A DNA stretch of 64,000 nt from a bacterium (GTDB taxonomy: Bacteria; Patescibacteriota; Patescibacteriia; Patescibacteriales; JAKAJF01): assembly GCA_021788015.1 (NCBI GenBank), contig JAJYLD010000004.1, forward strand, positions 3,580 through 67,579, given 5' to 3'. Below are positions 1 to 64,000 of the stretch, piece after piece (the stretch's first letter is position 1; each line of letters starts with the position of its first letter). Both the position numbers and the translations under genes were made by a program. Under the pieces are notes generated by a model. The model saw only the letters and a list, made by a program, of their open reading frames with translations, was not told the origin of the DNA and did not search any database.

Positions 1-141
1 AGAAACTGTGAATTAAATAAAATTTGGTTCACGATTCCTGGTTCTAAAAATCAGGAGAGGACTTTGACAATTGAAAATCAGCTAAACAAAATAAAAGGCA
101 ATTTTATATTAACGAGCACACTTTTGAAAACAAAAGTGTGG

Positions 142-3485
<3,344 letters not shown>

Positions 3486-3669
3486 TGATTTCAAAACATT
3501 TGGAAACTTTTTCAAAAAAAGTTTCCAATGCTTTCAAAAAATATAATGTGCTTGGTAAAAATTTTATAGCGTCCCGATAAAAATCGGGGCTACGGCCAAA
3601 AATTTTTACCAAACTGTGCCTAAAGTTGGTTAGCTAATTTCAATTGCTTAGTTTATAAAAAAGCATCAT

Positions 3670-3790
3670 TGTTCTGGTGGTTTGTGCGAAGGGGTCACAC
3701 CTGATCCCATCCCGAACTCAGAAGTTAAGCCCTTCAGCGCCAATGGTACTTGGGCCTGAGCCCTGGAAGAGTAGGTCGCCGCCAGAACAA
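3670..3790 (+). rRNA. rrf: 5S ribosomal RNA
   Basis: 'cctgatcccatcccgaactcagaagttaagc' core. Terminal helix 'tgttctggtgg' pairs with 'gccgccagaaca'. Lies directly downstream of the 23S. Confidence 0.9.
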
Positions 3791-3883
3791 TGGTGCTTTT
3801 TGATTGGAAAAAATAGAAAAAATTATTTATAATTTATTTATAAAATGTAATTTGCACGTTGCAAGAGAAAGGAGGACCCGTTA

Positions 3884-4021
3884 GTGATAAAAATACTTAA
3901 AAAAGTGGACTCAGTCTTATGCGCGGCGGATCCCGTGCTCCGGCCTATAGCCATAGGCTTATTCGTCTTGTGGGCAGTTGTGCTACCCATATTGGCTTCT
4001 GTTATTCATAGCCGTCCTTAA
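3884..4021 (+). CDS. small hydrophobic protein, 45 aa (GTG start; below the ORF-track cutoff)
   Basis: SD 'aaaggagga' sits 6 nt upstream of GTG. Translation VIKILKKVDSVLCAADPVLRPIAIGLFVLWAVVLPILASVIHSRP. Followed by hairpin 'ccgtcc..ggaacgg' plus T-run. Confidence 0.35.
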   Translation: MIKILKKVDSVLCAADPVLRPIAIGLFVLWAVVLPILASVIHSRP

Positions 4022-4130
4022 ATGGAACGGTTTTTTATTTGTAATTAATTTTTGTCAATTTGACTATTTTTATAAGCCATTATAGGATTAAACAAAACAA
4101 ACGACCTTTGAAAAAAGAAAGGAGACTGCC

Positions 4131-5288
4131 ATGGAAGGGATAAAGATGTCTTACCTTAACCTCTGTATTAATATTATTCTCAAGGTATACAAATCCTTGA
4201 TGAATATGTCTGTTACGGAGTTAAGGCTAAAAGGGGCATATGGAAAACCTGACACTCTGTTTCTGGATGCAAATCCGGAGATTTTAATCAAGGAAAGAAT
4301 CGGGAGGTTCAATCCTTTTGCCGTTTTCGTTACGGAGGAAACCGACAACACCAACAAACAGATTTGGCCTCGGGACAAAAACCCCGCTTCTCAACCGGTA
4401 ATGTTTTTCTCCGATCCGATGGACAGGTCGAAGTACCTTGCCAAATTTATCGACGGCAAAGAAGATAAAACCTTGCTAAAGGACATATTGGGCAAGAAAG
4501 GAATTGTTCAGTGCTGGGAGAAAATAGCCGGCAAACCCGCTATTGTTACCGGTTCAACCTGTTCGATCACGTGCGTTGATAAGGGATCGGCGGATTTTTC
4601 CGTAATACTGAACATCGTGACCGGTCACCTTTTCGTTTCCTGCGCGGGAGGAAACATTTTCTTCAAGCTGCCCGGTCCGGACAAAGACGAGGAGTTTTGC
4701 AAAATCAACATCGATTATCTTTTGAAGAAAGGACAGCCGGTTATTTTTCCCTCTTCAGCCGATTCTCATTCATCCTTGGAAAAGCAAAAACGATTCGTAA
4801 CCTATCTCGGCAAAGCGGGTTACGAGGAAAATTTCAGAGATAGTATGATTTTCCTTGATGATGCGGCGCAGCATCTGCATTATCAGGAGCCCGGAGGGCC
4901 ATCGCGGATTTTATATCTTTCCAATTTTTTAAAGCCGTCCCTTGGTTTCATTCTTGCCAATGGCGAAAAAATCGGAGAGTGGATTCATTGGTTGCCCTTC
5001 CTAAGGTTTTCCAAAAATGAGCAAGGCGACCGCGCGCTTAAAATCTTTGAGATCGCCATCGCCAGGCCTTGGACGAAAAACGGCATCTTAATGTCCACGT
5101 CTCCCCCTTATAGTCTTTTCTCAATGGGAGACGGAGAAGCCTTTCTGGACATGAGCAGGCTTCGCGATCTTGATACCCCGAGTCATTATCGTTCCATGAT
5201 TTTGATTACCCCTTACGATAATGATGCGATTATTCAAATCATGGTGAGAACGGGGTATCGAGAAGTCGGCGAGACTCTCGGAACATAA
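4131..5288 (+). CDS. hypothetical protein, 385 aa, with weak inositol-monophosphatase/FBPase-like motifs
   Basis: SD 'aaaggaga' upstream and a long ORF. 'FVTEE' and 'FFSDPMDRS' resemble the EE and DPxD[GS][TS] metal-binding motifs of the IMPase fold. The match is distant. Confidence 0.6.
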   Translation: MEGIKMSYLNLCINIILKVYKSLMNMSVTELRLKGAYGKPDTLFLDANPEILIKERIGRFNPFAVFVTEETDNTNKQIWPRDKNPASQPVMFFSDPMDRSKYLAKFIDGKEDKTLLKDILGKKGIVQCWEKIAGKPAIVTGSTCSITCVDKGSADFSVILNIVTGHLFVSCAGGNIFFKLPGPDKDEEFCKINIDYLLKKGQPVIFPSSADSHSSLEKQKRFVTYLGKAGYEENFRDSMIFLDDAAQHLHYQEPGGPSRILYLSNFLKPSLGFILANGEKIGEWIHWLPFLRFSKNEQGDRALKIFEIAIARPWTKNGILMSTSPPYSLFSMGDGEAFLDMSRLRDLDTPSHYRSMILITPYDNDAIIQIMVRTGYREVGETLGT

Positions 5289-5310
5289 ATCTCCTGCGGG
5301 AGATTTTTAT
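5289..5310 (+). terminator. rho-independent terminator
   Basis: 'atctcc tgcg ggagat' hairpin followed by 'ttttt', right after the stop at 5288. Confidence 0.7.
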
Positions 5311-5405
5311 TTGCCAAAGCTACTTCCAGGTGTTAAACTGAAATTGATAAAAATAGGGCTGGATTTTTGATAATCTGGCTTTTTTAAACTAATTGCCCTC
5401 CTTTT

Positions 5406-5467
5406 AAAGGAGGGTTTGGGAGATTAAAATCCCTTTCATCTCCCTTTCGAAGAGGGAACATAATTTT
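5406..5467. repeat. GC-rich palindromic mini-repeats upstream of glmS
   Basis: 'ccctccttttaaaggaggg' (5406-5424) and 'tccctttcgaagaggga' (5451-5467). Same family as the copies inside glmS at 5664-5710. Confidence 0.7.
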
Positions 5468-5468
5468 T

Positions 5469-7355
5469 ATGTGCGGAATTGTCGGCTACATCGGGGAAAA
5501 TGACGCCTTACCGATTTTAATAGACGGACTCAAAAGACTTGAATACCGGGGTTATGATTCTTCGGGAATTGCCGTTTGCGACGGGGATAAGGTTTTTTCC
5601 GTGAAAGCGGTTGGAAAAATTGCTGAGCTTGAAAAAAAAATTAATGAAAAAAATCCCCTTAATCCCCCCTTCGAAGGGGGACAAAAAATTACCCTCCTTC
5701 CAAAGGAGGGTGAGGGAGGTTTTAATATCGGAATCGCCCATACGCGCTGGGCGACGCACGGCGCGCCGACGGAAATCAACGCCCATCCTCATCATGATTG
5801 CACGGGAAAAATTTGGCTTGTGCATAATGGCATTATTGAAAATTATCAGCAGTTAAAAAATCATTTACTTGAAAAAGGACATAAATTTATTTCCGAAACC
5901 GATACCGAGGTGATTGCCCATCTTCTTGAAGATTTATACGATGACAATATAACCGAGACTTTAAAAAAAGTTTTGAAATTAGTTAAGGGTACTTATGGTC
6001 TGGTCGCCTTTCATAACGACGAACCCAATAAAATTTTGGTTGCCAAAGAAGGCTCTCCTTTGGTAATCGGTTTGGGTGAAAACGAAACAATTATCGCTTC
6101 CGATGTTTCCGCCATTTTAAGATATACGAAACAAGTCATTTACCTTGATGACGGTGAAATTGCGGAAATCAAGGGAGACGGAATAAAAATATATGATGCG
6201 AATGATTCCGAAGTCGATAAAAAAGTTAATGAAATAGAATGGGATATGACACAAGCGGAAAAACAAGGCTATCCGCATTTCATGCTCAAGGAAATTTTTG
6301 AACAGCCGGAGACGATTATTAATAGCATGCGCGGCCGTTATATAGTTGAAGAGGGAAAAGCGAAGTTGGGTGGTCTGGATAATATTGCCGATAAAATCAG
6401 GGACATAGAAAAAATAATTATTGTCGCTTGCGGAACGGCGAAGCATGCCGGTTTGGTTGGCGAATATATGCTTGAAGAATATGCCGGCATTCCGACCGAA
6501 ATCGAATACGCGAGCGAATTTCGTTACCGCCAACCCGTTATTGATAAAAAAACGGCGGTTTTGGTTTTAAGCCAATCCGGCGAAACTGCGGATACGCTTG
6601 CGGCCCTAAAAGAAGCGAAAGGAAAAGGCGTTTTGACTTTGGGTATCGTGAATGTTGTCGGTTCGTCAATCGCCCGGGAAACGGATGCCGGAGTTTACAA
6701 TCATATCGGCCCGGAAATTGCCGTCGCTTCGACAAAGGCGTTTACGTCCCAGCTTACGATTTTGGCTCTACTCACCGTGCTTTTGGGCAGGCAAAGAAAC
6801 ATGTCTTTAGTGACGGGCAAAAGAATTATTGAAGAACTGCAAGTATTGCCGGAAAAAATAAAAAAGATTTTAGATACCAACGAAAACATAAAAAAGATTT
6901 CGGAAAAATATTTTAGCATGAAAAATTTCGCCTATCTGGGAAGAAAATACAATAATCCGGTCGCTCAAGAAGGCGCTTTAAAATTAAAAGAAATATCATA
7001 CATTCACGCCGAGGGTTTTGCGGGAGGAGAAATGAAACATGGCCCGATCGCCATGATCGACGAAAATTTTCCTTCGTTTTTCATTTCACCCCGGGACAGC
7101 GTTTATGAAAAAAATATTTCGAACATGCAGGAAATAAAAGCGCGCAACGGAAAAATAATCGCGATTGCGACCGAAGGCGATGAAAAAATAAAAGAAACGG
7201 CCAATGATGTGATTTATATTCCGAAATCTTTGGAAATGCTCACGCCAATTTTGGCTTCCATTCCCCTGCAGCTTTTCGCTTACCATGTTGCGGTTTTAAA
7301 AGGATTGGACGTGGACAAGCCGCGTAATCTGGCGAAGAGCGTGACGGTGGAATAA
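5469..7355 (+). CDS. glmS: glutamine--fructose-6-phosphate aminotransferase (isomerizing)
   Basis: N-terminal 'MCGIVGY' (Cys nucleophile), 'HTRWATHG', two SIS-domain regions, C-terminal 'KSVTVE'. Confidence 0.95.
   Translation: MCGIVGYIGENDALPILIDGLKRLEYRGYDSSGIAVCDGDKVFSVKAVGKIAELEKKINEKNPLNPPFEGGQKITLLPKEGEGGFNIGIAHTRWATHGAPTEINAHPHHDCTGKIWLVHNGIIENYQQLKNHLLEKGHKFISETDTEVIAHLLEDLYDDNITETLKKVLKLVKGTYGLVAFHNDEPNKILVAKEGSPLVIGLGENETIIASDVSAILRYTKQVIYLDDGEIAEIKGDGIKIYDANDSEVDKKVNEIEWDMTQAEKQGYPHFMLKEIFEQPETIINSMRGRYIVEEGKAKLGGLDNIADKIRDIEKIIIVACGTAKHAGLVGEYMLEEYAGIPTEIEYASEFRYRQPVIDKKTAVLVLSQSGETADTLAALKEAKGKGVLTLGIVNVVGSSIARETDAGVYNHIGPEIAVASTKAFTSQLTILALLTVLLGRQRNMSLVTGKRIIEELQVLPEKIKKILDTNENIKKISEKYFSMKNFAYLGRKYNNPVAQEGALKLKEISYIHAEGFAGGEMKHGPIAMIDENFPSFFISPRDSVYEKNISNMQEIKARNGKIIAIATEGDEKIKETANDVIYIPKSLEMLTPILASIPLQLFAYHVAVLKGLDVDKPRNLAKSVTVE
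5650..5725. repeat. palindromic repeat insertion inside the glmS reading frame
   Basis: 'ccccccttcgaaggggg' (5664-5680) and 'ccctccttccaaaggaggg' (5692-5710) encode 'NPLNPPFEGGQKITLLPKEGEGGFN', placed just before the conserved 'IGIAHTRWATHG'. Confidence 0.7.
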
Positions 7356-7359
7356 TAAT

Positions 7360-7436
7360 AGCTTGTAGGAAGTGGCTTGTAGGATGTAGCTTGTAGAATT
7401 TAAAAGCTACCAACTACTTCCTACAAGCTACAAGCT
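7360..7436. repeat. long imperfect inverted repeat (hairpin/terminator) after glmS
   Basis: 'agcttgtaggaagtggcttgtaggatgtagcttgtag' faces 'ctaccaactacttcctacaagctacaagct'. Confidence 0.6.
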
Positions 7437-7445
7437 AAAAATCAT

Positions 7446-7790
7446 ATGCAATTTCAACAAAACGAATTTCCAACACGAGCGATTAAGTTTTCAGTTTCCG
7501 ATGAAAACGGCAAAGAAATAGGCCGAGCCTTTTTGTTTATTTTAAAAAATGATTTGCGCAATCGGGAATACGGTTTTATGGAAGACGTGATGGTCGACGA
7601 AGAATATCGCGGCCAAGGCATCGGCACCCAACTTTTGAACGAACTTATAAAAACGGCAAAAGAAACGAAACTATATAAAATCATCGGCACTTCGCGGCAC
7701 GAGAGAGAAAAAGTGCATGCTTTGTATAGAAAGCTCGGCTTTGAAGATTTTGGAAAAGAATTTAAAATGTATTTGGAAAAAATGGACTAA
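7446..7790 (+). CDS. GNAT family N-acetyltransferase (114 aa)
   Basis: Acetyl-CoA motif A 'RGQGIGTQLLNELIKTAK' and C-terminal 'LYRKLGF'. Confidence 0.8.
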   Translation: MQFQQNEFPTRAIKFSVSDENGKEIGRAFLFILKNDLRNREYGFMEDVMVDEEYRGQGIGTQLLNELIKTAKETKLYKIIGTSRHEREKVHALYRKLGFEDFGKEFKMYLEKMD

Positions 7791-7791
7791 T

Positions 7792-8445
7792 ATGGCTTTA
7801 GAAATTTCAACCTTGATTTTTGACATGGACGGAGTTATTGTCGATACCGAACCGATACATGTGGAGGCCGAACTTTTAACATGCAATAATTTCGGTATCG
7901 AAGCGCCATTAAGCGAATGGGAAAATTTTAAAGGCAGGACGGCGAAAGACATTTTTACTTATTTGCGCGACAATTTCGGAAACAAAGAAATCGATGTAAA
8001 TAAACTGATTGATTATAAATTAAAGATTTATTATCAGATTGCCAAAGAAAAAGCGCGGTTGATAGATGGCGCGTTTGGGTTTATTAAAAAAGCGGCGGAG
8101 AAATATGAGCTGGCCTTGACCACATCTTCTTTAAAAGTTCTCCAAGAGTTGATGTTTCAAAAATTCAGCCTGGATAAATTTTTCAATATCATTGAAACGG
8201 GCGATGAAATCATAAATGGCAAGCCCGACCCCGAACCGTATTTGAAAACGGTAGCAAAGTTAAAAATTCCGGCAGAAACGTGCTTAGTGATCGAGGATTC
8301 TGACAATGGTATAATTTCCGGGAAAAAGGCCGGATGCAAAGTGGCCGGAATCACAACCTCTTTTGAAAGAAAAAAATTGGAGAAAGCGGGAGCGGATTAT
8401 GTTGTTGACAGTTTTCAAGAATTGGCGAACATTTTAAATTTATGA
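7792..8445 (+). CDS. HAD-IA family hydrolase (beta-phosphoglucomutase/phosphatase-like)
   Basis: 'LIFDMDGVIVDTE' motif I, 'GKPDPEPY', 'VIEDSDNGI'. Start moved to the ATG at 7792, immediately after the GNAT stop; the ORF-track start at 7717 overlaps the GNAT gene. Confidence 0.8.
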   Translation: MALEISTLIFDMDGVIVDTEPIHVEAELLTCNNFGIEAPLSEWENFKGRTAKDIFTYLRDNFGNKEIDVNKLIDYKLKIYYQIAKEKARLIDGAFGFIKKAAEKYELALTTSSLKVLQELMFQKFSLDKFFNIIETGDEIINGKPDPEPYLKTVAKLKIPAETCLVIEDSDNGIISGKKAGCKVAGITTSFERKKLEKAGADYVVDSFQELANILNL

Positions 8446-9428
8446 ACAAAAAAATACAAAAAATCGTAACAATCGGCGGCGGGTCGGGAAGTTTTATGGT
8501 TCTCTCCGGTTTAAAAAAATACCCGGTTGATTTATCGGCAATTGTCAGCATGGCCGATGACGGCGGTTCCGCGGGGATATTGCGCGATGAACTGGGAGTG
8601 TTGCCGCCGGGAGACGCGAGACAATGCTTGGTCGCGCTTTCAAAATCAAGCCGAGTCTTAAGAGAACTTTTTAATTACCGTTACTCGAACGGCGGTTTGT
8701 CCGGTCACAGTTTCGGCAATATATTTTTATCGACGTTGGAAAAAATTACGGGCGGATTCGATACGGCCATAAAAGAAGCGAGTCAAATATTGAGAATAAA
8801 AGGCCGGGTTCTTCCCGTTACGTTAAAAAATACAAGGTTGGTGGCTGTTTTGAAAAATGGAAAAAAAATTGTTGGGGAAAAAAATATCTACACCAACAGT
8901 ACGGACCTGATAAATTTAAAAAAATTATATTTAAAACCGGCCGCCAGCCTGAATCCGGAAATAATAAAAGTAATAGAGGAAACTGACAAAATAATCATAA
9001 ATCCGGGCGATCTATATTCGAGTTTAATCGCGAATTTTTTGGTCAAAGGTCTTCCGGAAGCGATAAAAAAATCGAAAGCGAAAGTTATTTATATCGGCAA
9101 TTTAATGACTAAGCCGGGTCAGACTGAGGGTTTTACCTTGATCGATTATATAAAGTCTATAGAAAAATATCTCGGCAAGGGAGTGATAAGTCATGTTGTT
9201 TATAACACAGAAATTCCGGACGCCAAACTTTTAAAAAAATATTCAAGACAAGGAGAAAATCTTGTTTTGCCCGGGGATTTTAACGAAATGCCAAAAATTA
9301 AATTTTTCGGGCATGAGTTGTTAGGACATACATTTTACAAGGCCAAAAAAGGCGACGTGCTTGGGAACGTAAGATCGCTTATCAGGCATGATAGCGATAA
9401 ATTGGCCGAAGTGATATATAAATTATAA
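8442..9428 (+). CDS. YvcK/CofD-family (UPF0052) gluconeogenesis-factor-like protein
   Basis: 'IVTIGGGSGSFMVLSGLK', 'VSMADDGGSAGILRDELGVLPPGDARQCLVAL'. ATGA overlap with the upstream gene. Confidence 0.8.
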   Translation: MNKKIQKIVTIGGGSGSFMVLSGLKKYPVDLSAIVSMADDGGSAGILRDELGVLPPGDARQCLVALSKSSRVLRELFNYRYSNGGLSGHSFGNIFLSTLEKITGGFDTAIKEASQILRIKGRVLPVTLKNTRLVAVLKNGKKIVGEKNIYTNSTDLINLKKLYLKPAASLNPEIIKVIEETDKIIINPGDLYSSLIANFLVKGLPEAIKKSKAKVIYIGNLMTKPGQTEGFTLIDYIKSIEKYLGKGVISHVVYNTEIPDAKLLKKYSRQGENLVLPGDFNEMPKIKFFGHELLGHTFYKAKKGDVLGNVRSLIRHDSDKLAEVIYKL

Positions 9429-9431
9429 TTT

Positions 9432-10073
9432 ATGAAAGTAATTTTCGACTTGGATTACACATTATTGGATACCATAAAACTAAAAAAAGACTTGGCCAAA
9501 GTTCTCGGATTGAGCGCGGAAGAATATAATGAACAATACAAAAAATTTTTTAAAGACAGGGGCATAAATTGGAATTTGGAAAGGCATTTGGAAATTTTGC
9601 GAACGGAAAAAGGAATTTCCAAAGACGAGGAAGAGGCAATCAGACATAATTTTACGGAATTGCTAAAAAAAATGGATGAATATTTATTGCCCGGCGCCGA
9701 AGAAACGTTGCGCAAATACAAGAGAAAGGGCGACGAATTGATTTTGGCCACTTTCGGCGACATAGATTGGCATAAATTAAAAGTTGAAAATTCCAAGGTC
9801 CTGATGCGCAACCTTGATCACATCATCTACGAAGACAAAGATAAAACAAAAAATGCCTACTTGCGTTTTTTAAGAGATAGCGGCGAAAATATTTTAATTG
9901 TTAACGACAATGCCAAAGAAAGTTTCGAGCTTTTAAAGCTTTTGGGCAAAAATAGCGAACTGCGTCTTGTTGACGGTCCTTATGCTCGAAATGTCGAGCA
10001 TAATCATAAAATTGAGAATATAAGTGAATTGCCGGGGAAAAAAATAATTTCGCAAGAACATAAAATCAAATAG
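9432..10073 (+). CDS. HAD-like hydrolase
   Basis: N-terminal 'MKVIFDLDYTLLDT' (DxD motif I) and 'ILIVNDN' motif IV-like. Confidence 0.55.
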   Translation: MKVIFDLDYTLLDTIKLKKDLAKVLGLSAEEYNEQYKKFFKDRGINWNLERHLEILRTEKGISKDEEEAIRHNFTELLKKMDEYLLPGAEETLRKYKRKGDELILATFGDIDWHKLKVENSKVLMRNLDHIIYEDKDKTKNAYLRFLRDSGENILIVNDNAKESFELLKLLGKNSELRLVDGPYARNVEHNHKIENISELPGKKIISQEHKIK

Positions 10074-10074
10074 A

Positions 10075-10806
10075 ATGAAAACGAAAATTGTAATTTTGGC
10101 GGCGGGAAAGGGCACGCGGATGAAAACGAGCGTGCCCAAAGTTTTAATACCGGTAAATGGCGAGTCGATGATAAAACATTTGACCCGGTCCGCTTTGGAA
10201 TCCGAAATTGACGAAAAGCCGATTATTGTCGTTTCTCCGGAAAATGCGGAACCGATAAAGAAAGAATTGGGAGATAATTTTGAATACGCGATTCAAAAAG
10301 AGCAACTTGGCACGGGGCATGCTCTGGCCAGTGCCAAAGAAAATGTCGAGGAAAAAACTGAGCGAATAATTGTCTTAAATGGAGATCATCCGTTTATTAA
10401 GACGGAAACTTTAAAAAAACTGAACGAAACGCTTTTGGAAAATTTAGCCATGCTAACCGTGACTTTAAACGATTTCGACTCCTGGCGTAAAAATTTTTAT
10501 CATTGGGGAAGGATTATCCGCGAAAACGGGAAAATAAAAGCGATCAGAGAATTTAAAGACGCGAGCGAAGGGGAAAAAGAAATTAAGGAAGTGAATCCCG
10601 CCATTTATTCTTTTGATTCCGCCTGGCTTTGGGGAAATTTAAAAAAAATTAAGAAAGAAAACGCGCAAAAAGAATATTATTTAACCGATCTTGTAAGTTT
10701 AGCTTTCGCGCAAAATAAAAAAATAGACTCCTTGCCGATTGACGCGAAAGAAGCGATCGGGATAAACAGTCTGGAAGAATTGGAAACAGCGGAAAAAATA
10801 TATTAA
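10075..10806 (+). CDS. sugar-1-phosphate nucleotidyltransferase (GlmU N-terminal-domain-like, no LbH acetyltransferase domain)
   Basis: 'VILAAGKGTRMKTSVPKVL', 'QLGTGHAL', 'LNGDHP'. At 243 aa it covers only the pyrophosphorylase domain. Confidence 0.75.
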   Translation: MKTKIVILAAGKGTRMKTSVPKVLIPVNGESMIKHLTRSALESEIDEKPIIVVSPENAEPIKKELGDNFEYAIQKEQLGTGHALASAKENVEEKTERIIVLNGDHPFIKTETLKKLNETLLENLAMLTVTLNDFDSWRKNFYHWGRIIRENGKIKAIREFKDASEGEKEIKEVNPAIYSFDSAWLWGNLKKIKKENAQKEYYLTDLVSLAFAQNKKIDSLPIDAKEAIGINSLEELETAEKIY

Positions 10807-10872
10807 AATTGTTAAATGGTTAAATTGATAAATTATTAAAATGACCATTTAGCAATTTGGCAATTTAGTTTT

Positions 10873-12174
10873 ATGCAACAAATTCTCGATTTACATATCC
10901 ATTCCAAATATTCCCGCGCCTGTTCCTCGGCTTTAACTTTGCCGAATATCGAAGCGACATGCAGAATAAAAGGCGTGGACATTGTCGCGACCGGCGATTT
11001 TACTCATCCGGCTTGGTTTGCCAGCATTGAAAATGAGTTGGAAGAAATACCTCACCTCAACCCTCTCCTAAATAAGGAGAGGGAGACAGGATTGTATAAA
11101 TTAAAATCGGCCGAAGATTCAAGAATAAAATTCATTTTATCGACCGAGTTGGCTTTGATTTATAAAGACGGAGAAAAAGTCAGGCGTATTCATTTAATGG
11201 TGCACGCGCCCAGCTTGAAATCCGTGCGCGAGCTTAATCGCGAGCTTGGAAAAAAATACAATATTAAATCGGACGGACGACCAATTCTGGGCATGAAAGC
11301 GCCGGACTTGGTCAAACTTTGTTTAAACATTGATCCGCGTTTTTTAATTTATCCCGCGCATATTTGGACGCCTTGGTTTTCCGTTTTTGGATCGAAATCA
11401 GGGTTTGATTCTATGGAAGAATGTTTTCGCGAGCAAACGGAAAATATTTACGCTTTCGAAACCGGACTCTCGAGCGATCCTGAGATGAATTGGCGATTGT
11501 CGAGTTTGGATAAATTAACATTGCTTTCGAATTCGGACGCGCATTCTTTGCCGAATATCGGCAGAGAGGCAAATGTCTTTGCAATGGAGCGAATTTCCTA
11601 CAATGAAATTTACGACATTATAAAAAATAAAAAAGTTTATCAAAAAAATAAATCGGGTGTAAAATACACGATTGAATTTTATCCCGAAGAAGGCATGTAT
11701 CATTACGACGGGCACCGCAATTGCGGAATCGGGTTGAATCCGGAGGAAACAAAAAAAGAAAAAGGCATTTGCCCCGTTTGCAAAAAACCGTTGGTCATCG
11801 GCGTTTTGAACCGCGTCCAGGAATTGGCGGACCGCCCTTCCGGGTTTAAGCCGGAAGGAGCGCCGGGATTCAAAAAACTCATCGAGCTTGATAAAATTAT
11901 CGCCGAGGCTTTCGATATAAAGAGTCGGCATTCGCAAAAAGTGCAAAAAGAATACGATAGTTTAATTAAAAAGGCGGGAAGCGAACTTTTTATTTTGATT
12001 GACGCGGACTTGGAAACGGTAAAAGCCTATTTTCATCCGGCCGTCGCCGAAGGGATCAAAAGGATGCGCGCAGGCGATCTTTACATAAAACCCGGTTTTG
12101 ACGGCCAGTACGGCGAAATAAAAATTTTTAACGAGAAAGAAAAAGAAAAATACAGGCAACAATCGCTTTTTTAA
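10873..12174 (+). CDS. endonuclease Q (EndoQ)-family PHP-domain protein
   Basis: 'DLHIHSKYSRA', 'GDFTHP', 'LLSNSDAHSLPNIGREANVF', zinc ribbon 'CPVCKKPL', C-terminal 'KPGFDGQYGEIKIF'. All parallel the archaeal EndoQ motifs as I recall them. Confidence 0.75.
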   Translation: MQQILDLHIHSKYSRACSSALTLPNIEATCRIKGVDIVATGDFTHPAWFASIENELEEIPHLNPLLNKERETGLYKLKSAEDSRIKFILSTELALIYKDGEKVRRIHLMVHAPSLKSVRELNRELGKKYNIKSDGRPILGMKAPDLVKLCLNIDPRFLIYPAHIWTPWFSVFGSKSGFDSMEECFREQTENIYAFETGLSSDPEMNWRLSSLDKLTLLSNSDAHSLPNIGREANVFAMERISYNEIYDIIKNKKVYQKNKSGVKYTIEFYPEEGMYHYDGHRNCGIGLNPEETKKEKGICPVCKKPLVIGVLNRVQELADRPSGFKPEGAPGFKKLIELDKIIAEAFDIKSRHSQKVQKEYDSLIKKAGSELFILIDADLETVKAYFHPAVAEGIKRMRAGDLYIKPGFDGQYGEIKIFNEKEKEKYRQQSLF

Positions 12175-12190
12175 ATTTATTCTCAAAAAG

Positions 12191-12220
12191 AAAAACCCCT
12201 TTTAATCCAAAGGGGTTTTT
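12191..12220. terminator. bidirectional rho-independent terminator
   Basis: 'aaaaacccctttt aatcc aaaggggttttt' between the convergent 10873..12174 (+) and 12301..12372 (-). Confidence 0.7.
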
Positions 12221-12300
12221 CTTTTCCTCCCCTCATCAATTATCCAAGCGCTAAATGAATTTAACGCGCAAATAATTGACGAGGGTCAGAAAAAAGAAAT

Positions 12301-12372
12301 TTATTTCTTTTTCTTTTTTGCAGCCTTCTTTTTTTTAGGAGCGGCTTTTTTAGCTTTTTTCTTTGTTGCCAT
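12301..12372 (-). CDS. tiny lysine-rich peptide, 23 aa (MATKKKAKKAAPKKKKAAKKKKK)
   Basis: ATG preceded by a strong SD (rc of 'cacctcctttc' = 'gaaaggaggtg') at ~7 nt. Terminator lies downstream. Below the ORF-track cutoff. Confidence 0.4.
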   Translation of the reverse strand: MATKKKAKKAAPKKKKAAKKKKK

Positions 12373-12727
12373 TTTAATTCACCTCCTTTCAAGGATAAAC
12401 GAAACTCAAAACGCTTTTTACATTTTTTGAGTTTCGAAAAAAATTATTATCTATTTATATTATATAAGAAATTTTTTTAGATAACAATACCCGGGCGTTC
12501 TTTTTTTCGAGAAAATAATTTTATTTTTTAAAAAAATTTTTCTGAAAAAAATATTTTTTTCGCCCGACAATTTTTTCTTAAAAAATTTTTTATAGATCGT
12601 TTTTTAAGAAAAGAAAAGCGCGTTTCTTAAAGAATGATCGAACAAGGCGGGGGGGATGGTTTATTTTTTGCTTAGATTTAAAAAAAGGCTAATTTTAAAT
12701 AAAAATAATAAACAGAATTAAAATATC

Positions 12728-12756
12728 TTGACAATATTTTTCTCCCGTGCTAAGAT
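12728..12756 (+). promoter_or_regulatory. sigma70-like promoter (TTGACA-17-TAAGAT)
   Basis: 'ttgaca' 12728-12733, 17-nt spacer, 'taagat' 12751-12756. Points into the long hairpin at 12782. Confidence 0.4.
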
Positions 12757-12781
12757 AATTTGTTATTTAAAAATACAAAAT

Positions 12782-12911
12782 AAAAAGCCGGTTTAAGCGG
12801 GACAGGCACGACAAGCATGGGGATTTTCTTTGAGGGTATATTTGGTAACTTTTGTTACTAAATTTTTCCTTGTAGAAATTTTCTTGCCTGTCCGCTTAAA
12901 CCGGCTTTTTT
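12782..12911 (+). ncRNA. candidate small RNA / bidirectional terminator: 27-bp perfect stem with ~76-nt loop
   Basis: 'aaaaagccggtttaagcgggacaggca' (12782-12808) pairs perfectly with 'tgcctgtccgcttaaaccggcttttt' (12885-12911). T-runs on both strands and an inner 'gtaac tttt gttac' hairpin. Confidence 0.3.
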
Positions 12912-12969
12912 TATAAAAACAAGAAAGCTGTGGATAACTTAAGGACAAAATTTGAAGATTTTGTTCTTT

Positions 12970-14808
12970 TTAGTTTGAGGTGCTTGTCGCATTTTCGGGC
13001 GTACTGGTCGGGGTCGATAATTGTTTCACGCCCAAAAGACAAACTTTTTGCCACGGCACATAATGGGAATAAAATGTTCTCTTCTTAATATCGCCACCCG
13101 GATAGGCAACCGTATAATTAAAATAAGCGTCGGCGCCGTTATGCGCGAGTTCGGTGCATTTCATTTCCCCGGGAGGGAGATCGAGAGTCTCGGTGATTTT
13201 AGGCGGTTTCGGTTTTACGATATTGTAAATGGTCGGAGCGGTTTCCTCGACCTTGCGTCCGTCTTTTGTGCCCCACATGTCGAAATAAATCTTAGTTCCT
13301 TCTATGCGCGACTGAATCAAAATATAATTTCCGGTATCGTTTATAAAACGCAGATCCGGAGAAGGATCGTATATGGTCGCATCCGTGCCGGCTGGTTCGT
13401 AATAACTGACTCGGTAAGAATGATTTTGTCTTTCCGTAATCGGAAGGCCGGTATTTAAGGCGGCCCGGAACATGGTTGTGGCGATTTGGCACAATCCGCC
13501 GCCGTAATCGGGAACGGTTTTGTTGTCTTTTATGACAAGCTCCGGCAAATAGCCGGTTGCTTTATCGATTTCTCCCAGCGCTTTGACAAGAGAAAATTCT
13601 TCATTCGGTTTTATCAGCATCCCGTCAAGCGTGTTCGCTCCGACATTAATATTATGAATGCGGTTTTTGGGAGAGCCGGAGAAATTCGATTCCCCCGTGC
13701 CGATTATTTCTTTAATGCCCAAGTCGGTCAGTCGGGTGGGTCCGCCTATGCTTTTTGCGGTGTCGACCGCCAATTCAACTTGGTAGTTGCCGTCGAGCAC
13801 GCTTTTGCCGATTTCTTCCGAGCTGGAAGCGACATTCAATTCAAGACCGTCTTTGTTTGATTGGATGGCGATGATTTTTCCGGTCCCGTCAATTTGGAAT
13901 TTTGCGTTAATCGGTTCTTTGTTCAATATGGGCGCGATCGTATTATTAAGATAATCGCTTATGGCGTCCTGGTTTAAAAAAATTTCAACCTTGTTCTGAT
14001 CGTAATTTTTTTCAAGCGCAAGCCAGGAAGCGAGAACTTGTTTTTTTATTTTCCATTCTTGATCGCCGTATTTCAAAACAAGCGGATTTTTTAAAATTTG
14101 TTTGGCCTCTTCGGTCATTCCCCCGCAATCCTTTTCATAAACCCGGGGAGAACTAAGCACGGAATAAAGTTCTATTTCGGAATTGTCGAGATTTTCCAAA
14201 TTCAACTGGAGCGAGTTTATTCCCCGGGCGTAATCAATCACTTTGCCGGACTCTTCTCCTTGAATGGAAAATTTATCGGTTTCATGGTTATAAACCAATG
14301 AAGCGTCCTTAGCCGGTATTTCGTAATGGGAATATTCTTCGGCCAAATAAGTCCTCACCGCTTCAGTATCGATTTTTGTGAACATGGGGACGTTATGCCC
14401 GAAAATTAACGCGGTTAAAATGTCTTTAAGGTCGATAAATTCGTTTCCCTCCCTGCCGTAACCCAAAGCTTTTTTTATGGATTCGTCGGGATCGAAAGTG
14501 ATAATTTCGTAAGCCGAATCGTTTTTCGAGATTATGGGATAAACGGCGATTTGATCGCCGGCATAACTGAAGGGCACGCCGTCATTGTTTATGACTTTTA
14601 TTTTTTGGTTTAGGATATTCCAGGCGTCTCCGTAAGTTTTTCCCCCGAGATCGAATTCGGCCGCGTACACGCCGGGATAAATTCTGTCTCTGTAATAATA
14701 TTTAAAAAAGGAATAGACGCCTATCAAAAGAAAGAGATTGATAAAAAAAATGATTGCAAACTTAGGCAACCATCCGGAGAGCGTGTCTTTCTTTTTTTCT
14801 AAAAACAT
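12970..14808 (-). CDS. VanW family protein (N-terminal TM anchor)
   Basis: VanW core 'GGGLCQIATTMFRAALNTGLPITERQNHSYRVSYY' and N-terminal hydrophobic segment 'FAIIFFINLFLLIGVYSFF'. Confidence 0.85.
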   Translation of the reverse strand: MFLEKKKDTLSGWLPKFAIIFFINLFLLIGVYSFFKYYYRDRIYPGVYAAEFDLGGKTYGDAWNILNQKIKVINNDGVPFSYAGDQIAVYPIISKNDSAYEIITFDPDESIKKALGYGREGNEFIDLKDILTALIFGHNVPMFTKIDTEAVRTYLAEEYSHYEIPAKDASLVYNHETDKFSIQGEESGKVIDYARGINSLQLNLENLDNSEIELYSVLSSPRVYEKDCGGMTEEAKQILKNPLVLKYGDQEWKIKKQVLASWLALEKNYDQNKVEIFLNQDAISDYLNNTIAPILNKEPINAKFQIDGTGKIIAIQSNKDGLELNVASSSEEIGKSVLDGNYQVELAVDTAKSIGGPTRLTDLGIKEIIGTGESNFSGSPKNRIHNINVGANTLDGMLIKPNEEFSLVKALGEIDKATGYLPELVIKDNKTVPDYGGGLCQIATTMFRAALNTGLPITERQNHSYRVSYYEPAGTDATIYDPSPDLRFINDTGNYILIQSRIEGTKIYFDMWGTKDGRKVEETAPTIYNIVKPKPPKITETLDLPPGEMKCTELAHNGADAYFNYTVAYPGGDIKKRTFYSHYVPWQKVCLLGVKQLSTPTSTPENATSTSN

Positions 14809-14810
14809 AT

Positions 14811-15026
14811 TTAATCTTTCGGATTTAAAATTTCATTTAGAATTTTTTTCGCTTTTTCTTTTTCTTCTCGTTCGTATTCGTCCGAGTTTTTAATATCGAA
14901 GATCAAAACCGCCCCCTCCTTAACTTCGGGCAAATTGTTTTTCGGCCATTCGACGCTTTCCCCTTTTTCGGTTTTTAAAACGGCCGTTTTTCCTTCAAAG
15001 CGATCGATTGTCATTTTTATAACCAT
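14811..15026 (-). CDS. DUF3006-like small protein
   Basis: 'IDRFEGKTAVLKTEKGESVEWPKNNLPEVKEGAVLIFD' matches the DUF3006 pattern. The start could instead be the internal ATG at 15014. Confidence 0.6.
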   Translation of the reverse strand: MVIKMTIDRFEGKTAVLKTEKGESVEWPKNNLPEVKEGAVLIFDIKNSDEYEREEKEKAKKILNEILNPKD

Positions 15027-15036
15027 AGAAACGCAT

Positions 15037-15489
15037 TTATATTTCTTTGACTTTTATTGCCACTTGCTTCGGTTTCGCTTTCGGCAAGATTACGGTCAAA
15101 ACGCCGTTTTCCAAATAAGCGTCGACTTTTTTTTCCGCGCTGATTTCAATCGGTAAGATTATAGAACGGGAAAACGACCCCCAATAACATTCGCGGGCGA
15201 AATAATTGTCATCGGAAATTTCTTCTTCCATTTTTCGTTTTCCTTTTATGGTAAGCATGTCGTTGTGCAGAGAAATGTTTAAGTCTTCGGGCTTGACTCC
15301 GGCAATCGTGGATTTGACGATCAGTTTATCCTTCGTTTGAAAAACATCAACCGAAAGTTGCCCTTCTTCATAATCGTCTTCAAGCCAGTCATCGTCAAAA
15401 GACGAATCATTGCCGTAATATTCCTCCGATTTCACTTCGGGAATAATTTTTGTTTTTGTTTTGAATGGAATTAAATTTTTTAGCTCCAT
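15037..15489 (-). CDS. Hsp20/alpha-crystallin family small heat-shock protein
   Basis: 'LSVDVFQTKDKLIVKSTIAGVKPEDLNISLHNDMLTIKG...GSFSRSIILP...ENGVLTVILPK'. Start trimmed to 'MELKN' (cat at 15487-15489). Confidence 0.85.
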   Translation of the reverse strand: MELKNLIPFKTKTKIIPEVKSEEYYGNDSSFDDDWLEDDYEEGQLSVDVFQTKDKLIVKSTIAGVKPEDLNISLHNDMLTIKGKRKMEEEISDDNYFARECYWGSFSRSIILPIEISAEKKVDAYLENGVLTVILPKAKPKQVAIKVKEI

Positions 15490-15627
15490 AGAGAATTTTA
15501 TTTTTATGTTTCTATTATACAATAAAAAGAACATGAGAAGCAAATAGATTTTGGGATAATTGGGATTATTGTGATTTTTGAGATCATTGGGATTTTTTTC
15601 ATGTATCCCAACTCTCAAAAACAGGTG

Positions 15628-15700
15628 TGCTCGCAGATGGATTTGAACCGTCGACCCCCGCTTTATAAGAGCGGTGCTCTAACCGCTGAGCTATGCGAGC
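15628..15700 (-). tRNA. tRNA-Ile (anticodon UAU)
   Basis: Cloverleaf read by hand: GCTCGCA/TGCGAGC acceptor, GCTC-AGCGGTTA-GAGC D arm, CCGCT-CTTATAA-AGCGG anticodon arm, GACGG-TTCAAAT-CCATC T arm (one mismatch). No encoded CCA. Confidence 0.8.
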
Positions 15701-15726
15701 ATAAACATTTTAAATTTTGGAAACTT

Positions 15727-15813
15727 GGCTCATCGACCCAGCCGGTATAAACCGGCTTGCTCTAACCGACTGAGCTACCGGTGTATGCAGAACATATGGG
15801 AACTTTATGAGCC
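15727..15813 (-). other. aberrant tRNA-like element (canonical D arm, 6-bp stem with 6-nt 'TTTATA' loop, no T arm)
   Basis: Minus strand reads GGCTCAT-29 nt-TA GCTC AGTCGGTTA GAGC AA GCCGG TTTATA CCGGC TGGGTCG ATGAGCC. The 7-bp terminal helix is GGCTCAT/ATGAGCC. No 'GGTTCRANYCC' T arm. Confidence 0.35.
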
Positions 15814-15839
15814 GCCCGGGACGATGTTGTAAACTAAAA

Positions 15840-16394
15840 TTAAAGTTTGTTTATTTTATTAAACACCTCGCTATAATTCACCTTACGAAAATCTGTTGTA
15901 TCCACTTTAATTACCGGTCCCCCTACATCTAATGGCTTTGAGTATTTATCAAAAACCTCATCGAATTTATTAAAGTGCTTATTGTCTATATGTCCAGGGT
16001 GTCGTTTTCCTTTCTTCCATCTATTTTCAAATCGCTTTTTTAAAATATCAAACTCGCAATTAAAGTTTACCTGAATTAATGAATGGCCGTACTTTACTCC
16101 CAATTTTTTTAATTGGAGGTTAAATTCTTGGCCAAAATTTGACTCCATAATAAAGTTAAATCCGGTTGAAGCTAATCTTTCTGCAAAATCTAGTAATATT
16201 TTATTGCTCGCTACACTCAATTTTTTGCTCCACGCTATACTATTTTTCCACCCGACTGTTTCAAATAAATTTTCTTTAATGACATCTTTATTTAAAAAAG
16301 GCATTTTAAATTTTTCAGTCAATAACAAACCAAAAGTAGTTTTACCTGTGCATGGCGCACCGGTTATAATTATTATACTTTTCTTTTTCTTCAT
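15840..16394 (-). CDS. P-loop NTPase / small-molecule-kinase-like ATP-binding protein
   Basis: Walker A 'ITGAPCTGKTTFG'. Start trimmed to 'MKKKKSIIII' (16394) because the upstream ORF-track codons are read through a tRNA-like fragment. Visibly more AT-rich than its neighbours. Confidence 0.7.
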   Translation of the reverse strand: MKKKKSIIIITGAPCTGKTTFGLLLTEKFKMPFLNKDVIKENLFETVGWKNSIAWSKKLSVASNKILLDFAERLASTGFNFIMESNFGQEFNLQLKKLGVKYGHSLIQVNFNCEFDILKKRFENRWKKGKRHPGHIDNKHFNKFDEVFDKYSKPLDVGGPVIKVDTTDFRKVNYSEVFNKINKL

Positions 16395-16399
16395 ATATG

Positions 16400-16432
16400 T
16401 GGGCGACAGAGGAGTCGAACCTCTGACCTTTA
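16400..16432 (-). pseudogene. 3' portion of a tRNA-like gene (T arm plus acceptor 3' strand)
   Basis: Minus strand reads 'AAGGTC AGAGG TTCGACT CCTCT GTCGCCC A'. GTCGCCC is complementary to GGGCGAC at 16750-16756. Confidence 0.5.
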
Positions 16433-16512
16433 CAATAAAAAATAAGAGCGCTCCCCACCCCGCTTCGCCTCGCTGCCTTTTTAAATTTATTCCGCCTTTT
16501 ATATTTTTGTTG

Positions 16513-16586
16513 TGGGTGTACACCGATTTGAACGGTGGACCTTTACGATGTCAACGTAACGCTCTAACCAACTGAGCTATACACCC
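16513..16586 (-). tRNA. tRNA-Val (anticodon GAC)
   Basis: GGGTGTA TA GCTC AGTTGGTTA GAGC G TTACG TTGACAT CGTAA AGGTC CACCG TTCAAAT CGGTG TACACCC A, a fully canonical cloverleaf. Confidence 0.9.
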
Positions 16587-16737
16587 AAGTATTTTCGTTC
16601 CACAAAGGCGAAGCAAGGCGGGCGGGTAACTTCACCCCGTCACTTCTATCCGCTTCCAAAAAAATCAATTAGAAATTTTTCTTGTTTCTCGTTTTGACCC
16701 GTTCTTTAATAATAAAGCAGAAAGAAGTGACGGGGGC

Positions 16738-16756
16738 AAAACTGAGCTAGTCGCCC
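16738..16756 (-). pseudogene. 5' portion of a tRNA-like gene (acceptor 5' strand plus D-stem 5' strand)
   Basis: Minus strand reads 'GGGCGAC TA GCTC AGTTT'. Matches the 3' fragment at 16400-16432. Confidence 0.5.
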
Positions 16757-16822
16757 GAAAATAAAATAAAGGAACAAAATTCCTTTATTTCACTTTAACA
16801 CCTTTTTTCGGTTTTTTCAAGG

Positions 16823-17968
16823 CTATAAAGAAATTTTTTTAAGTTTTTCTTCGATAGCGTTTACAACCCGTTTTTCCGCTTCCTGGATGGATTCATTAAG
16901 AGTAAACTGGGCTGTGTTTTTCGTTCCGCTCGGGTTGAATTCTTTCGTCAATTCAAGGGCGTCAAGGCCTTTGATGGCGTGAATCATCGCTTTCGTGACC
17001 GGTCCGCCGTTCAGGCCTTCGTAAAACAAGGCGATCACTTTGACTTGAGGCATGTTTATAATCAGTTCATCGACAATATCGTCAACGTTTGATTCATTCG
17101 TTCCGGTTTCGACGAAATCGTAATGCGTAATCCGGGACCAGACAAATTTTTGTTCGAATGAACTGGAAAGTCGCGAAAGGATTCTTCCCCAGAGTTTCAA
17201 CGTGTTCAAAGCTCGGGAACGATATAAATTGTTGTTTATTTCTTCCCGCCTCGCCCCCATGGAAATAAGTTGAGCGGCGACAGAAAGAGATTGGGGAGTG
17301 ATGTTCGGAGTTTTAAAGCTTCGCGTTTTTGAAATCATGCCGGTTAAAAGGCAGGTGGCGATATCTTCGTCCAGGGCGTCGGGAGAATAATCTTTAAGCA
17401 AAGAAAAAACAATTTCCGAAGTGGCCACGGCGGTCAGATTAATCAGATTTATTTGTCCGAATTCTTCGTTTCCGGAATGGTGATCTATGTTTACAATCGG
17501 CAGCTTGTAAAAAAGCTCCGTGTTTTCTTCATAAATTTTGCCGAGCGATTCCAAATCGGATGTGTCCAAAACGAAAATCAAATCGTATTTGTAATCATGA
17601 ATATTGGTGTTGATATCTTCTTGCGTAAATTTGCCGTCGCGAACCGTGATGATGAATTTTAACGTGTTCTCGTCGATGCGGTATTTGATTTGGTTGATTT
17701 TTCGATCGGCTATGTCCAAAGAAATGATGAATTTATGCAAATTGTCTATCGAATATTTGATTTCGTTATGCGCGGGCAGGAAGGAAAAAGCTTCGCCCTG
17801 TTTGAATTGTTCGGCGGCGATTTCGACTTTTTTTCCGAGTTTTTTTAAAAATAAATAGAGAGCCAAAGCGGAAGATACGGAATCGCCGTTCCATGTTTTC
17901 CGGAAAGTTATTAGAATATCTTGAGCTTTTTTGATTTGTTCAAAAAATTGCTGCTTTTGGTTGAGCAT
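16823..17968 (-). CDS. DHH-family phosphoesterase (NrnA-like, DHH plus DHHA1)
   Basis: 'NIDHHSGN', 'GDSVSSALALYLFL', C-terminal 'GGPVTKAM..' DHHA1-like region. Start trimmed to 'MLNQKQQ' (17968), because upstream codons cover a palindromic repeat. Confidence 0.7.
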   Translation of the reverse strand: MLNQKQQFFEQIKKAQDILITFRKTWNGDSVSSALALYLFLKKLGKKVEIAAEQFKQGEAFSFLPAHNEIKYSIDNLHKFIISLDIADRKINQIKYRIDENTLKFIITVRDGKFTQEDINTNIHDYKYDLIFVLDTSDLESLGKIYEENTELFYKLPIVNIDHHSGNEEFGQINLINLTAVATSEIVFSLLKDYSPDALDEDIATCLLTGMISKTRSFKTPNITPQSLSVAAQLISMGARREEINNNLYRSRALNTLKLWGRILSRLSSSFEQKFVWSRITHYDFVETGTNESNVDDIVDELIINMPQVKVIALFYEGLNGGPVTKAMIHAIKGLDALELTKEFNPSGTKNTAQFTLNESIQEAEKRVVNAIEEKLKKISL

Positions 17969-18159
17969 CTTTAATATGCGGGCCACCGCCGACTTCCGCC
18001 CCCGATCATGGTTCCGGCGACACCTTTTCATTAAAAATTCCCCTTTTAATTCAAAGGGGATTAACAGCAAGGGGCGATAAAACACTTTACCGTAAAAAAT
18101 TTACAATGTCAAGCAAGGAGAAAGTCATTAATTTTAGCCTTTTTTCTTAGGTTTTAAAC

Positions 18160-18188
18160 TTGTCATGCCGGCCCTTATGCATTATAAT
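18160..18188 (+). promoter_or_regulatory. sigma70-like promoter (TTGTCA-17-TATAAT)
   Basis: 'ttgtca' 18160-18165, 17-nt spacer, perfect 'tataat' 18183-18188. Confidence 0.55.
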
Positions 18189-18225
18189 TATACTAAATAT
18201 GAATCCTTTTTGAAATTTTATGGAT

Positions 18226-18345
18226 CCCGTTAGAAGTTGCGATCGCTTCAATGGGGAAATGCGGTTACAAAAAATTTTTTTATATATACATAACATATAT
18301 AGATTGCGCAATCAAAATTTTTGATCGCGATCTGCTTCTAACGGG
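18226..18345 (+). promoter_or_regulatory. structured 5' leader: 11-bp helix 'cccgttagaag'/'cttctaacggg' closing on the start codon
   Basis: Arms at 18226-18236 and 18335-18345. Inner 'gcgatcgc'/'gatcgcgatc' helix. The ATG at 18346 follows immediately and no SD is visible. Confidence 0.5.
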
Positions 18346-19581
18346 ATGGAATTAGAAAATAAAAATGAAAAGAATGCAAAATTTTTGGCTTTTCCGAAAG
18401 GATTTTTTTGGGGCGCTTCGACCGCTTCGCATCAAATCGAGGGCGGGAACGTAAACGACTGGAGCGAATGGGAAAAATCGCCGAAAAGAATGGCGGAATT
18501 AAAAAAGAAAAATAAAAATCCGGAAGAATACATTTCCGGGAAAGCGTGCAATTCATATGAGCTTTTTGACGAAGATTTAAAACGCATAAAAGAATTTAAT
18601 TTGAACGCTTACCGTTTTTCCATCGAATGGTCGCGAGTGGAGCCGGAAGAAGGAAAATGGAACGAAGAGGCAATCGACCATTATAAAAATGTTGTAAAGA
18701 AATTAAAAGAGAACAATGTCGAGCCTTTTGTTACCGTTTGGCATTGGACAATTCCGCTTTGGGCGCGCGATCGGGGCGGCTGGTCGTCAAAAAAAATTCT
18801 TGATCCGTTTTCCCGTTTCGCGGAGAAAATGGCAAGCGAATTGAAAGATGTGAAATTTTGGATAACTTTGAACGAACCGGAAGTTTACGCCGGCCAGTCT
18901 TATCTGATTGGCATATGGCCGCCGCAAAAAAACAACCCCTTTGTTTATGTCAAAGTCATTCGAAATTTGATCAAAGCGCATAACAATATTTTTCACGTAA
19001 TCAAAAAAATCAATCTGGAAGCTAAAATAGGAATCGCCAATCCCAACATTTATTTTGAAGCCTACAAGAACAGATTTGTAAACATTGTTTTAAAAAAAAT
19101 TGTCGACTGGTGGTGGAATTTTTATTTTTTAGACAAAACGAAGAACGGGCTGGATTTTATCGGCCTTAATCATTACCACCACAGCCGGATAAATTACGGT
19201 TTCCATAAAAATGAAAATAAGATCGTTTCCGATTTCGGCTGGGAGCTTTATCCGGAGAGCATTTATCACGCTTTGATGGATTTAAAGAAATATAACAAAC
19301 CGATTTATGTCACCGAACACGGTTTGGCCGACGCGAAGGACAGATATCGAGAGTGGTTTATCGTCGAATCGTTAAAAAATGTCCATCGAGCCATTGACGA
19401 AGGGGCGAATGCGCGCGGGTATTTGCATTGGTCGCTTTTGGATAATTTCGAATGGGCGGAAGGATTCACGAAAAAATTCGGTTTGTGCGAAGTCGATTTT
19501 AAAACTTTCAAACGTGCGCCGCGGCCTAGCGCAAAAATTTACGCCGAGATTTGTAAAAATAACGGTTTTATGCTAAAATGA
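18346..19581 (+). CDS. glycoside hydrolase family 1 (beta-glucosidase-like)
   Basis: 'FPKGFFWGASTASHQIEG', acid/base 'TLNEP', nucleophile region 'YVTEHG', 'WSLLDNFEW'. Confidence 0.9.
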   Translation: MELENKNEKNAKFLAFPKGFFWGASTASHQIEGGNVNDWSEWEKSPKRMAELKKKNKNPEEYISGKACNSYELFDEDLKRIKEFNLNAYRFSIEWSRVEPEEGKWNEEAIDHYKNVVKKLKENNVEPFVTVWHWTIPLWARDRGGWSSKKILDPFSRFAEKMASELKDVKFWITLNEPEVYAGQSYLIGIWPPQKNNPFVYVKVIRNLIKAHNNIFHVIKKINLEAKIGIANPNIYFEAYKNRFVNIVLKKIVDWWWNFYFLDKTKNGLDFIGLNHYHHSRINYGFHKNENKIVSDFGWELYPESIYHALMDLKKYNKPIYVTEHGLADAKDRYREWFIVESLKNVHRAIDEGANARGYLHWSLLDNFEWAEGFTKKFGLCEVDFKTFKRAPRPSAKIYAEICKNNGFMLK

Positions 19582-19610
19582 TAACTCGATCATTCTTGTT
19601 GACCTCTATT

Positions 19611-19637
19611 AAACTCCGATTTAAAATCGGAGTTTTT
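19611..19637 (+). terminator. rho-independent terminator
   Basis: 'aaactccgat ttaaa atcggagttttt'. Confidence 0.7.
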
Positions 19638-19685
19638 CTTTTTAAGCGCATGTGATAAAATATAACTGTATATAACTGTACGAAT

Positions 19686-19995
19686 CCCGTTAGAAGCCCT
19701 GATGATAGGTAGGCGCGATCGCTTCAACGGAGACGTGAATATTTATTTTTAATGCAGATCGAAATTTTATTTGATCGCGATCCCGATACCACCAATTCTG
19801 TCGGAGTTGACTACGGGACAAGTATCATCGCAAAGAAATTATTATTAACTGCGTCTCGCCCCCGTAGTCACCGAGTTTACGAGGTGTACCCCGTTAGAAA
19901 TCTTTGGGATAAACCAAAGTAGAAATTTTTCAAGGACATATCAGTCCGGACGGAATTTCTAACGGGGCGTACTACCGGGGTCCGCTTCTAAGGGG
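19686..19995 (+). promoter_or_regulatory. structured 5' leader, expanded version of the 18226-18345 motif
   Basis: Outer arms 'cccgttagaag' (19686) and 'cttctaagggg' (19985) with one G-G mismatch. Shared 'gcgatcgcttcaayggrga' and 'ttgatcgcgatc'. Inner perfect 13-bp copy 'ccccgttagaaat' (19889) / 'atttctaacgggg' (19955). ATG at 19996. Confidence 0.45.
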
Positions 19996-20973
19996 ATGAA
20001 CTGGCTAACGGTTGCCGTAACTTCATATTTTATCAATGCCGGCGTTTATGTCGCCGATAAATTTTTATTGTCTAAAAAAATTCACTCTTCCATAGCTTAC
20101 GCTTTTTATGTGGGCATCTGGAGTATTTTTAACGCCGTTCTTCTTATCTTCGCCCCTTGGGTTCCGAATTTTAAATTTTTAATGATCGATCTTTTCGCTG
20201 GCGTTCTTTTTTTGTTGACTTTGATCTTTTGGTACAAAGCTTTGCATCAAAGCGAAGCGACCAGAGTCGTTCCGATCGTGGGCGCTCTTACTCCGATTTT
20301 CAGCTTTTTGTTGTCCAATCTTTTCTTGAATGAAAAGTTCAATATCGATCAACTGACCGCTTTTTTCATTTTGATCGCCGGCGGAGTTCTGATTTCAATC
20401 AAAGAGACCAAAGTTTATTTTTTAAAAAAAGTTTACGCGAGAGTTAAAAGCGTATGGGAAAATATGTTCGGCATAGTCAGCGCCGAACTTAGACCGACGC
20501 GGAGACTGATCGTTAATTCCGTCACTTCCGCCTTTTTTTTCGCTTTATATTATGTGCTCATGAAAAATATTTATTTGCATCAGCCTTTTATCGGCGGATT
20601 TGTCTGGTCGCGTTTCGGCACGTTTATCGGCGTGCTTTTCATTCTTTTGGTTCCCGAATGGAGGAAGCTGATCGGCGAACGCAAGGAAGAAGCGAAACAG
20701 CCGAAAAATTTGGGCTTCTTTTTGTTTGTGAGATTGATGGCCGCTTTGGCTTTTATTCTTTTGAACTGGGCGATCAGTCTTGGCAATGTGGCTATGGTGA
20801 ACGCTTTGCAGGGAGTGCAATATCTTTTTTTGATTCTTCTGGTTTTGCTTCTCTCGACCAAGTTTCCGAAAATTTTAAAGGAGGAATTGGGGGGCGGGGT
20901 TTTGATCCAAAAAATCATCGGTATCGTTTTGGTGACTCTGGGATTGTATTTATTAACCTTGCCAATTATTTAA
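19996..20973 (+). CDS. polytopic membrane protein, DMT/EamA-like
   Basis: About 10 hydrophobic segments in two halves. No catalytic motifs recognised. Confidence 0.5.
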   Translation: MNWLTVAVTSYFINAGVYVADKFLLSKKIHSSIAYAFYVGIWSIFNAVLLIFAPWVPNFKFLMIDLFAGVLFLLTLIFWYKALHQSEATRVVPIVGALTPIFSFLLSNLFLNEKFNIDQLTAFFILIAGGVLISIKETKVYFLKKVYARVKSVWENMFGIVSAELRPTRRLIVNSVTSAFFFALYYVLMKNIYLHQPFIGGFVWSRFGTFIGVLFILLVPEWRKLIGERKEEAKQPKNLGFFLFVRLMAALAFILLNWAISLGNVAMVNALQGVQYLFLILLVLLLSTKFPKILKEELGGGVLIQKIIGIVLVTLGLYLLTLPII

Positions 20974-20974
20974 A

Positions 20975-22477
20975 ATGTCGGTTTTTATTTTAATTTTTAC
21001 AATTCTCTTCGCCGTTTTCGCCGTGCGGCGACTCGACCTCGCGGTAGCTTTCTTGATTTTCGCTCTACCCGCCTATCTTATTCGTTTTAAAATTCACGGT
21101 TTGCCATCCACGCTTCTTGAAGTCATGATCTGGGTGGTTTTTTTGACGTGGTGCGTGGCAAATTTCAGCGAACTGAGAACGAATTTGGCGAATCGGTTTA
21201 AAAACAAAGACAGAAAAATAAAACGTTATCCGTTTGACGCAGAACTGATTTTGCTTTTAATTATTTCTTTTGTCGCCGCCGGAATTTCCGGTTTTACCGC
21301 GAGCGCTCTTGGTATTTGGAAAGCCTATTTTTTCGAACCGGCGTTGGTGTATATTGTGGTTTTTAATATTGCCGTTCAAAAATACCGACAAAATAAAAAA
21401 AAGAATTTGGAATTTGGAATTTGGAATTTGGAATTTATTCTATGGCCATTGTTGTTTTCCGTCATTGTTATTTCTCTATTCGCGATATATCAAAAAATTA
21501 CGGGGCAATTCATCGGTAATCCTCTTTGGGCCGCCGAGGCGACGAGACGGGTTGTTTCCTTTTTCGGCTATCCCAATGCCATTGGGTTGTATGTGGGGCC
21601 ATTGGTATTAGTTTTTATCGGGTGGTTGTTTGCTATAATTCTGAAGCGGAGAGCAAGTGAAGCGACAGAATTTCGCAATAAAATTTTAAATTTTAAATTT
21701 TTAATTTTTAAACAATTTTCTATTTTTCAATTTTTAAAAATTTTTTTGATTGCGATTGGAATAGTTCTGTCCATCCTATCCATCATCTTTGCGAAATCAA
21801 ATGGCGCCGGGATCGGCGTAGGCGCGGGGTTGATCGTTTTTGGAATTTTGGCGAACAAAAAATCGAGAAAAATAACCTCTCTGATTTTGTTGATTTTGAT
21901 TTTGGGCGCGGCAATTTTCGCGCCGGCAAGAAATTTGGCGTTAAAATATTTAACGTTGAGCGATTTTTCCGGGCAGGTCAGGCAGGCGCAGTGGCGGGAG
22001 ACTTTGACCATGCTCAAAGACGGCAGAATCGTTACCGGAGCCGGTCTCGACAATTATCAAAAAACGATCGCGCCTTACCATGTTCCCGGATTTTTTTACA
22101 ATAAGTTCAATGATCCCGATTTCCACCGCAAAACCGTCTTTAACGCCGCATATCGCAAGTTGGTCTGGCAGCCGTTGGAAATTTACATGTATCCTCACAA
22201 TATACTTTTAAATTTTTGGTCAGAACTGGGACTTGCGGGCATGCTTTTGTTCATTTGGATTATCGGAAAATATTTTGTTTTAGGGATTAGGAATTTGGAA
22301 TTAGGAATTAGGAGCAGAAGAAAAGAAGATTATTTAATTTCAGGGTTGATGGGGGCCATGGTTATGATCATTGTTCAGGGGATTGTCGACGTGCCTTATT
22401 TTAAAAATGATTTATCCGTGATGTTTTGGATTTTTGTCGCGATGTTAAGTTTGTTGAATATATATAAAGAAACATGA
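20975..22477 (+). CDS. O-antigen ligase/polymerase (Wzy_C)-family membrane protein
   Basis: Polytopic. 'TGAGLDNYQ' and 'PHNILLNFWSELGLAGMLLF' resemble the Wzy_C loop and helix. Contains in-frame heptamer repeats. Confidence 0.65.
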   Translation: MSVFILIFTILFAVFAVRRLDLAVAFLIFALPAYLIRFKIHGLPSTLLEVMIWVVFLTWCVANFSELRTNLANRFKNKDRKIKRYPFDAELILLLIISFVAAGISGFTASALGIWKAYFFEPALVYIVVFNIAVQKYRQNKKKNLEFGIWNLEFILWPLLFSVIVISLFAIYQKITGQFIGNPLWAAEATRRVVSFFGYPNAIGLYVGPLVLVFIGWLFAIILKRRASEATEFRNKILNFKFLIFKQFSIFQFLKIFLIAIGIVLSILSIIFAKSNGAGIGVGAGLIVFGILANKKSRKITSLILLILILGAAIFAPARNLALKYLTLSDFSGQVRQAQWRETLTMLKDGRIVTGAGLDNYQKTIAPYHVPGFFYNKFNDPDFHRKTVFNAAYRKLVWQPLEIYMYPHNILLNFWSELGLAGMLLFIWIIGKYFVLGIRNLELGIRSRRKEDYLISGLMGAMVMIIVQGIVDVPYFKNDLSVMFWIFVAMLSLLNIYKET

Positions 22478-23196
22478 AAATTATTTTGCAAAAATTCATT
22501 GCCGATTCGGGATTCTGCTCGAGGAGGAAAGCGGAAGATTTGATTAGAAGCGGCAAGATTTTTGTGAACGGGAAAAAGGCGGAATCGGGCATGAAGGCGG
22601 GCGAGGGGGACGAAGTAAAAATCAACGGAAAAAGGCTCACCTTGGCAAAAGAGAAAGTTTATATTAAACTGAATAAGCCAAAAGGTTATACCTCGACGGC
22701 AAAGAAATTTAAAAATGAAAAGAATGTTTTTGATCTGGTAGGGACGCAAAATTTTGCGTCTTTACGCGGAACGCGATTATTTATCGTCGGCCGGCTTGAC
22801 AAAGACAGTCGCGGCTTGATTCTTCTGACGAATGACGGCGGTTTTGCGCAAAAAATGACACATCCGAAATATGAGCATGAAAAAGAGTATATCGTGGAAA
22901 CCGGGAGATTGGGAAATTCGGAAATTAGGGAAAATGAAATAGTTAAAAAATTTAAGCAAGGAATTGCTATCGGCGAGGGCGACGGGATTGCGAAGGCGAA
23001 AGAAGTTAGATATTTAGGAAAGAATAAATTTAAAATCATTTTGACCGAGGGCAAGAAAAGACAAATCCGAAGGATGTTTAAAAAATTGGGATATGAAGTC
23101 GTTGATATTTTGCGCGTGAGGATCGGGAAAGCGAAATTGGGCGATTTAAAAGAAGGAAAGTGGGAATGCGTCCCTTTCCTTACCAAGGAGGATTAG
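22474..23196 (+). CDS. rRNA pseudouridine synthase (RsuA/RluB family, S4 domain)
   Basis: 'GFCSRRKAEDLIRSGKIFVNG' S4 domain, catalytic 'VGRLDKDSRGLILLTNDG', 'KRQIRRM'. Confidence 0.85.
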   Translation: MKIILQKFIADSGFCSRRKAEDLIRSGKIFVNGKKAESGMKAGEGDEVKINGKRLTLAKEKVYIKLNKPKGYTSTAKKFKNEKNVFDLVGTQNFASLRGTRLFIVGRLDKDSRGLILLTNDGGFAQKMTHPKYEHEKEYIVETGRLGNSEIRENEIVKKFKQGIAIGEGDGIAKAKEVRYLGKNKFKIILTEGKKRQIRRMFKKLGYEVVDILRVRIGKAKLGDLKEGKWECVPFLTKED

Positions 23197-23382
23197 GGAG
23201 GTTTCCTTAAACTCGCTTCGCTAGGAGTTACTTTCTTGCCCTCCAAAGGCGGGTAAATAACCAAGAAAGTAACCAAACCCGTCCGCAATGCTTCGCATAG
23301 CGATGCAGGCGGGAAAGTTTTGGGGGCTCCAATTTCCCGACATCTGTCGGGACTCAATTCCGCCTCCGAACCTCCGTGTTTT
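23197..23382 (+). ncRNA. candidate structured RNA (GC-rich multi-helix region), class unknown
   Basis: Closing helix 'ggaggtt'/'gaacctcc'. 12-bp helix 'gttactttcttg'/'caagaaagtaac'. 'cccgtccgca'/'tgcaggcggg' with a G-U pair only on the + strand. Hairpin 'tcccgaca tc tgtcggga'. Ends in 'gtgtttt'. Confidence 0.35.
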
Positions 23383-23468
23383 AAAAACTAAATTAATTCA
23401 GGTTTTAGAATTAAAAAATAATTAATGTAGATTCGAAATTTAATTTATCGAGATCTGCTGCTAAAGGG

Positions 23469-24494
23469 ATGAAAGACAAATATGATGTGATAATTGTTGG
23501 AGCCGGACCGGCTGGATTAGCTTGTGCGATCGAATTGCAAAAATCGGATAAATCGGTCTTGATTTTGGAAAAAAACTCGGAAATCGGTCTGAAGATTTGC
23601 GCGGGAGGTTTGACTGCCAAATTTGAAAATCTCGGTTTTTCTCTTAATGATGCGGATAAATTATTTTCTTCCGTAAGAGTAAGCATTTTTGAAAAAGAAA
23701 TACCGATTTTGCAGGACAAAGATTTTATTGCCACGATCGGTCGGTCGAAGCTTGGCAAAATTCTTTATGAGAAATTATCGGAAAAAGTCGAAGTGCATAT
23801 GGGCGTTAAGGTGGAGGTAGTGAGAGAGAATTACATTGAAACTGAGGGTAAAAAGATTTATTACGAATATTTGGTCGGTGCCGACGGAAGTAATTCAACG
23901 GTTAGAAAATTTTTAGGTCTGAAAAATAAAAAATTTGCGGTTGCCTTACAGTATGCGGTAAAAAATAATTTTCATGATCTTGAAATTTTTTTCGATTCCG
24001 TTTTGTTCGGGCCGGGTTACGCCTGGATATTTCCTCACGAAAATCAAACTTTAATTGGATGTGGTCGAGAAGGGACTGCGAGCGGATCAGAATTAAGAAA
24101 TAATTTTGAGAAATGGTTAAAAAAAGAAAACATCGATACGAGCGGATCGGAGTTAACCGGCTTTATCGTAAGTTATGATTATCAGGGTTTCGATTTTGGA
24201 AATAAATTTTTAATCGGTGATGCCGCCGGGTTCGCTTCCGGATTTACGGGCGAGGGAATTTATTTTGCCATGGTATCGGGGATGGAAGTGGCGAAAAAAA
24301 TATCGGATTCTTCTTATAAATGCGAGAAGATTGATGAAATATTGAAAATTAAAAAAAAGCACGAAAAACTTTTGAATTTCGAATTGGCGTTAATCAAATT
24401 TAATCCCGGATTATTAAAGTTTTTTTATCGATTTGTGTCTTTCTTTTTAAAATTTAAGTGGGTTACCAAAAAAGTTATTCAGGCCTATTTTTGA
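23469..24494 (+). CDS. FAD-dependent oxidoreductase, geranylgeranyl reductase family
   Basis: 'DVIIVGAGPAGLACAIEL' dinucleotide-binding motif, 'LVGADGSNSTVRK', 'LIGDAAGFASGFTGEGIYFA'. Confidence 0.75.
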   Translation: MKDKYDVIIVGAGPAGLACAIELQKSDKSVLILEKNSEIGLKICAGGLTAKFENLGFSLNDADKLFSSVRVSIFEKEIPILQDKDFIATIGRSKLGKILYEKLSEKVEVHMGVKVEVVRENYIETEGKKIYYEYLVGADGSNSTVRKFLGLKNKKFAVALQYAVKNNFHDLEIFFDSVLFGPGYAWIFPHENQTLIGCGREGTASGSELRNNFEKWLKKENIDTSGSELTGFIVSYDYQGFDFGNKFLIGDAAGFASGFTGEGIYFAMVSGMEVAKKISDSSYKCEKIDEILKIKKKHEKLLNFELALIKFNPGLLKFFYRFVSFFLKFKWVTKKVIQAYF

Positions 24495-24524
24495 AGATAG
24501 GTCTGGAAAGTGCAAAAAAAATTA

Positions 24525-24611
24525 GGTGGGATGGCCGAGTGGTTGAAGGCGCGGCTCTCGAAAAGCCGTATGGCAGAAATGTCATCTAGGGTTCAAATCC
24601 CTATCCCACCG
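24525..24611 (+). tRNA. tRNA-Ser (anticodon CGA), long variable arm
   Basis: GGTGGGA TG GCC GAGTGGTTGAA GGC G CGGCT CTCGAAA AGCCG + variable arm + TAGGG TTCAAAT CCCTA TCCCACC G. Confidence 0.9.
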
Positions 24612-24651
24612 CCCTCTATATCGTGAACCAATTAATAGTAAACCTAGTTTT

Positions 24652-25671
24652 ATGCAAAAAATTGATGTTATTGTTATAGGAGCCGGACCAGGCGGTTTGA
24701 GTTGCGCAAAAAGATTAGCAGAATTAAAAATCGATGTCGCCGTATTTGAAAAAAATTCTTCTATAAACAGGAAAATTTGCACAGGCCTTTGGGGGTTAAA
24801 CGGAAAAACAAAAAAGATAAATTTACCCGAAGAGGTATTCGAGCGTAAATTCAACAAAGTTATAGTTTCTACCCTCAAAAATTCAATGATTGTGGAAACA
24901 AAAAGTCCGTTTGTTGCTACTCTGGACAGAACAAGATTGGGTGAATGGATGCTGGAAGAAGCAGAGGAGGCAGGAGCACAAATTTTTTTTGATTCGCCCG
25001 TAATAGATATTGGAGATAATTTTATAAATGTAAATGGACAAAAATATTTTTTTAACAGCTTGGTCGGAGCCGATGGAAGTTTTTCATTAGTTAGGAGAAA
25101 ATTAGGGCTTCCCACCAAGGCAGGAATTGGAATACAATATTGGCTAGAAGACGGACCGAAAGAATTAGAAATTCATTTGGATTATAATAGATTCGGCCCG
25201 TGGTATAGCTGGATTGCTCCGCATAAAAATTTAATTTCTATCGGAACCGGAGGAGATTTGAATTTTAAGAAGGTTGATAAATTTAAAAACGCTTTGGATG
25301 GGTGGTTGAGCGAGAGGAAAATAAATTCTTTTAAAACACAATTGGAAGGATCGTACATATGCCACGAATATCACGGTTTTAAATTCGGAAATAAGTATTT
25401 AATTGGAGATGCTGCGGGCTTGCCATCCAGCCTCACCGGAGAAGGTATTTATCCGGCCATAGTTTCCGGGATTGATGTGGCAAACATAATTTTTAATAGT
25501 GAGCATTCTCCCAAATTTATTTTTGAAGTTTTAAAAATTAAACGTCTGCACAATGTAATTCTGCGACTTTTTAAAATAAACCCGATATTAACAAAAATTG
25601 AACATAAATTTTTTCTTTGGTTATTAAAAAATGAGCACTTTAAGAATAAAGTAATCGAATTTTTAGCTTAA
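24652..25671 (+). CDS. FAD-dependent oxidoreductase, geranylgeranyl reductase family (second paralog)
   Basis: 'DVIVIGAGPGGLSCAKRL', 'LVGADGSFSLVRR', 'LIGDAAGLPSSLTGEGIYPA'. Collinear with 23469..24494. Confidence 0.75.
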   Translation: MQKIDVIVIGAGPGGLSCAKRLAELKIDVAVFEKNSSINRKICTGLWGLNGKTKKINLPEEVFERKFNKVIVSTLKNSMIVETKSPFVATLDRTRLGEWMLEEAEEAGAQIFFDSPVIDIGDNFINVNGQKYFFNSLVGADGSFSLVRRKLGLPTKAGIGIQYWLEDGPKELEIHLDYNRFGPWYSWIAPHKNLISIGTGGDLNFKKVDKFKNALDGWLSERKINSFKTQLEGSYICHEYHGFKFGNKYLIGDAAGLPSSLTGEGIYPAIVSGIDVANIIFNSEHSPKFIFEVLKIKRLHNVILRLFKINPILTKIEHKFFLWLLKNEHFKNKVIEFLA

Positions 25672-25681
25672 ATATAAATGC

Positions 25682-25730
25682 AGCCGTATGGCAGAAATGT
25701 CATCCTATAACTCAAATTTATCCCATCGCC
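25682..25730 (+). repeat. degenerate partial copy of the tRNA-Ser 3' half
   Basis: 'agccgtatggcagaaatgtcatc' is identical to tRNA-Ser 24564-24586. It then decays to 'ctataactcaaatttatcccatcgcc'. Confidence 0.7.
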
Positions 25731-25826
25731 GTGCAAAAAAAGAATTTCGCTGAGAAAATATCCTAAATGGATTCTGGCAATTAAAAAGCTCGCAAATCCA
25801 GTTTAGATTTCACGAGCTATGGTGCA

Positions 25827-26024
25827 TCATTTAAGTTTATTTCTGGCGTCTCGGGCGTTCCGGATCAGTTTATAACAAGATAACCCTAATGCCAGAATGA
25901 AAAAATATACAGCAGCCCCTTTCATGTGTCCTACATGAAGAGAAGTTGTATTGCCTGCCAGATGGCATAGGCATATAAGGATTATTGTTAGACAAAATCC
26001 TGTTACCCATTTTTTAAAGTTCAC
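25827..26024 (-). CDS. small membrane protein (65 aa, GTG start)
   Basis: SD 'gaaggagg' sits 5 nt upstream of GTG. Two hydrophobic helices. Confidence 0.5.
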   Translation of the reverse strand: MNFKKWVTGFCLTIILICLCHLAGNTTSLHVGHMKGAAVYFFILALGLSCYKLIRNARDARNKLK

Positions 26025-26170
26025 AGCCCCTCCTTCTTTAAAGGTAAAATTTTAGGATTAATTAGAAAAAATTTTTCTAATTTTAAATTTTAACACAAAT
26101 ACAAAAAATGTCAATAGAGAAATAGTTTGTCACTTCAAATCTCGCCCTCTCCGCTTTCTTACGGGGTGAA

Positions 26171-26238
26171 AAGGCGCGGCTCTCGAAAAGCCGTATGGCA
26201 GAAATGTCATCTAGGGTTCAAATCCCTATCCCACCGCC
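26171..26238 (+). repeat. near-exact partial copy of tRNA-Ser (D-stem 3' side to the 3' end)
   Basis: 'aaggcgcggctctcgaaaagccgtatggcagaaatgtcatctagggttcaaatccctatcccaccgcc' matches 24544-24613 by eye. The 5' acceptor and D-loop are absent. Confidence 0.85.
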
Positions 26239-26440
26239 AGCAAAATGTTTGAATTTTTAGCGGTTTTAAGCTAAAATAAATATATGGTTACGCGAAGTTG
26301 TTCCGATGAGAATTGGACGATCTTTTGCCGGGGGATTGGATGCGACAATTACGGATTTAAATTAAAATCATTTTCATTATTACAAATATGACAAAAATTA
26401 AAGGTCGAAGTTGTATTTAATAAAACGTAAATAAAAACCT

Positions 26441-26692
26441 ATGCAAAAAATTAACACAAAAGCTTTTACCCTCGCCTGGGGGATTTCTTTTGGGATTTAT
26501 TTTCTCTTCATCGGTTGGGTGGCCGCGTTGGGCTGGGGAGTAAGAATTGTAGAGGCTGTTTCCTCTCTTTATATCGGTTACGCGCCCACTTTTTTGGGCG
26601 GAATTATCGGCGGCGTCTGGGCGTTTTTCGACGGAGCGATCGGCGGCTTAATCATCGCTTTGATTTACAACGCTTTAATTAAAGAAAAATAA
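26441..26692 (+). CDS. small glycine-rich membrane protein (83 aa)
   Basis: Three hydrophobic segments, 'GGIIGGVWAFFDGAIGGLIIALI'. Confidence 0.55.
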   Translation: MQKINTKAFTLAWGISFGIYFLFIGWVAALGWGVRIVEAVSSLYIGYAPTFLGGIIGGVWAFFDGAIGGLIIALIYNALIKEK

Positions 26693-26705
26693 TAAAAACA
26701 AATTT

Positions 26706-26885
26706 ATGAGCACAAAAGAATGGTTATATACCATCATATCCGAAGTTTCTTTTTTTGCCTTCCTCTATTACGTCCAACATTTATTAAGGGTCGGCGGCGA
26801 TCTTTGGGTCAGTTCGCTGATTCTTTGGGTATTGATAAATTTGTCCATAATATTTTGTCCGGTTTTGAGAAAGTATTCCAAATAA
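26706..26885 (+). CDS. small membrane protein (59 aa; not in the ORF track)
   Basis: 'MSTKEWLYTIISEVSFFAFLYYVQHLLRVGGDLWVSSLILWVLINLSIIFCPVLRKYSK'. Preferred over the overlapping low-complexity ORF 26720..26983. Confidence 0.35.
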   Translation: MSTKEWLYTIISEVSFFAFLYYVQHLLRVGGDLWVSSLILWVLINLSIIFCPVLRKYSK

Positions 26886-26999
26886 AAGAGGTATGGCAAA
26901 AAAATAAAAATTTTCCTTGTTTTAAAGGAAAATTTTTATTATACTGCCAAAATTTTCGCAATAATGGTATAATTTTTATATAACTCATAAGGTTAAATT

Positions 27000-27692
27000 A
27001 TGGCCAATGAAAAAAACATTTTAAAAATCTTGGAAATAACGAAAACGGATCAATATTCCACGGTAGAAGAACTGTTTGAAAAAAGCCGGCCCAATTCGAT
27101 TTATTATACGTTGTTAATTTTATCTTCTTTCATAGTGGCTTGCGGTTTATTACTTGACAATTCGACGATAGTGATAGGAGGCATGCTGGTGGCGCCGCTT
27201 TTGACGCCGATTTTAATCATGGCTTTGGGCATCGTCGTGGGTGAATTCAAAGCGTTGAAAGCGCCCACCATTTTAATATTAAAATCGGCTTTAACGGTTG
27301 TCGTTGTTTCTTTTCTGTTGGCGATTTTATTCGGCAGCCCCGAGACTATTTCGATTTTTGAAAATTCCTTGCGAGTGGCCATTTTGTATTTTATTGTGGC
27401 TATCGCTTCGGGTATGGCCGCCACTTTCGCCTGGGCGAGAAAAGATATTATGGACATTTTACCGGGAATAGCCATAGCCGTTTCTTTGGTTCCTCCGCTC
27501 TCCGCTTTGGGAATCAGTTTGGTTTCTCTAAATTTAGAAATTATTCGCACCGTATTCGCGATTTTTGTATTTAATTTGATTGGAATAGTTTTGGGCAGTT
27601 TGGTCGTTTTCTCGTTATTGAGATTCCAAAAGGCGCAAAAGATTGTCGCGAAAGAAGCCGATGCCCAGGAAACAAAAGAAAAAACGTCTTGA
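27000..27692 (+). CDS. DUF389-like polytopic membrane protein
   Basis: 'GGMLVAPLLTPILIMALG' resembles the DUF389 'MLISPLMGPI' motif. 5-6 TM segments. Confidence 0.5.
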   Translation: MANEKNILKILEITKTDQYSTVEELFEKSRPNSIYYTLLILSSFIVACGLLLDNSTIVIGGMLVAPLLTPILIMALGIVVGEFKALKAPTILILKSALTVVVVSFLLAILFGSPETISIFENSLRVAILYFIVAIASGMAATFAWARKDIMDILPGIAIAVSLVPPLSALGISLVSLNLEIIRTVFAIFVFNLIGIVLGSLVVFSLLRFQKAQKIVAKEADAQETKEKTS

Positions 27693-27711
27693 TTTTAATG
27701 TAATTGTGTTT

Positions 27712-28572
27712 ATGAAAAATTTTATTCAAGGGACGTTCCATAATATAACTCCTTGGCTTTTGAATCACGGGCTCAAAGTCGTCGCCATTGTCGTTGTCAC
27801 GCAGATTATTGGCAAGTTCGGCGGGATTTTCATAGAGAAGATTATAAAAAGGGTTGTCGTAACCGATCATTTTTTAAGCAAAGAAGCCAAGAAAAAGAGA
27901 GAAGATACTTTGATCAGAATTTTTTCGACTTCGTTAAGCATATTAATTTGGATTATCGCCGTTTTAATGATTTTACAGGAAGTAGGTTTTGCCATAGGAC
28001 CGCTTCTTGCGGCGGCCGGAATCGCCGGATTGGCTTTCGGTTTCGGCGGTCAGTATCTCATTCGCGACCTTATCAGCGGATTGTTCATTATTATGGAAAA
28101 CCAATATCGAATCGGCGATGTTGTCTGTTTTGACGGAACTTGCGGACTGGTCGAAGATATCAGTTTGCGTATGACCACGCTCAGAGATTTGGACGGAACC
28201 GTCCATCATATTCCGCACGGGGAAATCAAAAAGGTTTCCAATCTTTCAAAATACTTCGCGAGAGTGAACATAAATATCGGAGTGTCATATGACGCCAATC
28301 TCGAACATGTGATCTCCGTGGTCAATAAAGTAGGGCGAGAGCTTGCGGAAGACGCCGCCTGGGGAGATCAAATCATAAAAGCGCCGCAGTTTTTGCGAGT
28401 TGACGATTTTGCCGATTCGGCGGTTATTATTAAAATTCTCGGTGAAACCAAGCCGCTTTTGCAGTGGGATGTCGCCGGCGAATTTCGAAAAAGAATTAAA
28501 ATCGCGTTTGACGAAGAGGGAATCGAAATTCCGTTCCCGCAGAGAGTTGTTTATCAAAGAAAAAATGACTAA
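27712..28572 (+). CDS. mechanosensitive ion channel (MscS family)
   Basis: 'GFGGQYLIRDLISGLFIIMENQYRIGDVV...GLVEDISLRMTTLRDLDGTVHHIPHGEI'. Start trimmed to 'MKNFIQG'. Confidence 0.85.
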   Translation: MKNFIQGTFHNITPWLLNHGLKVVAIVVVTQIIGKFGGIFIEKIIKRVVVTDHFLSKEAKKKREDTLIRIFSTSLSILIWIIAVLMILQEVGFAIGPLLAAAGIAGLAFGFGGQYLIRDLISGLFIIMENQYRIGDVVCFDGTCGLVEDISLRMTTLRDLDGTVHHIPHGEIKKVSNLSKYFARVNINIGVSYDANLEHVISVVNKVGRELAEDAAWGDQIIKAPQFLRVDDFADSAVIIKILGETKPLLQWDVAGEFRKRIKIAFDEEGIEIPFPQRVVYQRKND

Positions 28573-29149
28573 ATACATCCTTAATTCGGGAGGTTTGAAA
28601 AATAATTCGGACAAAGCGGTTTTGTTTTTTAACGAGATTTTAAAAGACTTGGGTGATGTTCCGAAAATTTTGTTTTGTCTTTTTGCGCAACCGCGAGAAG
28701 ATTGGGAAAATAAATTTGAAGAATATAAAAAAGATTTTTCGGAGAAAGCGAATGTCGAACCCATAGTTGAATTGGCGTATCCGGATAAATTTATTGAGCA
28801 GATGAAAAATAATGACGCAATTATTTTGTTCGGAGGCGATGACCATCTGATTCAGTATTGGTTAAAACAATTTGACCTGCCAAAAATTTGGAAAGATAAA
28901 GCTGTCGCCGGCAGTTCCGCCGGATCAGATGTCTTGGTAAAACATTTTTGGACTTGCGATTGGCGGCAATGCATGGACGGGCTCGGAATTCTGCCAATTA
29001 AATTTATTCCGCATTATGAATCAGATTATGGCAAAAATGATCCGCGGGGGTCGATCGATTGGAAGAAAGCGCATGACGAACTTGCTGAATACGGCGACAA
29101 GTCATTACCGATCCACGCGCTCGAAGAAGGTGAGTTTATTATTTTTTAA
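28565..29149 (+). CDS. peptidase S51 / class I glutamine-amidotransferase-like protein
   Basis: 'ILFGGDDHLI', 'AGSSAGSDVL' nucleophile-elbow-like. Start 'MTKYILNSGG' overlaps the mscS stop. Confidence 0.55.
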   Translation: MTKYILNSGGLKNNSDKAVLFFNEILKDLGDVPKILFCLFAQPREDWENKFEEYKKDFSEKANVEPIVELAYPDKFIEQMKNNDAIILFGGDDHLIQYWLKQFDLPKIWKDKAVAGSSAGSDVLVKHFWTCDWRQCMDGLGILPIKFIPHYESDYGKNDPRGSIDWKKAHDELAEYGDKSLPIHALEEGEFIIF

Positions 29150-29213
29150 AAATAAAAATGTTATTTTAGTCGGCAGATTCTTTTTAAGAGATTTTGTCAC
29201 AAAAAATAAAAGT

Positions 29214-29368
29214 TGTCATCCTGAACTTGATTCAGGATCCAGGAGTGAGCCACAAAAATATTTTTTTGAATCTAAGAATTTTAAAAAGGTTTTATCCGCA
29301 ACATCTATTTTAAAAAAATATCCGTGCGTTTTTAACATGGATCCCGGCTCGTAGGCCGGGATGACAGT
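29214..29368. repeat. pair of REP-like hairpins in inverted orientation
   Basis: 'gtcatcctgaacttgattcaggatcc' (29216-29241) and 'ggatcccggctcgtaggccgggatgac' (29339-29365). A related degenerate copy lies at 49150-49179. Confidence 0.55.
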
Positions 29369-29379
29369 TAAATCAAAAT

Positions 29380-29790
29380 ATGGAAAAAGAAGTTGTCCTC
29401 GTTCATGTGGTCGCCGGGGCTGTTATTAAAAAAGATAACAAATATCTTTTGGTCCAGGAAAAATGGGAAAAGGTTTACGGTCTTTGGAATTTTCCCGCCG
29501 GCCGCGTCGATGTCGGCGATACGATTGAAGAAACCGCGATTAAGGAAGCGCGAGAAGAGACCGGTTTCGAAGTCGAGCTCATACGAAAAATAGGAATTCA
29601 CCAAGAAACGGCGACTGAAGCCGTAAAGCACGCTTTCGAAGTGAGAATTATCGGCGGTGAATTGAAATTTTCTCCCGAAGAATTGTTGGATGCCAAATGG
29701 TTTACATTCGAGGAAATAAAAAACATGAAAGACAAACTTAGGAGTAATTGGATTTTGGCAACGATTAAAATTTTAGAAGGGGAAATTTAA
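29380..29790 (+). CDS. NUDIX hydrolase
   Basis: Nudix box 'GRVDVGDTIEETAIKEAREETG'. Confidence 0.85.
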   Translation: MEKEVVLVHVVAGAVIKKDNKYLLVQEKWEKVYGLWNFPAGRVDVGDTIEETAIKEAREETGFEVELIRKIGIHQETATEAVKHAFEVRIIGGELKFSPEELLDAKWFTFEEIKNMKDKLRSNWILATIKILEGEI

Positions 29791-29838
29791 AACCAACGAT
29801 CGCAGAATTAAAATGCGGTTCGCAGTTTTAGGAAAATA

Positions 29839-30492
29839 ATGTTAAAAATAAAAGATTTTACCATAAAGAATTTAAAAAGCGGCAAACTAAAAAAAGCGTT
29901 TCCTGAATTTTATGAATTGAAAAACGTCATCGAAAGAGATCCGGTTTGGCATAACAACGAATCGACATTCGACCACACCCTTTCAGTTTTAAAAAATTTG
30001 GAAAAAATTATAAAGAGGAATAAAAAATTAAAAAAATATTTGGAAAAAAAAGTAATTGAAAATAAAAAGAAGGACCTGTTATTTCTGGCAACGGTTTTTC
30101 ATGACCTGGGCAAAAAAGAAACATTGACTAGAATAGGCGAAAAGTTTTCTTTTCCAAGACATGAATTAGTCAGCGCAAAAAAAGCGTTAAGAATTTTGCA
30201 TGGTCTTAATTTAAAAAAGGAAGAGAAAAAAATTATTTTGGGCATAGTCAAAAATCATTCAAAGCCATATTCCATTGTTTCGGAAAATAATGATAATTTG
30301 GAAAAAGAGTTTAAATCTTTCGGCAGAAAAAATAAAGATTACATAATCGAACTTATTACGATGATTATGGCGGACATGTCTGATTCGCCTTTACGAAAAA
30401 ACGATCCCGAAAAATTCAAATTCAGAATAAAATTTTATTTAAAAACATTAAATAAAGCATATGAAAATTCCCAAACTTTTAAAACTCGATAA
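29839..30492 (+). CDS. HD-domain protein
   Basis: 'FDHTLSV' and 'VFHDLGK' (H...HD metal site). Confidence 0.6.
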   Translation: MLKIKDFTIKNLKSGKLKKAFPEFYELKNVIERDPVWHNNESTFDHTLSVLKNLEKIIKRNKKLKKYLEKKVIENKKKDLLFLATVFHDLGKKETLTRIGEKFSFPRHELVSAKKALRILHGLNLKKEEKKIILGIVKNHSKPYSIVSENNDNLEKEFKSFGRKNKDYIIELITMIMADMSDSPLRKNDPEKFKFRIKFYLKTLNKAYENSQTFKTR

Positions 30493-31264
30493 ACCTTTGG
30501 TTGTGTTCGACGTGGAAACAACCGGCTTGTCTTTAAGCGTGGATCGGATTATCGAAATCGCTTATCTAAAAATTTTTCCGGACGGACGGATGTTAAAAGA
30601 CGACATATTTTTGAATCCGGAAATAAAAATTTCCGAAGAAGCCGTCGCCGTGCACGGCATTACGGACGAGCAAGTCGCGGGCGAGGCGACTTTTAAAGAC
30701 GTGGCGCGTGACCTGTGGGGCATTTTTGAAAATTCCTATTATTCCGGATTCAATATTATCGGTTTCGATTTGCCCATTTTAAAACGAGAGTTCTTGCGCG
30801 CGGGCATGAATTTCGAATATCATAGCTCGGATGTCGTAGATTCAAAGGTGATTTACAACTATATGGAGCCGCGCACTCTTTCCGCAGCTTACAAAAATTA
30901 CTGCGGCAAAGATCATTATGACGCTCATAGCGCCTTGGCCGATGTCGAGGCGACCGCGGAAGTGCTCGAAGCCCAGCTTGAAAAATACGAAGAAATCCGC
31001 GACTGGGATTTCATAAAAAAAATCCATTATGCCCGGGACGAACGTTTTGTCGACAACGATCGCAAATTTTATTGGCGAAACGGCGAGGCGCATTTTTCTT
31101 TCTCGAAATACCGCGATGTGTCCTTGGCAAAGGTGGTGCGGATTGATCCCGGATTCTTGGAATGGATTTTGAATTCCGATTTTTCCGAAGAAACAAAAAA
31201 TATCGTTGCCCGCGCCCTTGACGGAAAATTTCCGGAGAAGCCTTCCTTGACTGGGAGGACGTAA
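30461..31264 (+). CDS. DEDDh 3'-5' exonuclease (DnaQ/epsilon-like) with C-terminal extension
   Basis: ExoI 'VVFDVETTGL', ExoII 'GFNIIGFDLPIL', ExoIII 'HSALADVEAT'. Confidence 0.8.
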   Translation: MKIPKLLKLDKPLVVFDVETTGLSLSVDRIIEIAYLKIFPDGRMLKDDIFLNPEIKISEEAVAVHGITDEQVAGEATFKDVARDLWGIFENSYYSGFNIIGFDLPILKREFLRAGMNFEYHSSDVVDSKVIYNYMEPRTLSAAYKNYCGKDHYDAHSALADVEATAEVLEAQLEKYEEIRDWDFIKKIHYARDERFVDNDRKFYWRNGEAHFSFSKYRDVSLAKVVRIDPGFLEWILNSDFSEETKNIVARALDGKFPEKPSLTGRT

Positions 31265-31367
31265 GATGTTACGATTAAACTGTTAAATTTAAAAGTTAAA
31301 AAATATTTCAAAAAAGCAATTTGGGAAGATATCAAGGAGAGGATCGAGCGGTAATATAAAGAGAATT

Positions 31368-32780
31368 TTGCTTTCCGGAGGAACGAGCCTGCTGATATTC
31401 TTGTTAAAATTGTTGTTACTTTTAAAGAGGTTCATTACCGCTTTTTTTGTTAGACCGATTTACAAAATCGGAAGAATTATTTTACGTTTTGTTTTTTACA
31501 AATTTGTCGTGAAGGGTTATCAGTTTTATTTGTCGGCGGTAAAAAAATTAGGCTGGGAAGATTTTCGCGACAGCCCCTTTCTTTTTTTACTCCGGCAAAA
31601 AATGGTGCACATAACGGTGGTTGTTCTGACTTTGCTCATTGTTTTTTCGAATTTAACCGCCAAGGCGCAAACGGAAGGAAGCACGAACGTGGCGAACAAA
31701 ACGATTTTAGCCGGCCTCATCCAAAGCGAGTTTGACAATACCGATGTGCCCATAACCGAAGAAGGCGCCGCGGGAGACCTGACAGGCGTACAAACTTATT
31801 CGGGCAACAACACAGAACCGAATTCTCTCTCCGGCACGAATAATGAAAATACGGGGCTTATGGTCAATCAAAACGGGACCGCCTTGCTCAAGCCGGACAT
31901 TTTTTCGACTTCCACCGAAAATATTCAATCCAGGACCGGGATTGTTTACTATACCGTACAGCCCGGAGATGTTATCGGCAAAATCGCGCATGATTTCGGT
32001 TTGAAAATCAATACGATTTTATGGGAAAATAATTTGACCGCGAACAGCCTTATCAGACCGGGAGACAAGCTCGCCATTTTACCCATGGACGGAATCAGCT
32101 ATACGGTTGGAAGCGGCGACAGTTTAAACAAAATCGCATCGACATACAATGTAAACGCGGACAGCATTGCCGAAGCCAACAATTTAAATTCCAATCAAGG
32201 TTTGCAAGTCGGGCAGAAGTTGTTCATTCCGGGAGGAAGAAAAATTGTCAGTCTGGCCAACAATGATAATAGTGGCGGCAACAATGGCAACAGCGGCGGC
32301 AGTTCCGACAATTCCGGCAATAGCGGCAACAACAATGACAACGGACAAAGCTATTCCGGTTTGCAGATTTTGAAAAATTTAATCAGCTCAAAAAAGCCCG
32401 CCGCCCATTCCGTTTCCGCGGGCGGGAAATTGGCCTGGCCGACCGTCGGTTACACGATTACCCAATATTATTCCTGGAGACACCAGGCGATTGATATCGC
32501 CAATCATATCGGCACGCCCATTTACGCCGCCGATGACGGCACGATTATCAAGGCGGGATGGAGCACGGGGTACGGAAACAACATAGTTATCGATCACGGC
32601 AACGGTATGGAAACGAGATACGCCCATCTTTCCAAATTCGATGTTTCCGTGGGCGACCAAGTCGTAAAAGGGCAACAGATCGGGGAAATGGGTTCGACCG
32701 GCTGGAGCACGGGACCGCATGTCCATTTTGAAGTCATTATCAACGGAGTCAAATATAACCCGTTAAATTATTTACGTTAG
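31368..32780 (+). CDS. LysM-domain M23 family metallopeptidase (start uncertain)
   Basis: Two LysM repeats ('YTVQPGDVIGKIAHDFG', 'YTVGSGDSLNKIASTYN'), a GN/S-rich linker, and M23 'HQAIDI...GYGNNIVIDHGNGMETRYAHL...STGPHVHFEV'. Confidence 0.85.
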   Translation: MLSGGTSLLIFLLKLLLLLKRFITAFFVRPIYKIGRIILRFVFYKFVVKGYQFYLSAVKKLGWEDFRDSPFLFLLRQKMVHITVVVLTLLIVFSNLTAKAQTEGSTNVANKTILAGLIQSEFDNTDVPITEEGAAGDLTGVQTYSGNNTEPNSLSGTNNENTGLMVNQNGTALLKPDIFSTSTENIQSRTGIVYYTVQPGDVIGKIAHDFGLKINTILWENNLTANSLIRPGDKLAILPMDGISYTVGSGDSLNKIASTYNVNADSIAEANNLNSNQGLQVGQKLFIPGGRKIVSLANNDNSGGNNGNSGGSSDNSGNSGNNNDNGQSYSGLQILKNLISSKKPAAHSVSAGGKLAWPTVGYTITQYYSWRHQAIDIANHIGTPIYAADDGTIIKAGWSTGYGNNIVIDHGNGMETRYAHLSKFDVSVGDQVVKGQQIGEMGSTGWSTGPHVHFEVIINGVKYNPLNYLR

Positions 32781-32864
32781 TTAATCGGTTAGTTGGTTAA
32801 TCATTTGCGTGGTTTAAAATTTAAATAGCAACAAATTAACCGATTAACTAATCAACTAACTAAC
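32776..32864. repeat. inverted repeat built from 'ttaa(t/c)c/ggtta' units (hairpin/terminator)
   Basis: 'gttagttaatcggttagttggttaatc' faces 'attaaccgattaactaatcaactaactaac'. Confidence 0.6.
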
Positions 32865-32884
32865 TATTTATTAACTAAAAAAAT

Positions 32885-33139
32885 ATGACAATTATTTTGG
32901 GATTAATCATTATTGTCGTCGGCGCCTTGCTTGTGATAAAATCGGAAGCGATATTCAATGCGTTCGGCCGGATCGCGTTTTTTGACAAGTATTTAGGCAC
33001 CGAAGGCGGGTCTCGTCTCGGCTATAAGCTGATCGGAATTTTGTTTATTTTTATAGGGACATTGATGGTGACGGGTCTGATTAACGGGTTTATGGAATGG
33101 CTTTTGTCGCCATTGATCATGGCCGGCAGACCGCAATAA
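32885..33139 (+). CDS. small membrane protein (84 aa)
   Basis: Two or three hydrophobic helices. No motif recognised. Confidence 0.5.
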   Translation: MTIILGLIIIVVGALLVIKSEAIFNAFGRIAFFDKYLGTEGGSRLGYKLIGILFIFIGTLMVTGLINGFMEWLLSPLIMAGRPQ

Positions 33140-33177
33140 ACTAAGTTGATTTATTGTTAATTGTTAACTGTTAAAAG

Positions 33178-34797
33178 TTAATGGTTTTTTTGGGCCCTTA
33201 GCTCATTTGGTAGAGTACCTGCTTTGCACGCAGGGGGTGAGGAGTTCGAGCCTCCTAGGGTCCACCATAAGATACTTTCAGAATTTTTTGAGCCAGACGG
33301 AAGGATTGCCTCGCGGCTTCGCCGCTCGGCTAAGCCGCTTTGCGCAAGGCGCAAAGCGGCAAAATCCCACGGCTCGCCAAACAAAACGGAAACGGATTTG
33401 TCCAAAAGCAAGGGGTTCGTTCCAATCTTTTGGACAAATGCCTTAATTTCTCCGAAACTCTCGCTCTGCGAGAGTTTTTCGGCTTTATTCGCGTCTAAAA
33501 TCCACGCCCGCAAGGGTTGGAGCCAATTCTTTCCCGTTCGTCCAAAATCCTCCAAATCGTTCGCAAGAGAAACTTTTTGCTTCAAAAGTTCCTCCTTTTT
33601 CGCCAAATAGTTTTCTTTGGGAATATCGCCGTCAATGTAGGCGGAAACTAACTTGTCCAGTTTCTCTTGCGTATCCGCTAATTTGGATTTCAGATTTTGG
33701 ACGAACGATTGCGATGAGCGGACATTTTCTTTTTGCCATTCATCTACTTGCCTCAACATTTTTCCTGTCCACTCATCGCAAATGGCAACGCTTTTGAGCC
33801 GTGCCTTAAGTTGCGCGACAAGATTGCTTTCTTGCACATACTTTTGCGAACATACACCTTTCTTTTTGGTGCAACGATAGTAGCGATATATGCCGCCGCA
33901 CTTGCCGCGCGAAAATTGCGCCGTGATCGCCGAGCCGCACTCTCCGCAAGAAAGTAATCCGGTAAATGGGAAGTCATGGCGTTGCTTGCTCTTGCGGGGT
34001 TTGGCACGGCGCAATAAGACATTCTGCACGGCTTCAAAAAGCGTTGCGGAAAGAATTGGCTCAAAGCGTCCTTCGTGATACTCGCCCTTGTGCTTCACCA
34101 AACCTAGATATGCTTGGTTGGTGAGCATTCGCGATATGGACGCTTTGGCAAGTGGCGTTCGGTGCCGCGTTTCCAAACCAAGTTCAGCCAAAAACTCCGC
34201 CATAGTTTCCAGCGTATGCGTCCCTTTGGCGTATTCCTCAAACGCGCGGACGATAACTTTGGATAATGTCGGGTGCGGCTCAATCGTACGCGTTTTCGGA
34301 TTATTCACATAGCCAAAGGGCGCTTTGGTCAGCCACTCTCCGCGGCGGAGTTTTTGGCGGATACCGCGATTGATATTTTCAACGAGGTTATCGCTGTAAT
34401 ACTTGGATTGACCGAACGCCACTTGCAACATAAACAACCCTTGCGGCGTGGGCTCAAACCAAAATGTCGGAAAGCGCAAAGAAACGATTTTTTGCGTGTC
34501 CACGAGATAAATGACTTTGCCGCCGTCCACCGAATTACGCGCCAACCTGTCGGGGTGCCACGCGAGTATGCCCACACCGTCCATTTTCTCAATTTCGTTC
34601 ATCATAGCGGCAAACATTTCTCGTCCGGGTTTCTTTGCGCTTTTCGCCTCTTGAAATTCTTGGATAATTTCAAGATTTTCTCTACGCGCATATTCGCGCA
34701 ATTCAAAGAGTTGAGCTTCAATACTCATAATTTGGTGGTCGTCATCTTCCGTTGATTTGCGAGCGTAGAGAAAATATTTTGGTTTGAGCATATTCAT
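33178..34797 (-). CDS. large serine recombinase (resolvase domain, recombinase domain, zinc ribbon)
   Basis: 'YARKSTEDDD' catalytic Ser, 'AWHPDRLARN', zinc ribbon 'CGECGSAITAQ...YYRCTKKKGVC', coiled-coil tail. The last ~70 codons run through IR-A and antisense tRNA-Ala, so the true C-terminus is uncertain. Confidence 0.85.
   Translation of the reverse strand: MNMLKPKYFLYARKSTEDDDHQIMSIEAQLFELREYARRENLEIIQEFQEAKSAKKPGREMFAAMMNEIEKMDGVGILAWHPDRLARNSVDGGKVIYLVDTQKIVSLRFPTFWFEPTPQGLFMLQVAFGQSKYYSDNLVENINRGIRQKLRRGEWLTKAPFGYVNNPKTRTIEPHPTLSKVIVRAFEEYAKGTHTLETMAEFLAELGLETRHRTPLAKASISRMLTNQAYLGLVKHKGEYHEGRFEPILSATLFEAVQNVLLRRAKPRKSKQRHDFPFTGLLSCGECGSAITAQFSRGKCGGIYRYYRCTKKKGVCSQKYVQESNLVAQLKARLKSVAICDEWTGKMLRQVDEWQKENVRSSQSFVQNLKSKLADTQEKLDKLVSAYIDGDIPKENYLAKKEELLKQKVSLANDLEDFGRTGKNWLQPLRAWILDANKAEKLSQSESFGEIKAFVQKIGTNPLLLDKSVSVLFGEPWDFAALRLAQSGLAERRSREAILPSGSKNSESILWWTLGGSNSSPPACKAGTLPNELRAQKNH
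33192..33267 (+). tRNA. tRNA-Ala (anticodon UGC), CCA encoded
   Basis: GGGCCCT TA GCTC ATTTGGTA GAGT A CCTGC TTTGCAC GCAGG GGGTG AGGAG TTCGAGC CTCCT AGGGTCC A CCA. G3-U70 alanine identity pair present. Confidence 0.9.
33262..33393 (+). repeat. IR-A, left copy (132 bp)
   Basis: Reverse complement of 34820-34951 with no mismatch seen by eye. Also visible as identical peptide 'IRYFQNFLSQTEGLPRGFAARLSRFAQGAKRQNPTARQTKRK' in ORFs 33207..33446 (+) and 34794..35183 (-). Confidence 0.9.
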
Positions 34798-34819
34798 ATT
34801 ATTTTAGACGCGAATAAAG

Positions 34820-34951
34820 GTTTCCGTTTTGTTTGGCGAGCCGTGGGATTTTGCCGCTTTGCGCCTTGCGCAAAGCGGCTTAGCCGAGCGGCGAAGCCGC
34901 GAGGCAATCCTTCCGTCTGGCTCAAAAAATTCTGAAAGTATCTTATGGTGG
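34820..34951 (-). repeat. IR-A, right (inverted) copy
   Basis: Reverse complement of 33262-33393. Lies immediately upstream of the recombinase start codon. Confidence 0.9.
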
Positions 34952-35104
34952 GATATTCTAAACTTTGCGCGAAACTATTTTGAGGGAAACTGACCCGCCT
35001 CCGCTTCGCTCCGGCGGAACGCTCGGGCGCGGCGGAATTCCCCCCACACCCCCCTTCCGCCGCGCCCTCGCTTCTGGCATTTCGGCGAAAAAATCCGGCG
35101 GCTA
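34947..35104 (+). repeat. IR-B, left copy (158 bp)
   Basis: Reverse complement of 36695-36852. Shares the 'ggtgg' core with IR-A. Mirrored ORF peptides 'MRETILRETDPPPLRSGGTLGRGGIPPTPPFRRALASGISAKKSGGY' appear in 34965..35162 (+) and 36538..36834 (-). Confidence 0.9.
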
Positions 35105-35211
35105 CAAAATCAGAAACCACACATTGAAAAAATCTACGATTTTTGCTATGATTGTTTTGTGAGCAAAGAAAGTAATGGCTCATATTTCTATACTATCAAA
35201 AGTAGCATACT

Positions 35212-35409
35212 ATGGCAACTATATCACAGAACATAAAACGAGTGCGAACAAAACAGGGTTTGACGCAGGACGACTTGGCGAAGAAAGCCAATATTAAATA
35301 CTCTACTCTTACGAAAATTGAGGGCGGTGTCGTTACCAAACCGAGCGTTCAAACAATTCAAAAAATCGCCAAGTCGTTAGGCGTTCCGATTGAGGAATTA
35401 TTAAAATAA
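35212..35409 (+). CDS. XRE-family helix-turn-helix transcriptional regulator (65 aa)
   Basis: 'IKRVRTKQGLTQDDLAKKANIKYSTLTKIEGG...PSVQTIQKIAKSLGVPIEELL'. Confidence 0.85.
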   Translation: MATISQNIKRVRTKQGLTQDDLAKKANIKYSTLTKIEGGVVTKPSVQTIQKIAKSLGVPIEELLK

Positions 35410-35419
35410 CTTTCAAAAT

Positions 35420-36259
35420 ATGGAAATAATCATCTTTATTGTAATAGTGGTTCTCGCGGGTCTTATTTTCCGTGGTCTTTTTGATAGAAGCTGGCGAGCA
35501 AAAGCACAAGATAATATTGACGCTATTAGAAATTCAAAGAATTTTTGGTATTTGATGAGCCAAAAAATTAACGCGGAAAAAGTATTTTCTGCTTATTTAA
35601 GAACAAGAAATCAAAAAGACTATATTAGAGTTGGTGATTGTGTTATGGATATATACTCCAACAAAGAAGAAATCAATAAAAATGATTTTGATATCAAGAC
35701 TATTACAAAGGGAGATAGTATCAAAATCGTCAATTCTGTTTTGAATCCAAAAATACAAGAAAAAGAAAAAACAATAAGCGATATTCTATCAGAAAACAAA
35801 ATCAGTTTTACTGAAGATGAAATCCGTAAAGGTTTCAAAGAATATTTTGATGAACATTTTTGGAATATCGACGAGGTGCAAAAACACTACAATCGGTTTA
35901 TGACTGCTCATCTTGATTCCTTAGTGAAAAGCAATAAAACCGGAGCGGATATATGGAAAGTGCTTAAGGATTTTGCAGATAAGGACCATGAATTTGAATT
36001 CGATCGCTCCGGTGAAAAGCATGTGGAATTTTTGGAATCGCTTAAACTACTACAAAACGATGTTAAAAACTTCGTGATAGATTTGCTTTGCGGAAAAATC
36101 GACAATAAAGAAAAATCGCAAAAACTAAAAAAGGCATTTACAGAGTGGCAACAGCTTCATATGTTGCGGTGGTGTGTTGTCGATTTTAGTGTTTGGGAAA
36201 TTGGCAAGAACAAAATACAAACAGGTTTGTGGCGCATGGCTACAGCGATTTTTCTTTAG
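35420..36259 (+). CDS. hypothetical protein, N-terminal TM anchor (279 aa)
   Basis: 'MEIIIFIVIVVLAGLIF' anchor followed by a K/E/D-rich soluble region. No motif recognised. Confidence 0.6.
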   Translation: MEIIIFIVIVVLAGLIFRGLFDRSWRAKAQDNIDAIRNSKNFWYLMSQKINAEKVFSAYLRTRNQKDYIRVGDCVMDIYSNKEEINKNDFDIKTITKGDSIKIVNSVLNPKIQEKEKTISDILSENKISFTEDEIRKGFKEYFDEHFWNIDEVQKHYNRFMTAHLDSLVKSNKTGADIWKVLKDFADKDHEFEFDRSGEKHVEFLESLKLLQNDVKNFVIDLLCGKIDNKEKSQKLKKAFTEWQQLHMLRWCVVDFSVWEIGKNKIQTGLWRMATAIFL

Positions 36260-36262
36260 CAA

Positions 36263-36697
36263 ATGACCGACCCAATCCAAACAATTTTATCTGCTCTAAC
36301 ACTTCTTGGCTTGGGTGGAATACTCGGCGGATATGTGAGTTATCTTTTGGACAAGAAAAAGGAACGAGAGTTCAAGGTGTTAGAGCAGAAAGAAAAAAGG
36401 TACAAATCCTGCCTATTGTACATGGACGCATATTTTGAACCGAAAAATATAAAGTATCTTTCGAGCCGTCAACCCGATATTGATAATGCGCAAGATGTAA
36501 TTGAGTATCTGAAAATGGAGTTTTACGAGATGATGCTTTACGCCTCGAAAGATGTTATTCTTTCGGTGAAATCGTTTATCGAAAATCCTGTGCGTGAGAA
36601 TTTTCTCAAAACGATTTTGTCCATGAGGCAGGATTTGTCCAATAAAAATGATTTGGATTTGGGCAATATGATTTTAGAGGTCAAATCCAAATCATAG
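36263..36697 (+). CDS. hypothetical protein, N-terminal TM anchor (144 aa)
   Basis: 'ILSALTLLGLGGILGGYVSYLL' anchor followed by a helical region. The stop codon is the first triplet of IR-B right. Confidence 0.6.
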   Translation: MTDPIQTILSALTLLGLGGILGGYVSYLLDKKKEREFKVLEQKEKRYKSCLLYMDAYFEPKNIKYLSSRQPDIDNAQDVIEYLKMEFYEMMLYASKDVILSVKSFIENPVRENFLKTILSMRQDLSNKNDLDLGNMILEVKSKS

Positions 36698-36852
36698 CCG
36701 CCGGATTTTTTCGCCGAAATGCCAGAAGCGAGGGCGCGGCGGAAGGGGGGTGTGGGGGGAATTCCGCCGCGCCCGAGCGTTCCGCCGGAGCGAAGCGGAG
36801 GCGGGTCAGTTTCCCTCAAAATAGTTTCGCGCAAAGTTTAGAATATCCCACC
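36695..36852 (-). repeat. IR-B, right (inverted) copy, ending in core 'cccacc'
   Basis: Reverse complement of 34947-35104. Confidence 0.9.
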
Positions 36853-36886
36853 AAACAAAAAATTCGATTCATTCGGATTTTTTTGT

Positions 36887-36915
36887 TTGCCCCTATTTTT
36901 CTTTTTTGATATAAT
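36887..36915 (+). promoter_or_regulatory. sigma70-like promoter (TTGCCC-17-TATAAT, with TG extension)
   Basis: 'ttgccc' 36887-36892, 17-nt spacer ending in 'tga', 'tataat' 36910-36915. Lies outside IR-B. Confidence 0.5.
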
Positions 36916-36944
36916 ATTAGATAAATAATACATGAAATAAAAAT

Positions 36945-39900
36945 ATGGGATTTTTGTTCCCAAAATCATCAGTAAGATTTTTGACCACTATGTCAATAGC
37001 GCTTTTCATTGCGGGCGTTTTTTTGATTTTAAATATTCCAAAAGCGGAGGCGGCGACGATTTACGCCAATTCTGCAACCGGCAACGATGCCAATGCTTGC
37101 ACTTCAAACGCACCGTGTCAAACTTTTACTCGAGCTTATGCCGTCGCATCTAGCGGCGACACTATTGATTTGACCGGAACATTTGACTGGACCAATGGAA
37201 GCGGCGGCGCATCTGAAACAACTTCGGCGACAACCGGTTTTACTATTGCCAAAAATTTGACAATTCAGGGTCAGGGATCCGACCAAACTTTCATCCAGGC
37301 GGCGTCATCCGCGGGCGTGGCCGGCAGAAGAATATTTACTATCAGTTCGTCATATACCGTGACTTTTAAAAATCTCGATTTGCGTTACGGGAATGTCAGT
37401 AATTCCAATAATGGCGGCGGAGCCGTCTATGTCGGTTCTTTGGCCACCTCGGCCAATGTTACATTTGACAGTTGTATCCTGGAAAACAACACTGTCTCTT
37501 CCTCAAGTTATAACTACTGGTTCGGCGGCGGAGCTATTTATTATATGAATAACGGCAGTAACACGTCCGGTCAAGTTATAATTGAAAACAGTATTATAAG
37601 GAATAATTCGGTATCCAACGGCTGGGGCGGGGCAATCTGGCATTATAACGGAGGGTCCAATAGCAGCATAGTCGTCATTAACAATAGCACAATAAACAAC
37701 AATTCCGCCACTTACTTCGGAATGGCGCTAGCGGCGTATTATGGCTCGTTCAACATCAGCAATTCCACCATTACCGGAAACACCGGCGGTACGACGATCG
37801 AAATGGGAAATTGGGGTTACGGAGTACTATATCTTACCAATGTAACATTGGCGTACAATTCCATAGGCAACAGTTCGTCTTATTACGGCCTTGATTTGGA
37901 TCAAGTCGGAAATGTTTACGTAAAAAATACGATCATCGCCCAAAATAAAACGACCAGCGGCGTTCAGCAAGATTATAATGAGTCAAACAGCGCTTTGCAC
38001 AACAACGGACATAACATAGTTGAAACCCAAAGCGGTTCTGATTTCATAAATGGCGTCAACGGGTGCATCGTGGGCGTGCAGGCTGGCTTGAATTTAAGCA
38101 ACGCTCTGGCTTCAAACAATTCATTAAATATTACACAAACCTTGGCCTTGAGTTCCGGAAGTGTTGCCATTAACGCCGGAAGCACGGGAACCAATGGAAC
38201 GGTAAGCGTTCCCTTGACAGATCAGCGCGGTTTGAGTAGAGACGCCAATCCGGACATAGGCGCTTATGAATACGGGGGCAGCGTACCCGCTACGGCTCCT
38301 ACCACCCAAGCGACCAACGTCAGTTTCTCATCCGTCGGCGCAACTTCGACTACTATTTCCTGGACCAACGGCAACGGCGCGGACAGAGTAGTTTTTATCG
38401 CGCAGGCAAACTCCGGCACAACGACTCCTATCGATCATACAACTTACACGGCCAGCACGACATTTGGTTCCGGGACTTCGCTGGGAAGCTCGCCAACATG
38501 GTACGCCGTGTACAACGGTACGGGGAACAGCGTTTCTGTCGCCGGATTGGCAACCAACACAGCCTACATTGTCCAGGTTTTTGAGTACAATGGATCCGCG
38601 GGCGGAGAAGTTTACAATACGGCCTCAACAACCGACAATCCTAAAACCCAAACAACCCTGCAGACCCACACGTTAAACTACGCGGCCGGATCGCATGGAT
38701 CCATTTCCGGCGCAGATCCTCAAACTGTTGCATCCGGCTCTGACGGCTCGGCTGTTACAGCCGTGCCAGACACGGGCTATCATTTTGTTCAGTGGTCGGA
38801 CGGATCAATCGACAATCCAAGAACCGACACTAATGTGACGGCGGATGTTTCTGTAACGGCAAATTTTGCTTTAACAGACGTCACTCCACCCACTTTTTCT
38901 TCGATTTCTTCTTCCTCGACTTCAACCGGCGCCACCATAACATGGGCGACAGATGAAGACAGTTCCACGCAAGTTAACTACGGTCTCACTTCTTCTTACG
39001 GATCGTCAACAACAGAAACGGATATATCTCCGCGTACCACCAGCCACTCGGCAACAATTACGGGACTGTTGTCTTGTACTCGGTATTATTATCAGGTAGA
39101 AGGAGCTGATGCGTCCGCCAACACGGGCACAAGTACCGATGAAATATTTACGACCGCGGGTTGTGTCGGGGACGCCTCAATATCCGCCACAGGCCAGGCA
39201 AGCGTTACGGCAGCGTCGGGAGGAAGCTGGGTCCAGGGCGATTTGGCTTTGACAGTTCCGGCCTCTTTTACGTCCGACGCTTCATCGGCGGTCTTCCAAG
39301 CGAATCAACTGGATGATACGGCCTTTTCCGCGACAGCCGGCGCGCCTTCGAGCTATACGCAAGTCGGCACAGACGTTTATAACCTGAAATCTTTGTCAGG
39401 ACCAGCAACAGCCATTTCAATTTTCAATCATCCGATAACGATAAAGATGACTTACTCTTCCGGCGACATAGGAGTATTAGACGAATCAACGTTTTGGATT
39501 TATCGTTATGACAGTCCTACGTGGGCGCCGTTGGATGATTGCGTTGTTGATACATCGGCCAAAACAGTTACCTGCACCACTAAAAATTTTTCTAATTTTG
39601 CTATTTTTGGTCAAGAAGGAAGTTGTCCAACGGTTGAACATGCCGCGACCTACAATTCTTATCCGACCTGCGGTCCGGCAACCTGCGATTCTGGTTATAC
39701 ATTATTAAACGGTTCTTGTGTAGCCGCAGGCGGCGGTTTATTGCCCGGCATGTATCGCGCGCCCGTTGCGCCGGCAGGCGGTTTTAGCGTAATTGTCGAT
39801 AACGGATCGGCTACGACGACAAACAGAATCGTAACTTTGAATTTTAATGCCGGCTCCGATGTTAAAAAAATGGCAATTTCTTTGACAAGCGATTTTAGCG

Positions 39901-40697
39901 ATGCAAGCCAAGAAAACTATTCCGCGAGCGAGCAATTTGATCTCTGTTCAAAATTGGGAGGATTGATAAAGAGTACGACTTGTCCCGACGGGCAATATAC
40001 GGTCTACGTAAAATTTTATACGCAATACGGCAAAGCGTCCGATGCGGTTTCCACAAAAATCAATTTGGCAAGCGCCTCGCAATTTTCTAATCATACTTTG
40101 ATAACCACTCCGCAATTTTCCAACCCCGCCGCAAATTTTACAAAAAATTTATACCTCGGCTCAAAAGATAACCAGGTCAAAGCGCTGCAGCAGTTCTTAA
40201 ATCAAAACGGATACAAACTGGCTGATACTGGTTGGGGTTCTCTCGGAAGCGAGACCGATTATTTCGGCGTCCTGACCTCAAGCGCTCTTGCGAAATTTCA
40301 AGAAGCAAACAGAAACAAAGCCTCCGGAATGATAAATGAAAAGGGATATTTGGGACCGATAACTCGCCAATTCATCAATTCATCGACGAGCGCGACAGTT
40401 TCAAAACCGTTACACCCGCAAATCCAAAATTCAACTCCCGCAATTTTTACGGCCTCCCTTTATGAGGGGTTACAATCCGAAGATGTCCGCAGATTGCAAA
40501 CACTGCTTGCGACAAGACCCAAAATTTACCCCGATGGGTTGATAACCGGATATTTCGGACCGCTCACGGAAAAAGCCGTTCAAACTTTTCAATTGAGTTA
40601 CGGCGTTGTTGCTTCAAGTTTTGATCCGGGCTTTGGTTATGTCGGGCCAAAGACAAGAGCAAAACTGGAAGAGATATTTGGCAAAAGGGAAAGATAA
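36945..40697 (+). CDS. large secreted/cell-surface protein: parallel beta-helix repeats, Fn3-like, InlB-B-repeat-like, two C-terminal peptidoglycan-binding domains
   Basis: N-terminal anchor 'MSIALFIAGVFLILNIPKAEA'. Repeated 'GGGAIY..NNS..' beta-helix turns. 'GYHFVQWSDGS' B-repeat. 'ITWATDEDSSTQVNYG' Fn3-like. Two 'VKALQQFLN...GYFGPLT..AV..FQ' PG_binding_1-like units. Confidence 0.8.
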   Translation: MGFLFPKSSVRFLTTMSIALFIAGVFLILNIPKAEAATIYANSATGNDANACTSNAPCQTFTRAYAVASSGDTIDLTGTFDWTNGSGGASETTSATTGFTIAKNLTIQGQGSDQTFIQAASSAGVAGRRIFTISSSYTVTFKNLDLRYGNVSNSNNGGGAVYVGSLATSANVTFDSCILENNTVSSSSYNYWFGGGAIYYMNNGSNTSGQVIIENSIIRNNSVSNGWGGAIWHYNGGSNSSIVVINNSTINNNSATYFGMALAAYYGSFNISNSTITGNTGGTTIEMGNWGYGVLYLTNVTLAYNSIGNSSSYYGLDLDQVGNVYVKNTIIAQNKTTSGVQQDYNESNSALHNNGHNIVETQSGSDFINGVNGCIVGVQAGLNLSNALASNNSLNITQTLALSSGSVAINAGSTGTNGTVSVPLTDQRGLSRDANPDIGAYEYGGSVPATAPTTQATNVSFSSVGATSTTISWTNGNGADRVVFIAQANSGTTTPIDHTTYTASTTFGSGTSLGSSPTWYAVYNGTGNSVSVAGLATNTAYIVQVFEYNGSAGGEVYNTASTTDNPKTQTTLQTHTLNYAAGSHGSISGADPQTVASGSDGSAVTAVPDTGYHFVQWSDGSIDNPRTDTNVTADVSVTANFALTDVTPPTFSSISSSSTSTGATITWATDEDSSTQVNYGLTSSYGSSTTETDISPRTTSHSATITGLLSCTRYYYQVEGADASANTGTSTDEIFTTAGCVGDASISATGQASVTAASGGSWVQGDLALTVPASFTSDASSAVFQANQLDDTAFSATAGAPSSYTQVGTDVYNLKSLSGPATAISIFNHPITIKMTYSSGDIGVLDESTFWIYRYDSPTWAPLDDCVVDTSAKTVTCTTKNFSNFAIFGQEGSCPTVEHAATYNSYPTCGPATCDSGYTLLNGSCVAAGGGLLPGMYRAPVAPAGGFSVIVDNGSATTTNRIVTLNFNAGSDVKKMAISLTSDFSDASQENYSASEQFDLCSKLGGLIKSTTCPDGQYTVYVKFYTQYGKASDAVSTKINLASASQFSNHTLITTPQFSNPAANFTKNLYLGSKDNQVKALQQFLNQNGYKLADTGWGSLGSETDYFGVLTSSALAKFQEANRNKASGMINEKGYLGPITRQFINSSTSATVSKPLHPQIQNSTPAIFTASLYEGLQSEDVRRLQTLLATRPKIYPDGLITGYFGPLTEKAVQTFQLSYGVVASSFDPGFGYVGPKTRAKLEEIFGKRER

Positions 40698-40778
40698 TCA
40701 GTCGGGGTAAAAGTTGACCATCCTTTTTTTCTTTGGTATAAATTATTTAAATCCATGTTTTTTAAAAAAGGGGGGTAT

Positions 40779-41021
40779 ATGGCCAATTACAAAGATTTGG
40801 TAGTATTGGAACGCTCTAGGTCGGGACTTGAAATGTATGCAAGATACTTGGGTGATGTTTGTGAAGTGTGTGGCACTACTTCTCCTGAAAGATGCGAGCG
40901 CGGAAACCATTGTATGATTTGCGTTGGACGGTCCACTTCGGGAGATGGAAAATGTTATTGCGGGAACTGTTTGAAGTGCTATGGGCACGCTGGTGGGAAC
41001 GAGTGTAACACCTGCGGTTAG
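40779..41021 (+). CDS. cysteine-rich small protein (80 aa, 11 Cys in the C-terminal 54 aa)
   Basis: SD 'aagggggg' upstream of 'MANYKDL'. 'CEVCG...RCERGNHCMICVG...KCYCGNCLKCYG...ECNTCG'. Confidence 0.6.
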   Translation: MANYKDLVVLERSRSGLEMYARYLGDVCEVCGTTSPERCERGNHCMICVGRSTSGDGKCYCGNCLKCYGHAGGNECNTCG

Positions 41022-41213
41022 TGCCTTGTCATTGGCCCGGGTTTGTGATTTACTTAGGAACAGAGTCTCTTTTAAAGGAGGCTCTTTTATTATTCCCCTT
41101 CCCTTGCATTTTTAAAATTTTTATCTTATATTAAAATTATTGTTTTGGAAGTGCGTTTTTTGCACAAAAGATCCAAAAAATAAATTGAGAGAAAAAAAGG
41201 AGGGTTATGCGAG

Positions 41214-41621
41214 TTGAAAAAATCAGAAGAGCTGTATTTTGGCAGGAAGGTGGATCTTATGTTCGTCGGGTGCCGGAAAAAGGTCCTCGGGGATGTAAAA
41301 ACGCTCAATGACATTTTCGACCAGGCCTGCGAAATAGCAATGGCCACGGTTGAAAAAACCTGTCACCACGAATTCTGGAATGAGGGTGATATCAACGGAT
41401 ACACCATTGTAAAAATCCTTTCCGAGTCTGATCTCGCCAGCCACACCTTTCCCAGAAAAATCGAGGGAAGGAGTGTTACAATCTCGATTTACACCTGTGG
41501 CTATCGCGCCGATCCCGAAGCTCCGATCAAGTTTCTTAAAAAAGCTCTCGGAGCAAAAGAGGCTTATAAGACTCCGCTTCTGGAGTTCAGGCCGGGCGGC
41601 GATGGCTGGATCAAGGTCTAA
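41214..41621 (+). CDS. S-adenosylmethionine decarboxylase-family (SpeH-like, pyruvoyl) protein, TTG start
   Basis: SD 'aaaggaggg' 8 nt upstream of TTG. 'ILSESDLASHTFP' parallels the self-processing 'ESH(I/L)xxHTWPE' site. 'ISIYTCG' parallels 'D(V/I)FTCG'. Confidence 0.65.
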   Translation: MKKSEELYFGRKVDLMFVGCRKKVLGDVKTLNDIFDQACEIAMATVEKTCHHEFWNEGDINGYTIVKILSESDLASHTFPRKIEGRSVTISIYTCGYRADPEAPIKFLKKALGAKEAYKTPLLEFRPGGDGWIKV

Positions 41622-41740
41622 AGGAGGCTTTATGCCATCAAACCGACTTAAGCCGGGCACCTGATGAAAGAACATCGGGGGCCCGGCTTTCTGCTTTTTA
41701 GAGTTGATTTGAGCGCTGTATTGTGTTGTAATGCTATTAT

Positions 41741-44590
41741 ATGAGCACGAAAAAAGAACGATTAATGATTATAGACGGAAACGCGCTGATTCATCGCAGT
41801 TTCCATGCCCTCCCGCCAACTTTAGCAACAAAAGACGGAAGGATGGTGAACGCGGTTTATGGATTTACTGCCGTATTATTAAAAGCTTTGCGCGAATTAA
41901 AGCCGGAATACGTGGTTTTGACTTTGGATAAAAAAGAACCGACATTCAGACATAAAGAATACAAAGAATATAAAGCGACCAGAGTAAAAGCGCCGGATGA
42001 ACTTTATGAACAGATTCCGTTAGTAAAAGAAGTTGCGCGCGCTTTCAATATTGAGATTTTTGAAAAAGAGGGTTTTGAAGCGGACGATTTGATCGGCACA
42101 ATCGTTTGTAGAACCGATCACGGAGTTGAAAAAATAATTTTGACCGGAGACATGGACACTTTGCAGCTAGTTGATGCTGACACAAAAGTTTATACCATGA
42201 GCCGGGGCGTTACCGAAAGCGCGACTTACGACGAAAAAGCGGTGCGTGAACGGTACGGACTTGCGCCGAAACAGATGGTCGATTACAAGGCTTTGCGCGG
42301 CGATCCGAGCGACAATATCCCGGGCGTGAAAGGCGTTGGCGAAAAAACCGCGGTTGAACTTTTAAAAGAATTTAAAACTTTGGAAAATCTTTATGAAAAC
42401 CTGGATTCGAAAAAAACCAAAATTAAGCCGCGCATATTGGAGTTGTTGAAAGAATTTAAAGACGACGCTTTTTTAAGCAAGCGTCTCGCCACTATAGAAT
42501 GCAACGTTGGCATTGATTTCGATTTGGAAAAAGCGCGCTTCGGAAAATTCGACCAAAGCGAAGTGATAAAACTTTTTAGCGATTTTGAATTCAAGTCGCT
42601 TTTGCCGAGAATACGAGATTTAACAATTAACAATTCACAGCTAACAATTAATAAAAAAGAGGGAGGAAGGTCTAAATTTGAAAATAAATTTGAGCGCAAT
42701 CAAAAATTGTTTAATTATATATTGGTTGATGATGAAAAAAGTTTTAATGCTTTTTTGAAAAAACTGGGAAAACAAAAAGAATTTGTTATCGATACAGAAA
42801 CGTCTTCTCTCGATCCGTTAACCGCGAGTTTGCTCGGAATCAGTTTTTCCTGGAAAGAAGGGGAAGCATATTATGTAAATTTCCAATTCCCAATTTCCAA
42901 TTTCCAATCAGGTTCAAAAAACAAAATTCCAAAAATGCAGGCAAGTTTATTTGGTAAAAAAGAGGATGATAAAAATGAAAAGATGAATCGGAACGAATGG
43001 TTAAAAAGACTGAGACCCGTTTTAGAGAATGAAAGGGTTAAAATTTTTGGCCATAATTCAAAATTCGACATGCGCGTTTTGCGGAATTACGGCCTGAACA
43101 TGAATGTCTTTTTCGATTCCATGATCGCTTCTTATCTTTTAAATCCGGGATCGCGCCAGCACAATCTTGATGCCGTAACTTTTGCCGAATTCGGTTTTGA
43201 AAAAATCAGTGTCGACGATCTTTTGGGCAAGGGAAAAGAAAAAATTACTTTTTCGGAAATTCCCTTGGAAAAAATTTTTATTTATTCTTGCGAAGACGCA
43301 GATTTTACGTTGCGCTTGGCGAAAAAACTCGCTCCGGAATTGAGGAAGAATAAACTTGAAAATCTCTTCCGGAATATAGAAATGCCGCTTGTGTCGGTTT
43401 TGGCGGAAATGGAAAATAATGGAATCAAACTTGATGATAAATTTCTGCGCAGGTTAAGTCAAGAAATCGGAAAAAAAATCGGCCGGCTCGAGAAAAAGAT
43501 CAAAGATTTGGCCGGAATGAATTTCAATATCAATTCCACGCAGCAGCTTCGCGAAGTTCTTTTTGAAAAACTGGAAATCCCGACTTTGCTTGTCGGGAAA
43601 ACAAAAACCGGCTTATCGACTTCGGCCGACGAGCTTATGAAATTAAGAGATTATCATCCTATTATCAGACTGATTCAGGATTATCGCGAATTGACGAAAC
43701 TGGCCAATACTTACGTCGATGCTCTGACTGAACTCGTGAATAAAAAAACCGGACGCCTCCACACTTCTTTTAATCAAACCGTCACGGCGACCGGTCGACT
43801 TTCTTCAACCGAACCGAATTTGCAAAATATTCCCATTCGCACGGAAATCGGGCGAGAAATCCGCAAAGCTTTCATCGCCGACAAGGGGTTTAGACTTTTA
43901 AGCTTGGATTATTCGCAAATCGAATTGCGGCTCGCCGCCCATATGTCCGGCGATCCGGCCATGATCAAGGCTTTTCAAAAAAATGAAGACATCCACGCGG
44001 CTACGGCCGCGGCCATAAATGGCGTAATTCTCGATAAAGTGACGCCGGAAATGCGCCGAGAAGCGAAAGCGGTGAACTTCGGCATTTTATACGGCCAGGG
44101 GCCGCACGGTCTTTCCCAATCCGCCGATATTCCTTATATAAAAGCGAAAGAATTTATCGATGAATATTTTAAATTGTACAAAAAAGTGAAAATTTTCGTC
44201 GATAAATCGATCGAAAACGCGCGCGAAAAAGGTTATGCCGAAACATTGCTCGGACGCAGGCGTTTTTTGCCGGAAATAAATTCTTCGGTCATGACGGTAA
44301 GAAAAACCGCGGAAAGAATGGCGATCAATACGCCCCTTCAGGGTACGGCCGCCGACATGATCAAGGCGGCCATGATTGAAATTTATAAAAACAGAAGATC
44401 CTTGAACGACGCTAAAATGCTTTTGCAAGTGCATGACGAGTTGCTATTCGAAGTGGCGGATGAAAAATCGCTTGATGTTTCCAAAAAAATTGAATATATA
44501 ATGGAGAATGTTTTAAAATTAAAAATTCCGATCGTGGTCGAGGCGAAATTCGGCCGCAATTGGAGTGAAATGGAAAAATTTAATAATTAG
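41741..44590 (+). CDS. polA: DNA polymerase I
   Basis: 5'-nuclease 'LMIIDGNALIHRSFHA', 'GDPSDNIPGVKGVGEKTA', 3'-5' exo 'VIDTETSSL', pol motifs 'LLSLDYSQIELRLAAH', 'RREAKAVNFGILYG', 'QVHDELLFE'. Confidence 0.95.
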   Translation: MSTKKERLMIIDGNALIHRSFHALPPTLATKDGRMVNAVYGFTAVLLKALRELKPEYVVLTLDKKEPTFRHKEYKEYKATRVKAPDELYEQIPLVKEVARAFNIEIFEKEGFEADDLIGTIVCRTDHGVEKIILTGDMDTLQLVDADTKVYTMSRGVTESATYDEKAVRERYGLAPKQMVDYKALRGDPSDNIPGVKGVGEKTAVELLKEFKTLENLYENLDSKKTKIKPRILELLKEFKDDAFLSKRLATIECNVGIDFDLEKARFGKFDQSEVIKLFSDFEFKSLLPRIRDLTINNSQLTINKKEGGRSKFENKFERNQKLFNYILVDDEKSFNAFLKKLGKQKEFVIDTETSSLDPLTASLLGISFSWKEGEAYYVNFQFPISNFQSGSKNKIPKMQASLFGKKEDDKNEKMNRNEWLKRLRPVLENERVKIFGHNSKFDMRVLRNYGLNMNVFFDSMIASYLLNPGSRQHNLDAVTFAEFGFEKISVDDLLGKGKEKITFSEIPLEKIFIYSCEDADFTLRLAKKLAPELRKNKLENLFRNIEMPLVSVLAEMENNGIKLDDKFLRRLSQEIGKKIGRLEKKIKDLAGMNFNINSTQQLREVLFEKLEIPTLLVGKTKTGLSTSADELMKLRDYHPIIRLIQDYRELTKLANTYVDALTELVNKKTGRLHTSFNQTVTATGRLSSTEPNLQNIPIRTEIGREIRKAFIADKGFRLLSLDYSQIELRLAAHMSGDPAMIKAFQKNEDIHAATAAAINGVILDKVTPEMRREAKAVNFGILYGQGPHGLSQSADIPYIKAKEFIDEYFKLYKKVKIFVDKSIENAREKGYAETLLGRRRFLPEINSSVMTVRKTAERMAINTPLQGTAADMIKAAMIEIYKNRRSLNDAKMLLQVHDELLFEVADEKSLDVSKKIEYIMENVLKLKIPIVVEAKFGRNWSEMEKFNN

Positions 44591-44601
44591 AGAATCAAGA
44601 C

Positions 44602-45990
44602 ATGACTTTAAGCGGTTTAAAAAACAAAAAGATCGCCATTCTCGGATTGGGTATTGAAAATCACGCCTTGATTAAGTATTTGTTGAAAAAGAAACTGAAG
44701 ACGGAAATCACGATTTGCGACGCGAGAAGCAAAGAACAACTGGGAGAAAAATATCTCGAATTCGAGAAAGAAAAAAATATAAACTGGAGACTGGGCGAAG
44801 AATTCAATCATGGTTTGTATGAATTTGACATTCTTTTTCGCTCGCCGGGCTGGCCGATTTTTTGTCCGGGAATCAGGGAAGCTTTGATGAAGCCGAAAGT
44901 AATTTTATCAAGTCCGATGAAATTATTTTTCGATCTTTGCCCTTCAAAAATTATCGGCGTGACCGGCACAAAGGGGAAAGGAACAACCGCCAGTTTGATT
45001 TACGCAATTTTAAAAACGGCAAAAAAGAGAGTTTGGCTCGGCGGCAATATCGGAGTGGCGCCGTTCACTTTTTTAAATAAAATTAAAAAGGGCGATTGGG
45101 TCGTGCTTGAAATTTCCAGTTTTCAGCTCGAAGACATGGAAGCGAGCCCGCATATCGCGGTAATCACCAATTTTTATCCGGAGCATCTTCGCCCCGCCGA
45201 TCCGATCAATCCGAATTATCACGAGTCGTTAAGAGTTTATTGGGAAGCGAAGATGAATGTAATTAGATACCAGAAAAAAGGAGATTATGCGATTTTAAAT
45301 TCAAAATTCAGAAGGCAAAAATCAAAATTATCACCGCCCTGGCGGGATCCCGCCTTCAATAATAAAAATAAAGTGGCGGGACAATTCAAAATTCAAAATT
45401 TAAGAAGTAAAATTATTTATTTTGATAAATCCGAATCGAAGTCAAATTTAATCGGTGAACATAATAAGGAAAATGTCGCGGCGGCTCAAGTCGTGGCGGA
45501 AATTGTGGGAGCGAAAAAGACGGATATCATTCGCGGAGTTTTAAAATTCAAAGGCTTGGAGCATAGACTGGAACATGTCCGCGCCTTAAACGGAGTTGAT
45601 TACTTCAACGATACTTTCGCCACCACTCCGGAATCGAGTATCATCGCTTTGAAAGCTTTTGCGAGGCCGATAATTTTACTCGCCGGAGGAGCGGATAAGG
45701 GATCGAATTTTCATGAATTTGCGAAAGAAATAAAAAAGAGAGCGAAGTTTGTAATTTTACTTGACGGCAAAGCGACGCCGAGAATTAAAAAAGAATTGTC
45801 GCGGTCGCATTTTGAAAAAAAGAAAATGAAAACCGTTTTTGGCATGGAAGAAGCGGTCAAGGTCGCTTTCGAGAACGCGCAAAAAAACGATATCGTCCTT
45901 CTTTCCACCGCCTGCGCCAGTTTCGGCATGTTTAAAAATTACAAAGAAAGAGGAAAATTGTTTAAACGAGAGGTGAATTTGTTAAAATAA
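44602..45990 (+). CDS. murD: UDP-N-acetylmuramoylalanine--D-glutamate ligase
   Basis: 'GVTGTKGKGTT' P-loop, 'EISSFQLE', 'GLEHRLE'. N-terminal Rossmann 'IAILGLGIEN'. Confidence 0.85.
   Translation: MTLSGLKNKKIAILGLGIENHALIKYLLKKKLKTEITICDARSKEQLGEKYLEFEKEKNINWRLGEEFNHGLYEFDILFRSPGWPIFCPGIREALMKPKVILSSPMKLFFDLCPSKIIGVTGTKGKGTTASLIYAILKTAKKRVWLGGNIGVAPFTFLNKIKKGDWVVLEISSFQLEDMEASPHIAVITNFYPEHLRPADPINPNYHESLRVYWEAKMNVIRYQKKGDYAILNSKFRRQKSKLSPPWRDPAFNNKNKVAGQFKIQNLRSKIIYFDKSESKSNLIGEHNKENVAAAQVVAEIVGAKKTDIIRGVLKFKGLEHRLEHVRALNGVDYFNDTFATTPESSIIALKAFARPIILLAGGADKGSNFHEFAKEIKKRAKFVILLDGKATPRIKKELSRSHFEKKKMKTVFGMEEAVKVAFENAQKNDIVLLSTACASFGMFKNYKERGKLFKREVNLLK
45297..45401. repeat. ~100-bp interspersed repeat inside murD (copy 1)
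   Basis: About 90% identical by eye to 57753-57857. Core 'aaatcaaaattatcaccgcc(c/t)tggcgggatcccgcct..ataaaaataaagtgg(c/t)gggacaattcaaaattcaaaa'. Confidence 0.85.
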
Positions 45991-46052
45991 AACAAAGTCA
46001 TCACCGACTTTGTTACAAGTATTTAGTTTTGTTTTAAAATTTTTATTCGGTT

Positions 46053-46226
46053 TTATTCTTCCTCTTTTCCTTTGGGGCCTTCCTCGACCAGATTCAGGGT
46101 AGCCGGATTCAGGGAAACGATTTCGGATATGGAATTACAGATGGCGCATTCCACAATATCCCCTTCGAAAGCATCGTCATTAATTACGACATCGCTTCCG
46201 CAAACGGGACACTTAGATTTTTGCAT
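46053..46226 (-). CDS. LysW/ArgW-like zinc-ribbon protein (57 aa; not in the ORF track)
   Basis: 'MQKSKCPVCGSDVVINDDAFEGDIVECAICNSISEIVSLNPATLNLVEEGPKGKEEE'. CPxCG...GE..xC..C...E...L.P..L plus acidic tail, as in amino-group carrier LysW. Confidence 0.5.
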   Translation of the reverse strand: MQKSKCPVCGSDVVINDDAFEGDIVECAICNSISEIVSLNPATLNLVEEGPKGKEEE

Positions 46227-46286
46227 AATTTGAAACTATTAATATTCTGTTTATATTTTAGCAAAATTTATTAAACATTTCAACCT

Positions 46287-47273
46287 ATGATAATTTTTTT
46301 ATACGGCGAGGACACGTTTCGCAGCCGGCAAAAATTAAACGAATTAAAAGACAAATTTTTGCGTGAAGTCGACGCGAGCGGCAACGATTTGTCCGTCATC
46401 GAAGGGGAAACGACGAGCATCGAAAAAATAAACGAGAGAGTAGGCCCCGCTTCTTTATTTTCTCGCGCGCGCATGATTGTTATTGAAAATCTGTTTTTGA
46501 ACAAAAACCAAAATTTGTTTAAACAGGTTTCTGATTTTTTAAAAAAATCGGCAAGGAACGAAAATATTTTGATTTTTTACGAAAGCTTCGGCGGTTCGGA
46601 AAAATTAAACAAAGACAAAGAAGAATTGTTTAAATTTTTGCTGAAACAAAAATACTCCTTGCCCGAATTCAAGCCTTTGACGCAAGCCGGCGTTTCGGCC
46701 TGGGCGAAAAAGGAAGTCGAAAAAAGGGGCGGAAAAATCACGCAAGGGGCTCTTTCGGCCCTGACCGGAATTTTAAGAAACGATTTGTGGCAGATAGAAA
46801 TTGAAATAGAAAAGTTGATTAATTTTAAGGCCGGACAAAAATTGAATTTGCCCGGAGAAATAGAAATCGGGCTCGCCGATGTCGAGAATATGGTCAAAGG
46901 GCGGTTTGATGAAAATATTTTCGCTTTAACCGACGCGATCAGCGCGAAGAACAAGGCTTCGGCCGTAAAGTTGTTGGAAGAGCAGTTTGACGCGGGGGCG
47001 GCCGATATGTATTTGCTTAGCATGATTACGCGGCAATTTCGGATACTCTTGGAAATAAGACAGGCCCTGGACGCCGGTTACAGTTCTAAAAAAATAATAA
47101 GCGTTTTAAAATTGCATCCGTTTATCGTGCAAAAAGGAATCAATCAGGTCAGAAATTTTTCTTTGGAAAGATTGAAAAAGATTTTTAACAAATTGGTCGA
47201 GTGCGATTATTTTTTAAAGAGCGGAAAAGGAGATTTGAAAACCGGTTTGGATTTGTTGATTACGAAAATGTAA
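46287..47273 (+). CDS. holA: DNA polymerase III subunit delta
   Basis: 'MIIFLYGEDTFRSRQKL' start typical of HolA. Length and helical C-terminal domain fit, and 'FALTDAI' is present. Confidence 0.7.
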   Translation: MIIFLYGEDTFRSRQKLNELKDKFLREVDASGNDLSVIEGETTSIEKINERVGPASLFSRARMIVIENLFLNKNQNLFKQVSDFLKKSARNENILIFYESFGGSEKLNKDKEELFKFLLKQKYSLPEFKPLTQAGVSAWAKKEVEKRGGKITQGALSALTGILRNDLWQIEIEIEKLINFKAGQKLNLPGEIEIGLADVENMVKGRFDENIFALTDAISAKNKASAVKLLEEQFDAGAADMYLLSMITRQFRILLEIRQALDAGYSSKKIISVLKLHPFIVQKGINQVRNFSLERLKKIFNKLVECDYFLKSGKGDLKTGLDLLITKM

Positions 47274-47327
47274 ATGATAGAATTAAAAAAATTAAAGTTT
47301 TCTCGAGAGAACTTGATACTTAGTTTC

Positions 47328-47362
47328 AAAAAACACCTCGACTTTCGGCCGAGGTGTTTTTT
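47328..47362. terminator. bidirectional terminator between holA and rpsT
   Basis: 'aaaaaacacctcg actttcggc cgaggtgtttttt'. Confidence 0.75.
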
Positions 47363-47370
47363 AAATAAAT

Positions 47371-47634
47371 TTACTTTGAACTTTTATTTAAGGCTTGATG
47401 CAATCTCGATTTTTTTCGGTCGCGCGTGTTCTTTTTTATGACTCCTTTTTGCGCCGCCTTATCAAGGACTTTTAAGGTTTGCGCCACAAGATCTTTGGCG
47501 GTCGCGTCTTTTCCCGCTATGGCCTTTTTGCTTTTTTTGATCAAATTTTTCAATTCGGTTTTGACCTTGGTGTTGTAAGCCTGTCTTTTTTTGCCTTTGC
47601 GCAATTCTTTTTTCGCTGATTTGATATTTGGCAT
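47371..47634 (-). CDS. rpsT: 30S ribosomal protein S20
   Basis: 'MPNIKSAKKELRKGKKRQAYNTKVKTELKNLIKK'. Confidence 0.9.
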   Translation of the reverse strand: MPNIKSAKKELRKGKKRQAYNTKVKTELKNLIKKSKKAIAGKDATAKDLVAQTLKVLDKAAQKGVIKKNTRDRKKSRLHQALNKSSK

Positions 47635-47881
47635 AATTGTTAACCACTTCCGTTTTTGCGGAATTTTGTTTAGAATAAAAGATAATGAAGCATGTTGTCG
47701 AAAACCGAAGTTTTCTTTGAGACAAAATCACTATAACATTAAATTTTAAATTAAGCAAGAATGAGAGAAAGTTTGCTTTTTTTATTGATTTATGTTAGAA
47801 AAGAGAGTTGTAGTAATTTTAAGGAATGGCTTAAGCTTCCAAAATCAAATTAAACACGATAAGATAGAAGTATATTTATGA

Positions 47882-48599
47882 ATGGGTCTTGTCTAGCAAA
47901 TTTTTGGTATAATGCTAGATATGCCCGTAAAATATAGTAAATTAAGCAATTACAAAATAAAAAAGATTTTAAGGAAATTCTGCATAGAATTAACCGCCGT
48001 GCAAGCATCTAAAGATTTGGATTTAAACCGCCATACTATCGATCGGTATTATCAATTATTTAGAATTAAAATTGAAGAATATCAGGAGCAACAGAAGCGG
48101 AAATTCAGGGGTGAAATCGAAATAGACGAAAGCTGTTTCGGATCAAGGCATTTCGGCGATCCCAGAGGTAGAAGCACGGCAACCAAAATTCCAGTAATCG
48201 GACTATTGAAACGCAATGGCAGGGTATAATACTGAAATAATCCCAAATGCCTCCAGAAACGCAATAATGCCCATAATTGCTAGGTTAATTCAGAAATCAA
48301 AGAGCAATATCTATACGGATAGGTGGCGCAGTTACGACGGGTTGGTGGTATCTGGATACAAGCATCAGAGGATAAACCATTCCAAGGAATTTGCCAAGCA
48401 CCATAATCACATTAACGGCATCGAATCATTCTGGTCTTATGTGAAACGGAAAATGAGAAAACATAATGGCATACCAAAAAAGAATTTTTACCTTTACCTG
48501 AAAGAAGCGGAATTCAGATTCAATAATCGCAACCAAGATTTATTTAAAATATTGTCAAAAATTGTCTTTAAGAGCTAAAATCTTCTAGACAAGACCCAT
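47882..48599 (+). mobile_element. IS1595-family (IS1016-like) insertion sequence, 718 bp
   Basis: 15-bp terminal IRs 'atgggtcttgtctag' (47882-47896) and 'ctagacaagacccat' (48585-48599). Internal ISXO2-like transposase. Confidence 0.75.
47912..48578 (+). pseudogene. IS1595-family transposase split into two overlapping frames (47912..48229 and 48216..48578)
   Basis: ORF1 ends '...IPVIGLLKRNGRV*'. ORF2 continues '..YNTEIIPNASRNAIMPII...YTDRWRSYDGL...HINGIESFWSYVKRKM'. One-nucleotide frame change around 48216-48229. Confidence 0.65.
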
Positions 48600-48770
48600 A
48601 AAATATAAGTTCTTTTGAAGCTAAAAAGCGGAAACAAGGACAATAATAAGGGATTGCGACAAGATTAATCTGGCTGCAAATCTTAACTTGTCAAAATCTT
48701 TTTCAGAGAAGCTCAAATATATCTGAAAAAGATCCCTAAAGTTCTTGTTTACGAGAGCCCGCTTTCAAAT

Positions 48771-48890
48771 ATTTCCGCAGGAAGGGACTGAAACGATCCT
48801 TTTCTCACATTCTCCGACTTTTAATCCAACGGGTTAAAATGTTGGAGAGCGCTCGAAAGAGCATCCTTTCCTGCGGAAATGGTTTTTGGG
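48771..48890 (+). ncRNA. candidate structured RNA (three-way junction plus T-run), class unknown
   Basis: 17-bp closing helix 'atttccgcaggaaggga'/'tcctttcctgcggaaat' (one G-U pair valid only on +). Inner hairpins 'tctccgactttta..taaaatgttggaga' and 'gctc gaaa gagc' (GNRA loop). Followed by 'ggttttt'. Confidence 0.35.
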
Positions 48891-49155
48891 GATCCTGCTT
48901 TGGTTAGCTGTGATCCCCTTCTGTTTTTAAAAAATAATTTTATTATTTTTTAAAAACAGAATACAAAATTCCCTCTCCAATCCTGTAAGCGACATGTTGA
49001 GATCTTTTGCCAGAACGTCTCTCTCCTGGCCGGATCTTTTTCGCTTACAGAATTGGGAAGAAAAAAACGGGATGAATTTTTCATCCCGTTTTGTGTTATT
49101 CCGGAGGGAGTGTGAGCGACTGATAGAATCTCATTTTTACTGTGCGCACGGGATC

Positions 49156-50001
49156 CTATCGCTTCGCTCCGGGATGACAATCTGATGGGGCGGTCTGTTT
49201 CGGAATAAATTTTATGAGCAGGATTATGGAAATGAAAATAATTAACAGGCTCACGTCTTGCGGAACTCTCAGGCCGAAAATTACCGGAGCAAAATCAATG
49301 CGAATGAATTCGGTGACAAATCTTAATAAGGAATAAAGAATGGCGTAGGTGGCGATTATTTTTACATAATCGTAATCGGCGGTTTTTTGTTTTTTAATCA
49401 GGCGTACATGAAGAATTATCAGGACCAGAAAAATTAGAAAATTGCCGATGGATTCGTATAAAAATGACGGATGAAAATAATTGTAAGAAACATATTGCAA
49501 GGGGCGGTTGGCGATATCTATCGGTATTCCCCAAGGCAAACTTGTCGGCTTGCCGAATATTTCCTGGTTAAAATAATTGCCCCATCTTCCGATCGCCTGG
49601 GCAAGGGCGAGACCGGGGGTTAAAACGCTCGCGAGAAGCCAAAAATTAACCTTTTCTTTTTTGGAAAAGTAAAACAAGACCAAAATACCGGCGACAATGC
49701 CGCCATGAATTGCCAGGCCGCCGTTCCAAACTTTAAAGACGTCGAGAGGATGATATTTATAATAATTGAATTCCAAAAGCGAATCGTAAATCCTGGCGCC
49801 AATCAAGCCGAAGATAACCAACAGAAAAGCCAGATCGATAATTTTTTCTTTGTCGATTTTATAATAGGAAGCGATTTTTATGGTGATGAAGATGGCTGAG
49901 ATCACGCCCGCGACGACAAAAAGTCCGTACCAATGGATTTTTACAATGCCGAAGGAAAAAAGGATGGGATCGGGATGGAATGTATGAAGGAAATGAATCA
50001 T
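49156..50001 (-). CDS. lgt: prolipoprotein diacylglyceryl transferase
   Basis: 'HWYGLF', 'GARIYD', 'GGLAIHGG', 'GRWGNYFNQEIFGKPT', 'FHPSFLYES'. Confidence 0.9.
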   Translation of the reverse strand: MIHFLHTFHPDPILFSFGIVKIHWYGLFVVAGVISAIFITIKIASYYKIDKEKIIDLAFLLVIFGLIGARIYDSLLEFNYYKYHPLDVFKVWNGGLAIHGGIVAGILVLFYFSKKEKVNFWLLASVLTPGLALAQAIGRWGNYFNQEIFGKPTSLPWGIPIDIANRPLQYVSYNYFHPSFLYESIGNFLIFLVLIILHVRLIKKQKTADYDYVKIIATYAILYSLLRFVTEFIRIDFAPVIFGLRVPQDVSLLIIFISIILLIKFIPKQTAPSDCHPGAKR

Positions 50002-50153
50002 AATTTTCGAAGCGCCGATTGCGCCGATTTTTGCAATTATGTTATGAGTGGCTGGATAAAGTATAACAGAAAAAGGGTTGAATCATCAAAGGTTTTTATA
50101 CACTTGACCTAATATTAGGAAAACATAAAATAAAAGAAAAAAGGAGGTGGAGC

Positions 50154-50306
50154 ATGTACAAACATAGTCTATGGCATGATAAGAAATTTCTTGGTCTTTT
50201 GTTTTTAGGCGTTATCTCATTTTTCTTTGCGTATATATGGCCTCTTGCAAAAATAGCATTTAAAAATGCCAAGCCTCCTAAAGAAAACCAAAAACCGTCG
50301 GATTAA
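50154..50306 (+). CDS. small membrane protein (50 aa; not in the ORF track)
   Basis: SD 'aaggaggtg' 5 nt upstream. 'MYKHSLWHDKKFLGLLFLGVISFFFAYIWPLAKIAFKNAKPPKENQKPSD'. Terminator 'accgtcgg atta aaccgacggt atttttt' follows. Confidence 0.5.
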   Translation: MYKHSLWHDKKFLGLLFLGVISFFFAYIWPLAKIAFKNAKPPKENQKPSD

Positions 50307-50601
50307 ACCGACGGTATTTTTTATCGATTTTTTGCTCCGCAGGGCCCTCCGCGGGCAGCGGCCCCTTTTTTTTAGAAAAAAGGGACGCAAAAAAGCGCTC
50401 CCTTTGAAAAATTGCTAAATTTTTCCGGTATGCCTGACAAAATTTCAAACTCGCTCCTAACGTCGCTCAAACAGTGAAATTTTGTAACGGCATTTCGAAA
50501 AAATTCTTAACGTAATTTTTCAGAGGTCGCAAATTTTCAATTTTAATTTATATAAAAAGACGCTAATTTTATATTGTCTTAGCGTCTTTGAGTGCCCTGT
50601 T

Positions 50602-53004
50602 TTATTTTGTCACCGGAGCGGAAATTTTAATTTTGCCGAGTTCTTTTTCTTTTTCGGCGACGGCCATGGTTGTTTTAATTACCGTATCCGGATTTAAAGA
50701 GATGCTGTCGATTCCGAGTTCGACCAAGAACTGGGCGAAATCGGGAAAGTCGCTCGGCGCCTGGCCGCAAATCCCAACTTTGGTTTTTGTTTTCTTCGCG
50801 ACCTCGATCAAATGTTTGATCAGCCATTTTACCGATTCGTTTTTTTCATTCGATACGCCCGCCACGTGAAGCTGGCCTGCGTCGCGATCGATGCCCAGAG
50901 TAAGTTGGGTCAAGTCGTTTGAGCCGATGGAAAAGCCGTCGAATTCTTTCGCGAATTTTTCGGCCAAAACGATGTTGGTCGGAATTTCGGCCATGACATA
51001 AATTTCAAGTCCGTTTCTGCCTTGGACAAGTCCGTTTTGCGCCATGATTTCTTTCACCTTTTTTCCTTCTTCGACCGTGCGGCAGAAAGGAATCATGATT
51101 TTTAAATTGGTCAGACCCATATCGTCTCTGACCTTTTTTAAAGCTTGGCATTCGAGATCAAAGGCCGGTTTGTATTTCGGATCATAGTAGCGGGAAGCGC
51201 CGCGCCAGCCGATCATCGGATTCGATTCGACCGGTTCGTATTCCTTGCCGCCGATCAGATTGGCGTATTCGTTAGATTTAAAATCGGAGAGGCGGACAAT
51301 CACGTCTTTGGGCGAAAAAGCGGCGGCGATCACGGCCACGCCTTCGGCCAATTTGTCGATAAAATATTGTTTTTTGTTTTTGTAAGCGGCGGTCAAACGT
51401 TCGATTTCTCTTTTCGCTTTTTGGTCTTTGAGTTTCGGATAATTGATCAAGGCCAAAGGATGAATTTTGATAGCTTCATTAATGATAAATTCTTCGCGGG
51501 CCAAACCGACGCCTTCGTTCGGGATGAAGGAGCTCGGGAACGCCAAATCGGGCGCGCCGATATTCATCATGATTTTTGTTTTCGGCTTTTCCAAATTTTT
51601 AATATCGTTCTTGTAAACTTTGAACGGAATGATGCCGTCATAAACAAATCCCTTGTCGCCCTGGGCGCAGTCAACCGTGATTTTATTGCCGGTTTTTATT
51701 TTCCCGCTCGCGTATTCCGTGCCGACGACGCAAGGAATGCCGAGTTCGCGGGAAACGATGGCGGCGTGGCAGGTGCGACCACCCTTGTCCGTAACGATGG
51801 CGGAAGCGATTTTCATAATCGGTTCCCAATCGGGATCGGTCATGTCGGTCACCAAGACTTGTCCCGGCTTGAATTTGGCGATGTCTTTGACGTCCATAAT
51901 GCGATTGGCGACACCGGAGCCGATTTTATTGCCCACGCTTTGACCCGTAACAATGGTTTTCGCCGGAGTTTTTTCCAGTTTGTATTCTTCAAGAATGGTA
52001 TAATCGCGAACGCTATGAATCGTTTCCGGGCGCGCCTGGATAATAAACAATTCTTTTTTGGCGCCGTCCAAGGCCCATTCGATATCCATCGGCCGTTTGT
52101 AATGTTTCTCGATAAGCATGCCCCATTCCGCCAATTTCAAAACTTGTTCATCCGTAATCGATTGCTTATGCTGGTCGGCCAGACTGACCGGAACGTCTTT
52201 AGTCGGCTTTACGCCTTTGTTGTAAATCATTTTTATTTTTTTCTGACCGATCGAACGGGAAATGATTTTCTTTGTCGGCTTGAACACAAAGAATTCATCA
52301 GGATTAACCTTCCCCTGAACAATATTTTCGCCCAAGCCGTAAATGGAATTTATTAAAACGACATTCGAAAATCCCGATTCCGTATCGATCGTGAACATGA
52401 CTCCGGAAGCGGCCAAATCGCTTCTTATCATTTTTTGCACGCCGACCGACAAAGCGATTTTGAAATGATCAAATTTTTTGTCGACGCGATAAGAAATGGC
52501 GCGGTTGGTAAAAAGGGAAGCGATGCATTTTTTAACGGCGACGAGAAGTTGTTCTTTGCCCTTGATGTTCAGATAAGTTTCCTGCTGGCCGGCGAAAGAA
52601 GCGTCCGGCAAATCTTCGGCCGTTGCCGAAGAGCGAACGGCGACATGGAGATCTCGCGTGTTATATTCTTTTGAGAGTCGATCGTAGGCCGCGAAAATTT
52701 CATTTTTTAAATCATTGGGAAATTTTGCCTTGACAATCGTGTCGCGTACCTTGGCGCCGCGTTTGGCGAGATCGGAGACGTTGCGCGTATTCAATCCGTC
52801 TAAAATTTTTTCAATTTTTTTTCTTAATCCGGCTTCTTTCAAAAAATAATTGTAAGCTTCGGCCGTTGTCGCGAATCCGTTCGGAACCTTTACCCCTTCT
52901 TCGGCCAAATTGCCGTACATCTCTCCGAGAGACGCGTTTTTCCCGCCCACCATCGGCACATCTTTTATGCCGAGTTCGTTAAAAAATTTGATGAAATTGG
53001 ACAT
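50602..53004 (-). CDS. ppsA: phosphoenolpyruvate synthase (pyruvate, water dikinase)
   Basis: 'VGGKNASLGEM', phosphohistidine 'GGRTCHAAIVSRELGIPCVVG', C-terminal PEP-utilizer 'FSIGSNDLTQLTLG'. Confidence 0.95.
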   Translation of the reverse strand: MSNFIKFFNELGIKDVPMVGGKNASLGEMYGNLAEEGVKVPNGFATTAEAYNYFLKEAGLRKKIEKILDGLNTRNVSDLAKRGAKVRDTIVKAKFPNDLKNEIFAAYDRLSKEYNTRDLHVAVRSSATAEDLPDASFAGQQETYLNIKGKEQLLVAVKKCIASLFTNRAISYRVDKKFDHFKIALSVGVQKMIRSDLAASGVMFTIDTESGFSNVVLINSIYGLGENIVQGKVNPDEFFVFKPTKKIISRSIGQKKIKMIYNKGVKPTKDVPVSLADQHKQSITDEQVLKLAEWGMLIEKHYKRPMDIEWALDGAKKELFIIQARPETIHSVRDYTILEEYKLEKTPAKTIVTGQSVGNKIGSGVANRIMDVKDIAKFKPGQVLVTDMTDPDWEPIMKIASAIVTDKGGRTCHAAIVSRELGIPCVVGTEYASGKIKTGNKITVDCAQGDKGFVYDGIIPFKVYKNDIKNLEKPKTKIMMNIGAPDLAFPSSFIPNEGVGLAREEFIINEAIKIHPLALINYPKLKDQKAKREIERLTAAYKNKKQYFIDKLAEGVAVIAAAFSPKDVIVRLSDFKSNEYANLIGGKEYEPVESNPMIGWRGASRYYDPKYKPAFDLECQALKKVRDDMGLTNLKIMIPFCRTVEEGKKVKEIMAQNGLVQGRNGLEIYVMAEIPTNIVLAEKFAKEFDGFSIGSNDLTQLTLGIDRDAGQLHVAGVSNEKNESVKWLIKHLIEVAKKTKTKVGICGQAPSDFPDFAQFLVELGIDSISLNPDTVIKTTMAVAEKEKELGKIKISAPVTK

Positions 53005-53100
53005 GGGTTATAAAAGAAAAAATAAGAGAAATAAGAGAAATAAGATAAATGGAATAAATCTTATTTTTCTTCTTGGTCTTATTTTTCTTATTTTTATTTT

Positions 53101-53430
53101 TTAAAGATTTATTTTTTTACTCCATTTGTAAATATAAGGCATTTCCCAATATTCGCCTTTTAAAGTTTTTAAAATTCCGGCGATCGAAGCGATAACGAAA
53201 ATAATGCTCGCGAAAAACCAGATAACCTGACCCAAAAACGGAATAATATTTATAAATGAAACAACCACTTCGATTATGAACAATATCAAGCCTTGTTTGG
53301 CGTGGAATTGAACGAATTTCGAATCCCTTTTTAAAAACAGAGGGATTAAAAAAAGAATCCAAAAATAAGATAGGGCCGCGACCAAATTGTTTTTTTCCGC
53401 GTCGCGATCCGTGTTTTTTGCTTCGGCCAT
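53101..53430 (-). CDS. DUF4870-like membrane protein
   Basis: 'LVAALSYFWILFLIPLFLKRDSKFVQFHAKQGLILF'. Confidence 0.65.
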   Translation of the reverse strand: MAEAKNTDRDAEKNNLVAALSYFWILFLIPLFLKRDSKFVQFHAKQGLILFIIEVVVSFINIIPFLGQVIWFFASIIFVIASIAGILKTLKGEYWEMPYIYKWSKKINL

Positions 53431-53528
53431 AGAATTAAATTAAAAAATAATTTAAATTTTAAACTGATTATATTATAACATACAATTGACAGAAGCGCCA
53501 TTTAAAATTAAAATTAAAGGAAGTTTTT

Positions 53529-53556
53529 GCAGGCGTGGTGAAATTGGCATATTCAC
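53529..53556 (+). pseudogene. tRNA 5' fragment (acceptor strand plus D arm), tRNA-Leu-like
   Basis: 'GCAGGCG TG GTGA AATTGGCATA TTCAC' parallels 'GTCGGAG TG GTGA AATTGGCAGA CAC' of the tRNA-Leu 40 nt downstream. No anticodon or T arm follows. Confidence 0.5.
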
Positions 53557-53595
53557 CCCGTTATTCATTTGTATGTTACTATATCATGATTATAA

Positions 53596-53677
53596 GTCGG
53601 AGTGGTGAAATTGGCAGACACGCATGCCTTAGGAGCATGTGGGGCAACCCGTGAGAGTTCAAGTCTCTCCTCCGACA
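53596..53677 (+). tRNA. tRNA-Leu (anticodon UAG)
   Basis: GTCGGAG TG GTG AAATTGGCAGA CAC G CATGC CTTAGGA GCATG + variable arm + GAGAG TTCAAGT CTCTC CTCCGAC A. Confidence 0.9.
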
Positions 53678-53856
53678 CAAAAACAAAGAAATGAGTAACG
53701 AGGCAGGCGCATATCTTACCCTCCCGCCTTGCTTCGCAAGGCGAATCGGGGGGGGTATGCGGAGAAACCCTTATACTGTCTGTCGGCAAGCGGGAGTCTC
53801 GCCACCCGCATAAGGAGAAAATAAAAAATCGATTTTTGAAAATAAGGAGGAGGGTC

Positions 53857-55248
53857 ATGCGCATAGCATTTATCGAAGTGGGGAATGGCAGGCGGTTCGA
53901 TGTTTTTAAAGAGTTTACGATTTTCAGGTTGGGAGCACCTCTTTTGGCGACCATACTTCATGAGCGCGGATATAAAGTTCGGGTTTTTGTCGAAGACATC
54001 GGCGGAGTGGACTGGAAATGGGTGAGAAGCGCGGATATAATCTGCGTTTCAACCCTTACATCAACCGCTCCTCGCGCTTATAAAATCGTCAAGGAACTTC
54101 GGGAATCGGGAATATCTGTGATTATGGGGGGTGTTCATCCCACATTTCTTCCCGAAGAATCCTTGCGGTTTTGCGATTACGTTGTCCGCGGCGAGGCCGA
54201 CGAAACGCTTCCTATGCTTATCGACCTTTTGGAATCGAAAGGAAAAGTATATCCAATCGATATCCCCGGAGTGTCCTACATGAATAATCTAGGACAGACG
54301 ATTAACAATCCTCTTCTTCCCGATCATTTCGTCGATCTGGACGAATTGCCGGCTCCCGATTTTGAGCTCATTTACAATCAAAAAAACATACCCATCTATC
54401 CTCTTTCCACCAGTCGGGGCTGTCCTTTCAACTGCAGTTTTTGTTCGGTTGTGCCCATGTTCGGGCATAAGTACCGTTTTAGATCGGTTGAAAAAACCGT
54501 CAGCGATATCAAGGGAATTCCTCCGAACGCCAAAATATTTTTTGTCGATGATAACATCGGCGGAAATAAAGCTCGTTTAAGGGAGCTTTGCAGATGGATC
54601 GGGATAGTGGGGACGGGACGAAAATGGTCGGCCCAAGTCCGCACGGATGTGGCGAAAGAACCGGGGCTGATGGCGGCCATGAAAGAGGCGGGATGCACCA
54701 CTCTTTATGTCGGGCTTGAATCTATAAATCCGTCATCCCTTATCGAGGGGAATAAAAAGCAAAAACGCGAAGATATCGTGAATTTCCTTGAAGAGGCCGA
54801 AAGAAACAAAATCAACGTACACGGCATGTTTGTTGTAGGCTTCGATTCGGACGCGAGGGATGAAGCGAAAAAAATCGCCAAGTTCGCTCGTGAACACGGG
54901 AGCATAGGCACCATTCAGATCATGGTTTTAACGCCTCTTCCCGGGACTCCTTTTTATGAGGAGATGGTAAAAGAAAAAAGAATTATCCATAAGGAATGGA
55001 AATTTTATAATGGCCATCGGGTCGTGTTTACGCCAAAAAACACTTCTGTCTCCCGACTTCAGACGGACACTCTCAAGGGAATGCTTTCGTTTTATAATTT
55101 AAGCTATCTCTTGAAGGGCCTAAAAAGGGGCTGGCGCGAAAACAATTGGTTTTACGCTTTAAAGGTTTGGCCTTATGCGCAAGTTGCGCTTAGGACAAAT
55201 ATCATGGAAGCGCGCCGGTATCTTAAAGATATTAACAAGCAAAGTTGA
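53857..55248 (+). CDS. B12-binding-domain radical SAM protein
   Basis: SD 'aaggaggaggg' before 'MRIAFIEVG'. N-terminal Rossmann-like B12-binding region. 'STSRGCPFNCSFCSV' CxxxCxxC cluster. 'GLESINPSSL'. Confidence 0.85.
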   Translation: MRIAFIEVGNGRRFDVFKEFTIFRLGAPLLATILHERGYKVRVFVEDIGGVDWKWVRSADIICVSTLTSTAPRAYKIVKELRESGISVIMGGVHPTFLPEESLRFCDYVVRGEADETLPMLIDLLESKGKVYPIDIPGVSYMNNLGQTINNPLLPDHFVDLDELPAPDFELIYNQKNIPIYPLSTSRGCPFNCSFCSVVPMFGHKYRFRSVEKTVSDIKGIPPNAKIFFVDDNIGGNKARLRELCRWIGIVGTGRKWSAQVRTDVAKEPGLMAAMKEAGCTTLYVGLESINPSSLIEGNKKQKREDIVNFLEEAERNKINVHGMFVVGFDSDARDEAKKIAKFAREHGSIGTIQIMVLTPLPGTPFYEEMVKEKRIIHKEWKFYNGHRVVFTPKNTSVSRLQTDTLKGMLSFYNLSYLLKGLKRGWRENNWFYALKVWPYAQVALRTNIMEARRYLKDINKQS

Positions 55249-55386
55249 AACTTTGCTTTTTTTATTGATTTTTTTTCGATTTTATGCTAGAATTATCAAA
55301 TCAAAGCAGAAGAAGGGAATAAAAATTCAGCATAGGCCGGAGGATGATCTATAGATAGAAATTAGATGAAAATTCGGAGGGCGGAA

Positions 55387-55743
55387 ATGAGCAGAAAAGA
55401 ACAAGGCGGTGTTTCAGATGCAATTTTGCGAGCCGTCCTAACGGAACGGCTTAGAAAAAAAATGGAAATACCGAAGCTGGTAAGGGAAATCGAAAAAATT
55501 GCCAGAGCAGCTAAGGTAGAAGCGGATCCGCTTATCATTAAGAGTTTTGATAATGCTTTTAGGGATTTGAACAAGGAAGTAAAGGAAGAGCTTGAAAAAA
55601 TAAAAAAAAGCCATCAGGCTCGAAGCAAAGGAGCCAAGCGGGCGCATGAAAAAAGGAGAAAGAAACAAAAGCCAGAGAAGGTTTTTAAGAAAAAGCCGGG
55701 CAGAAAACCGCGCAAAAGCGAAAAAGAGAACATTCCAACTTGA
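55387..55743 (+). CDS. highly basic K/R/E-rich protein (118 aa)
   Basis: SD 'ggaggg' 5 nt upstream of the ATG at 55387. C-terminal tail 'KGAKRAHEKRRKKQKPEKVFKKKPGRKPRKSEK'. Confidence 0.5.
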   Translation: MSRKEQGGVSDAILRAVLTERLRKKMEIPKLVREIEKIARAAKVEADPLIIKSFDNAFRDLNKEVKEELEKIKKSHQARSKGAKRAHEKRRKKQKPEKVFKKKPGRKPRKSEKENIPT

Positions 55744-55778
55744 ATCCCCCAAATCTTTCCATAGGAGTTTAATCTTCT

Positions 55779-56258
55779 ATGGATTTTTCTATGATAAATT
55801 TGTCACAAATCAATTGGCTGGATTTTATCGGGCTCTATATTTATATCGCCGGTTTGATTTTTGCCATGGGCGCTTTGGTTATAATCGAAACGCACGGTTT
55901 TTTCGGACGCAAATCTCCGTATTGGAACGAGGCGACTATTCGGACGCATAAAATTACAAAGCCGTGGATTTGGATCGGCTTGTTTACGGCCTTGCTCGGA
56001 GCCTTAATTTTTTATCGCCATAATTACCGCTCGACGATTGTCATTATCCAAGGCGCGCTTTTAATTCCGTTGATTTTAAACGGATTCTTTCTGTCTTTTT
56101 GGGTAAGTCCGCGTTTGATTGAACGGGAAAAAGAAGGAAGAGCGAGAGAACTGTTGCCGAAAGAATGGCGGAAAAAAATTACAATCAGCTTTTTCGTGTC
56201 TATTATCGGTTGGTGGAGCGAATTATTTTTGCTGGTTTTGTACTTGTTTAAAAAATAA
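55779..56258 (+). CDS. membrane protein (4 TM, 159 aa)
   Basis: Four hydrophobic segments. No motif recognised. Confidence 0.55.
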   Translation: MDFSMINLSQINWLDFIGLYIYIAGLIFAMGALVIIETHGFFGRKSPYWNEATIRTHKITKPWIWIGLFTALLGALIFYRHNYRSTIVIIQGALLIPLILNGFFLSFWVSPRLIEREKEGRARELLPKEWRKKITISFFVSIIGWWSELFLLVLYLFKK

Positions 56259-56338
56259 AAAATAATTTTTGCATTTGCGTTTTTAATGTAAAAATTTTAT
56301 TCTAAAGATATAAATCGTACTGTAAAAAGGAGGCCCGA

Positions 56339-56548
56339 ATGGAAGTTCTCCGTGTCATGATTCTGCCATCCGGCCAGTGCGACAAGTGCGGGAATACAGT
56401 CTCTGTATTACTGTCGTGTCCGGATTGCAAAAAGAAATTCTGCGCCGGTTGTCTTATCTACAATCCGGCGGGCAAAGGCGATTATGTTATCTGTCCGGAT
56501 TGCGGAATGAAATTGTATTTTCCGGAAAAGGTAAACACCGCAGCTTAA
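56339..56548 (+). CDS. double zinc-ribbon small protein (69 aa)
   Basis: SD 'aaaggagg'. 'CDKCG...CPDCKKKFCAGC...CPDCG'. Terminator hairpin follows. Confidence 0.6.
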   Translation: MEVLRVMILPSGQCDKCGNTVSVLLSCPDCKKKFCAGCLIYNPAGKGDYVICPDCGMKLYFPEKVNTAA

Positions 56549-56654
56549 ATAAGCCGCGGTTTTTTATTTGCTTTTTCTTAAGGAAAATTGTATTCTTCAT
56601 GTATAAAAATCAGAATTATTAGCGTCGCAAGAAATAATAATAACGAAATAAATA

Positions 56655-58082
56655 ATGAACAAAACAAAACCCCCCGAACCATCTTTGCGCGAAGGGGGTA
56701 TTAAAAAACCCGAGCTCCTTGCCCCGGCGGGCAATTTGGAAAAAATGAAAACCGCGTTTGCGTTCGGTGCCGACGCGGTTTATGCGGGTATTCCCGATTT
56801 TTCGTTGCGTGTCCGCATCAATGATTTTACGGTCGAATCGCTTAAAGAGGCGGTCGCATACGCTCATAAACTCGGAAAAAATTTTTATGTGACAGCCAAT
56901 ATTTTTGCGCATAACCGCCATATCGAAAAACTGGGAAAGCATATTCGCGAATTAAAAAAGATTAAGCCGGACGGCATTTTCGTTTCCGATCCGGGAGCGA
57001 TTCGGGAAATAAGAAGGATTTGGCCGAAAGCGAATATTATTTTGAGCACGCAGGCGAATTGCACGAATTGGCAGGCGGTAAAATTTTGGAGCGAACAAGG
57101 AATAAAAAGAGTGATTTTGGATCGGGAGGTTTCTCTCGATGAAATTAGAGAGATAAAAAAGAAAGCGCCAAAGGTCGAGCTGGAATCGTTCGTGCACGGC
57201 GCTTTATGCATGGCCTATTCCGGAAGATGTTTCCTTTCCAAATATTTGACGGGCCGCTCGGCAAATCTTGGTGATTGCGCTCAACCGTGCAGATGGCCAT
57301 ACGCGCGGACAAATTCGGACTTGGACGCGGACTCATGCGGACAGGAAGGCGGAATTATGATTAAACCGGTAGGACGAAATGAAGTTTTGGAAATAGTTGA
57401 AGAGGAACACGGTTCTTATATTTTGAATTCAAACGATCTCTGTTTGATAAAAAAGATACCGGAACTGACCGAAGCCGGACTGAACGCGTTCAAAATCGAG
57501 GGCCGGGCGAAAAGCGTTTATTATTTGGCGACCGTGGTCGGCGCCTATCGAAAGGCGATTGACGTTTCGCATAACGTGAAACGCATAACGCATAACGCAA
57601 GAAAAGAATTAAATTTTTTATATAAAGAGCTTGAAGAAAAGTTGAATCACCGCGGCTATACGGAAGGGTTTATGTTTGAGACGGGAAAGTTGGCGCAAAA
57701 CCTGAAAAATTCGCATAACGGTTCGAATTGGGAATTTTGCGGACAAGCGATAAAAGTTCAAAATTCAAAAACAAAAAATCAAAATTATCACCGCCTTGGC
57801 GGGATCCCGCCTGCAATGATAAAAATAAAGTGGTGGGACAATTCAAAATTCAAAAACAAAAAATTTATCAGTTTTATAAAAATACACAACAGTTTGCATA
57901 TTGGAGACAGTATTGAGATAATTATGCCGGGATATGATATAATAAAGATGAAAGTTAAAAAAATGGTCGATGCGATGACCGGCGAAACTTTGACCGAGGC
58001 GCACGGCGGCCAGAATAGCATAATTAAATTAGAAACAAAAGCCAAAATTCCCGAATTTAGCGTTTTGAGAAGAAAATTATGA
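56655..58082 (+). CDS. peptidase U32 family protein
   Basis: 'PELLAPAGNLEKMKTAFAFGADAVY', 'ESFVHGALCMAYSGRCFLS', 'KIEGRAKSVYYLATVVGAYR'. Confidence 0.85.
   Translation: MNKTKPPEPSLREGGIKKPELLAPAGNLEKMKTAFAFGADAVYAGIPDFSLRVRINDFTVESLKEAVAYAHKLGKNFYVTANIFAHNRHIEKLGKHIRELKKIKPDGIFVSDPGAIREIRRIWPKANIILSTQANCTNWQAVKFWSEQGIKRVILDREVSLDEIREIKKKAPKVELESFVHGALCMAYSGRCFLSKYLTGRSANLGDCAQPCRWPYARTNSDLDADSCGQEGGIMIKPVGRNEVLEIVEEEHGSYILNSNDLCLIKKIPELTEAGLNAFKIEGRAKSVYYLATVVGAYRKAIDVSHNVKRITHNARKELNFLYKELEEKLNHRGYTEGFMFETGKLAQNLKNSHNGSNWEFCGQAIKVQNSKTKNQNYHRLGGIPPAMIKIKWWDNSKFKNKKFISFIKIHNSLHIGDSIEIIMPGYDIIKMKVKKMVDAMTGETLTEAHGGQNSIIKLETKAKIPEFSVLRRKL
57753..57857. repeat. ~100-bp interspersed repeat inside the U32 peptidase gene (copy 2)
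   Basis: Homologous to 45297-45401 but translated in a different frame ('NYHRLGGIPPAMIKIKWW' versus 'LSPPWRDPAFNNKNKVAG'). Confidence 0.85.
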
Positions 58083-58696
58083 AGCCGCATCTTGAAGAAA
58101 GAGGCCTGCTTAAAAAAGTAAAAAAGAAAAAAATAAAAATTTCACCTCTTCTTAAACAGGCCTTGCGACAGGCAAAGAGTTCTCATAAAAATCAAAAGCG
58201 GGACGACGGTTCTTCTTATCTTTTAGAATATATTTATCCTGTCGCTTGCGATATTTTAAATTGCGGAAAAAATTGCAACGAGAAAATGTTGGCCACGGCT
58301 TTGCTGCACGATGTCTTGGAAGATGATCCGAAAATGGATGCGAAAAAATTTAAAAATTTGTTCGGAATTAAAATTTACAATTGCGTAAAAATTTTAACAA
58401 AAAATAAAAAAGACAATTCTCCCGGTTCAAGTGAAAAAAGAAAAAGGGAAATCAATCGTAATTTAATCAAAAAATTGGAAAAGAAAAATAGATGTACGAA
58501 ATTGGTAAAGCTGGCCGATCGCACCAATAATCTCGCCTCTTTTTCTTTGCCCGCCGTAAATAAAAAGAAATTGGAAAGATATCTCAAAGAAACAAAAGAA
58601 TTTATCATACCTTTCGCCAAAAGAGAAAATGAGTATTCTTATAAAAAATTAACGGAAACTTATGATCGCCTATCTCGAGGGGAAGATTTTAAATAA
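58079..58696 (+). CDS. HD-domain (p)ppGpp-hydrolase-like protein
   Basis: 'ATALLHDVLEDD' and 'KLADRTNNL', as in the RelA/SpoT hydrolase domain. Confidence 0.6.
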   Translation: MKPHLEERGLLKKVKKKKIKISPLLKQALRQAKSSHKNQKRDDGSSYLLEYIYPVACDILNCGKNCNEKMLATALLHDVLEDDPKMDAKKFKNLFGIKIYNCVKILTKNKKDNSPGSSEKRKREINRNLIKKLEKKNRCTKLVKLADRTNNLASFSLPAVNKKKLERYLKETKEFIIPFAKRENEYSYKKLTETYDRLSRGEDFK

Positions 58697-59237
58697 AGGG
58701 AACGGATTTATTATTTTGCGAGCCGGCAATATCGGTTATAAGATTTTTGTTAATGCGAATTTGTACTCGAATTTGGCCGCTGGTCAGGAAACGGAAATTT
58801 ATACCCATCAATACGTCCGCGAAGACGCGTTGGATTTATACGGCTTCAGAAACATGGAGGAGCTGGAAATGTTTGAATTGCTTTTGTCCATTTCCGGAAT
58901 CGGGCCGAAAACCGCGTTGGGGGTTTTGGCGACCGGCAGTGTTGCCGATGTTCGCGAATCGATCGCTCGCGGCGATTCGTCTCTTCTTACAAAAGTTTCC
59001 GGAATCGGAAAAAAGACGGCGGAACGAGTCGTACTTGAATTAAGAGAAAAGGTGGGCAAGTCGGAAATAGGATCCGGGGGCAAGGAAACGGGAAGCGCGA
59101 GCGGAGACGAGATTGACGCCTTGATGGCTTTGGGCTATTCGCTTTCGGACGCGCGGGAAGCGTTGCGCCGGGTGGACGCGAATGTAAAGGATAGCGGGGC
59201 AAGAATTAAAGAAGCATTAAGGAGATTGGGAAAATAA
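58662..59237 (+). CDS. ruvA: Holliday junction branch-migration complex subunit RuvA
   Basis: 'MIAYLEGKI', 'LYGF', HhH 'ISGIGPKTAL' and 'VSGIGKKTAERVVLEL', C-terminal 'LGYS..EA'. Confidence 0.9.
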   Translation: MIAYLEGKILNKGNGFIILRAGNIGYKIFVNANLYSNLAAGQETEIYTHQYVREDALDLYGFRNMEELEMFELLLSISGIGPKTALGVLATGSVADVRESIARGDSSLLTKVSGIGKKTAERVVLELREKVGKSEIGSGGKETGSASGDEIDALMALGYSLSDAREALRRVDANVKDSGARIKEALRRLGK

Positions 59238-59303
59238 TTTAGTATTTTCTGTTAACGTGTTAATGCGTTTTTTCAACTCGTTAATAAATAAGCCTTTAGA
59301 ATA

Positions 59304-60290
59304 ATGAAAATAATCGAAATAACAAATAAAGAACAGTTGGATGGTTTCGTCGGTTCCCAGCCGCACAGTCAGTTTTTGCAGTCCTGGGAATGGGGAGAAT
59401 TTCAAAAAAAAGTGAGTGGAAAAGTTTGGCGCCTGGGCGTGGAAGACGGCGACGGGCTTGCGGCAACCGCAAAAATAATCAAAAAATCTTTGCCCATGGG
59501 TAAAAATTACTTTTACTGCGGTCGCGGTCCGGTTTTGGATGAATTAAGAATTAAGGATTACGAATTGAGAATTGAAATTTTGAAAATATTGTTTCAAGAA
59601 ATAGAAAAAATTGCAAAAGAAGAAAAGGTAATGTTTTTGCGCTTCGATCCTTTATTCAAAATTGAAAACTTAAATTTTAAAATCAATCAAACCATCGACG
59701 TTCAGCCCGGTCAAACTTTGGTTTTGGATTTGACCAAAAACGAAAAGGATCTTTTAAAAGAAATGCATACGAAAACAAGATATAATATTCGTTTGGCTGA
59801 AAAGAAAGGCGTGAAAATTATCGAAGGAAATTCTTTGCGCTTTGAAGAGTTTTGGAGCCTACTCGATCAGACGAGCGGCAGAGACAAATTTAGTCCGCAC
59901 GGAAGAAATTATTACAAATCCATGCTCGAGCTGTCTTCGGATTTTATCAAATTGTTCTTTGCCGAATACGAAGGCAAGGCGATTGCCGCCGGCATTTTTT
60001 CTTTTTTTGGCGACTCGGTTACCTATCTTCACGGCGGATCCGCCAATGAACTTCGAAATGTAATGGCGCCGTTTTTACTGCAATGGCATCTTATCAAACT
60101 GGCGAAAGAGAGCGGATTCAAATATTACGATTTTCACGGGGTCAGCGAAGAAAAGTGGCCGGGAGTAACGAGATTTAAAAAAGGTTTTGGCGGCGAAGAG
60201 ATAAATTATCCCGGCACTTTTGATTTGACTTATGACGAAGGTTGGTACGGGATTTATAAGATGGTCAGGAAGGTACGCAGGACATTCTAA
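59304..60290 (+). CDS. FemAB-family peptidoglycan bridge-formation aminoacyltransferase
   Basis: 'FLQSWEWGEF', 'TRYNIRLAEKKGV', 'YLHGGSA', 'YDFHGV...GVTRFKKGFGG'. Confidence 0.8.
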   Translation: MKIIEITNKEQLDGFVGSQPHSQFLQSWEWGEFQKKVSGKVWRLGVEDGDGLAATAKIIKKSLPMGKNYFYCGRGPVLDELRIKDYELRIEILKILFQEIEKIAKEEKVMFLRFDPLFKIENLNFKINQTIDVQPGQTLVLDLTKNEKDLLKEMHTKTRYNIRLAEKKGVKIIEGNSLRFEEFWSLLDQTSGRDKFSPHGRNYYKSMLELSSDFIKLFFAEYEGKAIAAGIFSFFGDSVTYLHGGSANELRNVMAPFLLQWHLIKLAKESGFKYYDFHGVSEEKWPGVTRFKKGFGGEEINYPGTFDLTYDEGWYGIYKMVRKVRRTF

Positions 60291-60308
60291 TTTTAAACTT
60301 AAAATTAC

Positions 60309-61724
60309 ATGGATAAGTTTCTGTTAAAAATCAAAAAATTAATTCCTTCTAAAATATTTAAAATCCTTCAGCCCACTTACCATTATTTATTGAGCGCTTT
60401 TTCCGCTTTTTGGTATGGCAGGCCTTCGGAGAAATTGATCGTTATCGGCATAACCGGCACGACCGGAAAGACAACATCCGTTTATATGATGGCAAAGACC
60501 CTGGAAGCGGCCGGATATAAAGTCGGTTATACCTCGACCGCCATGTTTGGCGACGGCGAAAGGGAATGGCTGAACGACAAAAAAATGACCATGGTCGGGC
60601 GATTTTTCACGCAAAGAATGCTTAGAGACATGGTCAAAAACAAATGCCAATACGCCGTAATCGAAACCACTTCCGAAGGGGTGAGGCAATTTCGTCATAA
60701 ATTCATCAATTATGACATTTTGATTTTTACCGGTCTTTATCCCGAGCATATCGAATCGCACGGCGGATTTGAAAATTACAAAATCGCCAAAGGCAAATTG
60801 TTCGAGCATCTCAAGTCATGTAAAACAAAATACGCCGATGAAAAAAAATTTGTTTACGCGGGGGCGAGCGAGTTAAAGAAAACCGATTTAAATAAGGTTA
60901 AAAAAACAACCATTGTTAATTTGGACGATGAGTACGCTTTTTATTTCACCGAATTTTGGGCGGAGGAAAAGTGGGGGTACGCTGAACAAAACTCAAAACG
61001 CAAAACTCAAAACGCAAAACTCAATTTGATTACGTATGGCGAGATCAAGGTGAGCCAATCGGGAACAAGTTTTAAAGTGGAAAAGGCAAGAATCAACCTC
61101 CAGCTTCTCGGCGCTTTTAACGCGACCAACGCCATGAACGCGGTTTGTGTCGGCCTTTCCCAAAACATAAATTTGGATTCGATTAAGAACGGACTGGAGA
61201 AAATAAAAGGCATCCCGGGCAGGCTTGAAAAAATTGATTCGGGCCAGCCCTTTACTGTGATTGTCGATTACGCTTTCGAGCCGAACGCCGTCAAAAAATT
61301 ATATGACGCGGTTAAAATAATCCCGCATAATAAAATCATCCATGTTTTGGGAGCGACCGGCGGAGGCAGAGACGCTTCGCGCAGACCGGCTTTGGGGAGA
61401 TTGGCCGGAGAAAACGCGGAAATAGTGATTGTCACAAACGAAGATCCTTACGACGACGACCCCAAATTGATAATCGATCAGGTCGCGTTTGGCGCGGAAT
61501 ACAAAGGCAAAGAAGAAGAAAAGGATTTATTCAAGATATTGGATCGCGGGCAGGCCATTAAAAAGGCTTTAGCTTTAGCCGACGAAAACGATGTTGTATT
61601 GATTACCGGCAAGGGTAGCGAGCAGGCGATTTGCGCGGCTCGAGGCGAAAAAATACCCTGGGACGATCGAAGGGTTACCGAAAGATTTTTAAAGGAATCA
61701 TTCGCAACGGAGATGTCAGGATAA
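60309..61724 (+). CDS. Mur ligase family protein (MurE-like UDP-MurNAc-tripeptide synthetase)
   Basis: 'GITGTTGKTT' P-loop, 'ETTSEG', 'FTGLYPEHIESHG', 'DYAFEP', 'ITGKGSE'. Confidence 0.75.
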   Translation: MDKFLLKIKKLIPSKIFKILQPTYHYLLSAFSAFWYGRPSEKLIVIGITGTTGKTTSVYMMAKTLEAAGYKVGYTSTAMFGDGEREWLNDKKMTMVGRFFTQRMLRDMVKNKCQYAVIETTSEGVRQFRHKFINYDILIFTGLYPEHIESHGGFENYKIAKGKLFEHLKSCKTKYADEKKFVYAGASELKKTDLNKVKKTTIVNLDDEYAFYFTEFWAEEKWGYAEQNSKRKTQNAKLNLITYGEIKVSQSGTSFKVEKARINLQLLGAFNATNAMNAVCVGLSQNINLDSIKNGLEKIKGIPGRLEKIDSGQPFTVIVDYAFEPNAVKKLYDAVKIIPHNKIIHVLGATGGGRDASRRPALGRLAGENAEIVIVTNEDPYDDDPKLIIDQVAFGAEYKGKEEEKDLFKILDRGQAIKKALALADENDVVLITGKGSEQAICAARGEKIPWDDRRVTERFLKESFATEMSG

Positions 61725-61854
61725 AAAATATAAAAAAAGATTGTGGATAAGTTTTCCCTCTTTTTTTATTTTGTCCGTATTTTTTTAAATTTAAAGCTAA
61801 AATTAAATAAAATTTTTTTCATTTTTCATTTTTAAGAAAAATCAAAAAATTCTC

Positions 61855-61883
61855 TTGACAAAGAGGAAGGAAATTGCTAGGAT
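61855..61883 (+). promoter_or_regulatory. sigma70-like promoter (TTGACA-17-TAGGAT) ~450 nt upstream of rpoB
   Basis: 'ttgaca' 61855-61860, 17-nt spacer, 'taggat' 61878-61883. Confidence 0.4.
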
Positions 61884-62332
61884 AAAAAACAGCATTCAAA
61901 CTAAAGCTTCAGGAATATATTTCAAAAATTCGGAAAACGGAAATAAACGGAAAATTCGCGCACAAGCTGCGAAAAATAGCCGTTTTTTTGTTTTTAAAGC
62001 CACAAATACCCCCAAAACCAAATTTATATAAACCCGTGCTTTTTAAATATTTTTCTAAAATAGAGGTGGCCAGGACTTCGTCTAATTAAATTGAATATCA
62101 TTTTTATCGTGTTCTTAATAAAAGAGAGCATTTTTTTAGTCTGAAAAAACAAAATTTAACGATTTCCCAAGACAGAGAGAAATTTCGGGGACGCGAATGT
62201 AAAATAAAAAATCGAAAATATCTAAATTATAATTTCCAATTTCTAATAAAACGCCCAATGTCAAAAATCAAATCAGAAGTCGGCTTATTAGAAATTATGA
62301 TTTAAAAATTAGAAATTTATTTTCAAATATTT

Positions 62333-64000
62333 ATGCCCACTCAAATTCAAGAACGAAAAAGCTTTAACGCAATCAAAGAAGCCATGCCCTTGCCGGATTT
62401 AATTGAAATCCAAAAAAATTCATATAATTGGTTTTTGAAGGAAGGGTTGGCCGATTTGTTCGATGAGATTTCTCCGATTACCGATTTCATCGGACGCGAT
62501 TTGGAATTGTATTTTGAAGAATACTATCTTGACGAACCCAAATTTACGGAAGCTGAAAGCAAGGCGAAAAATATCACTTATGAGGCGCCTCTCCGCGTTA
62601 ATGTCCGCTTGGTAAACAAGAGAACGGGACAAACCTCCACACAGGAAGTTTTCTTGGGCGATTTTCCGATCATGACCAAAAACGGAACCTTTATCGTTAA
62701 CGGTATCGAAAGAGTCGTTGTTTCCCAGTTGATCAGAAGCGCCGGCGTCATCTTCACTTCCGAATTTATCAAAGGTAAGAAATATTACGGGGCGAAAATT
62801 ATTCCGAATCGCGGCGCCTGGCTTGAAATTGAAACCGACGCCAATAAAGTCATTTGGGTGAGAATCGACCGCAAAAGAAAGGTCGCGGTAACTTCGCTTT
62901 TGCGCGCTTTCGGTTACTCGACCGACGAAGAAATTAAAGAGTTGTTCAAGGGTTCTGATGAAGAATATGTTGACGCCACCATCGCCAAGGACGTGGCGAA
63001 AAACGAAGCGGAGGGCTTGAAAGAAGTTTACAAAAGAATTCGTCCGGGCGATTTGGCGACGACAGATAACGCCCGTCAGCTTATCCATTCTATGTTCTTT
63101 CGTTTCGATCGTTACGACTTCGACCGCGTCGGCCGTTACAAATTAAACAAGAGATTCAATTTTGACATTCCCGTCAATAAAGAAACGAGAATTTTCAGGC
63201 GCGAAGATTTGGTTTCCATTTTAAAAGAAGTCATCCGTTTGAATATCACTCAAGAACAGGAGGACGATATCGACCATCTCGGTAACCGCAGAGTAAGGGC
63301 CATCGGCGAACTTATTCAAAATAAATTCAGAGTCGGCTTGGCCCGCATGGAAAGAATCATCAAAGACAGAATGAGCACGGCCGATTTAACAACCCTGACC
63401 CCGAACAAATTGATTAACGCCCGTCCGGTCATAGGCGTAGTGAAAGAATTTTTTATGTCTTCACAACTTTCGCAATTCATGGACCAGACCAATCCTTTGG
63501 CCGAACTCGAACATAAGCGCCGTTTGTCAGCCATGGGCCCGGGCGGCTTGACTCGGGAAAGAGCCGGATTCGATGTTCGCGACGTGCATACGACCCATTA
63601 CGGCCGCATTTGTCCGATCGCCACTCCGGAAGGACCGAATATCGGCTTGGTCGGCCATATGGCCAGCTACGCCAAATTAAACGATTACGGTTTTTTGGAA
63701 GCGCCTTACCTACGCGTGCTTCACGATGTCGTTAATGATCCTAAAATTACAGTCGGCAGAATCGCCCGCGAAGACCTGCATGAAATAAAGGAAAGCGGCA
63801 AAGAAGGAAAATTGATCGTTAAAGCCGGAGAAAAAATTTCCGACGCTAAAGCGAAAGAGTTAAAAGAAAAATTGGGTCACATAACCATTCCGATCAAACC
63901 GGTCGTTACGGACGAGATCGTTTATCTCGACGCTTTTGAAGAAGAAAGATACATCACCGCCTCCGCCACCACTCCGATTGACGAAAACGGATATTTTCTC
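62333..64000 (+). CDS. rpoB: DNA-directed RNA polymerase subunit beta (5' partial, runs off the window)
   Basis: Hand translation gives 'MPTQIQERKSFNAIKEAMPLPDLIEIQKNSYNWFL...FPIMTKNGTFIVNGIERVVVSQL...'. No stop before 64000, which is why it is absent from the ORF track. Confidence 0.95.
   Translation, partial: MPTQIQERKSFNAIKEAMPLPDLIEIQKNSYNWFLKEGLADLFDEISPITDFIGRDLELYFEEYYLDEPKFTEAESKAKNITYEAPLRVNVRLVNKRTGQTSTQEVFLGDFPIMTKNGTFIVNGIERVVVSQLIRSAGVIFTSEFIKGKKYYGAKIIPNRGAWLEIETDANKVIWVRIDRKRKVAVTSLLRAFGYSTDEEIKELFKGSDEEYVDATIAKDVAKNEAEGLKEVYKRIRPGDLATTDNARQLIHSMFFRFDRYDFDRVGRYKLNKRFNFDIPVNKETRIFRREDLVSILKEVIRLNITQEQEDDIDHLGNRRVRAIGELIQNKFRVGLARMERIIKDRMSTADLTTLTPNKLINARPVIGVVKEFFMSSQLSQFMDQTNPLAELEHKRRLSAMGPGGLTRERAGFDVRDVHTTHYGRICPIATPEGPNIGLVGHMASYAKLNDYGFLEAPYLRVLHDVVNDPKITVGRIAREDLHEIKESGKEGKLIVKAGEKISDAKAKELKEKLGHITIPIKPVVTDEIVYLDAFEEERYITASATTPIDENGYFL

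Follow-up and report, generated by a model that had tools for sequence, protein, structure and literature searches.

The Rickettsia palindromic elements (RPEs) are short palindromic repeats of ~100–150 nt that occur in many copies in a reduced-genome bacterium, with a sizeable minority of copies (nearly half in some families) located in frame in unrelated housekeeping genes, and with one conserved ORF. The conserved peptide that they encode is apparently compatible with protein folding (PMC10969869). REPs are GC-rich imperfect palindromes of ~20–50 nt, mostly extragenic, often paired or clustered and present at high copy, with covarying stems; an inverted REP doublet is a REPIN, and the cognate RAYT is flanked by the same repeats. 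Their tag is a conserved GTAG/CGTC tetranucleotide at the foot of the palindrome, at its 5′ side, as defined in PMC3733652. The miniature elements of IS200/IS605 (PATEs) carry subterminal hairpins of the same stem at both ends, insert without duplication beside a short preferred motif, leaving seamless presence/absence differences, and have ends that match an autonomous TnpA-encoding IS. Classical MITEs (Correia, ERIC, Nezha, QMITE) are small and non-autonomous, with terminal inverted symmetry and a defining target-site duplication, can be nested or in tandem, and are sometimes intragenic with in-frame fusions (PMC10969869).

The locus described here lies in a 64-kb stretch of DNA from an uncultured, ultra-small bacterium (the window, taken over its full 64,000 nt), and the homologs of its MurD and U32-family proteins place the host in the Patescibacteria (CPR). 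Genomes of this phylum are tiny and are assumed to be streamlined. An earlier note on the window had reported a ~100-bp interspersed repeat inserted in frame in murD and in a U32 peptidase gene, read in different frames, and had likened it to RPEs. In our reading, the repeat probably belongs to a small palindromic mobile element, non-autonomous and widespread in Patescibacteria, that is translated and tolerated in its host proteins. Despite the small genomes, the 51-nt hairpin family to which it belongs is common in these bacteria, and can sit within essential enzymes such as MurD. No description of this element was found in the literature on MITEs, REPs, RAYT, palindromic elements or heptanucleotide repeats in CPR/Patescibacteria.

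The repeat pair and its insertion sites

A repeat search of the window paired positions 45297–45398 with 57754–57855 (102 nt, 91% ungapped identity), bearing out both the placement in the two genes and the ~90% identity that had been estimated by eye. There are exactly two occurrences of the 25-mer ATCACCGCCYTGGCGGGATCCCGCC in the window, against none in 100 dinucleotide shuffles, and the similarity is therefore based on a GC-rich core, not on A/T runs alone. Two other assemblies, made independently (ENA ERZ27233565 and Logan SRR13170411), contain identical copies, three assemblies in all agreeing base for base, so the repeat is not an assembly artefact.

The first host gene (44602–45990, + strand) encodes a 462-aa MurD (UDP-N-acetylmuramoylalanine--D-glutamate ligase), with Pfam domains Mur_ligase_M, Mur_ligase_C and MurD-like_N, and a match to the MurD of PDB 3lk7 (E 7e-50). 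Its 51-nt double-hairpin core (45331–45381, + strand; exact motif, covariance model R1 80.7 bits, E 3e-18, two-hairpin fold) has the sequence TCACCGCCCTGGCGGGA|TCCCGCC-20 nt loop-GGCGGGA, and the translation SPPWRDPAFNNKNKVAG. A 7-nt tandem array of AAATTCA type lies to its left (45297–45330, + strand; TRF period 7), and past the core the array resumes as AATTCAA units (45382–45400, + strand; TRF period 7, 100% matches), array and core together making up MurD residues about 232–267.

The second host gene (56655–58082, + strand) encodes a 475-aa U32-family protein with Peptidase_U32 and U32_C domains. Pfam U32 was matched at residues 90–343, the U32_C match picks up again at residue 405 (profile position 18), and the insert is placed after the first strand of the C-terminal barrel and before the second. 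The core (57788–57838, + strand; 74.9 bits, exact motif, two-hairpin fold) has a C-to-T change in its closing stem (GGTGGG), and is read one frame off relative to the murD copy, as (Y)HRLGGIPPAMIKIKWWD. Both host ORFs stay open, the peptides quoted in the earlier note were correct, and the internal helices that it pointed out are real, each core folding into two adjacent hairpins. As encoded, the tryptic peptides of the inserts are LSPPWRDPAFNNK and VAGQFK for MurD, and LGGIPPAMIK and WWDNSK for U32.

In the nearest relative (L149), murD has the same array, 34 nt to the left and 42 nt to the right of the site, and exactly 51 nt are absent, with the right array of the filled gene aligning to the L149 array immediately after the empty site. 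On either side of the site the array is as long in the filled allele as in the empty one, allowing for an ambiguity of 1 nt at most, and there is no target-site duplication; a model in which the arrays are 7-bp TSD footprints was therefore rejected for the murD event. A TA/TTA duplication, as in Tc1-/PIF-type MITEs, was also rejected, the right flank being no repeat of the left. The left flank is NTA in 53 of 83 copies, and identity between the 7 nt to the left and the 7 nt to the right of the core is raised (0.52 against 0.42) because of the periodic array. The same 7-nt array is found at the same place in the MurD loop of L149, L150 and L151, and the left murD array is ancestral to the core insertion. 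The direct TTCAAAATTCA repeats, which had been described as flanking the element, are part of this array; they were already there, and are not a target-site duplication made by insertion. The MurD array of L150 also holds another small GC hairpin, of 21 nt.

For U32, comparison with the nearest relative gave a whole insertion of ~96 nt (57756–57851, + strand), consisting of a heptamer array, the core and a second heptamer array, and corresponding to the ~100-nt repeat in common with murD. The relative's U32 gene (L154) reads WEFCGIVVKKENKIIYIKVHN; the array and the core are both missing from it.

Ortholog alignment and structure mapping located both inserts in length-hypervariable loops. The MurD loop ranges from 13 to 45 aa in orthologs (alignment A2), and in the AF2 model residues 240–262 have pLDDT <50, between strands 229–233 and 270–274; in the U32 model residues 372–401 have pLDDT <50, between strands 359–369 and 404–410. 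Orthologs carry other translated repeats at both sites, and the core peptide is absent from the orthologs of both proteins, which argues against an ancestral protein segment.

The core family and its reading frames

Of the earlier description, the interspersed repeat stands, as a multi-copy family across Patescibacteria, and the ~100-bp unit does not: the unit conserved family-wide is a 51-nt core, TCACCGCC-NNG-GCGGGA|TCCCGCC-(20-nt AT loop)-GGCGGGA, composed of two adjacent hairpins and ranging from 51 to 54 nt across the family. The core ends are TCACCGCC and GGCGGGAC (GTCCCGCC on the opposite strand; alignment A3), both hairpins have one stem sequence (TC(A)CCGCC...GGCGGGA), and terminal inverted repeats are present, TC(A)CCGCC at one end pairing with GGCGGGA at the other. 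The closing stem GTGGCGGGA is nearly invariant although it lies outside the search pattern, stem cells are paired in 99.7% across the family, and 6 of the 13 pairs have changes on both sides (covariation). The core contains a perfect palindrome, GGCGGGATCCCGCC, and its loop motif ATAATAAAGT is, like the rest of the core, strongly conserved across genomes in which flanking GC is 29–49%. Rfam gave no family at gathering score over the whole window.

Contigs with an exact core match number at least 120 among metagenomes and at least 10 among Patescibacteria-type MAGs. The matches listed contain 101 distinct copies, and a covariance model produced 145 hits in their 0.68 Mb, with up to 3–4 copies per 10 kb. 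Among these listed matches ~90% of copies are intergenic, most copies lying between genes at about 40–110 nt from gene ends, with no orientation bias relative to flanking genes (29 vs 25 copies). Related elements are nested within the loops of others (L034, L049, L060, L105), tandem copies occur too, and some unrelated loci have near flanks in common (the pairs L023/L135, L048/L053 and L145). Exact matches numbered 0 in 2.9 million viral contigs. In the window, the covariance model with filters off found no copies beyond the two; a weak hit at 1074–1140 reflects the expansion of a hairpin native to the 23S rRNA, and was rejected as a family member. Beyond the window, about 4.4 kb of upstream sequence was gained. 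An RNase III is encoded in the same genome, whose 23S rRNA contains long hairpin insertions.

Two of the three sense frames are open in the core (51 nt, 17 codons) and the 7-nt array is stop-free in every frame, so insertions in sense orientation can keep a host ORF intact; in the two window copies, stops occur in the remaining sense frame and in each of the three antisense frames. In-frame copies were found in other hosts, in a TsaD-like protein (L039) and at L008, L045 and L067, the intragenic copies encoding the same two peptides, SPPWRDPA.. or YHRLGGIPP.., and wherever a copy is read in the sense frame that has stops in the standard loop, its own loop is free of them. Adaptation of the core to coding was not convincing (1.6 open sense frames vs 1.47 ± 0.07 for loop-shuffled cores), and the excess of lengths divisible by three (52/73) may simply reflect shared descent.

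Insertion and its alternatives

These results support the insertion of a palindromic repeat, in frame, in two genes and in two reading frames. In the explanation that we propose, the core would insert precisely and without target duplication into AT-rich 7-nt arrays, at a point where one unit meets the next (usually ..TTA^CAA..). In murD the array would already have been in the surface loop and the core alone would have been added, and in U32 a ~96-nt array-core-array composite, much like the murD copy, would have been gained, through mobilisation of the core with flanking array units or through homology-driven copying. The insert would add 17–33 residues to a loop that tolerates any length, and we infer that it is translated and functionally neutral.

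Against this explanation, simple core transposition does not explain why the U32 copy has 31 nt of the murD flank to the left of the core and 16 nt to the right, no autonomous partner was found among ~150 loci, and the window holds two copies only. For the U32 copy alone it is conceivable, if doubtful, that the ~100-nt murD loop was copied by microhomology- or homology-mediated recombination, or by template switching at A-rich tracts, and not by transposition. The flanks beyond the core that both copies carry fit such copying, as do the array being ancestral in murD with array and core both new in U32, and a native U32 sequence, AAAAACAAAAAAT, that lies beside the insert and recurs within it. 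However, the pairs of unrelated loci elsewhere that also have near flanks in common suggest a regular movement of core plus array, not a one-off accident, and an unseen third copy is an equally good candidate for the donor.

The strong conservation of the core, including part of the loop, at flanking GC of 29–49% could also reflect a host function. The palindrome GGCGGGATCCCGCC might be a site for a dimeric DNA-binding protein, or the element an mRNA stability or processing hairpin, the core being spread and kept by selection with the coding copies incidental. Other bacteria have co-opted REP elements for host functions, and the conserved loop motif, the differing flanks around it and the intergenic position of most copies close to gene ends are in keeping with this. 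We nevertheless consider a mainly host-functional core unlikely: orientation is unbiased relative to transcription, nested and tandem copies and presence/absence in close relatives are typical of selfish spread, and copies in the loops of essential enzymes have no obvious regulatory logic. A host function would moreover be compatible with a mobile origin, since domesticated REPs are still derived from mobile elements.

The earlier note had asked whether the insert is tolerated in the proteins or removed at the RNA level, and the evidence, which is indirect, points to a translated and tolerated insert. The element has strong structure, 23S rRNA hairpin insertions and an RNase III gene are present in the same genome, and CPR rRNA insertions have been reported absent from mature rRNA, all of which would suit an intron-like, ribozyme-like or endonuclease-processed insert missing from mature MurD and U32. 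Such removal is nonetheless highly improbable. For the region of the murD copy, Rfam searched permissively (E up to 10) gave a best E of 2 and no intron or ribozyme family, 51 nt is far below the size of group I/II introns, and we know of no bacterial mRNA ligation pathway for such hairpins; an intein-sized domain is likewise not encoded, the 17–33 aa of the insert being too short. The host frame is kept open in every intragenic copy found (only copies inside open ORFs being detectable), which translation of the insert would require and its excision would make needless, and orthologs tolerate 13–45 aa of unrelated sequence at the same loops.

That there was no insertion at all, the resemblance being chance low complexity, an ancestral protein segment or an assembly artefact, can be dismissed, since although the flanks are A/T-rich low complexity and orthologous MurD loops also encode FKIQ/KLQFK-like peptides, this is refuted by a GC core expected 0 times by chance and present twice, the absence of the core peptide from orthologs, the empty sites of the nearest relative, and three independent assemblies matching base for base.

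Putative mobilisation and likeness to described systems

On the preferred reading, a translated and tolerated mobile element, an enzyme would act on the core in trans, and our leading guess, a tentative one, is a single-strand HUH/Y1-type (IS200/IS605 or RAYT-like) transposase. Searches by tblastn used approximate IS200, IS608 and YafM sequences and then the CPR RAYT of L057 as queries. No Y1 transposase was found in the window, no autonomous version with a gene in a big loop among ~150 loci, and no long version or linked TnpA in ~1 Mb of core-containing loci among the matches listed. Y1/RAYT-like transposases were detected only in L057 and L098, where they are flanked by a different hairpin family, and they were rejected as a linked partner. 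IS200/IS605 elements are strongly replication-biased, and the even gene orientation of the copies here is unlike that.

It is also imaginable, though somewhat improbable, that one undescribed CPR-wide mobile system is made up of two parts, the double-hairpin GC core and the AT-rich arrays of period 7. The arrays may then act as, or be made as, landing pads at which cores and other small GC hairpins come and go seamlessly, and together they may continually remodel surface loops of housekeeping proteins and rRNA expansion segments through an undescribed enzyme and 7-nt stepping mechanism.

Compared by description and not by sequence, the element is best read as working like RPEs in a new phylum, an analogy that implies no sequence kinship. 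The comparison drawn in the earlier note is supported by a palindromic repeat in open frames of MurD, U32, a TsaD-like protein and others, with empty sites in the nearest relative. The core is shorter (51–54 nt), about 10% of copies are intragenic, two or three frames are read where RPEs have one conserved ORF, and the tie to 7-nt arrays is a further difference. Membership in a described RPE family is very unlikely, given a host among the Patescibacteria and a core of 51 nt.

With REPs and REPINs the core has in common its GC-rich imperfect palindromes, its mostly extragenic, clustered, high-copy distribution and its covarying stems, and no target duplication was seen here; CPR genomes also encode RAYT-like Y1 transposases with hairpin repeats of their own (L057). 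The core has neither a GTAG nor a CGTC tag, its two hairpins are in tandem on one strand instead of inverted, and a cognate RAYT with the core on its flanks was not found in the loci examined. REPIN-RAYT systems are mostly lineage-specific and vertically inherited, whereas the family here spans many divergent genomes. PATEs resemble the element in their same-stem hairpins at both ends and in their duplication-free insertion beside a short motif, but no autonomous TnpA-encoding IS with matching ends was seen in ~1 Mb of core-containing loci, and the element has no orientation bias relative to gene direction. IS608-type ends have linker and guide segments, whereas the hairpins here directly abut the element ends. 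Classical MITEs are matched in small size, non-autonomy, terminal inverted symmetry and nested or tandem occurrence; their defining target-site duplication was tested and is absent at the murD site, and nearly all described ones are larger than the 51-nt core.

The family would represent a second, independent case, after Rickettsia, of selfish DNA in protein-coding genes, opening the phenomenon to comparative study, and would explain part of the odd low-complexity or 'junk peptide' insertions in CPR protein alignments. Annotators and structure predictors should be aware that such segments are repeat-derived, and presence or absence of the element could serve as a strain-typing marker. The 7-nt arrays also build the 23S rRNA hairpin insertions of this organism, which may hint that protein loops and rRNAs of CPR owe their expansions to one source. 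Period-7 arrays are in 8-fold excess, and occur in the 23S rRNA insertions as well.

Structure and host context of the two copies

A repeat search of the window returned 45297-45398 and 57754-57855 as an ungapped 102-nt pair with 91% identity, and pairwise alignment gave one uninterrupted shared block, in agreement with the positions and the ~90% identity over ~100 bp that the earlier note had judged by eye. Similarity through A/T low complexity alone was contradicted by the 25-mer ATCACCGCCYTGGCGGGATCCCGCC, which occurs exactly twice in the 64 kb and in none of 100 dinucleotide-preserving shuffles, and an assembly artefact was excluded because the same sequences are present base for base in the ENA ERZ27233565 and Logan SRR13170411 assemblies. 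Both copies lie on the + strand within long ORFs, MurD (44602-45990, + strand, 462 aa; Mur_ligase_M, Mur_ligase_C and MurD-like_N domains; best solved relative MurD 3lk7, E 7e-50) and U32 (56655-58082, + strand, 475 aa; Peptidase_U32 and U32_C domains). The peptides quoted earlier were correct, the repeat being read in different frames as SPPWRDPAFNNKNKVAG in MurD and YHRLGGIPPAMIKIKWWD in U32, with stops in the third sense frame and in all antisense frames.

The ~100-nt repeat is real but has two layers, and the flanking direct repeats described earlier are parts of a 7-nt array. The inner layer is a GC-rich 51-nt core on the + strand (45331-45381 in murD, 57788-57838 in U32); AT-rich 7-nt tandem repeats of AATTCAA type flank it on both sides as the outer layer. 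The core reads TC-A-CCGCC NNG GCGGGA, directly followed by TCCCGCC, a 20-nt A/T loop and GGCGGGA; consistent with the internal helices noticed before, it is predicted to fold as two adjacent hairpins with one stem sequence common to both, and their junction GGCGGGATCCCGCC is a perfect 14-nt palindrome. Since 21 nt of a 7-nt repeat present its unit in each of the three reading frames, a stop-free array is open in every frame, and the flanks are therefore readable in either frame.

For the host proteins, 27 MurD and 22 U32 sequences were aligned (A2 and A5, respectively), and the segment holding the insert was found to vary from 13 to 45 residues in MurD and from none to >30 residues in U32. In many orthologs these loops encode translated repeats of other kinds (e.g. 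FKIQNS-type arrays, VETRRGASL, PCLPAGRRA), and insertion of repeats in frame seems to be a general trait of this CPR group. Repeat-peptide loops were seen in CPR orthologs P0089, P0096, P0122, P0148 and P0162, the loop peptides including VETRHASSPVSARPTRRGN (twice in one protein), IASAAKQSL..LPRRRFVPPRND, PCLPAGRRA, VIPAKAGIQ..LDPRLREDD and RDEALPRLR. AlphaFold2 models had a mean pLDDT of 82.6 for MurD (good overall) and 70.6 for U32 (moderate); both inserts (MurD residues 240-262, U32 residues 372-401) fall in hypervariable segments with pLDDT <50 between confidently modelled beta strands. The same core is in frame in other metagenome hosts, including a TsaD-like protein, in the same two frames. 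Core lengths divisible by three are over-represented (52/73, the copies not being independent), and coding compatibility looks incidental rather than evolved, because open sense frames per core (1.6) barely exceed those of loop-shuffled cores (1.47 +/- 0.07). Removal of the insert at the RNA level is very improbable, given that intron and ribozyme signatures are absent, a 51-nt core is too small, the frame is open in every intragenic copy and the host loops tolerate arbitrary length.

Empty sites and landing sites

The nearest relative with both genes was a 110-kb JGI contig, with MurD and U32 64-71% identical to the window proteins. Its MurD loop DNA (L149) reads ..AAATTCAAAATTCAAAAATCAAAAATCAAAACTA^CAATTCAAAAATCAAAAATATTTAAGTAAAATTG.. 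(^, empty site), and the window at the same site reads ..AAATTCAAAATTCAGAAGGCAAAAATCAAAATTA[51 nt]CAATTCAAAATTCAAAATTTAAGAAGTAAAATTA... The array flanks are equal in the two (34 and 42 nt), the difference being exactly the core, with at most one ambiguous A, and no target duplication was found at the murD core in this comparison. Because the relative has an array of equal length minus exactly the core, the heptamer array in MurD is older than the core; the same comparison contradicts an origin of the arrays from footprints of successive 7-bp duplications. Two more relatives, L150 and L151, have the array in the same MurD loop, L150 with a 21-nt GC hairpin unlike the core and L151 with no hairpin, and it seems that small GC hairpins of several types are attracted to the arrays. 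The L150 hairpin CATGTCCCCGAATGGGGGAAA (peptide HVPEWGK; MurD ortholog P0020) is carried by an AATTCAA x4 array at about the same position as the 51-nt core of the window.

The U32 gene of the nearest relative (L154, WEFCGIVVKKENKIIYIKVHN) has neither array nor core, so the window U32 insertion comprises about 96 nt (57756-57851), made up of array, core and array. This composite and the murD copy have 31 nt of flank in common on the left and 16 nt on the right, which makes a murD-type composite the probable source of the U32 copy. Either the core was mobilised along with neighbouring array units, or copying was driven by homology. In other genomes, too, unrelated loci were seen to hold copies with near flanks in common. 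The empty sites in L149 and L154, together with the absence of the core peptides from all orthologs in the alignments of 27 MurD and 22 U32 sequences, identify an insertion, as the earlier note had supposed, and not an ancestral segment.

Flank statistics were calculated on 80 non-redundant copies, giving a period-7 enrichment of 0.44 vs about 0.32 for other lags, and a likeness of the left 7 nt to the right 7 nt of 0.52 vs 0.42 +/- 0.016 in permuted controls. In 17 of the 31 copies with determinable register the array continues in phase across the core, the commonest outcome. The left flank ends in NTA in 53/83 copies, and on the right the flank mostly opens with CAA, AAA or CGA; going by these flank ends, the core sits at a unit boundary of the heptamer array.

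Distribution and proposed mobility of the core

Further copies, a search for which had been suggested, were found in about ten Patescibacteria-type MAG contigs when one genome per species was searched for the exact pattern (other matches, in GC-rich genomes, look like chance) and in at least 120 contigs by a metagenome scan, with 101 distinct copies among the matches listed. Although the search pattern did not cover them, the closing stem GTGGCGGGA and a large part of the loop (..ATAATAAAGT) are almost invariant. A covariance model built from 68 copies gave 145 matches in 0.68 Mb of core-bearing contigs, some with 3-4 copies per 10 kb; in its alignment 99.7% of stem cells are paired and 6 of the 13 stem pairs are changed on both sides, a variant family with a CTCCGCC...GGCGGAG stem being an example. 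Copies also occur in tandem, and related elements are nested in the large loop of other cores, always immediately after CCCGCCCA, all of which bears out the interspersed repeat first proposed. One variant element nested in this way in a standard core, TCACCGCCATCGGGCGGGACTCCGCC...GGGGGCGGAGC, has a compensated second stem; it or a second nested type was seen at loci L034, L041, L049, L051, L060, L108 and L110, and L105 and L123. The second type, CCACCGCATTTTGCGGGGTCCCGCC, is polymorphic between L104 and L105, loci otherwise identical. About 90% of core copies lie outside long ORFs, and intergenic copies had no orientation preference relative to co-directional neighbour genes (29 vs 25). No Rfam family matched the element, no copies were present in 2.9 million viral contigs, and no description of such elements in CPR was found in the literature searched, Patescibacteria being a phylum from which none had been described there.

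The repeat is best read as a mobile DNA element that is non-autonomous and is translated where a copy has by chance landed in frame in a permissive loop. The likeness to Rickettsia palindromic elements drawn earlier holds in behaviour, since these, too, become fused in frame within housekeeping genes that are unrelated to one another (PMC10969869). In structure the core resembles REP elements and miniature elements derived from IS200/IS605, but it is without the REP tag and its cognate transposase was not found; classical MITEs have a target-site duplication, whereas this element has none. For each of these three types, one or more of the defining features are lacking. The element is seamlessly present or absent, has end hairpins built on one stem sequence, occurs nested and prefers a short flanking motif; these features suggest, tentatively, that a single-strand HUH/Y1-type enzyme (IS200/IS605 or RAYT-like) acting in trans may mobilise it. 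This is kept as a possibility of rather low probability because no partner transposase was found, all Y1 transposase genes in the loci examined have another hairpin family at their flanks, REP GTAG/CGTC tags are absent at the core, and there is no orientation bias. A RAYT-like Y1 transposase gene on a CPR contig (L057 4443-4991; PF01797, HUH motif PNHIHVL) is flanked on both sides by this other GC hairpin repeat, ACGGCAG(A/G)GTC...GAC(T/C)CTGCCG, and REP-RAYT-type systems therefore exist in Patescibacteria; the gene is also present in L148, L051 and L068, with an 84% identical homolog in L098.

Heptamer arrays and other features of the window

Period-7 arrays number 21 in the window vs 2.65 expected from dinucleotide shuffles (about 8-fold), and other array periods are near expectation. 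The arrays consist of 4-5 copies of an AT-rich unit specific to the locus, and are located at 400-465, 944-1017, 7359-7437, 21403-21436, 22280-22313, 33153-33186, 42620-42651, 42878-42908, 57568-57599, 59541-59573, 60987-61024 and 62216-62331, among others. They are in frame in a Wzy_C-like protein, PolA, U32, FemAB and a second Mur ligase, and also form intergenic inverted pairs and the arms of long 23S rRNA hairpin insertions. The arrays appear to serve as sites where GC hairpins land.

The 23S rRNA (141-3479) measures 3339 nt vs a 2925-nt model and has several insertions, the larger ones at about 372-484 and about 918-1040. Among them are two long hairpins, nearly perfect, whose arms consist of inverted heptamer arrays, and one is at the tip of a 23S helix (model positions 573-600); the fold of 915-1175 has -107 kcal/mol (z = -10.5). 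The 16S rRNA is not next to the 23S, and RNase III is encoded outside the window, about 2 kb upstream (L152 2108-2806).

Region 33178-36853 contains a large serine recombinase on the minus strand (539 aa; Resolvase, Recombinase and Zn_ribbon_recom domains), which overlaps the 3' end of tRNA-Ala (33192-33267), and two 100% identical inverted-repeat pairs of 132 nt and 159 nt. Segment 35105-36694 is reversed in another assembly of the same population (L028), which suggests an invertible segment, an integrated element or an ambiguous assembly of the repeats. The 3' 68 nt of tRNA-Ser(CGA) (24546-24613) are exactly duplicated 1.6 kb downstream (26171-26238) with a 339-aa ORF (24652-25671) in between, and the duplicates look like attL/attR of a small integrated element.
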